Shown here: positions 1 to 64,000 of the stretch, piece by piece
How the letters are laid out: each line of letters opens with the position of its first letter
Numbering within the stretch: the first letter of the stretch is position 1
NCBI GenBank assembly: GCA_001949185.1
Contig: BDGG01000001.1
Span: 7,824,149-7,888,148, forward strand
Reading direction: 5' to 3'
Length of the DNA: 64,000 bases
Source of the DNA: Ramazzottius varieornatus
Lineage: Eukaryota; Animalia; Tardigrada
Program-made: the position numbers and the translations under genes
The notes under the pieces: generated by a model
Seen by the model: the letters and a program-made list of their open reading frames with translations, nothing else
The model's database searches: none
What the model was told of the DNA's origin: nothing

Positions 1-497
1 GCGGGATGATCAACAGCTGATCTTAACTCTCTAAAACGGTCAAGTTGACCCACCTTGCGAACTAAGAACTATGGCCGTGAAAGAATCCATAAAAAATGTT
101 GGATGGGATGGCCAGGAGGCTAAAAGTACCACCCATCGGTAGATGAAACAGAGCTTACCACATTAACGTTGAATGAATATCCGCACCCACGACGACGCCA
201 CTTTGTTGTTCAAGCGTGTTAGGATTCTAATTTGGGATTGCTGGTTAAGTCTATAGCAAATCTGCTGTACGGTTTTGTGGCTGGGTAACAATTAAACGTA
301 TAGCCAAGCTATACATTGTATAAAAATTACAAAATCCATCTCAGTAAGTGATCACCCGACTGAAGACAACAATTGAATTGTGGATGTACTGGGGATAACA
401 GCAGAGAGGCATTTCGTACGCTGTAGATCAACATGGCTTCAAATCGAAACGTCACAAGGGAGCTTGCTATCACCGAAGTTTACTACCTGTATCAGTA

Positions 498-697
498 CAC
501 GCACGACGGGAAATTACGGGGCCAGTAAAAATTATGGTACAGGCCTTTTCGCTACGGCGGTACGGAAGCACGTACGTACGCGACTGATTCACAGGAATAC
601 ACCTTTGGACACTTTTCTACGTTTGAATTTGAGTTTTGCCGTCTTTTCCGCCTGGTCCCATAATTTGTACTGGCCCCATAGTTTCCCGTCGTGCGTG
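498..697. mobile_element. 200-bp MITE with ~40-bp TIRs and TA flanks
   Basis: CACGCACGACGGGAAATTACGGGGCCAGTAAAAATTATGG (498-537) is an imperfect reverse complement of 658-697. TA is present on both sides (496-497, 698-699). No coding capacity. Confidence 0.8.
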
Positions 698-955
698 TAC
701 CGTAACTACGTGTAAACACTAGGAGTGAGTTGATTAGCAAGGCAGAAGGTCTAAGTTCAGCGTCGACCTGCTCCATGTTCAACTGGGCGCTGCGTCTATG
801 TGTAATAATCTTCTCCAGCGTCGACTAGAGCAAGGCAAATAACGAGACATTCCACAGTACTGTAAATTCACTCCGTACTGTCGTTCTGAGCTAAACGGGC
901 CATTGAAAAACATGATGATGATAAACGGGCTACTAATCACAGCCCTTTGAAAAAG

Positions 956-1879
956 ATGATCGTTGCTGCTTACGTTCTTCCCCACGGAGGTCTAGCACTG
1001 GATCCATCCCACACGGAATTTACCAGTTCCACCGACCAACAGCTGGCGCAGTCGCTGCATGACAGCCTCATTCTGTCAAGTCAAGATGTTGCTGAGCAAA
1101 ACCCCGACATTATCTTTCTCAGCACACCTCACGGCTTCCTCGACGTGGACCGCTTCCTCGTCTACCTCAATCACAAAGCAGCCGGCCTCGCCTCTCCTGA
1201 TAACTGCAAAGACGCTAAGAATGGTTCAGTTGATTTATCCATCACTCTGGCTGCAAAGGAAAGTTTGGACTTGGTCCAACACTTGAAAAAGAGCCATAAA
1301 GTTTCTGGGATTAGCGTTTTTGGTCCTCCGGCTGGTTCCAGCTCACCACAAATTCGCCTTTCGGCTGATCAATCATTCGATCAAACTGCCATGCCTCTTC
1401 GGTGGGGAGAGGTTATACCGTTGTATTTCATCCCCAAGATGCAAGACAGAAGAACTATTATCCTATCACATCCTAGTCGACGGTATGACCATCCGGAAAC
1501 TATGATACCCGAGCTTCTTCATTTGGGTCGCTCGCTGTTTCTTCAACTGGACCGTTTGAAAGAGCGAGTTGTCGTGATCATCTCGGCTGACCTAGCTCAT
1601 ACACACCAAAAGGATGGACCTTATGGATATTCGCCGTCAGCCCAGGCTTTTGATGATGCCATTGGAGAGTGGTTACAGACTTTGGAACCAGCACCTTTGT
1701 TAGAGACTGCGGCAACGTATGTGAACGAAGCCCTGTCGTGCGGATATACGGGTTTAGTGCTGCTGCATGGAATGCTGTCCGAAGATGGGCTAAGGACCTG
1801 GAAGCCAAATTTACTCATCAATGCTCATCCTACTTACTATGGCATGGCGATCGCTAGTATGAAACGATCTTTCAATTGA
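956..1879 (+). CDS. LigB-like (extradiol dioxygenase class III subunit B / MEMO fold) protein, TTE1956-like; intronless
   Basis: Uninterrupted ORF from ATG 956. Motifs VLPHGG, PDIIFLSTPHG, LRWGEVIPLYF, VVIISADLAHTH-x4-PYGYSP-x4-FD, SCGYTG and PTYYGM are typical of the LigB/MEMO/AmmeMemoRadiSam-B family. Confidence 0.8.
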   Translation: MIVAAYVLPHGGLALDPSHTEFTSSTDQQLAQSLHDSLILSSQDVAEQNPDIIFLSTPHGFLDVDRFLVYLNHKAAGLASPDNCKDAKNGSVDLSITLAAKESLDLVQHLKKSHKVSGISVFGPPAGSSSPQIRLSADQSFDQTAMPLRWGEVIPLYFIPKMQDRRTIILSHPSRRYDHPETMIPELLHLGRSLFLQLDRLKERVVVIISADLAHTHQKDGPYGYSPSAQAFDDAIGEWLQTLEPAPLLETAATYVNEALSCGYTGLVLLHGMLSEDGLRTWKPNLLINAHPTYYGMAIASMKRSFN

Positions 1880-2782
1880 TCACCTCCCGGCCGAACATCG
1901 CATTGCACTGATGAACTCTCCTTCTCAACGCGTACTCTAGACGTAGTGTCAATCTTTTCCATCCTTTCCGATCTTGATTTGTTGATTGGAGAGCACGAAA
2001 GTCACCTGGTCGTAAAGACCAAACATCAGTTTCCACAAAGATATTTGAAGTATCAAGCACGAAATAAGTACGATCTTTCCAATAAAGGTGGGGTGGATAG
2101 ATAAACATAAGGCGCAGTGAAGCTTGCATGGGCATGATGTATTCACAGTAGCTCACGTCAGGTTGCGTCCAAGCGGTGAGGTGGACGTAGTAGGTGCAGT
2201 ACATCCCAGCAAAAAAAGTGAATTCGCTGATGCGATAAGTTGACAAAGAAATTCCGGAAAGTTCTTACAGTCAGACTAGTACTCGAGTACGATGCCACGA
2301 ATGCTAGCAACTGATGCAGCAAAAACGACGGCAGTCACGGTCTCAGAATAGCGTGGATTGTCGTACCGAAATTTCAAAGGAAACAATCGACTGTAGGCCA
2401 ATGTGTATTCCTGGTGACACAGCCAGTGGTGCTGGAAGGAAACTTTGTCTTACCGGCGGAGCGGTTGAACTGGTCATCACTATGAAAAATCCGCTCGATG
2501 GATTTCTCACTTCCTCGTTATACAACAGTCGTTAACAGGTTGCCACTTTGGATCGCCGCTAAGCATACGTGACTGAGAAAGATCAAAAGAAGAAGACCCC
2601 TTACCGCTATAGGCCACAAGAACAAACAGATTCAAAGAAAAATATCGACGATCTCAAAAAGAGTAAACCATGATCATAACATCGCACAGATCGGCTTAAA
2701 AAAGGATACCGGCGACAGAGAAAAATAATTTACTCCATAAACAAACAGCTTCTTTTCGAGGAAAATTAAAGGAGGAACCAAA

Positions 2783-4194
2783 TTACAAAATTGCAATAGG
2801 ACGAATCAGGAACGGTCTTCGGCTAAAACCCTTGCCGGGTCTTCCAGGTTTTTTGTTTAGCTCTTTTGCCCAATGCTCCAAGTCTGCCAAATTCCAGGAG
2901 GCCGGATGCATGGGTATCTTCTTGTGAGGATCCTTTGGCACCATCGCTTTTTCTTGCAAAATGGCGTTCTGTTCTTCATACGCTACAAACAAAATACCTC
3001 TCAGCTAAAACGTTCATGAAAGATACAATACTTCGGGTAGTTCAGTGCTTACCGTCACTACAAAAGCTTGCTGTACATCCGTAGTGAGCCGATAACCCCT
3101 GACAATCGCCCTTACTTAAACGCGGAAGATTTCCGATGAAGGACCCAGGGTTGATCAGATGATAGGCCACAGTCCCAGGAATAGCAAATCGGTCCATAGA
3201 GTACATTGTGATGGACTGGTAATCGAACTGGAAGTTTTGGTATTCTACTTCTGATGGCTGGTATTTCCGGTACAGATCAGCATTTCGAAATTCTGGAAGG
3301 TGGTAGATGTTGATACTCATTGAACTGGTGTTGTACGGATGATCGTACGGATGATCGGCAAACTCGACAGTAGTAACCTTTCAAGTGGCGCACGTTTCCG
3401 GGATGGTAAACCGAAAGCGTGCGCCACTTGGAAAAAACGGTCCTGTGGAGCTTGTTTTTCTTAGGTTTGTTCAGCTTACCTGCTCGGAAGTTTTGTGGTT
3501 GTACCAAGATGAAGTTATCCCGATCTGGTCTAGAGAACTCGTTCCGAAGACCCAATACGTTGGCAAGGATCTTCATGATGTCGCGCTTGTTATCCATACA
3601 TCCGCCGGGTCCCGAGAACATGACCAGCGACTGTCCACGACCGTTCTTGGTAAGGTCTCTTCCGGGTGCGGTGAAGCACGTCACTTGATCGGCCCTGCAT
3701 TTTATCAAACGTTCCTTCCAAACGATTTAAGATGCAACACCAAGAAGAATTTTAAGGTGCTTACTTTGGTAACGTCACATCACTTGGAGCGATGTTGATA
3801 AAATCCTCGCCCTTGTCGGCTTGAGTATCGAATTCCGTGAAGCGGATGCAGTTGCTGACATCCGTTTGGATCTGAGTCATGGCTTCTCGAATGGACGTTC
3901 TTTGGAACGGGGCTACAACAAAAAAACTTTAAGGTACTTCCAAGTGCAAGCGAGAGTGAGGCAAATAAACCTACTGTAGCCATTTCCGATCTTGTAAAGT
4001 ATCCTACTAGATGGCCACCGTCCATATGACTTATCCCGGTTCAGAGCGGACCGCGGTTCTATCAATGTTGTGTTGGTAGAATTTCCATGTTCGTCGGCAA
4101 ACTTCGTGAAAAGCGTACCGTTGCAGCTTAGAACAGATATTGTAAGAAGAATTAGAACCAAACATGGAACGAGCATCTTTGCTCGTAAAATCAT
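2783..4194 (-). CDS. Secreted astacin (M12A)-like protein, predicted catalytically inactive; 5 coding exons
   Basis: Signal peptide MLVPCLVLILLTISVLSC. Astacin landmarks: RWPSSRILYKI, IREAMTQIQTDVSNCIRF, CFTAPGR, GGCM, KILANVLGLRNEFSRPDRDNFI (aligns to HExxHxxGxxHEqsRPDRD), FDYQSITMY and LSKGDCQGLSAHYGC. GT-AG introns join in consistent phase with no stop codon until 2783. Confidence 0.85.
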
Positions 4195-4557
4195 CTTTGA
4201 CACGGAAACAGATCACGGTGCGAAGACACGACGGTAGTCTTTTATGGGCCTAGCTAGGATTTCGGCAAGAAGCCACTGTCTTTCCGAGACCGTCGGACTG
4301 TCGAACAGGAAAGATGCGTTATCGGATCACAATTGTGATCATTTTATTTTTGCTCTCATAATTCATTTTCGAGACTATAAAAAAGATGCTTCGCGTAATC
4401 TATAAACAAAGCGGACCGTAAAGTCGGATTAGCAATAATGTACATGCAACAAAAAGAGAAAGAGTACATGGTGTACGTGCACCGTCTGTGTTAGAAAAAA
4501 GGTGGCCGAAGAGTGAACATCAAGTTACCGCTTTGGGACCTCAAGTCATTGGCAGTC

Positions 4558-6590
4558 TTAGGTATCGAGCCTCTTCGGACGACCGCGATTACGTCGATGG
4601 GCATTAGGTGCGTCCGAGTTAGCGCTATCGATGGTTGCCACTGATGGCGACGGACTACTGGGCGTTTCTGACTGTAAATCTTGACTAAACAGCCTCAGCT
4701 TGGGTATCTTCAGCTTGATTGGTTGCTGAGGCTCTCTTGACGTACCAGCGACGGATCCATCACTCGAACCTACAAAAAGCATCCGTCACTATAATCTTAC
4801 GATTGCTGGAAAACAAGCATCGACAAGCTTGTTTCCCTAAGTGGTGCACATTCTCGGTGTTATTGGCTAGAAGTGTCCGCCACTTGAAAAGGCGACCTTA
4901 TCGAGTTGCATTGTTTTCTTCAAGTTGCGCATGGCTATAGCCTATAACGCTGGAAGAGTACGCCACTTGAAGAAGATAATCAAACTCGGTAAGGTCGCTT
5001 TTCCAGATAGCGCACGCTTCTAGCCAATGAAACTAAGAATGAACGCCGCTTGGGAGACAATCTTGTCGAGCTCGTTTGCCTAGGTGCGAGTTATTTGACG
5101 GCGATTATTTTCTTTACTTTGACTGTGGCCAGGAAATGTGCTCAAATTCGAAGGTGGTCCTTTGTTGCTCAACAGTGTTCTCAACCTGTTTCCCTCCATA
5201 GGTTTTTCCAACGGCTTCGAACTGGACGATCCCGGCGCCTTCGGCATCTTGACTGTGTGCGAGAGCTTGCCGGAACTTGTGCCCATCTTGCCGAGTTCTT
5301 TGGGTCTTCTTATCATGACGCTCTTCTTGACGCCCATAATTCCAGAAGCGTATTTCGGACTGTCGGTGTAGGTAGTTCCTTTGTTCGTTGGTGTGCGGTA
5401 GGCGAAGGACTCTGACGGACTGTCCATCCTCCCCTCGTCGTATGAGTAACCCATTTGGCGACGTTGCTGGATCTTCTGTAGTCGCTTCTGCTTCTCCATG
5501 AGCTCTCGCTGACGCTTCTTTTTCTTCAACTCGAGTCTTCTATTCTTTGAAAGTCGGTCTGCAGGAAAGAACGATAAGATAAGACGGAACAACACCTGTT
5601 TTGGTCAGGAAAGGTGGTTATCGCTGATATGCCAATGACTAGCGCATGACGACACAGTAACGCCACGCCAATAGGCATCAACGGCAAGATAAGTCGAGCT
5701 GAAGCGATGACGTCATGCGCATTCACTAACGGAAAATCAGAAATTCTGATTATTTGGTTTGCTTACTTGCGCCGGCGGACGAAGACATAACAGAGGACGA
5801 TGAGAATATCCGGTCGCTATCTTTGACTTTTCTTCTCGTCGCCAATCTTCCCTGAAGAGCAGCAGCTGCTTGGGTTCTTTCCGTTCCCGTTGTGACGGCT
5901 GAAGGATTGGTGACGTCCCAGCCGTACACGACGTTACCCAGCCCGAAATCTGCCATCAAGTATTTCTGTTCTTGCTCCCTTATTACCTTCTCTTTGTTCC
6001 GAAGCTCCAGCCTCAAAGCTTGTTTCATTTCAGCGAGGTCGACCAGCTTACAAAATGCGTCTTGTTGTTCGCGCGTGAAGGTATGATAGTTGGAAGGAAG
6101 AACGGTGAGCTTCCTGCCATAACAATCAACAATTAAAATGAACAAAATAAATTGTCAAGCAAATCGATCCATGACGTACAGGAGCCATATCGGTAAATGT
6201 AAACTGGTCAGAAAAAATCTAGGTCATGTCTGACGTCATTTACGTGCCGATACCAAAATTGTGAAATCAGTTTGCTTGCCTGTGAATGTTGTCGATAGTG
6301 GTGGGATTGTTTCGCGAGGCGAGCGCCGTGGCGAAGGTGCCTTCTCCTGCCAGAAGTGGAAGGGAGATGTCGACGTCTTTTAGAAAGTGGATTTGTTGGG
6401 CAGCGAGCTTCGGATGGTCCATCGCGGAGGGCGTTAGAAGTTGCACTAAGTCAGTCGCTCCACTGGTCGAAGTCGTCGAAAGTGACAGAGGATGGTCATG
6501 ACTAAGTCCTGATGTGTGAGAAGGTGAGTTGTCGAAACCAGTCGTAGCGATGTTCCGCAGGTTAGCCTGAGGATTCCGATTGTCTGCCAT
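4558..6590 (-). CDS. Eaf6/MEAF6 (NuA4) domain protein with long disordered extensions and a C-terminal AT-hook-like RGRPK motif; multi-exon
   Basis: Exon ~6111-5768 encodes LVDLAEMKQALRLELRNKEKVIREQEQKYL..GNVVYGWD...RRKVKDSDRIFSSSSV, matching the NuA4/Eaf6 pattern (LE.QIY..E..YL..GNI..GWD...DR.FS.SS). Downstream exons ~5560-5118 and ~4769-4558 join in phase. The 5' splice structure (GC donor, 24-nt microexon) is less certain. Confidence 0.7.
4820..5069. mobile_element. Fold-back/MITE-like element in an intron of the Eaf6-like gene
   Basis: About 110-bp imperfect inverted arms: TCGACAAGCTTGTTTCCC...ATTGGCTAGAAG...GCGACCTTA...TTCTTCAAGT versus the reverse complement ending GGGAGACAATCTTGTCGA. 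Confidence 0.75.
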
Positions 6591-7026
6591 CCTATGATTT
6601 TCGAGGGCAGAACGGTCAAGACTCACGAAAGATTTAGGAAAGATTTTACCAAAAATGGATGGAAAATAAAATCAAGCTGAAACGGGTCTCCCTAGAGTTT
6701 GCGTAGAATCGATCGACAAAAACAGGCTACTGAACCCGCCTCTAAACCTGGTGACTAAATTTCTGAATGGTTAGACCCGCCTGGGCGTGAGCAACCTGAC
6801 AAATCAGTTATCACATTTTAGCAACGAAAGTCTAATCGCAAAGTCTCGAACAAACCATGTTTACGTTCGTCGGTTACTTCCATGCGTTGGCTTGTTTTTC
6901 TCCCGAAGATATCGATTGATAGTTGCCTCTGAATCACTCGATTCCCCTTGTTTTCTGGGTTCGGACAATTTCAGGCTTTAGTCACTTGCTGAAAGGTTGT
7001 TCCCGATTCACTTCGAAGCCTGCAGA

Positions 7027-8169
7027 ATGGATCATCAGATGCTGAATGATAGCTTGAAGGATGTGGGACACTCGCACGGACAGTTCCGTGGAATACTGGA
7101 GTCAGTCATTCCCATACGCTGCGTGGAAGAGTACATGGACAAACTCAACTTCTTTGATCGTAAGATACACTAGCTCCATCAGAGTCATTCGTTTAAAATC
7201 GCAGGTTGAATACGTGTTTGTTATTCGCAGCGGAATGCTTCAAGATCGTCCTCAGCAAAGGACTCGGATATGGCATCGTCTTCGGGTCTTCCATAGGTAA
7301 GCTTAGTTTATTCAGCTTTGTTTGTTCGCGGATGCAGTCCCCATATGGCTTACTAGATGTTTTTGTCTTACAGTCAAAGTTCCGCAGATCCTGAAGCTGT
7401 ATGGATCCAAGAGTGGCGCGGGTATTAGCCTTCCCAGCCTCTACTTGGAACTGTTCGCCATCATCACTACCCTGGCATACAGCCTCTTTTACGAATTCCC
7501 CTTCAGGTAAGTGCAAAAATTGGTTGTAATAAAAAAAGATACTGTCCCTTTGTGGTTCGGGGTGTTTGAAAGACGGATATGGGTATTATTTTTTGACTTC
7601 CGGTTGGGGATTATTCTGACTTTCGGTTGTTCTTTGTATAGTGCCTGGGGTGAAAGCTTCTTTCTCCTCATCGAGACCGCAATCATTGTCATGATGGTGC
7701 AGGTCTATCGCCGAAACACGATGCACGCCATGACGTTCCTGGTCGTCCAACTGTCAATCATCGGGCTGATTATGTCAGGACTCATTCCGGAAAAGGTGCT
7801 GAAGGTCCTACAGGCGTCTCAAATGGTCGTCGTTCTGATGAGCAAGGTACCTCGATGCTCTCTTCGAACAATGTTTGTGGATCGTTGTACAGTTTCTCGC
7901 GTTTCTTGTAGCTCATCCAAATTGTGGAGAACCAGAAGAACAGAAGCACAGGCCAGCTGTCGCTGATCATGATGGTACTGTTGACAGCCGGAAGTGTAGC
8001 CCGAATATTCACATCGATCCAAGAGACTGGGGACGCCTTGGTGGTCCTGACCTACGTGGCTTCCAGCTTGGCCAACGGAGTCATACTGGGACAGATCCTG
8101 TACTACGGAGACAGATCTGCTGCTGGACAGGCTCGAGTTAATGCGGCAAGCGAGCGGAAACGACAGTAA
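7027..8169 (+). CDS. MPDU1: Mannose-P-dolichol utilization defect 1 protein (PQ-loop), 5 coding exons
   Basis: Spliced product contains CFKIVLSKGLGYGIVFGSSI|VKVPQILKLYGSKSGAGIS, YEFPF|SAWGESFFL and NRSTGQLS..AGSVARIFTSIQETGD..NGVILGQILYY, all characteristic of MPDU1. Confidence 0.93.
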
Positions 8170-8622
8170 ATTTGATCTTGAGGCTAGACTGATCTTCCTT
8201 TCTCTTCCGTGTTCGATTTCCTTTTACTCCGTATGTTTTGTTAGATGTTCTCCTAATGTGAGCGATTCAAAGTTTCTGGTGCTCTGTCAGTATGAGGAAT
8301 TAAGGAGTACTAGAGGGTCCGTGGGAACACGAAAACAGGGGAAGCCAATATTGACCCATTACTGGGTTGCGTTGTTTTGCTGTCCGAGTACCGAGTGTCA
8401 CCATGATCGGGACTAGAGTCCTAATATACGCTGGCAACGTAACATTAGACAAAAAGTTAAAATCGGGAAGAGAGTCATAAAATTGCTAACACAGGAAGGG
8501 GCCAAAACAGCTTTAGCACGAGTTCGTGAAACGGCAACACCAAAAACAGCAACGAAGGACTACACAATGCTACACCTTGTTCACCAATCAACTTGGTCAT
8601 AACAATGCCCATCCACCTCAAA

Positions 8623-11600
8623 TCAAAAATCTTTATTACAAAGGCGATATTCTGTACTCAAAAAGTGAGGAGCTAAGCGGTAACAAAAAACAAATAACTA
8701 TACATGGACTGACTTCCCCTTCTTCACATCTAAAACGTAAAACAGTTCATCAAGACCCTACGGTGGAGAGTATGGATTAAGAATTTTCACGCTTGATATC
8801 TATCGACACTCTCTGCTTGAAGAAAGAAAAGAATCTAGATTCACCCGATACTTCTGTCATCTTTCTTCCAATCGCCTCAAACAGCTCCGTCACACCAGGT
8901 CCCCATGGTCCGAGGGTCCCCAGACCAACACGGCAGAACTGAAACTGTCTTCTGATGTCCTGGTATTTGTTGATCTTTCTTCTTTCGGCAGCATCAGTAG
9001 CTAATCCGGCTTTGACCATTGACATGGCAAAGTTGGTGAGCGCCAGGGTATTGACCACCGTGACGTCCCACACTGACTCCTTACCATTCTTCCAAGGAAC
9101 TTGCGTCATACCGTCTGAGCGCCTCTTATCCTTCCTGAAGATCCTCGGAGGTTCAAGGATGGCTGGAATCTGGGCTGATGTTAGAGCACGCTTGAGTGAC
9201 TCGTACAGCGCGCTGTGTCTGCTGAAACCGCCGCCGCTAAACTCGCAGCTCAACCCGGGCTGGCCATACTCGTCCACATTGGCACCACATCGACATGTAT
9301 GAGAGCGACACAGCTTGGCACCTAGACGCAAACCAACGCTGATCCGGAGAGCATTGTTGTCGAGCAGATTACCCATAAAGGAGAAACGAAGCGCGTGGAG
9401 CCAGGAACCTGCATTCTTATCTGAAACGGCAAGTAGTCTCGCTTTATCGTTATCCAAAGCGGTACTTACAAGGTTTTTCGCGGATATCTTTGAGAAGAGG
9501 CGTATCCCAGGCTTTCTGTTGGCGGCGTAGATCTGGAAGAGGAGGTTCAGCTGTGGTGAGGAGACTCCACTTGGCAACGGCGAGCTTGGCTTCGCTGTCC
9601 AAATCGGCTTAGGGAAGGATGTCGAGCACCAGTTGGTGTACGGAATGGATCAATGCCCAGAAGGCAGGAAGCGTGATCTCTTCTGTACGACGGATGCCTA
9701 ATCCACCCAGATTGACCGGGAATGTTGCTTGTCGCCACGGACCGGAAGTCATCTCAACGTTCGTAATCTCCGCCAGACTTTCACGAACCACCTCGCCGAA
9801 CTCTTCCAGTACCCACGGGACCTTTCCGACGGGAGAGCACCGAAGGATATAGAGCTTGGGTAGACAAAGGCAGGTCTTTAGGAGGAAGAGGGCCTTGGGG
9901 GCAAACAACAAGTGTAGCTTTGCTTGTACCAACGTGATCTTACTTGTTTTCGCGCGGATGGCTTCGTCCAGTCCCTCTTCCATCAGTGGTGCACCAAGCA
10001 GACTCGGGTCATATCTGCAGGGGAGAAGGTTACCTGGGCAGGCGGTTGCCGCTGCTTCTTGGCTGGCTTGGCGTTCTTGGAGTGAACCACCGAACGCGAA
10101 GAGTTCACACTTGGATGGGTTCCACCACTACCTGCAAATCAGACAAGACACGACCAATCTCACCACCGATGGTACCATCGTCAAGATACCACACATTCAG
10201 TGGGGACTTTGAAGTCTTGGTGAGGCTCTCGATTACGAGGTAAAATAGAAGAGGCCCCAAATGATCGCCCTGTTGCACACCCCTTGCAGACTCCATAGAG
10301 TGCTGACCAAAGAGAAGCTTTGAGTGATGCCTGTAGGTCTGCCAGCCAAACCATAGTAGGCTGGCAAAACTTCCCTGACAAAACGGAGCAGAACGTCGCG
10401 GCGTGTCGTGCTGAAGGCGTTCCGAAAGTCAAGCTTGAGTAGGACTTGGCTATCGTTTTTGCCTTTTCCTAGGAAACTACGGACTGCGTGGACTGCTGCT
10501 TCAGCTCCCCCTCGCGTACAACAACAACCTGCTCAGGATGCACTCTTCCTTCCATCTCGCGACCCACTCTTCTGCCAACGATCTTGCCCGCCAGAGGTCG
10601 AAGGGTGTTTCCAACTGCAATGGGTCGTAAGCCGCCATCTTTCTTCTTCAGTCAGGTAAGTGATGCCCCATAAAGCACGTCGCAAACAGCGTCCGGAACT
10701 TTCCCGTAGAGCATCTGCGTGGTCAGTTCCGCCAGAGCTTCCGTCAGCGCCAGCGTTGCTCCGTCGGTGGGCCCGCTATCATGTCTTTAAGATGTGGCCT
10801 CAAACCATCAACGCCTCCAGCAGATCCGTTCGGGAAACTCTTCACAGCTGCGATGACTTCTTCCGTTGCCACCTCATCTGGTAGCGTTCCTTGGTTCGGC
10901 GGATCGGAAAACGAGCTGTTTGAACTTTCTGCCGCTTCATGCTTCTCGCTCAGGACTTCCGGGACTTGCGGCGTTGGAGCTGCCACAGAATCTTTCAAGG
11001 ACAGGACTCGCAACGCTCCACTGATGTCGCCATCGCTGATCTTCCCTTCCACCAACATCTTGATCACTTCGTCTGGGGGCTGTTCTTGCTTGGTTGCTTG
11101 GCTGCTTGTTTCCAGGCTCGGCATTCAGTTGCTGTGCCAAGAGGTTATCCTTGACAGCTGTTGTAAGGTTGCGTTTCTTGTTGTTCTGTTTTCCGGGCTG
11201 CTTCAAACCTGCAAAGCTAAAAGTCATCAGGTTGCGCTACGACGATTCGGACTTCTTCTCAGCGACGTCCTCTATTCTGGCTGTCCAGCTTGTTGCTGCT
11301 AGCATTCGGGCACCCTTCGCGATTCTGCGGAGGACTTTAGTTGAAGCCTTCAACTGCTGGAGGACTTCATGGAGAGGTCTCGACGCGAACAGCTGATCGG
11401 AAGTTGACGCGGCGGATTGACTTGAAATATTCACATTCTGTCTCGTCTTTCTTTCTTGATTGGTCAGACACGTCGACTTCCCAGTGTGTCTGCCCATGCC
11501 TCTGGCCGTGTAGAGCTCCCCGCACTCCACACATGGCACCTTAGACTCAGGCTAGGACATCTTGAATCGAGCTCAGCTTAAAATCAGACATCCGGGGGCA

Positions 11601-11770
11601 AGCGTGCCGTTCCTTGGAAGCCCGAAGCGGAGATGCCGACGGAATAGAGAAGGAAAGGCTGGGAGAAGAAAGGTACGGGGATTTGATTTTCGTTTTCCGA
11701 TGTTCGGCAGGTGTTCATACGGTTGATTCCTGATTGACTGGTTGACGTCACCAACAGCTGACGGGGAAAG
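8623..11770 (-). mobile_element. Degenerate CRE-like non-LTR retrotransposon (zinc finger, RT, restriction-like endonuclease)
   Basis: Frameshifted fragments: CVECGELYTARGMGRH (zinc finger), GSAGGVDGLRP, LDFRNAF, GVQQGDHLGP, WYLDDGTIGG, and RLE region CRCG..SC..RH..RRSDG..WDVTV..KINKY. AATAAA on the minus strand at ~8632-8637. Possible TSD TCCACCT(C/A)AAA at 8612-8622 and 11771-11781. Confidence 0.88.
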
Positions 11771-13054
11771 TCCACCTAAAAAACTGCACTACGACAGCTT
11801 ACTGGCCACAGCACCATAGGGTACAGAACGTACCGTATGGTAGACTTATGCGGCCTTCAACACACATAAGAAAGGGAAGGAAGCTGGATGAACGTCGCGG
11901 AAACTGGAAGAACGTCGAGGCGGAGGAGATCCGGGTACGGCTGATAAGCTGGCCTTTCTGTATCCTACAAAACTATCCCAGCGGCAGATTTCTGACCACA
12001 ACAACCACAGGGTGCAAAACGCACCTGGTAGCCTTACGTGGCCTTCGAGACGTCCACAAAATGCTTCCGGAGATGAGGGGGGATGAAGAGGAAGCGTAGG
12101 AAGTCCAAAGATAGCAGAAGAGTACAATAGGTTGGCTACAAGTTGTTGCTGTTGTTGTATTGCATAGCACCACATCTCAAATGGGCCATTGTCTACAAGC
12201 TCGTCCTCTGACTCGTCGTCATCGTTCTTGTTTGTAATTCATCATCGTCGTTATTTTCTTCGACGTGTCCCGCGGCTCTGTTGAGTTCCGCGCTTTCCGC
12301 ATCGACCAAAGTTGGTACTTCCTCATCAGAAATCGCAGCGTGACTCAGTCCGTGCGGCGAAAGAGCGCCAATTCTTCTGGTGAAGAATTCCATGCTAGTG
12401 CCAGATGGCCGTGGCCAATTAAATTTGGGTCTGGGCCAAACTGACGCTGTGGTCACACGATAACTAAACTCCAGTTTATTTATCATGCCCATTATCGACG
12501 GTTAGATTTTGCTTACACTGTAGTCATGAAAGGAGGCGGAATAATTCCCAGCAAGTTCATGCGTGCGGTCAGGATGCCGAACAGAAAGCTATCGCATAAA
12601 GTCAGCTCGGTATCCTCAAACAAAACTCCCGTTGGCTTCCACTGACCCACACGCTTCTTCGTTAAGCTGTATCGTCTTTCAAGCACCGTCGAATAGCCCG
12701 ACGCAAGAAGTATTCCCTCTTCTTGTTTATTTCAGCTACGGTCGCGAGATCGGTGTGCTGCGGTACAGCGTTTAGCTAAACGGAGCTTCAACTAATCGAG
12801 CTGGGCGGATGCACACAGCCGTTATTTCCTCCTTGGTACCACACCAAAACTGTGCCACCTCGTGTCTCGTTGTATCGACGTCACCTAACGATGGAATCAA
12901 ACGTCCTTCACATACCCAAAAAAATCAGCCGCGCTCGTTTATCAAGAGGACAGTTAATTCATTATAGGCTCCAGATCTTAATTATCGGTTCGATTTGTAT
13001 GTACGCCAAAACGACTTCAGGAGCGTTGTCAGGCCTAGCGTTCTGACCTGCAAG

Positions 13055-13150
13055 AAGAAGGCTTCAGTAAGTAAGAAGGCTTCAGTGCTGCCACATGGTG
13101 CCTTCAGTGCTGCCACAATAGTAAGAAGGCGTCAGTGCTGCCACATGGTG
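13055..13150. repeat. Short degenerate tandem repeat (AAGAAGGCTTCAGT / CAGTGCTGCCACATGGTG units)
   Basis: The units recur about three times each, directly visible in the sequence. Confidence 0.6.
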
Positions 13151-13284
13151 TCACCTAAGATGTCCACTTTTACAAGAAAGCTTGCACCGAACGTTATAAA
13201 CTGCCATTGCGTATGCATTACTCCTCCTCACGACAGGCCGTAGAACTCCGTTGATTGTGTTGATCTTGAAAGTGGATTACGAAG

Positions 13285-13334
13285 TTTCGCTTCCAAGATA
13301 AGCAGCTCTCGAGTAGCTTATCTTGAAAGCGAAA
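13285..13334. repeat. 50-bp hairpin/palindrome
   Basis: TTTCGCTTCCAAGATAAGC - 12 nt spacer - GCTTATCTTGAAAGCGAAA, with 1 mismatch in the 19-bp stem. Confidence 0.65.
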
Positions 13335-14023
13335 ACGGATTATTCTCTGCACACTTGACTCAAAATTTCAAATTTTCACTTCTCAGCTGATCTCTATCTG
13401 CACAGTGCTTCACGTTGCGAGATACCGTTTCGCGTACGGGCTTCTTGATACCTATTAGTGTCGGGGATATCAGAAGACAGATACCGGCCAGAGAGAAAAC
13501 CATGAATTCCAACTTAGTCAGGAGGCAAAGTTTGCCTACAAACCTACCCCGCAAAACTCGCGCATTTCCGGTCCCGTTTCTGAGACTTGCGAAAAATCCA
13601 ATTTTGCCTCACTCACGACTAATTTCCGTTGATCAAGCAAACTCAAATTTTAAATCAACCGTTTGCGACATAAACAGCTCATCGTGAGGAGGACTGTTGT
13701 GCCGAAAATTCTGGTGAATTGATCAATGGTACGGTTCGGACCAACTTCCGTGATGGTTATCTCTCTTTGCATGACACTTTCGGCGAAAGCAGACAGTTGT
13801 GACGACAATTACTCACTGCTTCTGCGCACAAGATGGATAAACGCTGTCGAAAACAGATAAACAATGTGTTATGTGATGCTGGCTACGTCATAGGCTCCCT
13901 TTCCTTACCCAGGCCCAACAAAGGACTTTGCCGTGTTTTGACTTACAGTAATTTATTGCCGAGAGCGGATATAATACTCTGTATCCGCAACAGAGTCGCA
14001 AAAATAGCTAGTCATTCTTGCAG

Positions 14024-14030
14024 TATAAAA
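14024..14030 (+). promoter_or_regulatory. Probable TATA box of defensin-like gene copy 1
   Basis: TATAAAA about 130 bp upstream of the ATG, conserved in copy 2 (TTTTATA at 26364-26370). Confidence 0.55.
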
Positions 14031-14156
14031 GCTGTGACACCTTTCGATTGTTTAGATACTGTCGCACTTTACTTGGTCGACACATGCAGTTTGCCTTTCC
14101 CCATCGGTTGCCTACTTACTGGCTTCTTCGTTTCCCGGTTACTGCAAACGCTCACC

Positions 14157-14443
14157 ATGAAATACGCTGTTCTTTTCGTCCTCGTTGTGGTGTGCAGCTT
14201 CCTCGGTAAGTAGACATCACGGCTTCCCATTGTTCCGCAGAACATTTCCAAGAGAAACACGTCGCCCTAAAACTGCTCGTCGATATTGCAGTTATCGATC
14301 AAGCCTTGGCAGGCTACGACGGATGTCCCGGTTGTCCAATGAGTAACGGAGGAAACTGTAACCAGTGCTGCATAGATAAAGGATCCAAAGGTGGCGGTTC
14401 CTGCTCTGGCTTTATGTGGACGTCCTGCTGGTGTACTGATTAA
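14157..14443 (+). CDS. Secreted 8-Cys CS-alpha-beta defensin-like peptide, copy 1 (66 aa; exons 14157-14205 and 14292-14443)
   Basis: Spliced product MKYAVLFVLVVVCSFLVIDQALA-GYDGCPGCPMSNGGNCNQCCIDKGSKGGGSCSGFMWTSCWCTD*. It has a signal peptide with a phase-1 intron inside it and the CxxxC / GxC / CxC defensin pattern. Confidence 0.85.
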
Positions 14444-17400
14444 ATGAAAGCGTGAATATCATTTAGGCGTCAATCTCTTCATTAAGCGTGAACATCATTT
14501 CATTGTCCATTAATTGATTGTCTTATGTTACTTGGTTCCACTGTTGGTTGAGACCAAACGACCCGGTTTTCGGTAAACAATGCCATATTCGACCCGTTCT
14601 AAGTAGTCGGCATGCATGAAGTACCAGGCGCGTCCCATAGCCTAATTGAAAAATATTCGAACTTTGGACCTGACGTCACGACTCGAGTCATGTCAGATAG
14701 CGAAATGTTGACGCGCAAACTTTCGAATTAAAGGTGAGACTCCGCTGGCGGACATCCGCTGCTGCCATCGGCGGCACCGAAAAACTTAACGGTGGGTCTT
14801 CGATGGCCCAAGTTAAATTTGTCCGTTGAGTGAAGAAGTTTGATGAAGGTGCTTGTCACGCTCTTCTGTGAGATGCGGACTAAGTTAAGACTTAGTCACG
14901 CACTACCTTACAAGTGATGGGAGGAGGCGCGCACATTCACCCTAGGCTTATTAACCAATCAGAACTCGGGCGATTTCTGGTGAAGCACAGCCTTGTGGCC
15001 AAGTTTGCTAAATACTATTCAGCACTTGAATGACTGTACGTTGACCACTATCAAATGAATCCACTCTTTCTGGTATGGCAAAGCCAGGTTCACATTTCGA
15101 ACCAGTGGACTGGAGAGTCCTGGTGCCAGCCCAGAAAAATACGTTTCGCATGACAGCGTCGCCCTGCCCGGTTAGGCGTATAGAGATTGTAAAAAAAGGA
15201 TTGCCCCATGACAGCTATTTTTCCTGTACCGCGGACGTTTCAGGAAAAAATCCCCACTACGTGGCATTGCGCATGGCTAAGATAGTCGTATGTTCCGTCT
15301 CCGCAGCACATTATGTTTATGAGACTAGCTAGTGGTTCTGACCACTGGGAAGGTCGAGCAAAGGAGGCAAAAGATTATGGGCCACACATTTCTACTGCGT
15401 AACGTTTCAATTGCGAGTAAAAAGTTTCTGTGACCCGGATCAAGTTACGCATTTGTTTTCAGTACAGAGTTTGCGATATGTGAAAACTCGAAGAATGTGA
15501 TCGTCCATTGAAATCTCGACAGACTTGAAAGATTATTGGACTGATTATTGGAATTATTTAGCCACTTTTCGGCATGTTAGATGTTAGACCTTTAACCACA
15601 ATTCGAATGAAATATGCCAGCTAGCCAGGGGAGAGACTGATTAGACTAAGTGATATAATTTATTCAGAATAAGATGAGGAAAGGTCAGGGCACAGGGAGA
15701 TACGGTATTGGATATGGGGCTAGGTTCGGACAAGGAAGTCTAAGGAGAGAGAAGAGTTCGAAGGGAGGCTAAACTCAGAATGACTTGAACGATGTTCGTA
15801 AAGTTAAGATGCGAACAAGGAAGTACATTCGACCGATGGTCAAACAGTCTAGCGGAGAGGAAAGGGTCGAGCATGGAAACTTCCACAGCTTACTCTGTAC
15901 AGTATCGAATAACAAACGATTAATATTGTTAGGGAACTAATACAGAATAGATTTCCGTGGGCTGTTATAAAATTATGTCACTCTGGTTTCGTCCCGATAA
16001 GGTAGCAATGTACTCGTAGTACCGCGCCTCCGTTGCTCGTTGCTTGACGTGCTGAATCAAACTTCATTTCGAAGTTCGCACAGACCCAACTTCGGTTTGC
16101 CACATGGACACCGTGAGCCAGGATCACCCGAAAGGTATCATAAAAATATGCGTACAAAAGCAGGGAAAAGTTTATAGTCAGACCGCAGTAACGGGCTGCT
16201 GGCTCAAAAGATGGTTACGCAGAATACTACACGACCCTTCAGGCACAGATACCACAACTCGATTCAACAGATCTTTCAGTAAAGAGGAACTCCTACGAAA
16301 ATCTATTAGTATAAAGTCTTGATATGGTCCCTCGTGTTTCGACGCAGAGACCGATTATTTACACTGTGTAGACTTGCATCCAGTACTTCTCTTTCAGGTC
16401 TCGAACACAAGGCTCGAAGATTCGTTTCTTTACATCGTCGACTTCCGCGGCTTGCTGTTCTCTGCCTTGGAGCTTTACTGTTGGTTCGACAATCCAGGCC
16501 AGTCACCCTTTCTCGGTCGGTAATGGTGATAAGAACAACGTGCGCCAATTTAGTGGGGTGATGATTTTTCCCATTTCTTCGGTCGTATTATTGATAAATT
16601 CAAACCACAACACTTAAAAAAACGAGGGTATCGAAATATTGATTGTGACCAGCGACAGAAGTTTTCGAACTAAGGGTTCGACTTTGCACCTGTAAGCGAT
16701 GCGTTAAGCACGAGTACTTGAAGGTGACGAAATGTGACGGTTTTCTTTTTAAGCTTTCGAACATATTGTAGGAGGAACTCACTGCGCTAAGGGGGTGTTT
16801 AGCGACTCTCGTCATTTAGGTCGCCCATGGGAAGGCAGGTACCACACCAAACTCAACACAAGTAACGGTGCTTGCAGTGGGTGAGGCGAAGAAGACAAGA
16901 CGACGAGGGAAGTGAAGAGAACGATGAACAGCTCAAGCAAAACTTGTTGTAGTTTCGTTGTTTGGCGGGTCTTCTGATCACCCGCTGCATACCATGTCAA
17001 GAATTTCAGAAATCAAAGAAGTATTCAGGAGCAACATTGTATTCTGCGACCCCATACTCAGTCATAATCGTCTGCCTCGAAAGCTTCTTCTACGACGCTA
17101 AGAAGAAATTCGTGCATTTCTTTTTGTAAAGAGTGCAAAACGGACTTTCGAAAAAACCGGTTTTTGCCAAAATTTCGTTCAGAAAAAGTATTTTGTATTT
17201 GCAACGTTCAACGTTCACCAATACTGCAGCAGCTATTAACTGTACCGACAGCGCTATGACATCATCGCCATGGTATTACGGTAACTTGAACATCATTGTG
17301 TCCGTCAGTTTGGACGAAAAGAACGTACCGGAAGTGGGACGCAGCAGAACTGGCTTCTAATGGAAGTTGTTTACAATCGACAAAATTTTTCGAATTCTAA

Positions 17401-17864
17401 CCACGAAAATCATTTACATTTAACGATACTGCTCACCCTGCCCACACAGACGGAAATGTGCGACTTGATTACTTGATTACCCGTGTCAAAGCATCGTGTA
17501 ACTCATGTGTGACGTAATTTCAGACTTTACCTTGGCTTGCTGTTCGGCGAATGTTTAGCAGGCTCTGAACTGAAATCGAAAATGTTTAATGCATTTCGAG
17601 CGACCGGTCTGTATTTAAAACCTGTTCGCCCTAAGAGCGACATTCCATTGACTGAATTTTTAAGCGAATCCGGCATGACCGATAATCTGAGTCAACAGAG
17701 AACCCAACATCGAAGGGATTATTTTCAGGGTACTTTCCGGGGTTTTTTCGTGAGTGTTTAATAATCCACCGAGCACTATACAAAAGATTTCAGTTATCTA
17801 CCGGGATGATATTAATGGGGATAGTATTAATAGTTACATCGGTGAAGCATTTCCTTTTGCCGCA

Positions 17865-19921
17865 TTATGGCTTGTTACGAGCTTTCATATTTTGAATTGG
17901 CGAAGGCACTTCGTTAAGAGAAACCGTACAGCCAGTAGCTTCCGTCAGCCGTTCCTCTGGACAATGTATCCATCCCTCTCCTTCAACTGGACTTTTTAGC
18001 GGGTACGTTGCTGCAACCTACAGAACGAAAGTAGCCACAGCGTACTTGCTGAGTTGAACACGATCTGAAGAACCTCGCGGCTGTCAGAAAATTCACCTGT
18101 AGCTTTCCTGGCTCCATTTCGTAGAGCATTTCTCTCTTATGCAGAATTCTAAGACAATCAAGCTCGTTGGCGAACCATCGACAGACTCGTCTTCGCTTCA
18201 TCTGAACTTACGTTCGGTTGTTCATAAAGAACACGCTATCCACTGTTGGTGGAGCGCCGCTGATTTCGTTGAGGCTTCGAACCTCATCACTCGGCTTGAC
18301 GGGTAATTTCTCATCCGGATAGAAGGCTTGAAAAGTTGAACCTACAACCTTAGTACTCCAGATCAACTGAGACAGGATGAACATGACATTACGGACCCAT
18401 GTACAAAACATCTGGCTCACCAGAAACTGCGATGAAGGTGTGGTTGTTCAGCTGGAACACACCATCTATCGGCGACATCAACCCTGGGAAGCCGCTTTTT
18501 ATCCGTCGGAACTCGATCGTCGATAACCCAGGCTTTAGACCATTGCGATATTTGTGATACCGGTCTCCCTGAGAACAAAGGACAAAAAATTATCTTTCGA
18601 CCTAAACAAATTAGTGAAACAACGTACTTGGAAGAGGTAGTCAGAGCCTTTGATACTGACAGCAGCCAAGAGTCCTCGGAGAGCTGGGTCCAATTCAAAT
18701 GGCTGGTCGTCTACTGGGTTTCCGTCGGTGTCGAAGCGGTAAACGTTCTGGCCCTTGATCGCCAGAATGGCATCGCCGATCGTCAGGATCTTATCAAACG
18801 GCATCTACAGTAAGGACGCATCGCTCAGTGTTTTGAATAATTTTTCAAACCTTTGTCATTTTGAGGGTTAACTGACGTCATCGCAGACTTTGGGCCGGGG
18901 AATAGGCGAACACTTCAGCAGAGCGATCTGGCTTCCGTGGTCTGAAACTGCTCGCTGAGCCAGCATTCTTTTCTGCGAATGACCTTTCCCGCTTCGTAGG
19001 AGAAATGAAGGGACGCTATAGGGGATTGCAGCAAAAGACCTCGCCAATCCCGGAGCATATTCTGAAACAAGTCCTCCACCAGCGCCACCGCCCCCGCCAC
19101 CGAGGGACGATAACAGGAACGGAAGAAGCAAATTCGACCCGTGACCACCTTCTTCGCTTCCACCACCAAACGAAGACAAAGCTGCAACCACGATACAGTT
19201 GCATAATTAGACGTATAGAGATACAAACAAAACAAACTTGTAGAAGTACACGCATGCGTCTCAAGTCCTAGCCAGAACACGGTGGAGAAAAAAGTGTGCG
19301 TCAAGACTTTTATCTCGCTTAAGACAAAGGTAGGGCGCGTGCGCGTACGTGCTTTGGGTGTGGGTTTACCGAGAAGCGGGAGAAGGGCTTGGAGGACCGA
19401 GTTGATCGATGCCGGCGAGGGGATGGGTGGTTGGGTGGCGCCAAGTGGCGGAGGTGGAACGGGAACCTGTCGTTCGAAAGGAGCAGATGGCATTGGTGGG
19501 GCTTGACCCTCGAAGAAGAGCTGGTCGGCATACGACCCAGAGTACGGAGCGATCATAGTGGTGGTTGATGCAGGAGGGCTCCAATCCAGAGAGGGGAGCT
19601 CTAAAGCTTTGACAGCTCGTTTATGTCGACCAAGTACTACAGATAAGAGCTGGTCCAGTATCAATGTAAATGGTGTGAGAACGGCAACAATATGGCTACT
19701 ATGGTCATAAGTTCACCTGCTCTTCGTTCCATTTTACTCTGATGCAACGGGTCAAAAACACGTACGTCCTAAAAATAACCGAGCAAATCGAACAAGATGA
19801 TCCAAATACAAAATGACGAAATCCGGGGGAAAAAGATAGTCTTGATTACCTTGGTGTCAGAGCAGACAAGCATTCCCAGAATTTCGACCGCAAGCAGTAT
19901 CCCGTCATTCTTTGGCCACAT
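17865..19921 (-). CDS. Secreted low-complexity + hemopexin-domain protein A (HPX-A), ~9 coding exons
   Basis: Weak signal peptide (MWPKNDGILLAVEILGMLVCSDT), RHKR site, Pro-rich then Gly-rich region, then CSPIPRPKVCDD. Four blades follow (PFDKILTI..AIKGQNVYRF; LLAAVSI..YLFQGDRYHKY..GFPGL; IDGVFQL; VDSVFFM..LHKREMLYEM) and the C-terminus GWIHC...GC. The 5' exons are less certain. Confidence 0.8.
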
Positions 19922-21011
19922 TGCTACTATAGGTACTGCGTCAGAAAACCATTTGGAAAACTCTGAGATCTTTTACAAAGTGCCCGCGTCGCATCAAGAT
20001 CTTCAGATGATATCAGTTTGGATACGCTGCTGATCGTCGAGTTTTCGCGTCAGTCTTCCGGATGACCAGCTTGACAAGGGATCGATGTTAAACTTAGGAA
20101 ACCACCCGGGCCTTAGGTATCGTTGATTAGCTGATGCATTACGATTAGCGCCAGGATTTTGCGTCAATGTCCGATTTGAGCTCGCACGTACCACGAGCCA
20201 CTTCCGGGTTTCCCCGTCGCGGTGAGTCAACATCACGCTCAGAACCTTAGTTGATAAAGTTGTTTTACTGGAGGACTGAATCTCATCGTTGACGCATCAG
20301 CTAGCTTAGATTAGAATTAGTACGATCAAGCCAGTAGACCGGCTCCGCAATCTTCAATACAATTCTTTTATCCGAGTTCATACCGACAGCTTCGTCATCT
20401 TACCTTGTTCGTATGAAGAAAACCAGGATCCTAAATTCAGGTGTGCTTGATTGCATACATAGGATCTTCCCTGGTTTCCAGTCTGACATTCAAATCACGA
20501 CTCTTCGCATACCATCTGGATCCGATCCTGTTCTACTTTATTCAGTATTTGGTTCTTGCCAAATTTAATTGTTAGTGTATTTCAGAAGTCGAATTTGATT
20601 CTTAGTGTATTCAAGAAGTCGATTCGCGGAGACATAGGGACCGAGATGAACACGGACGCCAGCTGCGATCAGTGCGGTGAACGAGGCAGCGATGAGGATA
20701 ATCCTGGATCAAGAGTCAAACCGAGGTGTCAAACAGCTGATCTGGTCACTGCCACTACCGTCCAGCATTTAGGATCCTGGCACATGCTGCTAATCTCCTT
20801 ACCTCGTGCGGTCAGCAGAGACGTAAATCCGCGACGCCTTCATGCCGTAATCGCAGGGAAGTGGTGTGCGACGTAGCCACGCATAAACGGGCAACACGCT
20901 ACTATTTCTTGCTCCTCAGGTTTGACATTACTCTGAACTTCCGCATTGCCAAACGGACAACCAGTGTTTAATTTGCAGGTGCCTCCTCGATAGACAATAC
21001 CGTCCACGCAA

Positions 21012-22800
21012 ATGAGGTATCACGGAGCGCTTCTTCTGTTGGCGATATGTTCGGCCATTGGATTTTCGGAGTCCACCAACATCCGCCAAGACCTGGCTCG
21101 TAAGCAAATAATGAGGTGTTCATTGACTGCTGGCTTAACTGCAGATGTCTTTCGTTCATAGCGCGCTTGGAGCGGGAACAGCGTTCCATCATGTCTTCTG
21201 AGCTCTTGGCTATGAACATGATGCTGCCGTTGCTGACTTCCGCAGCGCTGAATGCAAATAATGCGGATAAACAGGCCAACCTCAACCAACGACAAATTCA
21301 GAATGAAGGAGCAGGTCAGCCAGCAGTTCCTGGCGAGCCTACCGCCGCTGCCTCGCCTTTAACCCAGTTGTTACCCTTCCTACGTAAGCGCCATCATCTC
21401 AACAAAATGCATGTTGTGTAATGGCAACTATACTTGTGTTGCAGTTGGTCCTTCTGGAGGTTTCGCCAGAAAAATTCTGGGTGGCGGTAGCGGTGGTAGT
21501 TTCGAGGTAGGCAAGACTGGTCGCCTCCTGACTAACGTCCTCCTGGCCAATGCTATTTCCAATGCGCTCGCACAAACACTTGCTACGACGACAGCGACGA
21601 CGACCAGTCAACCTCCTTCGGCAAACTTAGTGGCTGGTCCGGGACGAAGGTCGCCAAAGAAGGCCGAACTTCGCATGACCAACGTGGCCATTAATAGAGT
21701 CACCAGTGAGACGGACCCGAAAGTGGTCAGAAGTCCCGCGACCGACACTGATGACAGATGTTCGTCATACGTGCCGCGAAGTCAAGTCTGCAATGACGTA
21801 AGTTTGGCTACCATTCTGTTGAGCGTCCCTCACACGTGGTCACTTTTTGGTCACTTTTCAGTTACCTGTGGATAAGATTCTGGCTTTGAAAAACGCCGTG
21901 GTGGTATTCAAAGGGCGGAACGTATACCGGGTTCGTCCCAGTGGGGAACCATTCGACCTGGAACCGACGCTGATTGACGAGAAGGTCGAACCGTTAACTG
22001 CCGCCGCGGCAATTGGAGATGCCCAATACGTCTTCCAGGTACGTTTCTCTTGCACCATGCACATTTTCTCGAACGTTCCGGAAGAATCGTAAACAGTTGT
22101 AAACTGACGTTTCAGGGTGACAAATATACAAAGTATGATTCGAATTTCCGTCAAGCGCTCGGTGTCTTCCCGAAACCTGTGTCTGAAGGGTTCCCTGGTG
22201 TTTTGACGCCAGTCGACGGGGTCTTCAAGCTAAACAACCACACTTACGTGTTCGTCTCTGGTAAAATGAGCTTTTATGGTTCTGTACATCTATTATGTAC
22301 TGCGTAACATGATATCTCTTCCAGGTACCAAGTTTGTGTATTTCCAACCGGACGCGAACCCGCAAGTTGACCCGCGTTACAGCCCACAGTACTTGGATAA
22401 TATTCCCGGTGCACCAGCTACTATTGATAGTGTCTTTACACTGAAGAATCGGAAGTAAGTTTGGCTTAGGTACTGGTAACTTCCTGCTTCAGCCTTAATC
22501 GTATTGATTCCGTAGGTTTCTGCACAAGGAGGGCTTGATCTACGAACTATCACCGGACGAAATGAAGGTAAGAAGTGGTGGGTAACGCCGGGGACAGTTC
22601 GCTCTTTTTCTATTAATAGCATTGCCTTTTCACCGAATGTATGCACGTCTGTGTTTATGAAGGTGACGAGTGAGATTCCGGTGTTAAGTACCACAAAGGA
22701 AGGCTGGCTGAAATGCCCGGACGTATTTCCAGCGCGCTGCAATCATCGTCAACTTGCCATCACAACAACGATGGCTTCTGAACCTTTCGCTCTGCCCTGA
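21012..22800 (+). CDS. Secreted low-complexity + hemopexin-domain protein B (HPX-B), 8 coding exons
   Basis: Signal peptide MRYHGALLLLAICSAIGFSES, REQR site, Ala/Gly/Thr-rich region, then CSSYVPRSQVCND. Blades PVDKILAL..VFKGRNVYRV / LTAAAAI..YVFQGDKYTKYD..EGFPGV / VDGVFKL / IDSVFTL..FLHKEGLIYEL, then GWLKC..C. All introns are GT-AG and in phase. Confidence 0.85.
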
Positions 22801-23197
22801 ATATCCGCATTGGTCGAGATGATAATTATAGGGCCCACCTTATGCACAATTTCTCACATCACGTTCTCTTAACGCTGAAATACGTATCTGTAATCGCTTC
22901 GGACATCAGCTGCATAGACAGCTACGTTCATGGTTTGTTTTGCCAAAACTTTTTGTAGACAAAGCATGGGTAAATCACTTCTTCGAACTTGAAAGAGTCA
23001 CGTACTGTGGCGAAAGCAGTTTAGTTAAAGGAACTGCCGCTGCAAGTACTCGACGGAGCATCAGCGCACAGACTGGCCCACTTGACACGGCTTCAGCAAG
23101 CAGCCGATTCTGTGTGACCGAATAAATATCATCCACATCTCATATCGATATTAGTAAACATCCTGAAAACTCGCCACACGTGAGAGGCGCGAGTAGA

Positions 23198-24919
23198 ATG
23201 ATGTTCACCTTCCCCATCTTGATTGCACTGAGCAGCTTTACCTTAGCATGGAGTGTAGCTCAAGCGTTCGAAGTGCCGTCACATTCTTCAATGCGACCTC
23301 CTACTCCTCCCGCTCCCCCTCCAAAGTCCCCACCCTCTTTCCAGGAAGCTAAGAGTAAGTAGGTAGGTATTTTTTGCGAATTGCGCACTTACTCCTTCTC
23401 GACCATTATCTCGCTCGATCCATGGCGACTGCGTCAACACGGTTAATTCGCAGAGATTTTGGCTGAGGCCATAACTACGCTCAAGCCGGCGCAGCTTCGT
23501 GACGGGCTTTTGCGTTCAGCGGAAGGCGGTTTTATGGGATCGGCTGAAGGTATCGGGGGACTCTTGGCTCAGTTACTAAAACTGGAAGCTCTAATGGCTG
23601 CCCTGTCACCGCCCGCCGCTTCACCGCCTGCATCAGGCAGTGGCGCCGCTCCCCCGGCACCACCACCAGCCGCTGGAACTCCACCAGCCGGTGGGACCCC
23701 ACCAGCGGCCGGCTCTCCACCAGCGGGCGCTCCTCCGCCTGCGGGCGGCTCTCCTCCGGATTTGTCGAAGCTGTTATCCCGTAAGCTAGCCTTACTTTGT
23801 CGGTTCGATGCTATGCAAAGGCAGACATGTGTACTTTCCAGTGATGGCGTTGTCGGGCGGCTTTGGAAGTGGCGACGACGCGGATGAAATGGCACTTGGA
23901 TATGACGACAGAAATACGGTCAACTGCACTTCCGACGGGATAACGCGCGGCATTTGCGATTCCCATGTATATTGAGAGTGATGGACGCTCTCTTGGCCAT
24001 ACAGCGCGCAGACTGAGCCGTACATATTTTTTGCTCTTTTTGCAGAACAGCATCAACAACTTGATAACCTTCCCGGATCACGTCTTGGCCGTGGGTGCAG
24101 AAGATGTCTTCAAGGTTGCGGCGGACGGTACGCCAATCGATGCCTTTGGAGACCCGAAGTTCTACGTCTTCCAGAAGCTCAACGGCACGCCCACGGCCAG
24201 TCTACAGATCGAACACCTCTTCTACGTGTTTTTCGTAAGTGACTTTAAAGGTCTCGTTGTGTACCTGTGTTTTATTGCGGTATCAGTGGCTTTCGTGTTT
24301 AGGGAACGGAGGTAGCCTTACTGAACAATCAGACCAGCGCCACTTTCCACCAACGATTGCCTGTCAGAGATCTGTTCTTCAAAGTCGATCGGCCTGTAAT
24401 CGGAGCCTTCCGATTCAACGACCATACTCTGACGATATTTTACGGTAAGTGCGCATATTTAATTTTCATAAATCAAAGGTGGTGAAAATCGTGACCGTGT
24501 CTTGCAGAAACCCACTTCGTTTTCTATCAACCACTGATGAATCCGCCCATTGATCCTCGCTTCAGTCCACAGCCAAATTCCGTCATTCCAAACGGTCCCG
24601 ACAAGATTGATGGAGCACTGCAGATAAATGGCACCAAGTATGGGCTCGAAATATTGGTTCCTACAGATATTGAACACGAGATGTGACGTTAACGTTATTT
24701 CATTGTAGTTTCCTGTATCGACAAGGATGGTTGTATGAAATTGCCAAGAACGAGATGGTGGTAAGTCCATGTTGAAGCATCCCTACTGTAACAGGTCCAG
24801 ACAGGAGCCTCCAAAAAAGCTGTGTTTTCTTTGCTATGCAGGTGGTGGCTAAACGTCCTCTCCGCAAATCCAGAGGGGATTCTGGATGGATAAAATGCGG
24901 GCAACAGTCCTGTAACTAG
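23198..24919 (+). CDS. Secreted Pro/Ala/Gly-rich + hemopexin-domain protein C (HPX-C), 8 coding exons
   Basis: Signal peptide MMFTFPILIALSSFTLAWSVAQA, PPA(A/G)G repeats, then CTSDGITRGICD and four divergent blades (SINNLITF; TASLQI..YVFFG; VIGAFRFNDHT; IDGALQI..FLYRQGWLYEI), ending GWIKCGQQSCN*. Intron positions match HPX-A and HPX-B. Confidence 0.82.
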
Positions 24920-25822
24920 GCTTTGGCTACTCTTTCCGTCCACTTCCCTCTTGGCGTTCGATGTCCTTGTGACCTTGTCGGTTAATCGAACGAAATAATC
25001 GCTGATGCTAATATGTGACAGTCGTTGTGACGTGTTCAGAACTTGCGTACGTGCGGTACACTGATAGCTTTATTTTTTTATCTCCACGAAAAGAAAAGAA
25101 AAGTTAACTTTAGCAGAACGGACTCATGGAAGAGTGCTACAGTAGTTCTGTTCGACAGCGTTCCCGAGGGTCGGAGCTAGAACATTCTACCAACATAATA
25201 CTGTATTAGCAAAGGGAATCCTTAGACCTTCAAATGTACCTAGGGTTCACGACTTCGATGTTTCTGCGTTTCCGAAGTGCTTCTGTATTTCCGAGTCAGG
25301 TTCTCTTCCTGCGAGTTTTGTTTGTCTTTACCATAGTCCGGTCGTTCGAAATGCGTACCAAATTTTTGGATTTCTAAAACGCGAAAATCATTCAAAGTCA
25401 TATGCAAGAACGAGCAAGTACTTGCGGACGAACCACGGGTTGGACATAAAGATACCGGAACCTGGGAAGGTGCATGTGAGAGCAAACTGAGACGGTGTTG
25501 CCGTATGGTTAGCTTCAAAGTCAACTGATGGAGGCGTTTTTGCTTCTGAAAGTTGTATCTTCCTTGGTAAAAACCTTTTGTTGCCTTCATCGGCGCTTTT
25601 ATCCGTGCGCCTGAATGAGTAGGTCGGTGCTTTTCTGAATCTGTTCCGACTAGCGTCAGAACCGTTGCAGGACGTGTTCGTTCTTACTGTCGTATTATCA
25701 TTGACCACAATTTGAAATTCATTGACCACAATTTGGACTGTACTTGAAGCACGAGGGTTACTTAAACCGGGTAAATTTTTCAATAGCATTTCAATAGCAT
25801 TTTTCAGTAGCATTATTCAATG

Positions 25823-26505
25823 AAAAACCGGGCCGTTGGGTCTTGACGGACAGTAGAACCACGTCAGGTAAGACAATCAATTAATGGGCAATGAAATGAT
25901 GTTCACGCTTAATGAAGAGATTGACGCCTAAATGATATTCACGCTTTCATTTAATCAGTACACCAGCAGGACGTCCACATAAAGCCAGAGCAGGAACCGC
26001 CACCTTTGGATCCTTTATCTATGCAGCACTGGTTACAGTTTCCTCCGTTACCCATTGGACAACCGGGACATCCGTCGTAGCCTGCCAAGGCTTGATCGAT
26101 AACTGCAATACCGACGAGCAATTTTAGGGCGACGTGTTTCTCTTGGAAATGTTCTGCGGAACAATGAGAAGCCGTGATGTCTACTTACCGAGGAAGCTGC
26201 ACACCACAACGAGGACGAAAAGAACAGCGTATTTCATGGTGAGCGTTTGCAGTAACCGGGAAACGAAGAAGCCAGTAAGTAGGCAACCGATGGGGAAAGG
26301 CAAACTGCATGTGCCAACCAAGTAAAGTGCGACAGTATCTAAACAATCGAAAGGTGTCACGGCTTTTATACTGCAAGAATAACTAGCTATCTATCCGTCT
26401 TTTGCGCAGAAACAGTGAGTAATTGTCGTCACAACTGTCTGCTTTCGCCGAAAGTGTCATGCAAAGAGAGATAACCATCACGGAAGTTGGTCCGAACCGT
26501 ACCAT
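25823..26505 (-). repeat. Arm 2 of the inverted duplication (runs into an assembly gap)
   Basis: Reverse complement of 13726-14570 with one internal deletion. Confidence 0.92.
25951..26237 (-). CDS. Secreted 8-Cys defensin-like peptide, copy 2
   Basis: Same 2-exon structure as copy 1. One coding change (AGT>GGT, giving CPMGNGG instead of CPMSNGG) and 3 intronic substitutions. Confidence 0.85.
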
Positions 26506-26555
26506 NNNNNNNNNNNNNNNNNNNNNNNNNNNNNNNNNNNNNNNNNNNNNNNNNN
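26506..26555. other. Assembly gap (50 N)
   Basis: Run of N. Confidence 1.
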
Positions 26556-27633
26556 CCCATCGGTTGCCTACTTACTGGCTTCTTCCCCTATCGATCACAT
26601 TCCTGCAGAACTCAACAATGCGGTCATCGCTGATAAATCAGCCGACTTCTGTTTGCCGTAATGCGGATTACTGAAGTCATTGCGGACAACATTTCCTCTA
26701 AATGACTCAGTGGAGACAAATTAATCATTCCCACAAAATCCTTAATGACGTACCACTGTAGTGGAATTCATTTTCAGTTAATACTTATCAAGTCTGAGTT
26801 TTGCTGAGATCTAAAGTCATGCAAGCTTAAATTGTCAACCGACGGTCTTTCCATCAGTATTTAATTTTCTTCCCCAGCTGTCTCCTCCTTAAATATACAG
26901 CGAGACGCGGCAGTGAAAAGAAAAGCCCAGCAAGTGGCGTTACAGCTAACAAATAATATTATCCGCCGGTGCAAACGCTACGGTAAAATATGGAATATAA
27001 TAGCACAATGGGATCCAATCACGTTCAAAGTTTATGGGGGAGCTACGAATCGCAAGTTTTCGTAAAAAATCGGTTGTTTACGGTCGACCGATGGCCCTGT
27101 TCTCACTCGACCTTTTTGCATTCGGGAAAGGCTTTCTTCATGATTTCAGCAAGAAAACGGGCTAGCGTTCTCCTGTCTTGCGAACTGACCAGTGCTTCCG
27201 GGAATTCGCTTCGCAGTCTTCTGTTCACCTCGTCAAGGGACAGAGTTCCGGCTTTGTCGACCACCACTGCATTTCGTAAGAAACTTGCGAGCTGCAGCCG
27301 AACAGCTGTGTTTGTCCTTCTGTGAATTTTGGATTCAGCATTGGGTACGGCTCACAGAGGAATCAGTGGCGTTGTGTCTATAAAATAAAACAGTTTTCAG
27401 GTTTATAGAAACAACAAGGTTTCTGATGATCACTGATCACGTGGTTGAGTGCGCGATAATTCGGTAGCGTTATAGTGCTGTATTGCCACAACATATGTAA
27501 AAAAATCAATGAAGATCGGGTTTCGAACTCGAGCTAATCTGCAGCCAGCGTGAGAAGCACCACAAATAACCACGCTTCCAAGGGAGTGGTCAAAGTACAC
27601 AGTGTCACAGCGTGGCATGTTGGAGTCTTTGGC

Positions 27634-28083
27634 NNNNNNNNNNNNNNNNNNNNNNNNNNNNNNNNNNNNNNNNNNNNNNNNNNNNNNNNNNNNNNNNNNN
27701 NNNNNNNNNNNNNNNNNNNNNNNNNNNNNNNNNNNNNNNNNNNNNNNNNNNNNNNNNNNNNNNNNNNNNNNNNNNNNNNNNNNNNNNNNNNNNNNNNNNN
27801 NNNNNNNNNNNNNNNNNNNNNNNNNNNNNNNNNNNNNNNNNNNNNNNNNNNNNNNNNNNNNNNNNNNNNNNNNNNNNNNNNNNNNNNNNNNNNNNNNNNN
27901 NNNNNNNNNNNNNNNNNNNNNNNNNNNNNNNNNNNNNNNNNNNNNNNNNNNNNNNNNNNNNNNNNNNNNNNNNNNNNNNNNNNNNNNNNNNNNNNNNNNN
28001 NNNNNNNNNNNNNNNNNNNNNNNNNNNNNNNNNNNNNNNNNNNNNNNNNNNNNNNNNNNNNNNNNNNNNNNNNNNNNNNNNNN
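27634..28083. other. Assembly gap (450 N)
   Basis: Run of N. Confidence 1.
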
Positions 28084-28783
28084 CCGGCGCCAAAGCGACT
28101 AATAGCCCATATGGGTTGTAAGTTACTCATCATAACCGAAAACGATATTTGATAACGGTAGACACAAACAAATATTCTGCTTGGAGTGTACAAACCTGTG
28201 CTGGCCTGCATAACCAGTGGAGTGGAATTATTTTCCTGGCCGACGTCCAGCAGTACCGGTCCAAAAGCTGTCACGTTCTGCGGCGTTGGGAAGGAGTGCG
28301 AAGGGACATCGACCACACCGAGACGCAAGTTCGGAGGTTGATGTCCGGTCAAGTTCGTAGGAGAAGGTTCAACAGGCTCTGGAGAACGACCGTAGGTAGG
28401 AGGACTGGCAGATTGAGCGTACGAGAAGGATGCTTCGGGGTGCGGAACAGGAGGAAGAACGGGAGCGATGTGGTTTGTGGTCGGAAGAGAAACCTCAGGT
28501 TCCTCAGTGCGTGTGGCCAGTTCCTCTGTAACAGTTTCAGGGTCGCCTACGACAAAATACTAATGTCAGCAACATCGGGTATAATCGAACTGTAGTTGAA
28601 ATTGTTTCGGACAAAATGGAATGTCGACAAATGAATCCGCGTGGAATTTTTATGCCAAGTGGCGTAGGCTTTCGGCCAATAGCCTTGTACACGTGCGCCA
28701 CTTGGCAGTCCGGCAGTATTGTTTTCCCCACGTCGCGCAACCCCACGTATGGTGACAATGCAAAGGTGCGCCACTCAAGATAA

Positions 28784-29425
28784 CTACCTGGGTAGAATCA
28801 TTCGCCGACACCTGAAATATTCTGCAAAAATAAGGTGATAGGGTGACGCACCATAAGGAAATAGTGGAAGGTCCGAGGGTGCAAAGCGTATTTTCTTTCG
28901 GCTAAACTGACGAACCAATTTCATACAGTGCCGAAGACCATAGGCTGGCTCCCACGAGTCTTCTCCGGGGCAGTTTTTCCACCTGACGGAATAATGACGT
29001 ATTCCGCCGTGGAATTTAGAAAACGTAATTTCTTCGACCTCAAAAAGTTCATCCGGCACAGGAAGAGAGATATGACGGGAACGGGTACACTTCTTACTCC
29101 TTTTCACGTCCAGTTCTTCCAAACGCAACCTGACACGTTGATCTACAGCAAACTGGATAAATCTTTCAACCTCGTCCTTTGAAAAAGACATCACGTCTGA
29201 ATTCCGCTCGGAATTGGGCATATCTCCATACAATAACCGAACGTCCGAACCTATAATAGAACCACGACAAGATGGACATTTCCAAGTACTTTTATCCTCG
29301 TTAGCCAGTAATTCCTCCAGACACGAATGATGCAGGAAATGGCCACACAGTGAAGCAGCAGGTCTGTGCGCCGGAATTGGGAGATACTCCCTCAAACATA
29401 TGGAGCATTCAGGTTTTTCTCCCAT
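28784..29425 (-). CDS. RING-H2 finger + chromodomain protein (probably continues through further exons towards ~27100)
   Basis: RING-H2: CSIC...CGHFLHHSC...WKCPSCR. Chromodomain: FEVEEITFSKFHGGIRHYSVRWKNCPGEDSWEPAYGL..CMKLVRQF. A Pro/Thr-rich open frame with splice sites lies downstream at ~28546-28196. Confidence 0.75.
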   Translation of the reverse strand: MGEKPECSICLREYLPIPAHRPAASLCGHFLHHSCLEELLANEDKSTWKCPSCRGSIIGSDVRLLYGDMPNSERNSDVMSFSKDEVERFIQFAVDQRVRLRLEELDVKRSKKCTRSRHISLPVPDELFEVEEITFSKFHGGIRHYSVRWKNCPGEDSWEPAYGLRHCMKLVRQFSRKKIRFAPSDLPLFPYGASPYHLIFAEYFRCRRMILPR

Positions 29426-30239
29426 TTCCAACAGTAATTAAAATCTTCCTGGTGTACATACAATACCCGAACAATATTTCGTAATGGTCAGAAGTGATAC
29501 AATAATATCTAGCGCTGAAACCTTACCAAATTCAGCGACAGATGAAAACTCATATGAGTGCACTAGCAACAGATGTTTGTCTGTCCGTTCGAAATGCAAA
29601 GCGAGTTCGAAGAATGATTTATGGTCGTGTATCAACTCTTATCAAAACAACGCTTCTCCCTTCTCCCTTCTTGCGGCCAAGACGGCTATTGTCTTTCGTA
29701 AGGCCACCGTCTTGCGTCTATAGCTAGCTATGGCCTTTCTTCTAACGGGATATGCGCATCACGCATATATCTCTGATGCCGTCGCGGTTGAACTAGCCAT
29801 GGTGTATGACTGTCTCCTACAACTAGAGGTCTGTCTGGTAGAAGTTCCAGTAGGCATAGTGCCGAGTGTTGCTGTGCGGTTCTCCAGTGTTTTGCTCGTG
29901 TAAGGCACAGGTAATGGCTACAAGATGGGGTCAAGTTGAGCGCTATTATTGCATGAACTTGGGTAGCTCTTACTGCTATAAGTACTGTAGTTGACGTTTG
30001 GTAGTGCGTGATGCTTGAGCGTATCTGTAAGTGGATACGGTTAAGATCAACTTAATTTCTCGATTTGACTCATACAGTGATCGTCATGTACATAAGACGG
30101 TCGGACACTCAAACAACGGACAAACGGCCAAAGTATTGTAATATTACGGTACCTTCGGCGAAGTCTAGACGCAAAATTTTAATCAGGTACCGAAGGAATT
30201 AATCTAATTACGTTGTTCGGAAAATGTTAGCCGGCGGAC

Positions 30240-32829
30240 TCACAACGAACAATGAATCGCTACCACCGAGTATGACCATCTGCTTTGTGATGCTGGCAGT
30301 CTCCACCAAAACATAATCTCGCGATAATTGTACTTCGTAAACGTGCTTTTCACGCATCTATTTTCGCAGAAATCTTTTTCACTGCGAAGCATTAAATTAC
30401 CAAGCACTAAGGTTTGCAGGACGGATCCGGTGTCGACTGATAGTATGGCCACTATGTTCTTGACGGCAATGGCTTTCCCTGTCCTTTCAAAGACGATGCT
30501 TTCATTTCGGCAGGAGGCCTCGTTGTGTTTCCTTGTTCTTACCGGAATTCCTGCCTCAACCACAGCTCGTTTGAATAGATGAATTTCATCATCCGCCTAT
30601 ATGAAGCCGTGGTGGTCCGCGTATGCCATAACGGCTTGGGATATCCGCTTGGATGGAATCTTTTCTGGATTACCAATCAGCCGACATATTCCCGAAGGTC
30701 CTCTTGCGTAGAAAATTGACTCCGTCATCCCCATAATAGATCTGGCGGTACGTGTGACCAGTTGAGGAACGGATTCATTGCTGACTAGTTCTTCGACCAT
30801 CACAGCGCATTCTGTTAGAGTGCGGAAGTCGTTCATTATGCTCTTCGTGTTGTTATTTAGGGCACGAATGCGCCGACCAATTACCCCAATCTGGTTCTCA
30901 GGTCCATAGCAGGAAACGTTCTGGAAAGGCCCATGAATTTTGAGGGAAAGAGCCAGGTGTTGAACCAGGTGAAACGAAAACTTCATTTCCTCTTCTCCGA
31001 AATACCGTTCGAATTTCCGCAAAAACACGTTGCTCAGTCTGTCAACGATACTGATATCCATTTCGGAAATGGAGTCTTGCGTGGATAGCCATGCTATTCT
31101 ACTGGCCAGACAGAGGAGTGTGGAAGTCTTACGGGACTATGTCTTTCGTGACGTAAGGTGCGCCATGCTGGATGAAAAATCTTAGCTCGTGGGCTTTCAT
31201 TTTGTTATACTGGGCGATGCTTCTTGTTTTTTTGACTCGTGACCCGGAACCGCAATACTGAGCCATAAGGTGTCAATCTGTTTTATCTCACTTTTCGTTA
31301 GATTCAACACCTCCCCACCTTCCACTATCTGCCCCAGGAACCATCGAGACAAGCCTTCATCAAACATGTGCATGACGTCGATGAAAAAGGCGTTCACAGC
31401 ATCCATCTTCGGCCAGTCGGTAACCAATGAAGGTCTTCGGAATCCTTTTGTTCGCCTTTCATCCAGCAGGTACTTTCGGCGTTCGGTCGAGAGGGTATCC
31501 CACTGCGCAGTCATGTCGACAAAATCTTGGTGGCTTTTTAACGTGGGGTTTTTCACGTATTTGTAGCAGATCTGGTGTGCAATGCTTTCGCCCACCTAAG
31601 AAAGATGCATTTAGCATATTGAATCAGAATAGATTTTTGGGTCCAGAATATGACGTGCTTTATTTCTTCGGGTCGTGTTACCAACCTGCAGACAGTAGAT
31701 ACATCCCTGGCATGCGGAGTGAGACAAATGTCCATTTATGGTGGTGCGTTCCGGTGAATCAGAAAGGAAACCGTGGACGTACCCCGGAGAGTAATGTTCT
31801 TCGCCGAAAGCATCGATCCAGAGTATTGGCAGGAACGTGTTACTGTTCTCGTCCAGTTCTTGCAGCTGGAGGGTCAGTTTCATCACGAAACACTCACGAT
31901 CTTTGGGGAGATCTTCCCCCACCCACACAGCCGCGAGGTGCCACACACAGCGTCTGCCCCGGAGCGGCAAATCTAGAATCTGGACGAATATCAGGTACAT
32001 CTTCTTTGTGCTCTTGCTGAATTCTGCACCATCCGCGTGGAACAGAAAAATTATGTGCGACCTTGGCATGTCCATTTGCTGAAATCGGCTTCCATCAGTG
32101 ACGTCACGCAAAATTCCAGGGACACGTTCTTGACGAGGATCCACAAGCTTACCGTACTTGTGTAGCGCTTCTTCGTTTGTCTTCTTTCTCACCTGACGCT
32201 GGTAGGGGCAGATGTACACTATCTTCACATAATGGTTTCTTTTAATGTTAAGCAGGATCTTCAGTGATCTCGCGCTCTGGGGAAACTTCATTCGTTTCTT
32301 TGGGTCTGTCGGGCTCCATTTCCCATCAATCACCACAGCCATCACTTTGAGAAACTTGCCAAGCGTAGCGTTCGATGTTCCGGTGCTTTCCGCCACATAC
32401 AGTAACATACTTCAGACTTGGTTCAGCGTCCAGCCGTCGTTCGGGTCATTTGATGCCATCGGGACAAGCTCTGGTATATCTACAGAGAAGGAAGAAAGTG
32501 TTAGCTAGTGGTCACGATAACATGAGACTTGTCAAATAAGTCAATTAATCACTTTTGATACCCTCGATTGTTCTGTCCATGTCTAGCTGTCCCACGCTGC
32601 TGTCTATAGTCGTTTTTCCAGCATCATTCCCCTCCTCTTCCTCTCCTTCTTCCGACAATTCTTGATCGACACGGGTTGGTGACAGCTGATGAGGATTGCA
32701 CTCCCTCGATCGCGGTCGCTTACGACCTGGGCTGCCCCGGTCCGTCCCTAATCGATTCTTCTGGCTTTTCACAGCTGCAGCACACTTGGCCTTTAACCTG
32801 GAAATTCGGGTATTCTTCTGATACTCCAT
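30240..32829 (-). mobile_element. Degenerate CACTA/EnSpm-type (Transposase_21-like + DUF4218-like) transposase
   Basis: Motifs RDVTDGSRF, FHADG, ILDLPLRGR, AAVWVG, SDSPER..HSACQGCIYC, GFRRPS..IDVMHMFDEG, and YFGEEEMKFSFHLVQHL..HGPFQNVSCYGPEN. Interrupted by stops and frameshifts. No terminal repeats identified. Confidence 0.82.
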
Positions 32830-33146
32830 TTTTGGGGGTAATGGAAACTCAGTTTCTTAAGAATGACCATAAACCATGTCGATACGGTCAATGACGTAAT
32901 GCGGGTGTGGTTCTGTTCATTCTGTCTTTTTGCGTTCGTTGAAGTTTCGAGAAGTCACGGGTATTTGGACCGTGTGTGTCTAGAGTGGCAATTCCAAGTG
33001 TAGAGGGATAGTTTACGCACAGCCATAAAGCAGCGTTCAGTCAGAACAACCTGCAAGTTGCACATGGTGATGGTCGGAACCAACGGCTAAGTTTTCTTCC
33101 CTGGATTTAAATTATTTCATTCCTGTAATCCCCTGCTCACTTTACG

Positions 33147-35311
33147 ATGGATTCTTCCAATCAGACTCGAAAGCGAAAACGGAGGGACTACAGGACATCG
33201 GATCCGGAATCTTCAGCGGTTGTACCGAATTATTCCAAGACAGTGCTCAAAAACACGCAAGATGGTGGATGTATGATTTTTCCCATTATCACCTTCAAAC
33301 GGTATGACATCTTGCGACAAACGTATTTACTGACTGTTCGTATTTTGCAGACTGGGTTCTTTTCCACTACGACGATGGGAGTAACTACCTTCTGCCACCC
33401 ACCAGCATCAGTGCGGACATTATTCTGCCGCAGTATCGATTCATCGACGCTGTCAAAGGCGAGGAAATTGTGGCCGTTGGGATGAAAGTTCGTGTCTACT
33501 GGGACACTGCTCACCCTGTCGGAAAGGCAACTGTCATTTCTGTGGACACTGACCAAGCCAGGATGAACATGCTATTCACCACTCTCGAACAGACCGCAAA
33601 AGAACAGGCGGCAAAGAATAAGGTACTTTCCAAAGATGCCAAGTGCGTTCCCAGTTGCAAATACTTCCAAATTTTTCAGCCCGTAAACCCTCAAACCCCT
33701 AATAGGCTGTTGCCTGCGCAAGTGCGCAAGTTGATGCGACTTATGTTTTTCAGAAGAAGAACGTCACGCCGAAAGCGGGCCACAGAATGAAGCATTCGGC
33801 AGGGACGGAAAATGTTCGGGTGAAGCGGTCAGCACTCAACCGTAGCCGATTGAATAAAGCAGGCGCAGCTCGTCTATCGGACTCTGAGAAGGATACGGCT
33901 CCAGACAGCGATTCCGCCGACGAGCATGCTCCAGGACCAAAGAAAGCGCCGGTTCGGAAAGCGGTTTCCCTTGAAAGCGGGGACGAGTCAGGAATGGAAT
34001 CTTTCGTCAACAAAGAGAGTGAGACAGAAGGATCGCAGATGTCAAATCGTCTCACCCGTGTCATGTTTCCTGCTGCCCAGTCGACCGAAAGAGAGGGTGT
34101 GAATGAATCCGGAAAAGAAGAGGAAGAGCAAATTGATGCGGCTGACTTTGACGACGACACTTACAATATCGATAAGGATCCGGACAATCGTAAAGGTACG
34201 GTGGTAGTCAGTTGTTATATTTCTCAGTTCATTTTAATCAAAATTAAGTTTAGGAATTCCAAAATCAAACTCCTGAAAAGAAATCGGATTGGGCGTCTGG
34301 GTAGATTTTATTTCTAAACTGCAGGTGGTGGCTTCGCGGATGTCGATGACGAAGGCGACAGCATAGATGGCTCACGCTCGTTGCAAGGTACTGTATCCCG
34401 ATCGTTATTTTGGTTTGCGCATGGGAGGCGGTCGAACAAGAACAGCGAGGCTATGGACTAAGATTTCTTGACGATTTTGACAGGCGGTGGCACTGTATCA
34501 GCAGATGACACTCCAAGCTACTCCGAAGAAGAACTAGCGGAGTTCCGAGCGAAACGAGATGAACATCGGAAAGAACTCCAAAGTAACGAAAACCTACTAC
34601 GCATTCCCTTATTTTTATATTTAGTTCATCTGGTTAAATTACCATTCACAGAGGCATTACTCAAGAAAGCTGGCGGAACGGCTGCAATACGGAAGCCGAA
34701 GTTAGCAGGTAAGGAAAACGTCGGTTTTCAAAGTGCGATGGTGTAGCATCAGACAGCGTTCACTAATTGTTTATGATCGTAGTGCCTTCTGTCAACTGGT
34801 CATTCCTGCCGAAAGATACCAGAGCCGTCGACCGCAGAGTCTTCCAGCGACTGGATATCCATGGGTCAAAGAAATGCGATATCTGGGTGAAACAGTCACT
34901 CCTCAAAGAGGCTGTGAAGAAGGCGAAGGACATGGACAGCTACGCACAGAAGTTGATGTGGAAGGCTCTGATTTCAGAGGAAGAGTTGATCGAAGTAGCA
35001 AAGCTGAAAGTCAAGGGCGTGGGTTTCGCAAAGCTGTTCGGTACGGGCAACTTCGACGCGTTCTACGGTATGAAATTACTCCTTTTTCACTCTCCTTTAC
35101 TTCTCTGCCGATTTCATCTGTCTTCGCAGCTAACTAGTGATTTTTTCTTATAGATCATGTAGTAAAGTATCGGAATCAAAAGGCCAGCACCGATGGCGGC
35201 AAATGGATTAATGAGATGACCACTGCGGGAGGAATGCGAAGGAAGTTCATCAGTTCTTTCGATCGTAACGTGCATCGTATTCTGAATAACACCAGCAGCA
35301 CTGTCCAGTAA
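33147..35311 (+). CDS. Multi-exon protein with N-terminal small beta-barrel-like domain, acidic linker and C-terminal BEN-like domain; putative accessory gene of the CACTA-like element
   Basis: NLS-like RKRKRR. N-domain YWVLFHYDDGS...GMKVRVYWD..ATVISV. C-terminal DIWVKQSLL..YAQKLMWKALISEEEL resembles BEN (F.R.Ll..lF..EEL). Transcribed divergently from the transposase, ~320 bp apart. Confidence 0.6.
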
Positions 35312-36331
35312 ATTCTGAGCCACGTCGTCGTGTTTAACTTGTTAATGTTGAATCGCCCACTACGTGCAATATTATCTTCCTGTTGATTTCACGTGTACCA
35401 GCGAACGCTACGTTCCAAACCGCCAGTAAAAGCGCACCAACAAGCTTCTGCAGTGCCATCTGTCGTTGATTACTCTCGTAGCACAATAATCATTGCGTAC
35501 TATCGTTCCCGGCAATGATCATTCCTTGTCGGGAAACTGTCCGATGACTTTATTATGAGCCGATGTCAGTCAATATACAGATATCTGTTCAAGCTTTTGC
35601 ATTGTAAAAGTCATCCGCCACTTTCGCTTTCGTCAACGTAGATAATTTTGTCTACGTTTAACGAACATTTTTGTTAAGACTAATTCATCCACAAAATAGT
35701 CCGCTGGAAAATCTAAAATGGCGTCATCCATGAGAGAAGTGATCGATAGGGGTAGCTCATCATTCTGTCTGATATGCTCAGCCTAAAGTCAAACAAAAAC
35801 TAAAAAGCGTAAAACGACGAGCCCGAGGACGAGCTTATAGACAACGGCCTGTTTCATGAGATGCGTGATCATTATTTTGACTAGATGGATAGGGAAGAAG
35901 GTCTAGCACTATGCTGTCCTTCGTTGCTGTTTCTGGTGTTATCGCTTTACGGACTAGTTTTACTGCGCTGTACCGAAGCGTACAGTATCTCGAGCATTCG
36001 CGAGTATGCTGAATATTGTAATGCTTCATGAAACGCACGCGGTACGTCATGATAGGCTTGAAGTTGAACCCCTGTCCGGAAATTATGCTCGAAACGATGT
36101 TTCGTAAGTCCAATGTGGTTTATCTACTTTCGTCAAAGCTCGTAAAACGGTTCGGATCGTTAATCCAAGAAACCATTTCTGCTACCAAGCTGCCTTGGTT
36201 GCGTAAGCTGTTGTGTATCAGTGTTCAAACACTTCACAAAACCATGAAACTCAAGTCCCGACAGTATTCAATCAGCGCTTTCATTAGACTGCATGAAATG
36301 GCAAAAAGCCCTGTTTGATGACTTGGAAATG

Positions 36332-37002
36332 TTAGCCGTACTCCGGTGGCGGACTTGGTCCTGGGGCGGCAGCTGGAGCACTTGCCATCAGTGGCGCCAG
36401 AGCAGCGAGAAGCTGTTGCATTTGGGTAATGCTCATAGTACCAGCTTCACCACTGGCGGCTTCGGGCGGACTGACACCTCCTGCTCCGCTCACTCCACCC
36501 GACCGATGTTGTCCGTGAAGGAAGATAGCTGCAAATTCACGTAATTTAATGTCAGAACGATAACGATCCCACCTTACGCAAACGACAAGGCCTACGCGTT
36601 GTCGTTTACGCGGTTGAATAAAATCCGAAACTTACGTTGCAGCTCCAGGTTTTCCGCGTCTCCGACCTTCGGGTCCACAACGCGCTGACTATGGGGAGAA
36701 GCCTACGGAAAGATAATGCTGTAAAAATTCGCTGCGTCTGCCAGCCACGTCATAGTGTACGTAAATCATCCCCGTGGGTGGATGGCATTCATCCCACAAC
36801 CAACCGGTACGTACACGTGCTTTAGCGGATACAGCGTGTTCTCACAATAGCGAAACTGTTTAGGGATTCGGGGTTCCCAACGCAAATGCCTTACCCGCTT
36901 CACCAAGTTCCTCAGGCCGTTTGGAATACCCGCATTGCAGTATTCACTGAGACATCCCAGTACGGCGAAAACAACAGCAAGGAGACATATAAGTCTAGCC
37001 AT
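36332..37002 (-). CDS. Small secreted low-complexity protein D (123 aa; exons 37002-36895, 36702-36636, 36528-36332)
   Basis: Signal peptide MARLICLLAVVFAVLGCLSEYCNA, dibasic LVKR, and a Gly/Ala/Pro-rich tail with MQQLLAALAPLMASAPAAAPGPSPPPEYG*. Canonical GTAAG donors, phases consistent. Confidence 0.72.
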
Positions 37003-37696
37003 CTTACTACAACGCTTAGAGCCCAGTTACGAAACCCAGCTGGTTACAAGGAAGAAGCGGATTTGGTAATCTTCCTCGATGCAAAGAAGAGCTTTGTCTT
37101 GCTGCTTTGTGTTGCCACTGCTGAGCGGAAATTTACTTCCTTCAACAAGCGAATTTGCTTACTCCATTCAAATCTTCACGTCATCAAAAAAACTGCTTTA
37201 AAGCTGAAAAGGGCACGACCAGAAATTCACTAAACTTGGAAAAAGACTCGGCAACTCTGATGAGATGGACTCTAAGTCTGGCGATCTCTCTTCTGCCATT
37301 GTTTCGCGGGCAATTTTGTTCGGGCATTTCGTTCTGTATACGTTTTGAAGTGCCCAGAAAACAGGCGGAACTGATACCCTAATGATCACGCCCGAAAACT
37401 ACCTGCTTCAACGATGAAGATGGACCCGCCTGCTACGAACGAGCTTAACATAGGGCATAATTTAGAAGTGCAAACTGCAAGGCGCAACAGCACGTTCCAC
37501 AAAATCAGCAAAAGTTTTCGAGCAAACTCAATTGTTTTTTGCCGAGAACCCGCATCTCTAAGCGTGGCAGATCACCTGTCTTTGTGCCGAAGCCAAGACC
37601 TTTACAGCTTTTGGTCAGGTGCTGTCTTTACGTGATGTTTTGAAGGTGGGAAGACCGGTCCAGATGCTTCGACAGGTTTCCGCCCGAAGGTCTGTC

Positions 37697-38456
37697 ATGG
37701 CCGTCCGATGGCCAATATGGACCTCTGTCCTGACCCTCCTTTCTGTCCAACTGGTATCAGGTCACCTTCATATTGAACCACCGAGCGATGTTGATGCCGC
37801 GGACTTAGCGGACAACTCTACGATGTACACCCAAGGTTTCCCGTCTCTTCTATCCCCAGTTTCTCAAACTTGAAATATCGATATCTAGGCTATACTCATG
37901 CTTTTCACCAAACTAGGTAGAGCGGGTGACTCATTACGTTTGGTACGTCCAGCAAAGCATCGTTCGTCAGAAGCCGACTACCCGCTCATCCCGGCCATGA
38001 TGAACGACCCTCTAGGCATCGCTTTTTGTGTGCAACCAGATGACTGGATCGGCTTATCCATACTGGGCATTCTCAAAGTCCATCAAATGTTCAAGACGGT
38101 TGGTGCACCCCTCACCGAACCTTATCAAGGCCGATCCGAAGGAGGTAAGACGGAACCGTACTTTACAACCTTATTAACCTGATCATTTATCGGTGATGCG
38201 CTTTTGACTTCAGGTCCTCCGGCTCCGCCCGCTGCTCCAGGACCTGCTGCTCCCGCACCCAGTAATAATTTCAACCCATGGGTACCCTATATGATGAGTA
38301 AGTTGCTTACGGTTTGAGTTCCATCAAACGTTAAGGTTGTTCCTACATGATTTTGAAAGGGGTCTTGTTATAGTGATGTACAGCGGTGGTTACGGGCGTG
38401 GAGGAGAAAGCGGTCGGGGCCGTGGTGGGTTCCGAGGCGGAGGAGAAAGTGGTTAA
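37697..38456 (+). CDS. Small secreted protein E with Pro/Ala-rich segment and RGG/Gly-rich tail; 4 coding exons
   Basis: Signal peptide MAVRWPIWTSVLTLLSVQLVSG. All introns phase 1. Ends PPAPPAAPGPAAPAPSNNFNPWVPYMM|MMYSGGYGRGGESGRGRGGFRGGGESG*. Confidence 0.72.
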
Positions 38457-40516
38457 ATTTGCATTGCGTCCAGCCTGATAAAACAGAAAATGGTTTCCAC
38501 AGATAATGCGCGATGTATTCCTTAAGAGTTTTGTTTTCGAGCGTTTTTCTTTTCGGGCGATTCTATTGCTGCGTGAGCCGCAACCCAAGCTTAGCTGAAG
38601 CATGCACCCGCGCGAAAGCCGGCTCGCAACATTCGCATACTTTCATCTCAATCTAACGGCATGCAGTATTTTGTCGCATTAAATTTCACCTTACTTAACA
38701 CACGCATTCTTCTTTCGCGAAACAAAAAAGTCTCGTTCGCGATTCCAGCTTGTCGTCCGGCCACGGTCTGGAACGCCTTGCATAACAAAAAGAACGGAAC
38801 GAGCGGCAGGGAGGTTCGGATTGGCCAGAAGGGTGTGGTATGGGCGTGCCATGGCGCCGGAGACTTACAGATGGGATTTGCGGAGCGAAAAGTCACGTGG
38901 TATACCGCACCGGCTAGTGGAACCTCGTGATGCATACTTCCTAAGCCCAGAGCCCAGTCGCGCATACTGGCAATCATGAGTCACGTGATGAGTCGAGTAG
39001 CCCTTCTTACAACTTGGTTCTCGACTGATTGAAGTTCCAACTGTTCTATTTGCTGTTCTGGCTTAGATTATTTCGGCAATGATATTCGGGCTGCTCAAGC
39101 TATATCAATGCGCGAGTCCACGAGGGGCAATGAGAAACGGTAAAGTGGCGCAAAAGTGATCTAATTAGCCTGCGGGGTGCGCGACTGGATGAGGAAATGC
39201 ATTGGTTTCGGAGCCCGTATGACTCCCTGCTCACTTCAATGACTCAATACGTGCGCGAGCGATTCATTGGCTGCAATTATACTCAGCGCATGCGCAGCTC
39301 CACCCAGTCCCAGTGCGGCCACTTTCTATGGGGACTTTGGTTCCGCGCATCCCATCTCTGCGCCGGAGGTGCCAGGGTTGCGGTGACCATGGTTTGAGTC
39401 ACCAAAGCCCAGGTTCCCAGCCAGTAATGGCAGGCCGTGAGGACCATCCTTACCGATCAAACAGTTGGACAAGTTGATTGACACTGCTGTACTTGTTTGC
39501 CTTCGTTATACAGAGAGCAAGAGGAAAAATCTTTGGAAGTCGTTTTCGTCTTCTCTCTATCCTCCTGCGAGCAGCGTACGAGAATCTTCACAGCATCTTA
39601 AGTCTAGTTACCTGGGCTTCGGCCGTGGGTGGACCACTGGGCAAAGGAACAGATGGAAAAGTCAAGCCAGCAGTTGCTCTGACAATCACTGTGTGGCCGT
39701 GTCTACCCAGCAAAGCACTGCAAAATTTTGACCTACGACGCGCTTGCTCGTCCTCATCCCCGCCGTACTATCGAAAAGTAAGTAAGACTCACATAGTATC
39801 GCTTGTGGAGAATCTGGTGGTCACGTGCTAATGGGACTTCCGGCGGATGACTCTGCACGATGTCGATGCTCCTTTGTTGACATCTCACCGATTTGGTACG
39901 GTTGATTCGCCTTGCCTTGATTGAACAGGAGTTCGGGCTGGGATTGCTCCAGGCTCCTGCGTAGTTCGTACCAGTGTCAAAGCTGGAAATTCTGGGTCCC
40001 GCGGATATATCTAGACGCGTTGTCTTGAGCCGTACGCTAGCCGAGCTCACTGGAAGAAGACTCAAATGACATTCGACAAATCAGTCTCAGTCTCTAGATG
40101 TTCACTTAGAAGCATCGAACTCAGCAGGATAGTTTTTCTAAATGGCGCACACGATCATCCAGTAGCACCGATTATGTGCGCCACTTTGGAAAACAACCTT
40201 GTCATTACTTTGTCGAGCTTATCCCAATTTATTTTTGTTTGTGCTTGCAGACCACACAAGCAACCGGGAGAGGTTCGGCTGGAAAAAACCTACTGCCAGC
40301 ACTTCCCGGTATTTTAAAATAGATTAGACACAGGTACGAGTTGCATTGTTTTGAATACCTTGCAAGTTGGGAACGTCCTGGGAAAAATTTTTGATTTTAG
40401 ACAATCGTTTTCAAGAAAGTGACGCTCTCTGACCTATGTGCTTGATCTTTCCAGACTTGAAGACGTTCCACCGGAGAGTAGTCCAGAGATCTCATCGATC
40501 ATCTGGACCGTACGCG

Positions 40517-43500
40517 ATGCCTCCTGCTCCTGGGTCAACGCAACCTGCTCCACCGTCCACTGCCCGCAGTACCAAGCTGCGCATCCGGGCATTCCCTGTA
40601 AGCTCATCTTGTGTCCTTGTCTGCTTTTCCCATCGTTTCAAAATAAGACTTTTAGCTTCCTGAATTTAGCAAATCGCAAGCGATAATTAGAAGAAACTAG
40701 GATTCACCGAAGAATGGAGCGCACAAAACAAAAATGTGAAATTTGTTAGCGAAACGAAAACCAAAACAAAAGCACATCCGCAAACAGCTGCCCGGTCGAA
40801 AGGAGACTGTGCGGAGCAACGCTTTTTTCATTTACACCGCAAGCACAAGCATGACATGCAGCAGGTGAAAGCATGTTAGCCTGCTCATTTTGTCATTGGG
40901 TGGTTTTTACACAGCTGATATCGTTTTTTCCGACAAAATTTTGAATTTTCGTACTTTCCTAGATTCTAGTTCCCCCTTTTCCGAGTCCCATCTGTCGTAG
41001 TACTTGTGCTGCTTGAAGTCCGAATTTGCATCCTAGGGTCTGGGAGAGGCAGTTTTTCGGATCCTAACTTGTCTGGTGGCGGAAGATGTTAAAGTCGACG
41101 ACTAAATCAAAGTATTCTGTGTTGCAGACCAACAACATGGACGATCAGTACGTCGGGACAATCTGGGCCATGTTGAAAAATGCCATTCAAGAGATTCAAC
41201 GAAAGAACAACAGTGGTCTCAGCTTTGAGGAGCTATACAGGAATGCCTACACCATGGTCCTACACAAGCATGGAGCAAGGCTGTACGAGGGATTGCGGGA
41301 AGTTGTCTCGCAGCACCTGGACAACCGGGTGAGTTTCCTTTTCTTTTCTCTCTGCACGAAACTTGGGCTGGAGAAACTAATGAGTGCTTTTATTGGTTTG
41401 CAGATCCGGGGCGATGTGATGAAGGCCATCCAACAGAACGATTTCCTACGTGTCCTGAACAGCTCCTTTAACGACCACAAGACGAGCTTGATAATGATCC
41501 GCGATATCCTGATGTACATGGTAAGGGAATTCAACGCAGAAATTGATTCTGTTTGGATACGCCAGGCGCCTATAATTTTCAAACTGCGTGCTTTAGAATG
41601 GAATCCAGAAAGCACTTTGTTTCGGCAATACTAAAAATGGGACCTAAGCAAACAGACTCATGAAAATCGGTCTTTTTAAGTGGCGCAGGCTTCCAGCCAA
41701 TAACACCGAAGCATTCGCCACTTGGACAAGCAGTCTTGTCGAGTTTGTCTTTCACTGTTTTATTCCTGAGGCTAAGCTTGGAGCTGCGGAAAAAGATTCA
41801 TTTGTCTTACTTCAGAATGAATTTCAGCAGAAAGCGGTTGTCCTGAGATTTTGGCAGGAAATCGAAGGTGCAGGAAACATTGGTCTGGTCTTTTGTTTTA
41901 GGATCGAGTTTACGTTCAGCAGGGAAACGTAGAGAACGTCTACAACCTTGGTCTGATCCTGTTCCGAGATCACGTTTTACACCACGGCGAGGTCCGCGAC
42001 AAACTCCGCGACACTCTCCTCGACATGATTTCTCGAGAACGGAAAGGCGAGACCATCGACCGCGCCGCTGTCAAAGAATCCTGCGATATGCTGATGCTGC
42101 TGGGTATCGGCAGCCGGACAGTCTACGAAGCCGACTTCGAGCTGCCCTTCTTGGAACAGTCCCGGGACTTCTTTAAGATTGAGGCGCAAAATTACCTGAC
42201 CGAGAACAGCGCGTCAGTCTTCATTCACAAGGTCGAGCAGCGGATCAAGGAGGAAACGGAGCGAGCCAAGCATTACTTGGACAACTCTAGCGAAGGACCC
42301 ATTGTCAGAGTCGTTGAAGAAGAACTCATTATCAAACATATCACCACGGTGGTGACGATGGAGAATGGTGGCGTGGTTTCAGCCATCGAAAATCAACGTT
42401 ACGAAGGTAAGAAAAGCGATGCAGGCCTAAACTGCGGTATTCATGGATCGCATCTCGCACCTGCATACAGTACGTCGTAAGCATAACGTCGACCGGAAGT
42501 ACCTACTGCATGAAAGATTTGTGAGACGAACCATTTCAAGCTCAATCCTAAGTTGGGGTAGGTAAAATCACGCACCTGCATACAGTCTGTGGTACCTGGG
42601 ACCTAACCGAAGGTATGCAGGTGCGAGTGCATGTCGGACGAGTAGTTCCGGCATGCACATGCATAAAGATGTCGTTTGTTATCAGAAGTATTTGTGTTAA
42701 GCACGTTGGGCGTGTTTGTTATCCTCGCATTTCTTACGGTCAAGGTTTTGGGGACCTAAGTGTTTCTTTTCCTCGGCAGATATGGAGTGCATGTACAATC
42801 TTTTCAACCGCGTTCCGAACGGCATGAAAATCATGGTGGAGCACATCAGTGAGTACCTGAAGAGCCAAGGGAAGTCGCTGGTCACCGAGGAAGAAAATAC
42901 GCCCAAGAATCCGGTTCTATACGTGACGGTAAACCAGCTGCCCATACTGTGACTTTTGTTGATTTACCAGTGGACAACGGTGGTATCCGTCTTTTTGCAG
43001 TCGCTGTTGGAGCTCAAAGACCAGTACGACAAATTCCTGGTCCAGTCTTTCAGTAATGACAAGCGTTTCAAGCAGATGATCTCCAGTGTCTTTGAGAATT
43101 TCCTCAACCTGAACCAACGATCGCCCGAGTACCTGTCCCTCTTCATCGATGACAAGCTAAAAAAAGGCAATAAAGATGTAAGCAAATAGCCATTCTTTTG
43201 TCTTTGAGATAACCGGCATATCTAACATTCTTTTTTGAAAATATAACATATGGTATGCATTTTCATCCACCTGCGTACAGGGAACCACCCTTTTAACATG
43301 AAGCGGCGGTATGCAGCTTGGTGGAAGTTGCTTGAATAATTCTAGAACGACAGTATACTTTTCCTACAGGTTTCTGAGCAAGAGTTGGAGTCAGTTCTGG
43401 ATCGAGCCATGGTTCTGTTTCGTTTCCTGCAAGAGAAGGATGTCTTTGAGCGGTACTACAAGCAGCACCTGGCCAAGCGTCTTCTCTTTAACCGCTCAAC

Positions 43501-44943
43501 TTCCGATGATTCCGAGAAGACGATGATCGCCAAGCTGAAGCAGGAATGTGGCTACCAGTTCACATCGAAGCTCGAAGGCATGTTTAAGGACATTACCGTG
43601 TCCAAGACGGCCAACGACGACTTCAAGGAACACGTTACACAGTCCAATGTAAGGGCCCCTTCTTACCTGTTTGATTCTTTACATACGCAAATTTGACGGC
43701 CAAAACTTCTTTCTCCTAGACTCGTATGCCGATTGATCTGCAAGTTACCGTGTTGACTACGGGCTTCTGGCCGATGACTGTCACACCGGGCGACATCACG
43801 TTGCCTGCTGGAGCGCAGTCTGCCTTTGAGATTTTTAAAAAGTACGGTCTGCTTTCGCTGCCTTTTTTCCTCAAGTCTCCCCCCTGCTTTTGCCATTTTC
43901 TTTGCATTGCGAAATTTCGTTTTGTTCCCAGGTTTTATTTATCGAAGCATAACGGTCGACAGTTGACGCTGCAGCCCACACTGGGTAACGGCGACCTGAA
44001 CGCTCTGTTTTACGGGCCACCGCAGAATGACGATGGGACCACGCCGACGACATCAACGGCGGTGGTTCCAGCCGGCAAAGGTCCGCGCAAGAATATCCTG
44101 CACGTTCCCACACAACAGATGTGTGTCCTCCTGATGTTCAACAACCAAGCCGAGTGGACCTTCAAAGAGCTGCTGGACTCAACCAAGATACCTGACAAAG
44201 ACTTGAAGAGGTGTCTGCAGAGCCTGACGATGGCCAAGCAGAAAATTTTGCAGAAGCAGGGCCCTCTTGCCAGAGAAATCGGTGAGTTTCGTTTTCCCTT
44301 TTCAGATAGGAAGTGCTCGTAGGAAAACGAATAAATTTTTTGTTGTAGATGAAAGGACGAGCTTCATCGTCAACGACCACTTCTACTCACGTTTCCACCG
44401 TGTGAAAGTTGCCAACAGTAAGTTTTCAACCCAAAGTGTGATCGACAAACCTTTTCAGAAAAGTGTTCTTAAAGGTTGATCTGGTTTTGTGTGTAGTTGC
44501 TGGCAAGGTTGAGCAGGAAGGCGAACGGGTAGAGACCCGCGCGAAGGTGGACGAGGACCGGAAGCACGAAATCGAAGCCGCCGTGGTTCGTATCATGAAA
44601 GCCCGCAAGAAGATGCCGCACAGTCAGTTGGTGGCCGAAGTCATCGAACAACTTCGACATCGCTTCGCACCAGCTCCTCCCGTCATCAAGAAGAGAATCG
44701 AAGGCTTGATCGAGAGGGAATATCTGATACGCAGCGAAGAAAATCGGTACGTGAACAGCCCATTTGCAGACAAAACATACAAGGTCGTAATCTGAGGTGG
44801 CGCACAATAACGATTAAAACATGCGCCATTTTAGATGATAAACTTATGCGTTTTGCTTGGCTCCCTGATTCTTTTCCGTTCGATTCGGGTGTTCACCAGG
44901 TGTTGTTTCTTCTTTCAGGGCGGTGTACCAGTACGTTGCCTAA
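40517..44943 (+). CDS. CUL3: Cullin-3, complete multi-exon gene
   Basis: KLRIRAFP|..[46 protein letters not shown]; [16 protein letters not shown]; [21 protein letters not shown]; [10 protein letters not shown]; neddylation motif [12 protein letters not shown]; [13 protein letters not shown]; final exon AVYQYVA*. Confidence 0.97.
42454..42627. repeat. Intronic element bounded by a 15-bp perfect inverted repeat CTCGCACCTGCATAC, with an internal direct copy
   Basis: 42454-42468 is the reverse complement of 42613-42627. Direct copy at 42571-42586. Related motif at 43268 and 61720. Confidence 0.65.
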
Positions 44944-46924
44944 AGAGTGTCGCGTAACGATGTGATGGGCAGAAAAGATAGAATATTATAGTCTGTTCCG
45001 GTTGGGCGTCAGTTTTCTTCTATGTTCTATAACGGAGTAGTTCCATGTTGACACATTTGTCCGCTGCTTTCCACTGAAAACTGCTGTCGCTCTTTTTTAT
45101 CAAGTTTGTCGCAAGAGTATTTTGTTTTCTCATCGAGTTGGGCCTACGTTTTCCGCTAGGCAAGGTCTACAGTGAAGGACATCGGTCATGTTGACGAGCA
45201 GGGCCGATAGGGAAAAACTTGTTCATTTTCTATCAGTTTTCCAGGATCCAGGATCATTATCCAGCGGCTCCGGCGGTTCACTTCGCAGCGTTACTCCGCT
45301 GCTTCACACCACTCCTTGTACATGAATATATATTGAACATAGTGGCATAACATACCTTTTAAGTTTTCTCGGTGTTGGAACGACGTTCCGAAGAAGGAAA
45401 ACAAAACGTCAGTTCGGAAGAGGTCTGTGGAGATCAGTGGAATTTAGAATTAGTTGGAAATCAAATCAACAATCAAACAGAGCTTCAGATGTTCACGCGA
45501 CTTAGCACCATAAAAAATCGCTCTTGTCCACAAATTGATTGAGCGACAGTCAATCATCAAATCGACGGCAAGGACACTTCAACATAGCGTGGCGGTGGTT
45601 AGCGGGTTTGTGGAATGGTCTGATGCCGTTGCGTGTCCGCATTGCACGTTCTGGTGTTTCGCAATTCAAAAAATTAAATGCAGTAAGGTGGTCCAACGAT
45701 TGATTTCCAATGAAATGAAGACGTGAACGGCCGGAAGTACTGACGTCAGCGAGCTACCGGCCTTCTACTATGCTTGATTTCCCTCCTTGATTGACGAGGA
45801 GCAGCTTCAAAGGTTGGAAAGAGTGACGATCAGCTCAAAAGACATGGTTAAAAGTGGATGTTCGTGTATCGATAAAAACACATCTCGAAACAAGACGAAC
45901 ACCAGGTCGCGTCCAGAGAACTCAAATTGTAAGCAAAGGGTGGTCAAGACAAATATTTTGGGAATAGTGGTATACGGAGCCCTCCTGCGACAGCCACTCT
46001 AATGTTGGCCTAGCAAGGTTGATTGCAAACGGAACCATGGACCGGGGTAAACTCCTTAGTGAGTGGATCCGGTAGCCCACAGTCTCAGAAGCCCTGTTGG
46101 CTTGAACTCGGACCGAGTAACCGTCCTCTGACGAAGAAAAATGGCTAGGCAGCCAAAGTGGCAAAATCAACATCTGCCAGCCCTGAAATGCTAACTTTAC
46201 AAATGATACTCGTTTCCGACTGTATTCTGCCGATATTGTGATGTCCTGTGGCCTTGATGGGACAAGTTCCCGTGCTGATGGACTTTAAACCAATAAACCA
46301 ATAAACCAATAAAAAATGAAATGTCAGCCTGTACCCCCGAAGTAATGGCCAATAGACCATGGAGAACCCAACATGAGCCCACTAGAAAGCGTACTGTGTA
46401 AGCCACAACCTGGGACAAAACCCTTCAGCGGGACAGCAAAAACTGCGGATCAACCGCATACCAGAAAAATTCGAATAAGAAGGAACACATAGAGGGGCAT
46501 GTTTTGTGTAACACAAAACCGTCCGACAGGACCACAGGATCACGAACTGAACATCAGAAACAAGACATTCTAACACGGATAAGCTATATGAGAAAGCCAC
46601 GGTCCATTCTCCGCAGAAGCCAACTGTTACCGAGTGCGCTTTGATTTGAGGCTGGCGAAGAGGTCGCTTCATCCCCGTGAGAAATCAGAGACCGGGAAGA
46701 ATCACTTGAACTTGAGGGAGAAGATCCAAAAGACGCGTACTGACGACTGAGAGGCAGGTGCGAAGAGCGAAGACCGTCAGACCCGTAACTGCTGTCCGAA
46801 GTGGAAAGCTGGTCCGAGAAGGGCGAAATCCTGTGCAACTAAATCAAGAAAGAAAACAATCTAGAAAAAACAAAATTCAAGAAAAAGTCGTGTAGCTCTC
46901 TCTCTGTCTCAAGTTTTCCAGAAA

Positions 46925-48815
46925 ATGTCTGAGCAACCTCCTCCGTCGTCCGACTCGAAACTAGAACACCTTGTTCCTGCGTCGCTTATGAAGATGCTAA
47001 CCGCAACCAAACGGAAGAAACGTACGTCATTCTTAGCTGAAATCTAATCGGTTTTTGTGGTGCTAGCGCTTTCTGGTGTTTGCCGTTTCCATTTTTCACG
47101 GTTTGGGAGTGGTTTGCAGATGGTGCGGTGGTACTGTACGAGGATGGCGCATTCCAGAAACGGCCAGATGACGTCTCAGTGGATACGACCTCGGTTTTCC
47201 ATTGTTGAAACGTACCCCGAGCTGGAGGGTCTAGCTTCTGAGTTGAAGATCCGAGTCTTCTGGAACAACGAGTATCCCCCTTCGGGAGCATCCGTAGTTG
47301 GTGTTGGGAATGATGCTGATATGAACGCTCTGTACCTCCAAAAGCTAGAGGAGACTGGCCAGACCGATCAAAAACAGGTAAATCCCGCCTTTTCACGTTT
47401 CACTCTTATCAATAGTAGCAATCAGCTGTCTCTGACCGAGCTTTTAAACGACAAAGTCTGGTCAGGGCATTCAGTAACCAATCGAACATCCGTTCCGCTT
47501 GAGTAAGCTTACACGCATGTCATTCAATATGTTGTAGCCACCGTCGGCAGCTGTGAAGAAGAAGGCCAAGCAAGAACGGAAGTCCAAGTCGATAGCTCAA
47601 CAACAGGCCGACAAGCAGAACAGCAGGGAAGTTCTGACGCGGCAGCATCTTAACGACGCCTCGGGTCATCCTGCTTTCGTTGAGTCACTTTCGAATGAGA
47701 GTTCCGAAGACAAGCTGCTGAAAAACACGGAGGAAACGTCAGAGAACGAGCCAAACGTGCAGACCATGCTTCTCGAGAACAGCGGGGTCTCATTCGAAAG
47801 TAAGCTGCAAGCCATGCCATAATCCCTATGACACGACCAATTTTTTACAGGAAGCTCATACGAAACGTCCACTAGTACGAACAACACCGGAAACGTCATC
47901 GGCGATCTGGACGAACAAAGTAAGTCTCTGTACGAAGCATCACGTGAATCGTTTCAGTGGTTCTAATTTCGGTGTGGTCATTTGCTCCGCAGGAACAAGT
48001 GTCGTCGGCTATGGAATACCTCAAGTACGTAAACAAACGGAAGCTTCATGAAAAGAAAGCGGAAAGTAAGCCAGCCCTTTTCAAGTTTTCTCTCTTTGCC
48101 TTCGGTTTGTTTCCACTGCTCCGGTGCGTTTCAGAGTATCGTCAGAAGGAGAAAGCTCATCCGTGCTACGTGTCACCTCCGAAGCGACAGAAACTAGGTA
48201 AGTAACCGTTTGACACAGGGTGATGAAAATTAGATTTGGCACATGCACGCAATACATTACACGGTTTAAATCCAACTTTCACGGGTTTACTGAGTCATGT
48301 TTCACAGATGTCAATCGAGTCCCTTTTTCATTCCTGAAGTCACAACAAGCGGATAAGACTAGTTTCAAGCAGCTGGTGGACAACTCGGACATCTGGGTGG
48401 GCAGCGCAGTTCTGAAAGCTTTGTACAAGACCTCTCCGTCGCTGACCAAGTACGCCAGGATGCTGATGTGGGACGTCATTTTGACCCGTCAAGATATTCT
48501 CACCATGAACCAGCTGAAATCTCAGAGCGTTGGCTTCGTCAAGCTGTTCGGTGAAAAGAACTTCAGAGATGTCTACGGTCGTGATAAAAAAAACATGATA
48601 ACAGTGGGTGGCAAACTGACGGTGATGCAGCTTGGTTGTTTCACCTGACTTTACCGTCCGTTCTTTTCGGAGGTCGCATCTGCAGAGTTCGTGAACGAAA
48701 GGAGAAGGCGTCAGCTGGTGACAAGTGGAAGGAAGCCAATCTGAAGTCGCTGCAGGAATACAAGAACATGTGGCGCAAAGTGGACCTCGAAAAGAAGTAT
48801 TCCTCTCAGACCTGA
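46925..48815 (+). pseudogene. Frameshifted paralog of the BEN-like gene at 33147-35311
   Basis: LKIRVFWNNEYP..ASVVGV..MNALY aligns with MKVRVYWDTAHP..ATVISV..MNMLF. DIWVGSAVL..YARMLMWDVILT..VGFVKLFGEKNF aligns with DIWVKQSLL..YAQKLMWKALIS..VGFAKLFGTGNF. Apparent frameshifts near 47185 and 48700. Confidence 0.7.
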
Positions 48816-48946
48816 CAGCTTGATTTCTCACGAGCGTAGATTTCTACCGTATCCTGATGAACCCTTTCAAATCTCTATTCTGTTGGTCTCTTAATGGACA
48901 CTGGACGAGGTGAGCTGAGTGTGATGGCGGGTAGTAAGGTCAAGCG

Positions 48947-50340
48947 ATGGCGTGTCGCGAGGTATTAATAAAGCTTTCTGCGTATGCAAAAGACTGGTTG
49001 GACGCTTGGAATGAAGCGGGTTTTGCGAAGATGCAGGCCTTGCCTGATGATGCCAGTGTTCGAGAAAGAATTGACAAATGTCAGAAGCTAGCTCCAGTCA
49101 GACTGACTCATACAGTGACTTTGGGTCCTCGGCAGGCGAAGTGTGTGAAAGCAGAAACAGAGGATGGAGTGTACGCCAATACTCCATGTATCGAGGTAGG
49201 TCCCCGGCACAAATTGTTCTCGACGTCCAATGTCATTTGTAACTACGCGATCCAGAATCTCGTAGAAGGGAAGTTAGACATTTGTCTTTCAAACTTCAGT
49301 AATAGGTGGGTTACTTTGAACGGAAATTCACATGTGGCTAACGCTTTCTCTCAGATTGAGAAGGAAGAGCTGGTTGAGTTTGACGGTGATGACAATGCGA
49401 TATCTACATACACTGAGAGGGGATCACTACCCGAAAACTTGACCGAGGTTCCCGAATGGGAAAGGTTATTTAATATCGATAACCCAGCTATGACTGATGT
49501 CATGAAGGACCAGTTGAGGGAAGTACTGCGTAGCGCCAGTGGAGTAATGCCAACCAAGGATACGCCATTGGGCCGTTGCAATTTAGTGAAGCATAAGATT
49601 AACACAGCGGACTCAGCTCCCATCTAGGTCCGACCCATCCCATACAACCTCGAGAAAAGGAAACTAATGATCACGTGAAAGAGATGTTAAAGAACAACCT
49701 TATCACAGCTGCTGAGAGCCCATGGGCTTTTCCGTGTCTTCTAGTTAAAAAGAAGGATGGCAGGATGCGGGTCGTGGCAGACTTCCGGAAGTTGAACGAC
49801 GTGATGGAGAAATGTTATTATCCTCTTCCTAACATAGACGATTGTCTCCACAGCATGAAGGACTCTGAATGGTTCACCTCGCTAGATTGTGCTAATGCGT
49901 TTTGACAGATGGAACTTCAAGAGGAAGACATGAAGAAGGCGACCTTCTGTACGCAGGACGGTGTATGGAGTTACAATGTAATGCCAATGGGCTTACGTAA
50001 CGCTGGCTCGTCATGGCAGGCAGCTATATATGCACGTCATATTGGCTGGACTACAATTCTAGGAATCTTTAACGTTTTTCGACGATTGTCTGGTGTTCGG
50101 AAGGACATTTCTTGACCACTTAGAAAGGTTGAGGGAAGTTCTGAAAGCTTTTGAAAGAGCAGGTTTAACGGTCAAACCCGTTAAGTGTAAATGGGCGGAA
50201 AACTCGGTGTTGTTTCTGGGACATAAGTTGTCCAAGGAAGGAATCGAACCGGACGTAGAGAAAATCCAAGCCGTGATGGCTATGTCCCCGCCTGCAGACA
50301 TCAGAGGTGTACAACGGCTCCTGGGTTCTTGTGGGTTCCC
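48947..50340 (+). mobile_element. Ty3/Gypsy LTR-retrotransposon pol remnant (RT)
   Basis: VKHKINT..API, SPWAFPCLLVKKKDG.MRVVADFRKLN, YPLPNIDD, FTSLD, MPMGLRNA, FDD, HLERLREVL, FLGH. Contains in-frame stops and frameshifts. No LTRs found. Confidence 0.9.
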
Positions 50341-50681
50341 GAAGAGTTCCGAATTACGAGACCGGGATAATCCCAGCCAAAAAACAGGACCGGGATCGTC
50401 CGCCCAGGAGGACCGGGAAAGCTAGCTTGAGTGGTAATTAGATTGGAAATGTATGGGAAATGTTCAGAATCGGGACTGGATGCTCGGACTCCCGAGCTAG
50501 CAGTCTACCTGTCCGCTGCGTAAACCACGTTCATCGTAAACCACGTTACTTTGTAATAGAAAGTGAGGCTAAGGCTTATCGCACACCGGAGGCAACTCTG
50601 TATCTACTCGGTCGCTCTGGTTTGCTGTTTCGTTTGATTCTCTCCTGCTGCTGCATTTTTCTCGTCAGTAGTTTTCACTCA

Positions 50682-51046
50682 GCACAACCAGCCTCACGAA
50701 ACAGGATGGATCACTTCAAGTGCGGACTCAAGATTATCCTGGAGTCGCAAATATGCGATGGTGCAAAAGACTGCGCCAACGGGGAGGATGAACAGCCTAC
50801 CAACGCTCTCATCTCCGTCGGAACTCTGTTTGGGATTGTTCTGTTGGTTTGGGTTGCCAACTGCGCAGCGGCTTACTGGCGATCTAAGAAGATCCACGCT
50901 CGTACGAAGGAGCGAGCTCGCGGCCAGAACATAGTGGAAGAGCGACTGGGATGTGGACATCCGGAACCCGCGCAACTTCGAACACAGCAAAGCAAGATAC
51001 GACTGGCTTTGCCAGCTCCGTCCTCCACGATTAGCTTTCAGCAACG
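50682..51046 (+). other. Exon-like fragment encoding a partial LDL-receptor class A motif plus a transmembrane helix
   Basis: FKC...QICDGAKDCANGEDE (LDLa C-terminal half, 3 Cys only), followed by ALISVGTLFGIVLLVWVANCAAAYW-RSKK. Flanked by AG and GTAAGT. Confidence 0.45.
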
Positions 51047-52159
51047 TAAGTTTGCAACACATATCCGTGGTTCTACTCAGCAGTATTCTCGTTCGGTAAT
51101 CAAAACACAATCATTTTTCAGATGTTTGCACAGAAACGTCGCGATACCAATCCTTGCAAGTAGCGTGGAGTACTGGATGACTTTGCTTGCCTTGACTTGG
51201 TCTTCGGAGATTTTAGTTTTTGTTCCTTCTTGCCGCAGTATTACGTGCTTGTTATTGCTCACTCTTCCGATCTGCCATCCAGTTTAATCTTTCAGAACTC
51301 CGTCGTTCATAATGCTGCACGTTGCTTCCAGTACGGGGTAGATGACTTATTACGGACACAGTGGATGTCAGCTCGACCGTAAGAATAAAAGTCGTAGACT
51401 AGTCAGTTGCGTTTGCACTATGCCTTTGGTGCTCTGGGGATGAACTGGACATCGCCGATCTGGATGACAGACCTTCAAGAACCAAGTCTGTACTTGAAGA
51501 ACTCAATACGTGATTCGAAGAACCCAGCCATGATTCAAAAAACCCATCCATTATTCATCCGGCGGTAGAACCTAGTGGTGAACACGGAAGGAGTAACCGC
51601 AAAAGTAACATTAATCTCGTCACCATTCCGGATACCTGGTCAAATATAAAGGCCGAAAGCAATCGAATCCGTTATGACTCGCTCCTGACGGTCGAGCTCC
51701 GTTCCGAATTAGTCCGGACCATCCTCCTCATCGTCTTCTTCTGTAACTCGCAACTCGGATGCTCAATTCAAAACACTGAACATCAACATCACAAGGCCGA
51801 AATATCTGCCGACCGCAGCAGTGCAATGTGATTAGTCCATAGTTGGGGTCGAGGCGCCATTCTGTTCAAGCGATGCTGTGGCCTAATAACCCTACATTTA
51901 CCTCGTAACTTCTTCGTCGGAGTCGGCTTGTGTTCGGAATAGTGATGTTGGCATAGGGGAATCCCGACCTAATATAATTTTGATCTAATAAAGTCGAGCT
52001 GCCAGAGTTTCAATATAATCTTAGTATAATGTGCCGCGATCTCGGAGCATGTAATATGATGTTAATATATCAACTTGTTTCGTCGGGTGCTTATTATAAT
52101 ATAATATAATATTTCTGAACCGTGTGTGAGCTGGTAATGATCATTACACGCAGATGGTC

Positions 52160-52530
52160 CATGTAATGTAAACTGTAATGTAAAATGGTGTAATTGTAAA
52201 ATTGTAATTACATTATAAGATCGTAATCACATTTTACACCAGTTTACATTTTACAAACCGACTATTTTATTACGTATGGATGGAGCGATTAAAACAATAC
52301 GGGTTGCAATAGACATAAGCTTACACAATGGCCATATTGACGAAGTTTTTCACAATTCTCCCACGTAAATCAGCCGGGTTTAGATTTTCCTCGGCAAGAC
52401 GCTTGAACATACCACAGATTTCCAGCTTGAAACTTGTAATTACATTTTGCATTTACATTACAACTTCCCGGCGGTTATATGTCGTGTAAAAGTGTAATTG
52501 TACTGTAAAATGTAGTGTAACGTAAAATTT
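52160..52530. repeat. Dense TGTAA/TTACA motif array (probable transposon subterminal repeats)
   Basis: Many TGTAA and TTACA copies in alternating orientation blocks inside the hAT left end. Confidence 0.55.
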
Positions 52531-53084
52531 AATGCTCGATTACTGTGAGCAGAGCAAGGGAACTTTCGTCCTCAGTCCTAACATCGCTTTGGTGTTACCG
52601 AGCCAGGGAACTTTCCTCCTTACTTACTTTTTCAGTTGACCAAATGTTCTTTAGATCCAGCAGCAGATAGATCAAAACTCTTCCAAGAATTATCTTCGAA
52701 CCGTCGAGCAAAAACTAATTAGTCATCGTCGCTAGGAGTGTTACGCAGACAAAGCACTTTTCTTTCCAAATGGCGTCCAGCCTGTCTGTTCGCTTTCCCT
52801 ATGGTCGATAGGGTGGCAATGGCGACAAAGCGCTCCAGCGCACTCGATGCAGCTGAAATCGCCAGTATGTCGAGTGCGAGGCGACTCAAAAGAGGGACCT
52901 TTCCGTTTGCAGATATCCAGAATTCTTCCGGATTGCTGTCGATTTGGTCTGTCGAACACATGGGTATTTCCATGTAGGGCTGACTCTTCATTTCGACTGG
53001 AGACTTCGAAGCAACCGTTTCACTCTCAGCAATTTCACTTTCCTATTAATTTAAATTTCCAATCGACTTGATTGACCCTCCCGC

Positions 53085-56000
53085 AGACCGCCATCTTGTC
53101 TGCACCTTCTTGGCCCCCAGTGGTAGTTGAGAGCTCCCTGCTTGCAAAAGTAGGAACTCTGTGACGCTACAGGCGCATTGGGATCGGCAGCTGGCTAGCC
53201 AAGGGACCTCCGTCGAGTGAGTCGCTCCCTAAATATCTGTCTTACCGAGGAAGATCTCTCTCTTTCGAGGCGTTTTCTCTCTTACAGATCGCTATGCCTG
53301 TACCGCAACCCACTGGAGAAGTTGGGAGGAAGCTAGTAGTCCGGTACACGAACGTAAACGGTATCCGGAGCAAGATCGAAGAAGTTAAGAAGTGGATGGA
53401 AGAAGGGAAAGCGGATGTCGTTGCGCTTGTTGAGACCATGGCTGACACGGCTACGGTTGACTGCTCTTTCTGCGACCTTCTACGACTTAATAGGCTTGGA
53501 TGCAGAAAAGAGTCTGGTGGTGGTGTCGCGCTAGCCGTCAAGAAAGACATCCAGATCATCAGGATGTATGAACTGGAGGTTGCAGGTCTCGAAGTTTTAT
53601 GGGTAAAGGTAATAGCATTACGCATGAACTTGTTGTTAGGAGCGATCTACGCTCCTGTCTACGACGACGACGTCTTCAGTAAGCTACGTACCTCCATGGA
53701 GCGCATTCCTCCCTATCTTCGTCGAAACATCGTCCTAGTCAGGGTTTTCAACTGCCCGAAACTTAACTGGTCGAGGGATGCTGGCGGCGCATCAGAGAAA
53801 GAAAGAGACTTGCTGTCCCTGCAGAAAGAGTTCCGGCTATGGCAGAAAGTGAAAGAATGTACGAGACAGCGTGGAAGTAGCAGCTCATCGCTCGACCTCG
53901 TCTTCTCCTCCCAAGTTAGTCTAGTTCGCGGCGTGCGGATCATTAAGCCTCCTGCAGCTACATGGCTAACCACCATGGCCTACGATTCAGCCTCGAGACC
54001 ATGACGCCAGAGACGAAGGTGAAGCCAAGGAAGATATGGAAAGTTGATGACGGTGCAAGAAAATTTCGCACTAGCCTTTCTTCCGTTGATTGGGGTGCTT
54101 TCTTTGATATGCACTGTAATGCTGACGTGGCAGTTATATCGTTTCAGGAACTGTTCCTCGCAACTGCAAAAGACTGCTTCCAGCTCAGGTCTGTAGGATC
54201 CAGACGCCTTCTACGTCCCTCGCTTTCGGCCACGACTGTTGAGTCTACGAAAGTCCAGACGTGGCTTTCAGAAATAGAGGAGGACAAAGGATTCGAAAGA
54301 TTACGATGCTTGGAAGGAATCGGAAATCCTAGCAAGAGACTGATTCGCGCTGATCGATATCGAAAACTCCGTACCATCGCATCGTCATCCAAAAGAAACC
54401 CACGAGCGGTCTGGCAGTATCTCAAGAAGAACACCGTCTCAAACCCCTCCCTCCCATTCCGATTCCAGGCAGCGAAGACAGATATCTGGTTCATCCTCAA
54501 GACAAAGCAAACTGTCTTCGCCAAAGAGTACGTCGATTGTCCAGCCCACTGCAGTCAGCAATACAAGTCCCTACCATGTCGAATAACTCCACCGTCCATT
54601 GTCCTGAACTGCAGATCTCCACTTCATCGATTCTGAGCATCATCCGCAAGCTGGACGCCCGAAAAGCAGCTGGCTCCTCTCTTATAACGAACCATCTTCT
54701 TAAGATTGCAGGTACAACCATCATCTACCCTCTCTCGAGGCTCTTCAACCTGATCCTTTTGTCTGGAAAGTTTCCCACAGTCTGGAAGATGGCAGACGTC
54801 GTTGCCGTTCCGAAGAAAGGTGGATCCGCCTTCCGCACAATATCGCTCCTGCCTCCCCTCTCAAAGCTCTTCGAGAAAATTCTCGCCGACCATGTCACCC
54901 ACTTCCTCGATAGCAACAAGCTGTACTCGGATTCTCAGTTTGGTTTTAGGCGTCAGCGGTCTACGGAGATGCAGCTCTTGCAGATGTGTCATCAGTTCTC
55001 GCAGGTCCTTTTGGAGAGGAAAGAAGCAGACGTCATCTTTCTCGATTGTACCAAGGCCCTCGACAGACTACCGCATGACGTCATAGTCACTAGTCTCCAG
55101 AAGCATGGCGTGGATGAACACCTCCTGGCGCTCTTCTCTGACTACTTGAAGGGTAGAAGTCAGAGAGTGATGGTAGATGGTTTCTTTTCAGAAGAGATAG
55201 CAGTGAAGTCTGGAGTACCTCAGGGTTCCATCCTGGGGCCTACCTTCTTCACTGGTGCAGTAAATGGCCTTTCGGGAGCTGTCCAGTCAAGAGTACTACA
55301 GTACGCAGATGACATTGTCCTGTACAGGAAGGTGAGTGGTGAAGAAGACTACCATGCTTTGCAGGAAGACCTGAACAATTTGGCAAAGTGGTGTTCCGAG
55401 GTTGGCCTCGAGATCAACCCCCAAAAATCGCATCATCTCCGCATCTCTAATAAGATCAAAAAGACTGCCATTCCAGCTGTTGGCTACAGCTTCAATGCAG
55501 TGGTCATCCCGACTGAAGCCGAAGCCGAGTGCTTAGGTGTGACGATCTCGAGCCGAATGGACTGGGCAGGTGAAGTGGAGAAGGTGGTAGCCAAATGCAG
55601 AACAAGACTTTACTTCATCAAAGCCTTTTTCCCTCGTCGTTTCGGTATAGTCATGCAGCTTCTTTTCAAGAGCTTAGTTCGATCAGTAATGGACTATGCT
55701 TCATCATCATGGCACACCACGGGCAAAGGGCTACAAAAGAAGCTTGAGAACATCCAAAAGAAATTCCTGCAGGGTGCCTGGGCTGCTTGGAAGGTAACGA
55801 AAGATACGATGCAGACTTCGCGCAATACCGGCAACATCTCGGCGAGACTGGGTGGTATCCTTTATGGCAAAGAAGACTAGAAGGTATTCTGTTAAATACA
55901 TACAAGATCTGGAAAGGCATGTTTGCAGGTGGCGACCTCATCATGAAAAGAGAAATGCCCGGAAGGACCACCAGGAGCCAGATTTCCTCCTGTCACATCT

Positions 56001-59000
56001 CAGCTTCGCTCCAGCATCGTGCAAGCTGTTGGACTCCCCTATCGCCTCCTTCACCTACGTTGCTGCAGAGATTCTCAAAGATCCACTCTTCAGCCTAGTC
56101 CTGGTCAGTTGCTCACTCTTGGCGCTTTTAAGAACTACTTGTTAAACTGTTAAATTGAATCCTTCCGCTGTTGAGTCCTTCCTCTGTTGAACTCTGGATC
56201 CTTATTTTGAATACGCCTCATCTGAACGGGAAGATGTACCTGCTTACAAGATTATCGTTTCGACGTGGAATTCATGCACCCATTTCGGTGAAGAATGGAA
56301 AATTCCCTCGTTTACTTCCATCGTCCTCCCGTCCTCTCACCCGACCTCTAGCAGACTCCTGGAGGTTTCGCGGACCACGTAAGGCTGGCCAGGTACGTTT
56401 TTCATACCTGGTGCTGTGGTCACAGAGTCTGCTGCAGCGTATTCTTTCAGGTCCATCTGGTGACAGCTGTCTCTCAATCAAGAATCAAGCAACCCGACTG
56501 GCATCAAATTTCCGCCTGAACAGCGGTGGCGCCAAGGCTGACAGCCAACATTTCTCGGCCCCAAACCAGTGCAGCACCGCCACTGAAACAGCATGCAAGG
56601 AAGAAACGGCCGGATAACAACGCAGCCATTCGTAAGAGAGTAGAAGCCAAGTTGAACGAAGGCGACATCAGTGGGGCTGTTCGGAGGTTAGCGTCAGAAG
56701 ACTTGATAGCGCCGAGAAACACGGAAACGCTAGAGTCACTGATAAAGATGCACCCAGCAGAGCAACCTGACGTCGATAACATGATCTTACCTGACGACCT
56801 TGCCAGCGGCTAACATAGCCACGTCTGAAGAGATACGAAACGCCATCCTCAGCTTTCCGAATGGGTCGGCAGATGGAGCAGACGACCTACGCCCACAACA
56901 CCCGAAAGATTTAACTTCAGGCCTGAGCGACGTCATGGCAGAGGAGATGCTGGAGGCGCTCGCGTCACTAGCGTCACTGTTGTTGAGTGGAAAGGTACCA
57001 GGGGAGGTCTGCCCCTTCCTGTGAGGAGCTTCACTCATCGCTCTGACTAAGGCGGGATCCGTCCCATCGCCGACGGTTGCACTTTGCGACGCCTAGCAGG
57101 GAAGGTTGTCAGCAAGCGAGTGATGCAACCGATGGGCGAACTGTCGCGGCCGGAGCAGGTCGGCTATGGCACAAGGGGAGGTGCTGAAGCTGCAGTTCAT
57201 TCGGCGAGCCTCTTCGTCACGCAGAATGAGAAAGATTGCCAAGTTCTTCTAAAGCTAGACTTCAAGAACGCTTTCAATACTGTTTTTGGAGATAAGATGT
57301 TGTTAGAAGTTCAGAAGTGCGTCCCACAATATTTTCTCTTCGTGTACCAGATGTACGGTCAACCATCAAACCTGTTCTACGGCGACCAGATTCTGTCGTC
57401 GGCCAGAGGCGTCCAACAAGGCGATCCCCTCGGACCACTCCTTTTCTGCCTAGTGACACGAGAACTGTCCAAGTTCCTCCAGTCGCCCTTCAATTGTTGG
57501 TATCTGGATGATGCGACAGTTGGAGGGAATTCAGACATCGTGTACCACCCTCGGCTTGGAGCTAAACATGTCCAAGTGTGAGATGTACATTTACGGAGGC
57601 AGCAAGAAAGAACAGGCGACCACAAAGTCCATGGTGGAAAGAATTTTCCCAAAGTTGGCTTTCCTGACGAATGCAGATCTGCTGCTTCTGGGTGCGCCCA
57701 TCCTCGAAGATGCTTTCCCTTCAATCCTCCAAGAAAAGACAAGACAAGCGAAACTGATGGCAACGAGACTCGCGAAACTCGGGGCTCACCCCGCCTTGTT
57801 GCTGCTAAAGAACTGCTTGTTCTTGCCCAAGCTTCTTTACATCTTACGTTGCAGCCCCGTCTGGAAGTTTCCTGCACTACTGCGCAACTTCGACGAGGTT
57901 CTTCGAAGCAGTGTCGCCATCATTACCAACACCAAGATGACGGATTCAGCCTGGAGGCAAACTAACTTGGCAGTCGTAAAAGGTGGCCTCGACATTCGCC
58001 GAGCAGAAGAGATAGCCCCTCCGGCCTACTTGGCCTCTATTTTTTCTGCGAAGCGTTTGGCATCGTCGCTGATTTCGACGTGGACGAGCTCTGTGCTGCC
58101 GAGCAGTCAGCGTGGGTTAAGCAGTCTGGTATTGAACTGCCAATGCCAAAGCTGCGGGTCCACCAACGGTTGTGGGACCAGCCGATCGCCCAGAAGCACT
58201 TTCTCGCAGTCGTGGCTTCCTACTCTGAGTCGAAAGAGGAAACGGCTCGAATCCTCGCCGCTTCCACGAAGGAGTCTGGTGCGTGGCTGAATACGTTACC
58301 GGCATCCTGTCTGGGTAACCTTCTCGACGACGACTCACTGCGCATTTCGGTCGGTCTCCGGCTAGGAGCCCCGATCTGCGAACCTCACACATGTCGGTGC
58401 TCGGCTACGGTCGACATCCACGGGCGCCATGGTTTGAGCTGTAAGTATTCTGCTGGCCGCCACAGCAGACACTCCTCCCTTAACGAGTCCTTGCGGCGTG
58501 CTTTAGTCTCTTGTCAGGTCCAAGCCGTCTTGGAGCCCAACGGAGTCCTGCGGGACGACTCTCAGAAAAGGCCAGACGGGATGACGCTGGTTCCTTGGAA
58601 GGAGGGCAAGGCGCTGGTGTGGGATGTGACCTGCGTCGAGTCCGTCTGCCAGACCTATCGTAAGGGTTCGGCGCAGAACGCGGGCTACGCAGCTAACAAG
58701 GCCGAGGAGAACAAACGTCTGAAGTACCAGAAGAAGGCAGCTACATTTTTTTTGTCCAGTTGGTTTCGAGACCTTCGGTCCTGCAGCTACCAGCCTCTTG
58801 AGAGATAGATAGGATAAAGAATGGCTGACCGAACCGGGGAAAAGAGATCCTCGGAATTTTTGAGACAGAGAATTAGCATTGATATTCAGAGGGGCAACGC
58901 AGCCTGTGTTTTAGGCACGTTCATTTCTTCTCGCGGTTTGGATGAAATTTTTACATTTTAAGTGTGAGTAGCGAGATAGTCTAGCGTGTTTTTGTTTTCT

Positions 59001-59295
59001 AGGCTAGACTCAGACTTTTTTCTTAAAATCGTTAGCTATGTGCTGTCTTTTGTTAATCGCAAACCTCGTATACTGAATAAAGATCGCAATTGTACTTGTT
59101 AAACTTTAACTTTTCAAATCTGAAGTGGTGCAAGGATTTTATCGATCCTCTGTTGTTTGTATAGTTTTCGTATTTTTGTACAGCAGCTCTCGTTTTCTCC
59201 ACGGCTTTCTTGCCAATTTTTTTTCAAATTTTTTCCCCTAAGCGCTTAGCCTGGCAGAGCATTCGGACAATAAAGGTTATTATAATGATGAAGAA
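53085..59295 (+). mobile_element. APE + RT non-LTR retrotransposon (CR1/L2/Jockey group), frameshifted; its 3' UTR is split by a CRE-like insertion
   Basis: APE: YTNVNGIRSK, ALVET, GGGVAL, IYAP, FNCP, LDLVF. RT: ISLLPPLSKLFEK, QFGFR, FLDCTKALD, GVPQGSILGP, YADD. 5' GCCATCTTG. 3' end AATAAAGGTTATTATAATGATGAAGAAG at ~59268-59296. Confidence 0.85.
56149..59092 (+). mobile_element. Second CRE-like RLE non-LTR element with 13-bp TSD
   Basis: GSADGADDLRPQH, LDFKNAFN, GVQQGDPLGP, WYLDD, CRC..HGLSC..RHSRH..KRPDG..VWDVTC, RISIDIQRGNA. AATAAA at 59076. Perfect direct repeat TACTTGTTAAACT at 56136-56148 and 59093-59105. Confidence 0.92.
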
Positions 59296-62130
59296 GTCAA
59301 GTTTGTCGTCACGACCGGCGGTTCGACCGCACTATCGCCATCTTGACCTATACATAAGAAAGACCGTTATGAAAAACTGAGGAACCAGATATATGTTGAG
59401 CGGGTCCTCACCTTTTTGTACTTCAGTATACCACTCGGCGTTCTTGATCGCCAGCCATCTCGAAGCCAGGCTTTTGTCCCTGGCAATGAGAGTGAATCGC
59501 AGCATCTTGTGGAGGAAAGTTCCGACCAAGTAAATAGCATCAAAGTTTGGATTCAACTCGTTAATGGTGTACCCGAGGACCCGATCCAACTCCGACGTGA
59601 TAGCCAATATCACCTGCATAAAACTAGCTTGGTAGCGAAAGCTAGTTTAGCTTACAGAGGGGAACTTTCCCGTTTGAGGTGTAGCTGATCAAATGGGTTC
59701 TCCGTCCCGTAATCCGCAAAATCAACTAACCATTAACCGCGAACTAGACCATTAACCGAGTATTACACGCGATGAATGGTAGCTGTCTTCTCGGCGCTGA
59801 AGTCATCCGTCACCTGCAAAAATCAACCGTAAGGAAGACATCATGGTGAAGTTTCTAGGGCCAGACTTGCTTGTGTTATATTTGTTAAAGTTCATTACCG
59901 TACTAAACTTTTCGAGGAGCTTGATGATGAAGCTCACAGTCATCCATTCACCCGGTGTGAGGCACGGAATTTTGAGGTGCTTCGACATGATGTCCTGCAC
60001 AAAGTCCTTGAGCTGGTAGAAACGCTCAAGAAAAAGCAGTGTAGAGTTCCATCAAGTGGAGACATCGGCAATCAGGGCGAGTTTCGTTTTTCCGACGAGC
60101 TCTCCGGTGGCGATTGTTGACTTTCTAGAGGTCTTGACAATTTTCCGAGCCTTGGTCAGGACATGTTTCGCCAGAATCCCTCAAAAATGCGCGAACTGCC
60201 GTCTGTAGTCTGTAGACAGTGGATACTGCATGAGTGACGCTTCAATCTTAAAACAAGACAAATCTGAGTAGTTTTGATTTCGTGTTAGTTTTCAAATTAG
60301 GAAATTTCCCCCTTCGTCCCACCTTTCGGCGAAAATTTGTTCACATTCGTCCCCGAAACTCAAGGATCGATCGATCTCATGGTCGAAGTCCACATCTCCG
60401 CTGAATTCTTCCTGCTCGACCTGTACGACTTGCTCTACCTGCTCGTCTACTTCTTCGACGAAGGCACCGTGTCGCAGGATAAAATACTTGTACGCGGCGA
60501 CCATGTTCGACCCATTGTCAGTCGAAACAGCTGACACTTTCGAAGGGGGATTTCCTAGCTTTCCATGATTCCCATGATTAACTCGCATACTCTAACCGCC
60601 GTATGTGGAGAGGGAAAGAACGACAGGCGATCTTCATGGAATGCATGGCTTTGGTCTCCGGATCGTAAAATCGAGCAGCCATTCCAAGAAAGGACTCTGT
60701 CATGCCCTTCTTTGTCCAGATGTCTAACGAACAGAGACAATCAGAGTACGACAGAAAATTCGCACAGTAAACAGTGCAAAGGTAAATCAAGCATTTACCC
60801 GCGGCAAGCGCGATTTTATTCGCGCGTCTCAGAAAGCCTTTCATTTTGGCCACCAGCAGTCCGAACACCTTATCCATTTTAGTGTTAATGGCGTATCTTC
60901 CGATGGTAGGAGCGCCATGGTCGTGCTTGAGAAACAAACGCTGCATTTTAGGATTTTCACAGAGTAGGAGTGGCTGTAGTTTGAAGACACCACAAGGCGC
61001 GTTCTTGCAGGATTGTTCGGTATCTGAAAGTAAGGAACACAAACGTGATACGGTATATCTTACAGTAAAACGGGAAGTCCCTTCTAGCCGAAAACTGTAG
61101 GTTGTACCTGGGACTTCCCACCGGATATAGATCCGACGACTCTAACTTAATTGGGGTTGGAAGAACGTCTTTACACTAGTCGAGTACACATGCTTCTTCG
61201 CGGGGACCTTACGGACTCTTCCGGTTTCGTCGAACTTGAGAAAGACATCCTTATGGTTGTTTCTCAGATGGCTTACTGCATTACATACTCAGGTGTCTGT
61301 CCGGCGTGACGTACGTACAGGCAAGACAGGTTGTTGTTCACTTCTCCTCGTCGCTCACGTAGAAAGACCACAGAGTCGATTTCTTCTTCGGTTCTCCAGA
61401 ACGCTGACGCTTTACAGGTGGTGAACAGGGCTAACGAGAGAGACGTCGACGGGGCTTCAGTGTCGTCAGACGATTCAGATTCTTCGTCAGAGCTGACGAT
61501 GTCGATGATGGCTCGACTGACTGCAGCTCCCTTCGTCACTTTCGTCACCCGTCGGCTGCTCTCTTCGGCTTGACGATGGGGGAACTCTCTTCTTTTCCAG
61601 CTATGCTGTTATCCTCATACTATCCTGCAATTTCTACAGAAACACACACATAGCATTCGAAAGCGCAAAAAAAAACCTGGAAAAGCAGACAGCCTCGCAT
61701 TCAGCAATGAGCATTGTGAGTATGCAGGTGGATCGCCGGACTCATGAACTTGCACTATCCAATCAAACGAGGTTGGCAATCAATGTATCGCCCTAAACGC
61801 TGATCAATATACGTTGATGTGCAGGTGCGTGATGCGTTACGATCCAACCGAACAGCGCACTGTGCAGAGTCCCGCGCTTTCGCTTGGCGCAAATCAAGCC
61901 TTATTTTATAAGCCGAAATCGCCTATTAATAATCTTAATATAGAGCGCCCTGCGAGTTGATTTTAATGTAATATATTCAGCTCTGGGTTCCATCTAATTT
62001 AATACCAATAAATATCCTGCCTCGGTCGAGGCATCTGATAAATGTTAATATAATATATTAAATGCTTTTTAGCATCTAATAAGTTCCAGTTTAAATAATA
62101 TTTATATATGCCAACATCACCAGTACTGTA

Positions 62131-64000
62131 CAGGCACCGCGGGGGTAACGCCGGGGCCCGGGGTTAGCGAAGCGGCTTCGCGGCTTGATTTTTGATTGGT
62201 GAGGTGTTGCTGCATCGGCAGCATTGTCCACTACGACTTCCGGTCAGTGTTTCTCAGGTAAATTTTTACCGACGTACTTTGAGACGCCATAGCCGATTCA
62301 GCCTGGCCTGCCACAAAACCAGTTATTCAATCAAATTCTAAATTCTAAACAGAAGTCAACCGAAATATGAGTTTATTCAAAAATTCAAGTCATTCGATTT
62401 TTATTGTTATTTGCTCACAAGGGATTAACACCAATCGGTTCCCTCTGACGAGATTCAGGTTGCGCAGTCTGATAGAGGACAGTTTCCTCCACAGATTGAG
62501 CTAAACAAAAGGTCCTAAAAGAAAGCCTGAAATTAATTATGGGAAGAGGAAGTCAAGTACAAGTTTGCCGATGGTGACGTAAACGGCATGGCCAAATCAA
62601 AACATTTGATTGTTTGGTAGTTGATTTGCTTTTGATTGAGTACTGCCCTGTACTGATCTTTTTCAGCCCTTAAGTGGCATCGTCTTTGAAAACTCAGTCA
62701 ACCTTCGCAAGAGTCTTCCGTGAAACATGGACGCCGTCAACCCGATGAATGTTCTCAAGCTTCTCGGAGTGGACTATAGACAGACTTTCCAGCTTGACAA
62801 TGCCCCAAGTGAAGCTGATAAGCTGTTGAAGGAAGTTAACAAGGGTAAGACTGATTATGTAACTCAAATCGAAAACATTGCTAAACACCATGTCGGAAGT
62901 TGTTACTAACCTGTCACTGTCTAGGCTTAAATGACGAGAAGGTTGCAGGAACTGGCACACCTCTACGAGCAACCGAAGAAGATCTCCAGTGTGATCTGCA
63001 AATTGATCATGCAACGTTCGAGGATTTTAAGAAGTCTATCATTAGCTTCAACTTATTGAGTGCTCCCGACGAAGCGGAGTTCGATGACAACGTGACGACC
63101 AATACTTCTTCCAGCGGCACTGAACCTTCTTCACATGAACTGTTCGTTCCAACAATTCCAGATACAAGAGCCGGACCCAGTCAGATGATTTACTTGGACT
63201 ATAAGAAACGTTCGGTTGCGTTTTGGAGACACGCGACTTCGAAAAAACGACGCAGTCTTACAGCAGTCCAAAATCGATTTACAAGAGTAACCAGTGTCCG
63301 TCAATTGCAAGATTGGGAGAAGCATATGGAAGCGGGTGGTTCACGTGTGGACAAGCTGAATGCGCTTAGACTGGAAACTGGGAAGCAGTTCTTTTTGGCG
63401 AAGAAGAAGCATGTGGTCAAGGATCTGGATCTTCGGCGACGGGCACTTACAGCAAATCTGGCCGTGGGTTTGGAGAGTTCAAAGCGTCTCCTGACTGGAT
63501 TGGAAAACGAAAACGGTATATTTTCATATCCGTTTGCAGCGATAGATTTGTTATCTATCGTTAAAATTAATCAGTTAATTAATTATTTCAGATATTACAG
63601 TATTTGCGATCGAAAGCTCACGGAGTTTGTGACTGAAAAGTCCGTCAAGGAACTTCCAAAGGTGGAACAGAGCGCCGCCGACTGTGTAGCTCTCGTCCGA
63701 TCAAGGATCGCAGATTACGGACTGGACTGTCTGTGGAATGCGGATCAGTCAGGTTTTGAATATGAGATGAGACCTGGTCGTACGTTGGATATTTGTGGTG
63801 TTAAACACGTGGAAGCTATAACCCAGTCCGAAAACTCCATGACTCATAGTTACACCGTAATGATGACTGTTTCTCCTGAAAAGATGACTAAGAAGCTCTA
63901 CTTGGAATGGTGTGCTGAGGTCTTTTTTCCACATATGGTGGACCGGTGCATTCTGCTGGCTGGTTCCTGGACGACTTTCAACGATCAAGACTCGGTGATG
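62131..64000 (+). mobile_element. pogo/Tc5-like (CENP-B HTH + DDE_1) transposase remnant, running off the window end
   Basis: Fragments KDLDLRRRAL..FKASPDWI (CENP-B-type HTH), LWNADQSGFEYE, THSYTVM and LEWCAEVFFP..CILLAGSW. Candidate terminus TA|CAGG at 62129-62134. Frameshifts present. Confidence 0.75.

What the first reader, a model, noticed from the sequence alone, without database searches (positions are those of the whole stretch)
17865..24919. Tandem family of three secreted 'hemopexin-only' proteins: MMP-type propellers with no protease domain, behind low-complexity arms
Seen in sequence: after splicing, three paralogs each read signal peptide - Pro/Ala/Gly/Thr low-complexity region - four hemopexin-like blades. 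They end in the MMP-type GW(I/L)xC motif and share intron positions across the propeller. None has an M10 catalytic domain (no HExxHxxGxxH) or a PRCG cysteine switch. Established: in MMPs the hemopexin domain mediates matrix binding, dimerisation and TIMP binding. Inference: this is a lineage-specific family that repurposes the domain as a structural or binding module (cuticle, egg shell or adhesive) or as an MMP decoy. The ORF track does not show these genes because they are split into short exons.
Basis: partly seen in the sequence, partly recalled or inferred. Interest (0 to 1): 0.85.

Follow-up and report, generated by a model that had tools for sequence, protein, structure and literature searches.

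The report
Tardigrade secreted hemopexin-only protein cluster
Three neighbouring genes of the tardigrade Ramazzottius varieornatus encode proteins made of a floppy low-complexity arm and a four-bladed hemopexin-type propeller with no protease part; the family is real and so far seen only in tardigrades, but it is a new member of a known domain class and its function is unknown.

Summary
The window is Ramazzottius varieornatus DNA. At 17865-24919 lie three intron-split paralogs: gene 1 on the minus strand, genes 2 and 3 on the plus strand. They correspond to RvY_02814, RvY_02815 and RvY_02816. All introns are GT-AG, 59-167 nt, with the same positions and phases across the propeller.

Each gene encodes a P/A/G/S/L-rich arm of about 170-220 aa and a 207-211 aa hemopexin-like domain. 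The domain lies between two Cys pairs, a family-specific four-Cys signature that includes the GW(I/L)xC motif.

- **Fold:** Pfam PF00045 passes its cut-off for genes 1 and 2. Gene 3 is recognised only by a family profile and by its predicted fold. AlphaFold2 models of gene 3's protein and of a gene-2 ortholog give confident propellers whose best PDB matches are vitronectin and MMP hemopexin domains.
- **No protease:** there is no M10 domain, zinc motif or cysteine switch in the genes or the window.
- **Signal peptide:** genes 2 and 3 have clear signal peptides. Gene 1 has none in frame in this assembly.
- **Family:** a fourth member lies on another contig. All named relatives are tardigrade proteins, all annotated as uncharacterised.

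Function is inferred: an extracellular binding module on a flexible tether. RNA evidence could not be obtained. The scan holds another, unchecked note of a hemopexin-only protein elsewhere in this genome (s1-795458).

The parts
17865..19556 (-). Gene 1 (RvY_02814), coding region from the annotated Met. Exons: 19556-19349, 19181-18877 (arm, ends at the first Cys pair), 18804-18628, 18568-18421, 18341-18212, 18148-18097, 18017-17865 (propeller, second Cys pair, tail, stop). 390 aa.
   Evidence: GT-AG introns, phases 1,0,0,1,2,0. (P0001 identical over the first four exons). (PF00045). The database model uses a different acceptor for exon 5 and reads into the intron after blade 3. My last two exons align with P0002, P0004 and P0006.
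19557..19735 (-). Unresolved 5' end of gene 1. The reading frame stays open upstream of the annotated Met and contains a hydrophobic stretch but no ATG. An ATG followed by a short hydrophobic peptide lies in another frame and hits a stop.
   Evidence: This is an assembly error, a real frameshift or a missed exon; it cannot be decided without reads.
21012..22800 (+). Gene 2 (RvY_02815). Exons: 21012-21099 (signal peptide), 21162-21383 and 21445-21797 (arm, first Cys pair), 21862-22038, 22116-22260, 22325-22454, 22516-22567, 22663-22800 (propeller, second Cys pair, tail). 434 aa.
   Evidence: (372 aa identical to P0003, which carries an extra 65-aa N-terminal extension and stops after blade 3). 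(PF00045, E 1.9e-10). (hydrophobic core; propeller 60% identical to Paramacrobiotus XP_055346006).
23198..24919 (+). Gene 3 (RvY_02816). Exons: 23198-23354 (signal peptide), 23454-23780 and 23842-23966 (arm, first Cys pair), 24046-24234, 24303-24444, 24508-24637, 24709-24760, 24842-24919 (propeller, second Cys pair). 399 aa.
   Evidence: (identical to P0011). (no Pfam hit). (exons match the family HMM in collinear order, best E 7.8e-10). (predicted propeller; best PDB matches are MMP-2, MMP-13 and MMP-14 hemopexin domains).
23663..23754 (+). 18-nt (six-residue, Pro/Ala/Gly-rich) tandem repeat of about 4 copies inside the arm of gene 3.
19736..21011 (.). Divergent intergenic region between gene 1 and gene 2. 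It contains no protease-coding exon. It holds a 30-nt tandem duplication at 20562-20622.

Best explanation
This is a tandem cluster of three paralogous genes of the tardigrade Ramazzottius varieornatus. They belong to a small family seen so far only in tardigrades, with at least four members in this genome.

Shown or predicted: each protein has a 170-220 aa arm predicted to be disordered and rich in Pro, Ala, Gly, Ser and Leu. The arm carries a short conserved Leu-rich motif. It is followed by a single four-bladed hemopexin-like beta-propeller of about 210 aa. The propeller sits between a Cys pair before blade 1 and a Cys pair after blade 4. There is no catalytic domain of any kind. Genes 2 and 3 start with a signal peptide.

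Inferred: the inner Cys of each pair forms the classical blade-1 to blade-4 disulfide, and the outer two form a second clasp. The proteins act outside the cell as non-enzymatic binding or adaptor proteins. The propeller would dock onto a matrix, cuticle or body-fluid ligand, while the flexible arm tethers, spaces or embeds it. This is the way vitronectin and PRG4 use the same domain.

The family most likely arose from an ancestral protease-linked hemopexin exon set, because two intron positions and phases are shared with an MMP gene of the same genome. It then duplicated in place.
For: - **Organism and gene identity:**
- **Exon models:** uniform GT-AG introns and shared phases. Gene 3 is identical to an independent database model.
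- **Blade 4 and C-terminus:** confirmed by alignment to complete orthologs.
- **Sequence homology to hemopexin repeats:** Pfam PF00045. A phmmer search of 1.84 billion representatives found only tardigrade proteins, unnamed short contigs and one springtail MMP-14 hemopexin domain at E 1.6e-4. A family-only profile hits vitronectin at 7.6e-10, hemopexin at 3.4e-8 and MMP-14 at 4.8e-6.
- **Predicted fold:** pLDDT is 70-95 over the propeller and below 50 over the arm. Foldseek's top PDB hits are vitronectin and MMP hemopexin domains, E about 1e-9, TM 0.6-0.73. Atlas structure neighbours are arthropod MMPs.
- **No protease:**
- **Signal-peptide cores for genes 2 and 3 and for both Paramacrobiotus proteins:**
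- **Four-Cys signature in all complete members:**
- **Fourth member:** contig C2, orthologous to Hypsibius BV898_10887.
- **Shared introns with the C13 MMP gene:**
- **Family clade separate from MMPs:** 100/100 support.
Against:
- The function is inferred from architecture only, and no ligand is known.
- Gene 1 lacks an in-frame signal peptide in this assembly.
- Gene 3 is very divergent (27-33% identity, no Pfam hit, a long branch) and has lost most of the blade-start Asp residues, so it may work differently or be decaying.
- The structure models rest on alignments of only 6-7 sequences, one of which is an MMP hemopexin domain.
- The disulfide pattern is not tested.
Confidence: 0.55

Rival explanations
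1. Protease regulators or decoys. The free propellers occupy the substrate or partner sites used by the hemopexin domains of tardigrade MMPs and of astacin-hemopexin or cathepsin-hemopexin fusion proteases, and so tune extracellular proteolysis.
For: The propeller is homologous to MMP hemopexin domains. At least seven M10 loci exist in the genome. Tardigrade-specific astacin+hemopexin orthogroups are listed in a supplement of PMC5531438. Hemopexin repeats and metallopeptidases are reported as expanded in three tardigrades.
Against: Identity to MMP propellers is only about 11-22%, and the family forms a separate clade, so exosite mimicry is not indicated. No TIMP match was found in the genome (inconclusive). 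The conserved long arms are not explained by this model.
Confidence: 0.15
2. Carriers of a small ligand (heme, metal ion, polyamine or lipid-like molecule) in the body fluid, as with serum hemopexin or the plant PA2/LS-24 albumins. The ligand would be held at the propeller channel or face.
For: The family profile hits serum hemopexin at E 3.4e-8 and, weakly, plant hemopexin-fold albumins and lectins. The same proteins appear among the fold matches.
Against: Serum hemopexin needs two propellers and a His-bearing linker, and these proteins have one propeller. No conserved His pair is evident in the alignments. The blade-2 channel Asp is replaced throughout the family, and gene 3 keeps only one of four.
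Confidence: 0.1
3. Immune or defence recognition proteins that are co-regulated with the flanking defensin-like genes.
For: The cluster is bracketed by 592-nt inverted repeats, 95% identical, that carry defensin-like ORFs (first-reader note s1-790302). Some hemopexin-fold plant proteins are lectins.
Against: Adjacency is the only evidence. No lectin-type motif or induction data exist. The fourth family member lies on another contig, away from this setting.
Confidence: 0.1
4. One or more copies, especially gene 1 or gene 3, are decaying duplicates without function.
For: The start of gene 1 is out of frame with its likely signal peptide. Gene 3 is a long branch with no Pfam hit.
Against: All three have fully open frames across 7-8 exons with intact splice sites. 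All conserved Cys are kept. The gene 3 model gives a confident propeller. Gene 2 has a 60%-identical ortholog, and gene 1 has relatives in other tardigrades.
Confidence: 0.1

Closest known systems
Hemopexin-like C-terminal domains of matrix metalloproteinases (e.g. MMP-2, MMP-14, MMP-13; PDB 1rtg, 3c7x, 1pex)
   Same: Four-bladed propeller of about 200 aa, with Cys before blade 1 and after blade 4. Among the best fold matches. A sequence hit to a springtail MMP-14. Two intron positions and phases are shared with an R. varieornatus MMP gene.
   Different: No pro-domain, cysteine switch or zinc catalytic domain. An extra Cys pair. 11-22% identity. A separate clade. A long disordered arm in place of the protease and hinge.
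Vitronectin and PRG4 (lubricin)
   Same: Secreted, non-enzymatic proteins with a disordered or low-complexity region followed by a hemopexin-like propeller. Vitronectin is the best sequence-profile hit (7.6e-10) and a top fold hit.
   Different: No somatomedin-B domain (only PF00045 was found). No RGD or heparin-binding regions were identified. These are vertebrate families with no orthology shown here.
Serum hemopexin
   Same: A protein built only of hemopexin repeats. Second-best profile hit (3.4e-8).
   Different: Hemopexin has two propellers joined by a heme-binding linker, whereas these proteins have one propeller and an N-terminal arm.
Single-domain hemopexin-fold proteins of plants (PA2, LS-24, CP4)
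   Same: A stand-alone four-bladed hemopexin fold without an enzyme domain. They appear among the fold matches.
   Different: Only marginal sequence similarity (E 0.04-0.5). They are seed proteins without a low-complexity arm and without the four-Cys clasp.
Other hemopexin-bearing genes of the same tardigrade genome (astacin- and cathepsin-hemopexin fusions; a Thr/Pro-rich region plus hemopexin ORF on contig C17)
   Same: The same domain is reused in many architectures in this genome.
   Different: Most of those carry a protease domain and score as canonical PF00045 repeats. The family described here is more divergent, and its window copies were not listed by the genome-wide PF00045 scan.

Membership tests
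Hemopexin-like repeat superfamily (Pfam PF00045) | Sequence match to the hemopexin repeat model above the curated cut-off | tested here: met
   Gene 1 (P0001): 21.8 bits against a cut-off of 21.3. Gene 2 (P0003): 41 bits, E 1.9e-10. A gene-2 exon alone: 25.4 bits. Gene 3 (P0011) has no Pfam hit but matches the family HMM exon by exon.
Hemopexin-like repeat superfamily (Pfam PF00045) | Four-bladed beta-propeller fold | tested here: met
   This rests on predicted models only. P0004 (gene-2 ortholog) and P0011 (gene 3) have pLDDT 70-95 over about 200 aa. The best PDB matches are vitronectin and MMP hemopexin domains at E about 1e-9, TM 0.6-0.73 by target.
Hemopexin-like repeat superfamily (Pfam PF00045) | Cys before blade 1 and Cys after blade 4 that close the ring by a disulfide | tested here: met
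   Both Cys are present and align with the terminal Cys of an MMP-14 domain. The bond itself is not testable with these tools.
Matrix metalloproteinases (M10A matrixins) | Zinc-binding catalytic domain with HExxHxxGxxH | tested here: not met
   No such motif in six frames of the window. No Peptidase_M10 in the family proteins. The genome scan places the nearest M10 about 519 kb away.
Matrix metalloproteinases (M10A matrixins) | Pro-domain with a PRCG cysteine switch | tested here: not met
   PRCG occurs only in the two flanking inverted-repeat arms, not in these genes. No PG_binding_1 hit.
Vitronectin / PRG4 | N-terminal somatomedin-B domain(s) | tested here: not met
   A Pfam scan of P0002, P0003, P0004 and P0006 returns only PF00045 or nothing.
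Vitronectin / PRG4 | Disordered linker followed by a C-terminal hemopexin-like domain in a secreted protein | tested here: met
   The arms have pLDDT below 50 and 44-59% P+A+G+S+T. Signal-peptide cores are present for genes 2 and 3. This shows resemblance of layout only, not orthology.
Serum hemopexin | Two tandem propellers with a heme-binding His pair at the linker | tested here: not met
   One propeller per protein.

The most novel reading that the evidence does not exclude
The family is a tardigrade-specific extracellular scaffold. A doubly disulfide-clasped hemopexin propeller on an elastic Pro/Ala/Gly arm would form part of the cuticle, egg shell or body-cavity matrix. It could contribute to the mechanical or desiccation resilience of these animals, making it a structural use of the hemopexin fold not described in other phyla.
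Probability: 0.15. Interest if true: 0.65.

Novelty: new member of a known kind. Interest (0 to 1): 0.4.

Why it matters
The work gives names and correct gene structures to three 'hypothetical' tardigrade genes; two of the public models lose the fourth blade. It defines a small family, seen so far only in tardigrades, with a diagnostic four-Cys signature. It also adds a protease-free branch to the already noted expansion and reshuffling of hemopexin repeats in tardigrades. If the proteins turn out to be cuticle, egg-shell or body-fluid components, they would be candidates for tardigrade-specific matrix biology. R. varieornatus can now be edited by DIPA-CRISPR (PMC11175437, listed), so this is testable. 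On present evidence it is a solid annotation result, not a surprise.

Tried and rejected
- **Synteny:** Those four peptides contain intron read-through, so they come from genomic contigs and are no evidence of expression.
- I redid it with coordinates only.
- **Joined models:** Exons were joined from coordinates only inside scripts, to count frames, lengths, composition and identities and to test identity with database proteins. Searches and folds used exon references or the database proteins P0001-P0011.
- **Possible fourth copy at about 1009 (minus strand):** it was suggested by a GW-I-x-C match, but no blade-like sequence lies around it and the family HMM does not hit there.
- **Homolog searches:** The search for homologous proteins with the P0001 propeller found only itself. 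With the family alignment it was swamped by low-complexity words and returned three proteins, which usefully included RvY_02816.
- **Gene 1 start:** alignment of the Paramacrobiotus N-terminus to the three frames upstream of gene 1 gave only weak scores, so the true start could not be fixed. A 49-nt mini-intron that would restore the frame was considered and not adopted, because it is shorter than every other intron in the cluster.
- **Literature:** no paper mentions the three locus tags or BV898_10887. Tardigrade plus hemopexin gives only a domain-count remark. The supplements of PMC9145152, PMC10939073 and PMC5531438 do not list these genes.
- **TIMP:** the genome scan found nothing, but the tool itself warns that this does not show absence.
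Full report
**Where we are.** The window is part of contig C1 (7,824,149-7,888,148) of a 55.8-Mb, 200-contig eukaryotic assembly. A search with an open frame from the region returned 'hypothetical protein RvY_02814 [Ramazzottius varieornatus]' at 100% identity. The organism is therefore this tardigrade. Later searches identified the other two genes as RvY_02815 and RvY_02816.

**Gene structures.** I read the three frames and the DNA and fixed exon borders by coordinates.
- Gene 1 (minus strand): 7 exons from the annotated Met, 19556 to 17865, 390 aa.
- Gene 2 (plus strand): 8 exons, 21012 to 22800, 434 aa.
- Gene 3 (plus strand): 8 exons, 23198 to 24919, 399 aa.

Every intron is GT-AG and 59-167 nt long, and there are no internal stops. 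The intron phases are the same in all three genes: 1 inside the arm, 0 before the first propeller exon, then 0, 1, 2 and 0 within the propeller.

The gene 3 model is identical to the database protein P0011, which is an independent prediction. The database models of genes 1 and 2 agree with mine over 279 and 372 residues, but both run into the intron after blade 3 and so lose blade 4. RvY_02814 also uses a different acceptor for exon 5, and RvY_02815 has a 65-aa N-terminal extension ahead of the signal peptide. The last two exons in my models align residue for residue with the complete proteins of Paramacrobiotus metropolitanus (XP_055346006, XP_055346008) and Hypsibius exemplaris (BV898_10887).

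Joins were made only inside scripts, from coordinates, to check frames, lengths, composition and identities and to test identity with database proteins. All searches and folds used exon references or database proteins.

**Is it a hemopexin propeller?** Four lines of evidence say yes.
- *Pfam.* PF00045 passes its curated cut-off on a single exon of gene 2 (25.4 bits), on P0001 (21.8 bits), on P0003 (41 bits, E 1.9e-10), and on both Paramacrobiotus proteins. Gene 3 and the Hypsibius protein have no Pfam hit. However, five exons of gene 3 match a family HMM in collinear order, with a best exon E of 7.8e-10.
- *Exhaustive search.* A phmmer search of 1.84 billion representative proteins with P0001 found only ten proteins: tardigrade proteins, four short unnamed contigs, and the hemopexin domain of a springtail MMP-14 at E 1.6e-4.
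- *Family-only profile.* Built without any MMP sequence, it hits PDB sequences of vitronectin (7.6e-10), serum hemopexin (3.4e-8), MMP-14 (4.8e-6) and a series of other MMPs. It also hits the hemopexin exons of R. varieornatus' own MMP genes.
- *Predicted structure.* AlphaFold2 models of P0004 and P0011 have pLDDT 70-95 over the C-terminal 200 residues, with four groups of three to four strands, and pLDDT below 50 over the N-terminal arm. The best PDB matches are the hemopexin-like domains of vitronectin, MMP-2, MMP-14, MMP-9 and MMP-13 (E about 1e-9, TM by target 0.6-0.73, about 200 aligned columns). The ESM Atlas's own model of P0004 has arthropod MMPs as its nearest structural neighbours.

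The alignments used for folding were shallow (6-7 rows) and included one MMP domain. That is a caveat on model quality, not on the homology.

**No protease.**
- No HExxHxxGxxH occurs in any of the six frames of the 64 kb.
- PRCG occurs only in the two flanking inverted-repeat arms, outside these genes.
- Pfam finds no Peptidase_M10 or PG_binding_1 in any family protein.
- The genome scan for Peptidase_M10 places the nearest hit at C1:7,305,304, about 519 kb away.
- Genes 1 and 2 diverge from a common 1.3-kb intergenic region, and gene 3 starts 400 bp after gene 2. There is therefore no room for an upstream catalytic exon nearby.

**Features of the family.**
- *Four-Cys signature.* The propeller plus clasps measures 207-211 aa from the first to the fourth conserved Cys. 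All complete members have a Cys pair 7-9 residues apart just before blade 1. They have a second pair, 4-10 residues apart, starting at the GW(I/L)xC motif after blade 4. The inner Cys of each pair align with the classical ring-closing Cys of MMP domains. I infer that the outer two form a second clasp; this is not tested.
- *Channel Asp.* The Asp that starts each blade in MMP domains is kept at three of four blades in genes 1 and 2. It is lost in blade 2 throughout the family. Gene 3 keeps it in only one blade (read).
- *Arms.* They are 171, 221 and 203 aa long and contain 44-59% P+A+G+S+T, with much Leu. They share a short Leu-rich motif near the exon junction. Gene 3 has an 18-nt tandem repeat of about four copies.
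- *Signal peptides.* Genes 2 and 3 and both Paramacrobiotus proteins begin with a hydrophobic core typical of signal peptides. Gene 1 does not when read from the annotated Met. Its frame is open upstream and contains a hydrophobic stretch but no ATG, while an ATG followed by a short hydrophobic peptide sits in a different frame. This could be a real frameshift, an assembly error or a missed exon.

**Family size and spread.**
- Propeller identities are 42% (gene 1 vs gene 2), 27% (gene 1 vs gene 3) and 33% (gene 2 vs gene 3). Gene 2 is 60% identical to Paramacrobiotus XP_055346006, its likely ortholog (83/93 support).
- A fourth member lies on contig C2, at about 7,023,600-7,025,500 on the minus strand. 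It is the ortholog of Hypsibius BV898_10887 and has a long C-terminal extension.
- In a small tree, the six family propellers separate from three MMP hemopexin domains with 100/100 support. The internal order of the family is otherwise unresolved, and gene 3 is a long branch.
- The two Paramacrobiotus genes carry neighbouring locus numbers and lie on a contig of the same length.

**Origin.** In the R. varieornatus MMP gene on contig C13, one intron falls in phase 0 just before the G-D-K-Y strand. The next falls in phase 1 within the Gly codon that follows the next inner strand. These are the same places and phases as the introns after exons 4 and 5 of the cluster genes. The MMP gene on C5 shows the same pattern. 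This fits descent from a protease-linked hemopexin exon set. It does not prove that origin, and I did not examine intron positions in vitronectin or hemopexin genes.

**Function.** Nothing here measures function. The layout is a signal peptide, a disordered arm and a clasped propeller with no enzyme domain. It is closest in kind to vitronectin and PRG4, where the domain is a binding module of secreted adhesive or lubricating proteins. I therefore rank an extracellular binding or adaptor role first. The rivals are protease decoys, small-ligand carriers, immune recognition and decaying copies, with the evidence listed in their own sections. No TIMP match was found in the genome (inconclusive).

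**Known or new.**
- The three genes are in public databases only as hypothetical or uncharacterised proteins.
- No paper in the library names them.
- The only tardigrade-hemopexin statement found is a domain-count remark that hemopexin-like repeats and metallopeptidases are expanded in three tardigrades (10.1101/122309).
- A supplement of PMC5531438 lists a tardigrade orthogroup that combines hemopexin repeats with an astacin domain.
- Other first-reader notes of this scan report astacin- and cathepsin-hemopexin fusions and another protease-free hemopexin protein elsewhere in this genome. I checked only that a Thr/Pro-rich region plus hemopexin ORF exists on C17.

Stand-alone hemopexin-fold proteins are known from vertebrates and plants. 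This is therefore a new, lineage-restricted member of a known kind, with a distinctive four-Cys clasp, and not a new kind of system.

**What could not be done.** Synteny in other tardigrades is also missing.

Noticed in passing
window 13979-14570 and 25824-26415 (also 13726-13839 and 26392-26505): Inverted repeats of 592 nt (95% identity) and 114 nt (97%) bracket the hemopexin cluster and carry Cys-rich defensin-like ORFs. The right arm runs into an N gap at 26506-26555, so part of the symmetry may be an assembly matter.
   Followed up: partly
G000:C2 about 7,023,600-7,025,500, minus strand (locus L010:2085-4017): A fourth member of the family, orthologous to Hypsibius exemplaris BV898_10887. 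It has the same four-Cys propeller, no intron between blades 2 and 3, and a long C-terminal extension ending in a conserved helix-like segment.
   Followed up: partly
window 17865-19556 and 21012-22800: The public models RvY_02814 and RvY_02815 are truncated after blade 3 by read-through into an intron. RvY_02814 also uses a different acceptor that drops five residues. RvY_02815 has a 65-aa N-terminal extension from an upstream ORF (20556-20876) that hides the signal peptide.
   Followed up: yes
window 19557-19735, minus strand: The likely signal-peptide region of gene 1 is split between two reading frames. The frame of the gene is open but has no ATG. An ATG plus a short hydrophobic peptide in another frame ends in a stop.
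   Followed up: partly
window 20562-20622: A 30-nt tandem duplication (two copies, 87% identity) in the divergent intergenic region between genes 1 and 2.
   Followed up: no
L007:121-1098 (G000:C17:565,920-566,897): A single 326-codon open frame with a Thr/Pro-rich low-complexity stretch followed by hemopexin repeats (PF00045, E 1.4e-14) and no M10 hit nearby. This is another arm-plus-propeller layout in the same genome. The upstream exons were not examined.
   Followed up: partly
whole genome G000: At least seven loci carry Peptidase_M10 matches (C1 x2, C4, C5 x3, C13), but the exon-wise scan found no TIMP (PF00965) match. The tool warns that this does not show absence.
   Followed up: no
window 26506-26555 and 27634-28083: Two runs of N (50 and 450 bases), that is, scaffold gaps just right of the cluster.
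   Followed up: no

What the first reader, a model, noticed from the sequence alone, without database searches (positions are those of the whole stretch)
17865..38456. Shared exon-bordered 'sticker' module links five secreted genes into one candidate self-assembling extracellular system
Seen in sequence: four genes have a Pro/Ala-rich spacer, then a short hydrophobic motif, then a phase-1 intron at the same point, then a Gly-rich segment. HPX-A: INSVLQALLPLL|ALSSFGGG. HPX-B: SPLTQLLPFL|LGPSGGF. HPX-C: PDLSKLLS|LMALSGGFGSG. Gene E: NNFNPWVPYMM|MMYSGGYGRGG. Gene D has the intronless variant MQQLLAALAPLMASAP. Extra copies occur inside the HPX arms (NLLLPFLLSSLGGGGG, MNMMLPLLTSAA, LLAQLLKLEALMAALSPP). 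Three carry basic convertase-like sites after the signal peptide (RHKR, REQR, LVKR). The genes include two head-to-head pairs (A/B and D/E), with transposon and defensin sequence between them. Inference: a co-expressed cluster of sticker-and-spacer proteins, with or without a hemopexin head, that co-assemble into a secreted material after processing. This is my best candidate for an undescribed system in the window.
Basis: partly seen in the sequence, partly recalled or inferred. Interest (0 to 1): 0.85.

Follow-up and report, generated by a model that had tools for sequence, protein, structure and literature searches.

The report
Tardigrade hemopexin proteins with disordered arms
Three neighbouring tardigrade genes encode secreted hemopexin-type propellers behind floppy Pro/Ala/Gly-rich arms, two of which carry one conserved leucine-proline motif, but the tests I could run do not support a five-gene self-assembling system with two nearby small genes.

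Summary
The window is from Ramazzottius varieornatus. The five genes exist. A, B, C and D are the public hypothetical proteins RvY_02814, 02815, 02816 and 02823; E was modelled here.

A, B and C are tandem paralogues with a signal peptide (out of frame in A), a disordered arm of about 180 residues and a four-bladed hemopexin-like propeller. The propeller matches Pfam, a PDB profile search and a Foldseek search.

The phase-1 intron after a hydrophobic patch and before a Gly-rich stretch is real in B, C and E. In A the public model uses a donor 21 nt further on. For A, B and C this layout is inherited.

Only one motif is non-random: an LLPxL-type motif. It occurs twice per arm in A and B. Its copy at the exon end is the best conserved piece of the arm against Paramacrobiotus orthologues. 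It is absent from C, D and E.

E resembles C near the junction about as weakly as C resembles A or B (p about 0.006, uncorrected). D does not beat composition-matched shuffles.

The assembly gaps lie in no gene.

My reading is a lineage-specific variant of vitronectin/lubricin-like architecture beside two unrelated or distantly related small secreted genes. The scan also noted this stretch as s1-789771.

The parts
17865..19708 (-). HPX-A gene (public RvY_02814). It has seven exons: an arm, then a four-blade hemopexin-like propeller. The start codon at 19708 is out of frame with the following ORF.
   Evidence: Public model P0001. Pfam Hemopexin 21.8 bits against a cut-off of 21.3.
19371..19406 (-). 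A's exon-end LLPxL-type motif.
   Evidence: It is 89% identical to the Paramacrobiotus orthologue against an arm mean of 30%.
19087..19134 (-). A's internal second LLPxL copy, followed by a Gly run. It is not conserved in the orthologue.
19617..19628 (-). A's basic RHKR site. It is not conserved in the Paramacrobiotus orthologue.
21012..22800 (+). HPX-B gene (public RvY_02815). It has eight exons: signal peptide, arm, propeller.
   Evidence: P0002. Pfam Hemopexin 41 bits.
21347..21382 (+). B's exon-end LLPxL-type motif, followed by the phase-1 intron 21384-21444.
   Evidence: The junction is the same in the public model. It is 75-78% identical to the orthologue against an arm mean of 33%.
21173..21250 (+). 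B's RxxR site (21173-21184), conserved as RExR in the orthologue, and B's internal LLPxL-type copy (21215-21250).
23198..24919 (+). HPX-C gene (public RvY_02816). It has eight exons: signal peptide, Pro/Ala-rich arm, propeller.
   Evidence: My model is identical to P0004. AF2 model and Foldseek hits to MMP and vitronectin hemopexin domains.
23744..23779 (+). C's Leu-rich patch at the exon end, followed by the phase-1 intron 23781-23841. It is not an LLPxL motif and is not specially conserved.
23561..23614 (+). C's internal Leu-rich predicted helix. It is the better conserved hydrophobic element of C's arm.
36332..37002 (-). Gene D (public RvY_02823, 123 aa). It has three exons: a signal peptide, a KR site at the end of exon 1 (36895-36906) and a Leu/Ala patch (36374-36421). 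It is single copy.
37697..38456 (+). Gene E (my model, 177 aa). It has four exons and all introns are phase 1. There is a hydrophobic exon end at 38261-38296, then intron 38298-38373, then a Gly/Arg-rich last exon. It is single copy.
   Evidence: The fragment P0017 from another sample keeps exons 2-3 and the donor.
26506..26555 (.). Assembly gap 1. It lies outside all five genes, and continuity across it is doubtful.
27634..28083 (.). Assembly gap 2. It lies outside all five genes, at the left of the transposon-like block.

Best explanation
A, B and C are a tandem family, so far seen only in eutardigrades, of secreted proteins. Each has a signal peptide, an intrinsically disordered arm of about 180 residues rich in Pro, Ala, Gly and Ser/Thr, and a C-terminal four-bladed hemopexin-like propeller closed by N- and C-terminal cysteines.

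The hydrophobic patch, phase-1 intron and Gly-rich layout is an inherited feature of this family. It is not an independently shared module.

In the A and B types the exon-end LLPxL-type motif is a short linear motif under purifying selection. I infer that it is a docking site for a partner, that the arm acts as a flexible and possibly O-glycosylated spacer, and that the propeller is the ligand- or matrix-binding head, as in vitronectin and lubricin.

D and E are separate small secreted low-complexity genes that sit next to the family. E may be a distant arm-derived relative. D shows only compositional likeness.

Shown: the gene structures, paralogy, fold, motif non-randomness and motif conservation. 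Inferred: secretion, spacer and docking roles, and any binding.
For: Identity and range: the genes are R. varieornatus RvY_02814-16 and RvY_02823, with orthologues in Paramacrobiotus metropolitanus and Hypsibius exemplaris. An HMMER search of 1.84 billion representatives found only 10 family hits.

Paralogy: propeller alignments give z of 77, 39 and 27, and intron positions and phases are the same.

Hemopexin: Pfam PF00045 is above its cut-off for the A and B types. A profile hits vitronectin, MMP-13, MMP-14 and hemopexin chains. The AF2 propeller has pLDDT 76-90 and hits MMP-2, MMP-14, MMP-9 and vitronectin domains at E about 1e-8 with TM-score (normalised to the target) 0.64-0.71.

Disordered arms: pLDDT is below 50 in both models, and the arms have no Pfam family.

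Motif: the LLPxL type occurs 2, 2, 2 and 1 times in the four A/B-type arms, against 0.01-0.03 expected per arm. It is absent from C, D, E and from all 12 other retrieved proteins. The exon-end copy is the top conserved arm window.

D and E: both are single copy and found no paralogues. In particular, they did not hit the arms at E <= 10. Their junction windows score no better than shuffles.

The fourth family member, on another contig, has no such arm.
Against: E's junction region matches C's about as well as C's matches A's or B's, which are true homologues (p 0.006 against 0.005-0.0065). Whole-arm C-E alignment gives z = 3.1 under block shuffles. E may therefore belong with the arms.

Pro/Ala/Gly-rich coding segments are locally enriched. 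There are 4 loci in 20.6 kb, against 3 in 210 kb of sampled genome and none in the rest of the window. My Poisson arithmetic gives about 0.002 for three independent units. This hints at a common origin or a common selective regime.

No expression, secretion or binding data were obtained, and signal peptides were judged by eye and hydropathy only. The motif regex was derived after seeing the Ramazzottius sequences, so only the Paramacrobiotus copies count as confirmation, and those are related by descent.
Confidence: 0.6

Rival explanations
1. All five genes form one co-expressed system of sticker-and-spacer proteins, with or without a hemopexin head. After convertase processing they co-assemble through their hydrophobic stickers into a secreted material.
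For: The two groups lie close together and form two divergent pairs. Pro/Ala/Gly-rich genes are locally enriched. The sticker is conserved in A and B. C and E resemble each other weakly at the junction. Without the transposon-like block the two groups would lie about 3 kb apart.
Against: No common motif exists: the LLPxL type is absent from C, D and E. D and E junctions are not above shuffles. Hydrophobic clustering in most arms is not above shuffles. The three upstream regions share no words above chance. Only one of the three basic sites is conserved. The fourth paralogue lacks an arm. The complex prediction gave no verdict and counts neither way.
Confidence: 0.1
2. E, and less likely D, is an arm-only derivative of a C-like hemopexin gene. 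It arose by partial tandem duplication or shuffling of phase-1/phase-1 exons. This is shared ancestry and does not imply a shared assembly.
For: C and E arms align collinearly, with z = 5.7 under plain shuffles and 3.1 under block shuffles. The junction windows give p = 0.006. All three E introns and all arm introns of A, B and C are phase 1. A Ser-Gly-Gly-aromatic stretch starts 3-4 residues after the split codon in B, C and E. E's exon end and donor are kept in a related sample.
Against: E does not resemble the Hypsibius C orthologue (z = 0.2) or the Paramacrobiotus A arm. The p-values are uncorrected for 28 pairs. The ungapped junction test gives p = 0.17. Low-complexity composition inflates such scores. 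A genome search with E's exon 2 finds only itself.
Confidence: 0.25
3. D and E are precursors of small secreted peptides. They could be neuropeptide-like, or glycine-rich antimicrobial peptides in a neighbourhood that also holds defensin-like genes. On this reading they are functionally unrelated to the hemopexin genes.
For: D has a signal peptide, a 10-residue stretch, a KR site exactly at the end of exon 1, and a C-terminal Gly. E ends in a Gly/Arg/aromatic-rich tail. Defensin-like genes flank the hemopexin cluster as an inverted repeat. Glycine/tyrosine-rich antimicrobial peptides are known in nematodes; this rests on my own knowledge and was not tested here.
Against: No family match was found for either gene. 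E has a conserved 75-residue region that is not low-complexity, which is unlike a simple peptide precursor. No expression or induction data were obtained.
Confidence: 0.15
4. The arms have no specific function. They are linkers or pro-regions removed after secretion, and the hydrophobic patches are neutral by-products of low-complexity sequence.
For: The arms diverge fast, at 25-33% identity against 40-62% for the propellers. Both AF2 models show no confident structure or docking. B has a conserved RxxR site after the signal peptide.
Against: The exon-end motif of A and B is 78-89% conserved between genera and ranks at the top of all arm windows. The conserved basic site lies N-terminal to the arm, so cleavage there would leave the arm attached.
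Confidence: 0.1

Closest known systems
Vitronectin and lubricin (PRG4)
   Same: Both are secreted proteins in which a long disordered region, Pro/Thr-rich and mucin-like in lubricin, precedes a hemopexin-like domain (PMC7060204). Vitronectin is the best sequence-profile hit (E = 1.2e-6) and is among the best fold hits.
   Different: The tardigrade proteins have no somatomedin B domain and no KEPAPTT-type repeats, and no Pfam family was found in the arms. The arms are short, at about 180 residues. A and B carry the LLPxL-type motif. Two cysteines stand on each side of the propeller instead of one.
Hemopexin-like domain of matrix metalloproteinases (PF00045)
   Same: Both have a four-blade propeller preceded by a Pro-rich hinge and closed by terminal cysteines. 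The top Foldseek hits are MMP-2, MMP-14 and MMP-9, and Pfam is above its cut-off for A and B.
   Different: There is no catalytic or pro-domain: Pfam finds only the Hemopexin family. Sequence identity is only 10-16%. The C type falls below the Pfam threshold.
Astacin- and cathepsin-B-hemopexin fusions noted elsewhere in this genome
   Same: They have the same propeller type behind a Thr/Pro-rich hinge in the same genome (first-reader notes). A preprint lists the hemopexin-like repeat among domains expanded in three tardigrades (10.1101/122309).
   Different: Those carry a protease domain; these genes carry none. The notes are unchecked. A profile of the first blade found only four copies of this subfamily in the genome.
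Sticker-and-spacer extracellular proteins built from phase-1 symmetric exons (elastin-like)
   Same: Both have short hydrophobic patches separated by low-complexity spacers, and the arm exons are bounded by phase-1 introns. Symmetric exons preferentially encode disordered regions (PMC3632108). The elastin comparison is from my own knowledge.
   Different: There are no tandem repeats of a unit and no cross-linking motifs. Hydrophobic clustering is mostly not above shuffles. Assembly was not tested.

Membership tests
Hemopexin-like repeat / propeller (PF00045) | Match to the family profile above the curated cut-off | tested here: met
   P0002 scores 41 bits, P0007 34.2, P0009 25.2 and P0001 21.8, against a cut-off of 21.3. 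The C type (P0004, P0010) has no hit but is homologous to A and B (z = 27-39). The family profile hits vitronectin, MMPs and hemopexin in the PDB.
Hemopexin-like repeat / propeller (PF00045) | Four-bladed beta-propeller fold | tested here: met
   The AF2 models have four blades of strands with pLDDT 75-92. Foldseek hits include 1rtg, 3c7x, 1itv and 6o5e at E of 3e-8 to 5e-7.
Hemopexin-like repeat / propeller (PF00045) | Cysteines before blade 1 and after blade 4 that can close the ring | tested here: met
   The cysteine before blade 1 is invariant in the alignment. Two cysteines lie on each side in all models. The disulfide itself is not testable here.
Matrix metalloproteinase (M10A) | Zinc-binding catalytic domain and pro-domain upstream of the hinge | tested here: not met
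   Pfam finds no peptidase domain in any full-length member or in the arm exons.
Vitronectin / PRG4 family | N-terminal somatomedin B domain | tested here: not met
   No SMB hit was found in the Pfam scans of the six proteins or the arm exons.
Proprotein-convertase substrates | Conserved RxxR or KR site after the signal peptide, and cleavage there | tested here: inconclusive
   The sites are present in A, B and D. Only B's is conserved in an orthologue. Cleavage is not testable here.
   The LLPxL type occurs in A and B only. The junction-anchored test gives E p = 0.17, D p = 0.09 and C p = 0.14. The gapped test gives C-E p = 0.006 and nothing for D.
   This holds for B, C and E on canonical sites, and for B and C it also holds in the public models. 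A is ambiguous between two phase-1 donors 21 nt apart. D's motif has no intron. No transcript reads were available.
The complex prediction gave no verdict.

The most novel reading that the evidence does not exclude
The A/B/C proteins and the arm-like E (perhaps D too) are parts of one tardigrade-specific extracellular material, for example a cuticle, eggshell or secreted coat. Leu-rich stickers in disordered arms would hold the network together, and the hemopexin heads would anchor it. E would have arisen from an arm by exon duplication.
Probability: 0.08. Interest if true: 0.7.

Novelty: new variant of a known kind. Interest (0 to 1): 0.3.

Why it matters
Tardigrades show an expansion of hemopexin-like repeats (10.1101/122309), and nothing is known of what the protease-free members do. 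This small family couples a binding propeller to a disordered arm with one sharply conserved short motif, so it is a tractable entry point. The motif can be mutated, and the proteins can be localised and pulled down.

If the arms did mediate assembly, this would be a new type of extracellular matrix component in an animal known for stress tolerance. As it stands, the finding mainly corrects three public gene models and sharpens a hypothesis. It does not reveal a new system.

Tried and rejected
Splice sites and expression are untested.
- Genome letters.
- Joined models. Searches were made exon by exon or with public protein ids. Joined translations were used only inside local scripts for statistics. 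For this reason E's public protein was not retrieved.
- Complex prediction. Complex prediction on Paramacrobiotus B against A gave no answer (score 0.00), which is evidence neither for nor against binding.
- ESM Atlas. Nothing usable came back for C's arm or for D.
- Word-based search. The search with C was swamped by low-complexity words and added only one fragment.
- Upstream regions. Shared words among the A/B, C and D/E upstream regions were none above chance.
- Papers. No paper in the library mentions the locus tags.
- Coordinate script.
- Rejected idea: the cluster is an MMP remnant. There is no trace of a catalytic domain.
- Rejected idea: the gaps break a gene. No model touches a gap.
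Full report
**Source and gaps.** The window is G000:C1:7824149-7888148 of a 55.8-Mb, 200-contig assembly. Exact look-ups name the organism as Ramazzottius varieornatus. I tested the two N runs (26506-26555 and 27634-28083) first. Both lie between gene C (stop at 24919) and gene D (stop at 36332), and no gene model touches them. The ORFs that cross them are runs of X.

Gap 1 follows the right arm of an inverted repeat (13726-14570 against 25824-26505, 95-97%). The sequence after the gap starts with a perfect 30-nt inverted copy of 26265-26294, which the left repeat copy lacks. Continuity across gap 1 is therefore doubtful. The linkage and spacing of A-B-C with D-E rest on scaffolding.

**Gene models.** I read both strands and built models with canonical GT-AG introns of 59-192 nt and no internal stops.
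- A (minus strand, 17865-19708) has seven exons.
- B (plus strand, 21012-22800) has eight exons.
- C (plus strand, 23198-24919) has eight exons.
- D (minus strand, 36332-37002) has three exons.
- E (plus strand, 37697-38456) has four exons.

C and D are identical to public RvY_02816 and RvY_02823. B agrees with RvY_02815 across the junction. However, the public model adds a 5' extension that buries the signal peptide, and it stops before blade 4.

A differs from public RvY_02814 in three ways:
- The public model starts at an internal Met.
- It skips part of one blade.

The public donor gives a gap-free alignment with the Paramacrobiotus A orthologue. Without reads this stays open.

A's only plausible start codon (19708) encodes a peptide like the orthologue's signal peptide, but it is out of frame with the ORF that follows. 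This is either an assembly indel or a real frameshift.

**What A, B and C are.** Their C-terminal halves are clear paralogues, with alignment z of 77, 39 and 27 against shuffles and identical intron positions and phases.
- Pfam Hemopexin passes its cut-off for the A and B types. Single exons were weak.
- A family profile hits vitronectin, MMP-13, MMP-14, MMP-1 and hemopexin chains.
- AF2 models of C and of Paramacrobiotus B give a four-blade propeller with pLDDT 75-92.
- Foldseek returns hemopexin domains of MMP-2, MMP-14, MMP-9 and vitronectin at E about 1e-8.

No protease or SMB domain is present. The N-terminal arms are below pLDDT 50, with only short predicted helices.

The family is small. 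A first-blade profile finds four copies in this genome. It finds ten proteins or fragments among 1.84 billion representatives, and all the named ones are from eutardigrades. The fourth copy, on another contig, lacks the Pro/Ala/Gly arm.

**The motif.** One precise pattern, an LLPxL type ([LMV][LMV]P[LFIY][LM]), occurs twice in the arms of Ramazzottius A and B and Paramacrobiotus B, and once in Paramacrobiotus A. Shuffles give 0.01-0.03 per arm. It occurs nowhere in C, D or E, or in the other retrieved proteins.

Its exon-end copy is the most conserved piece of the arm. It is 89% identical in A and 78% in B, against arm means of 30% and 33%. C's exon-end patch is not specially conserved (25%). 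C's conserved islands are an internal Leu-rich helix and an acidic stretch after the junction. General hydrophobic clustering is mostly not above shuffles.

**Do D and E belong?**
- Whole-arm local alignments were judged against shuffles that keep local composition. They give z of 5-8 for orthologues, 3.1 for C-E, 3.1 for A-D and 2.2 for C-D. Other pairs are not significant, including E against the Hypsibius C orthologue.
- In a junction-anchored ungapped comparison with each half shuffled separately, E (p = 0.17), D (p = 0.09) and C (p = 0.14) do not beat the controls. The A and B types do.
- With gaps allowed in windows of 15 residues on each side, C-E reaches p = 0.006. That is similar to A-C and B-C, which are true homologues. 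D reaches nothing. These p-values are uncorrected for 28 pairs.
- D and E are single copy and do not hit the arms in a genome search.
- E's exons 2-3 and its donor are kept at 76% identity in a fragment from another sample, so E is a real conserved gene.
- No orthologue of D was found within the length range the search allows.
- Pro/Ala/Gly-rich coding segments are locally enriched: 4 loci in 20.6 kb, against 3 in 210 kb sampled elsewhere and none in the rest of the window.

Taken together, E may be a distant arm derivative and D shows only compositional likeness.

**Intron phase.** All arm introns and all E introns are phase 1. Phase-1 introns are over-represented at signal-peptide cleavage regions (PMC1626468, abstract shown). 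Symmetric exons preferentially encode disordered regions (PMC3632108). Phase agreement alone is therefore weak evidence.

**Basic sites.** The RHKR, REQR and LVKR sites are present. Only B's RxxR site is conserved in an orthologue.

**Mechanism.** The best-supported reading is a secreted protein with a binding propeller head and a flexible arm that carries a docking motif. The nearest architecture is vitronectin or lubricin, which have a disordered or mucin-like region before a hemopexin-like domain (PMC7060204). Secretion, glycosylation, docking and any assembly are inferred, not shown.

**What could not be done.** The complex test gave no verdict. No shared upstream words were found.

**Verdict.** The five-gene self-assembling system is not supported.

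Noticed in passing
window 19617-19732 (minus strand): HPX-A's start codon at 19708 encodes a signal-peptide-like stretch, but it runs into a stop after 15 codons and is out of frame with the main ORF. This is either an assembly indel or a real frameshift. The public model avoids the problem by starting at an internal Met.
   Followed up: partly
window 20556-21099: Public RvY_02815 has a 5' extension from an upstream ORF that buries B's signal peptide. The Paramacrobiotus orthologue starts at the signal peptide, so the extension is probably an annotation error.
   Followed up: partly
window 13726-14570 and 25824-26505: An inverted repeat of about 0.8 kb (95-97% identity) carrying defensin-like genes brackets the A-B-C cluster. 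Its right arm runs into gap 1.
   Followed up: partly
window 26556-26585: The first 30 nt after gap 1 are a perfect inverted copy of 26265-26294, and the left repeat copy has no such element. This may be a scaffolding artefact.
   Followed up: partly
window 28784-31061 (minus strand): An ORF with RING-H2 and chromo domains (28784-29431) and an ORF with a weak DUF4218 match (30597-31061) lie inside the transposon-like block that separates C from D.
   Followed up: no
L005 4100-5400 (G000:C2, minus strand): This is the fourth member of the hemopexin subfamily. Blades 2 and 3 are in one exon, it has a short Ser-rich N-terminal region, and it has no Pro/Ala/Gly arm.
   Followed up: partly
window 36895-36906 and 36335-36337: Gene D has a KR site exactly at the end of exon 1, after a 10-residue stretch, and it ends in Gly. 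This layout resembles a peptide precursor.
   Followed up: no
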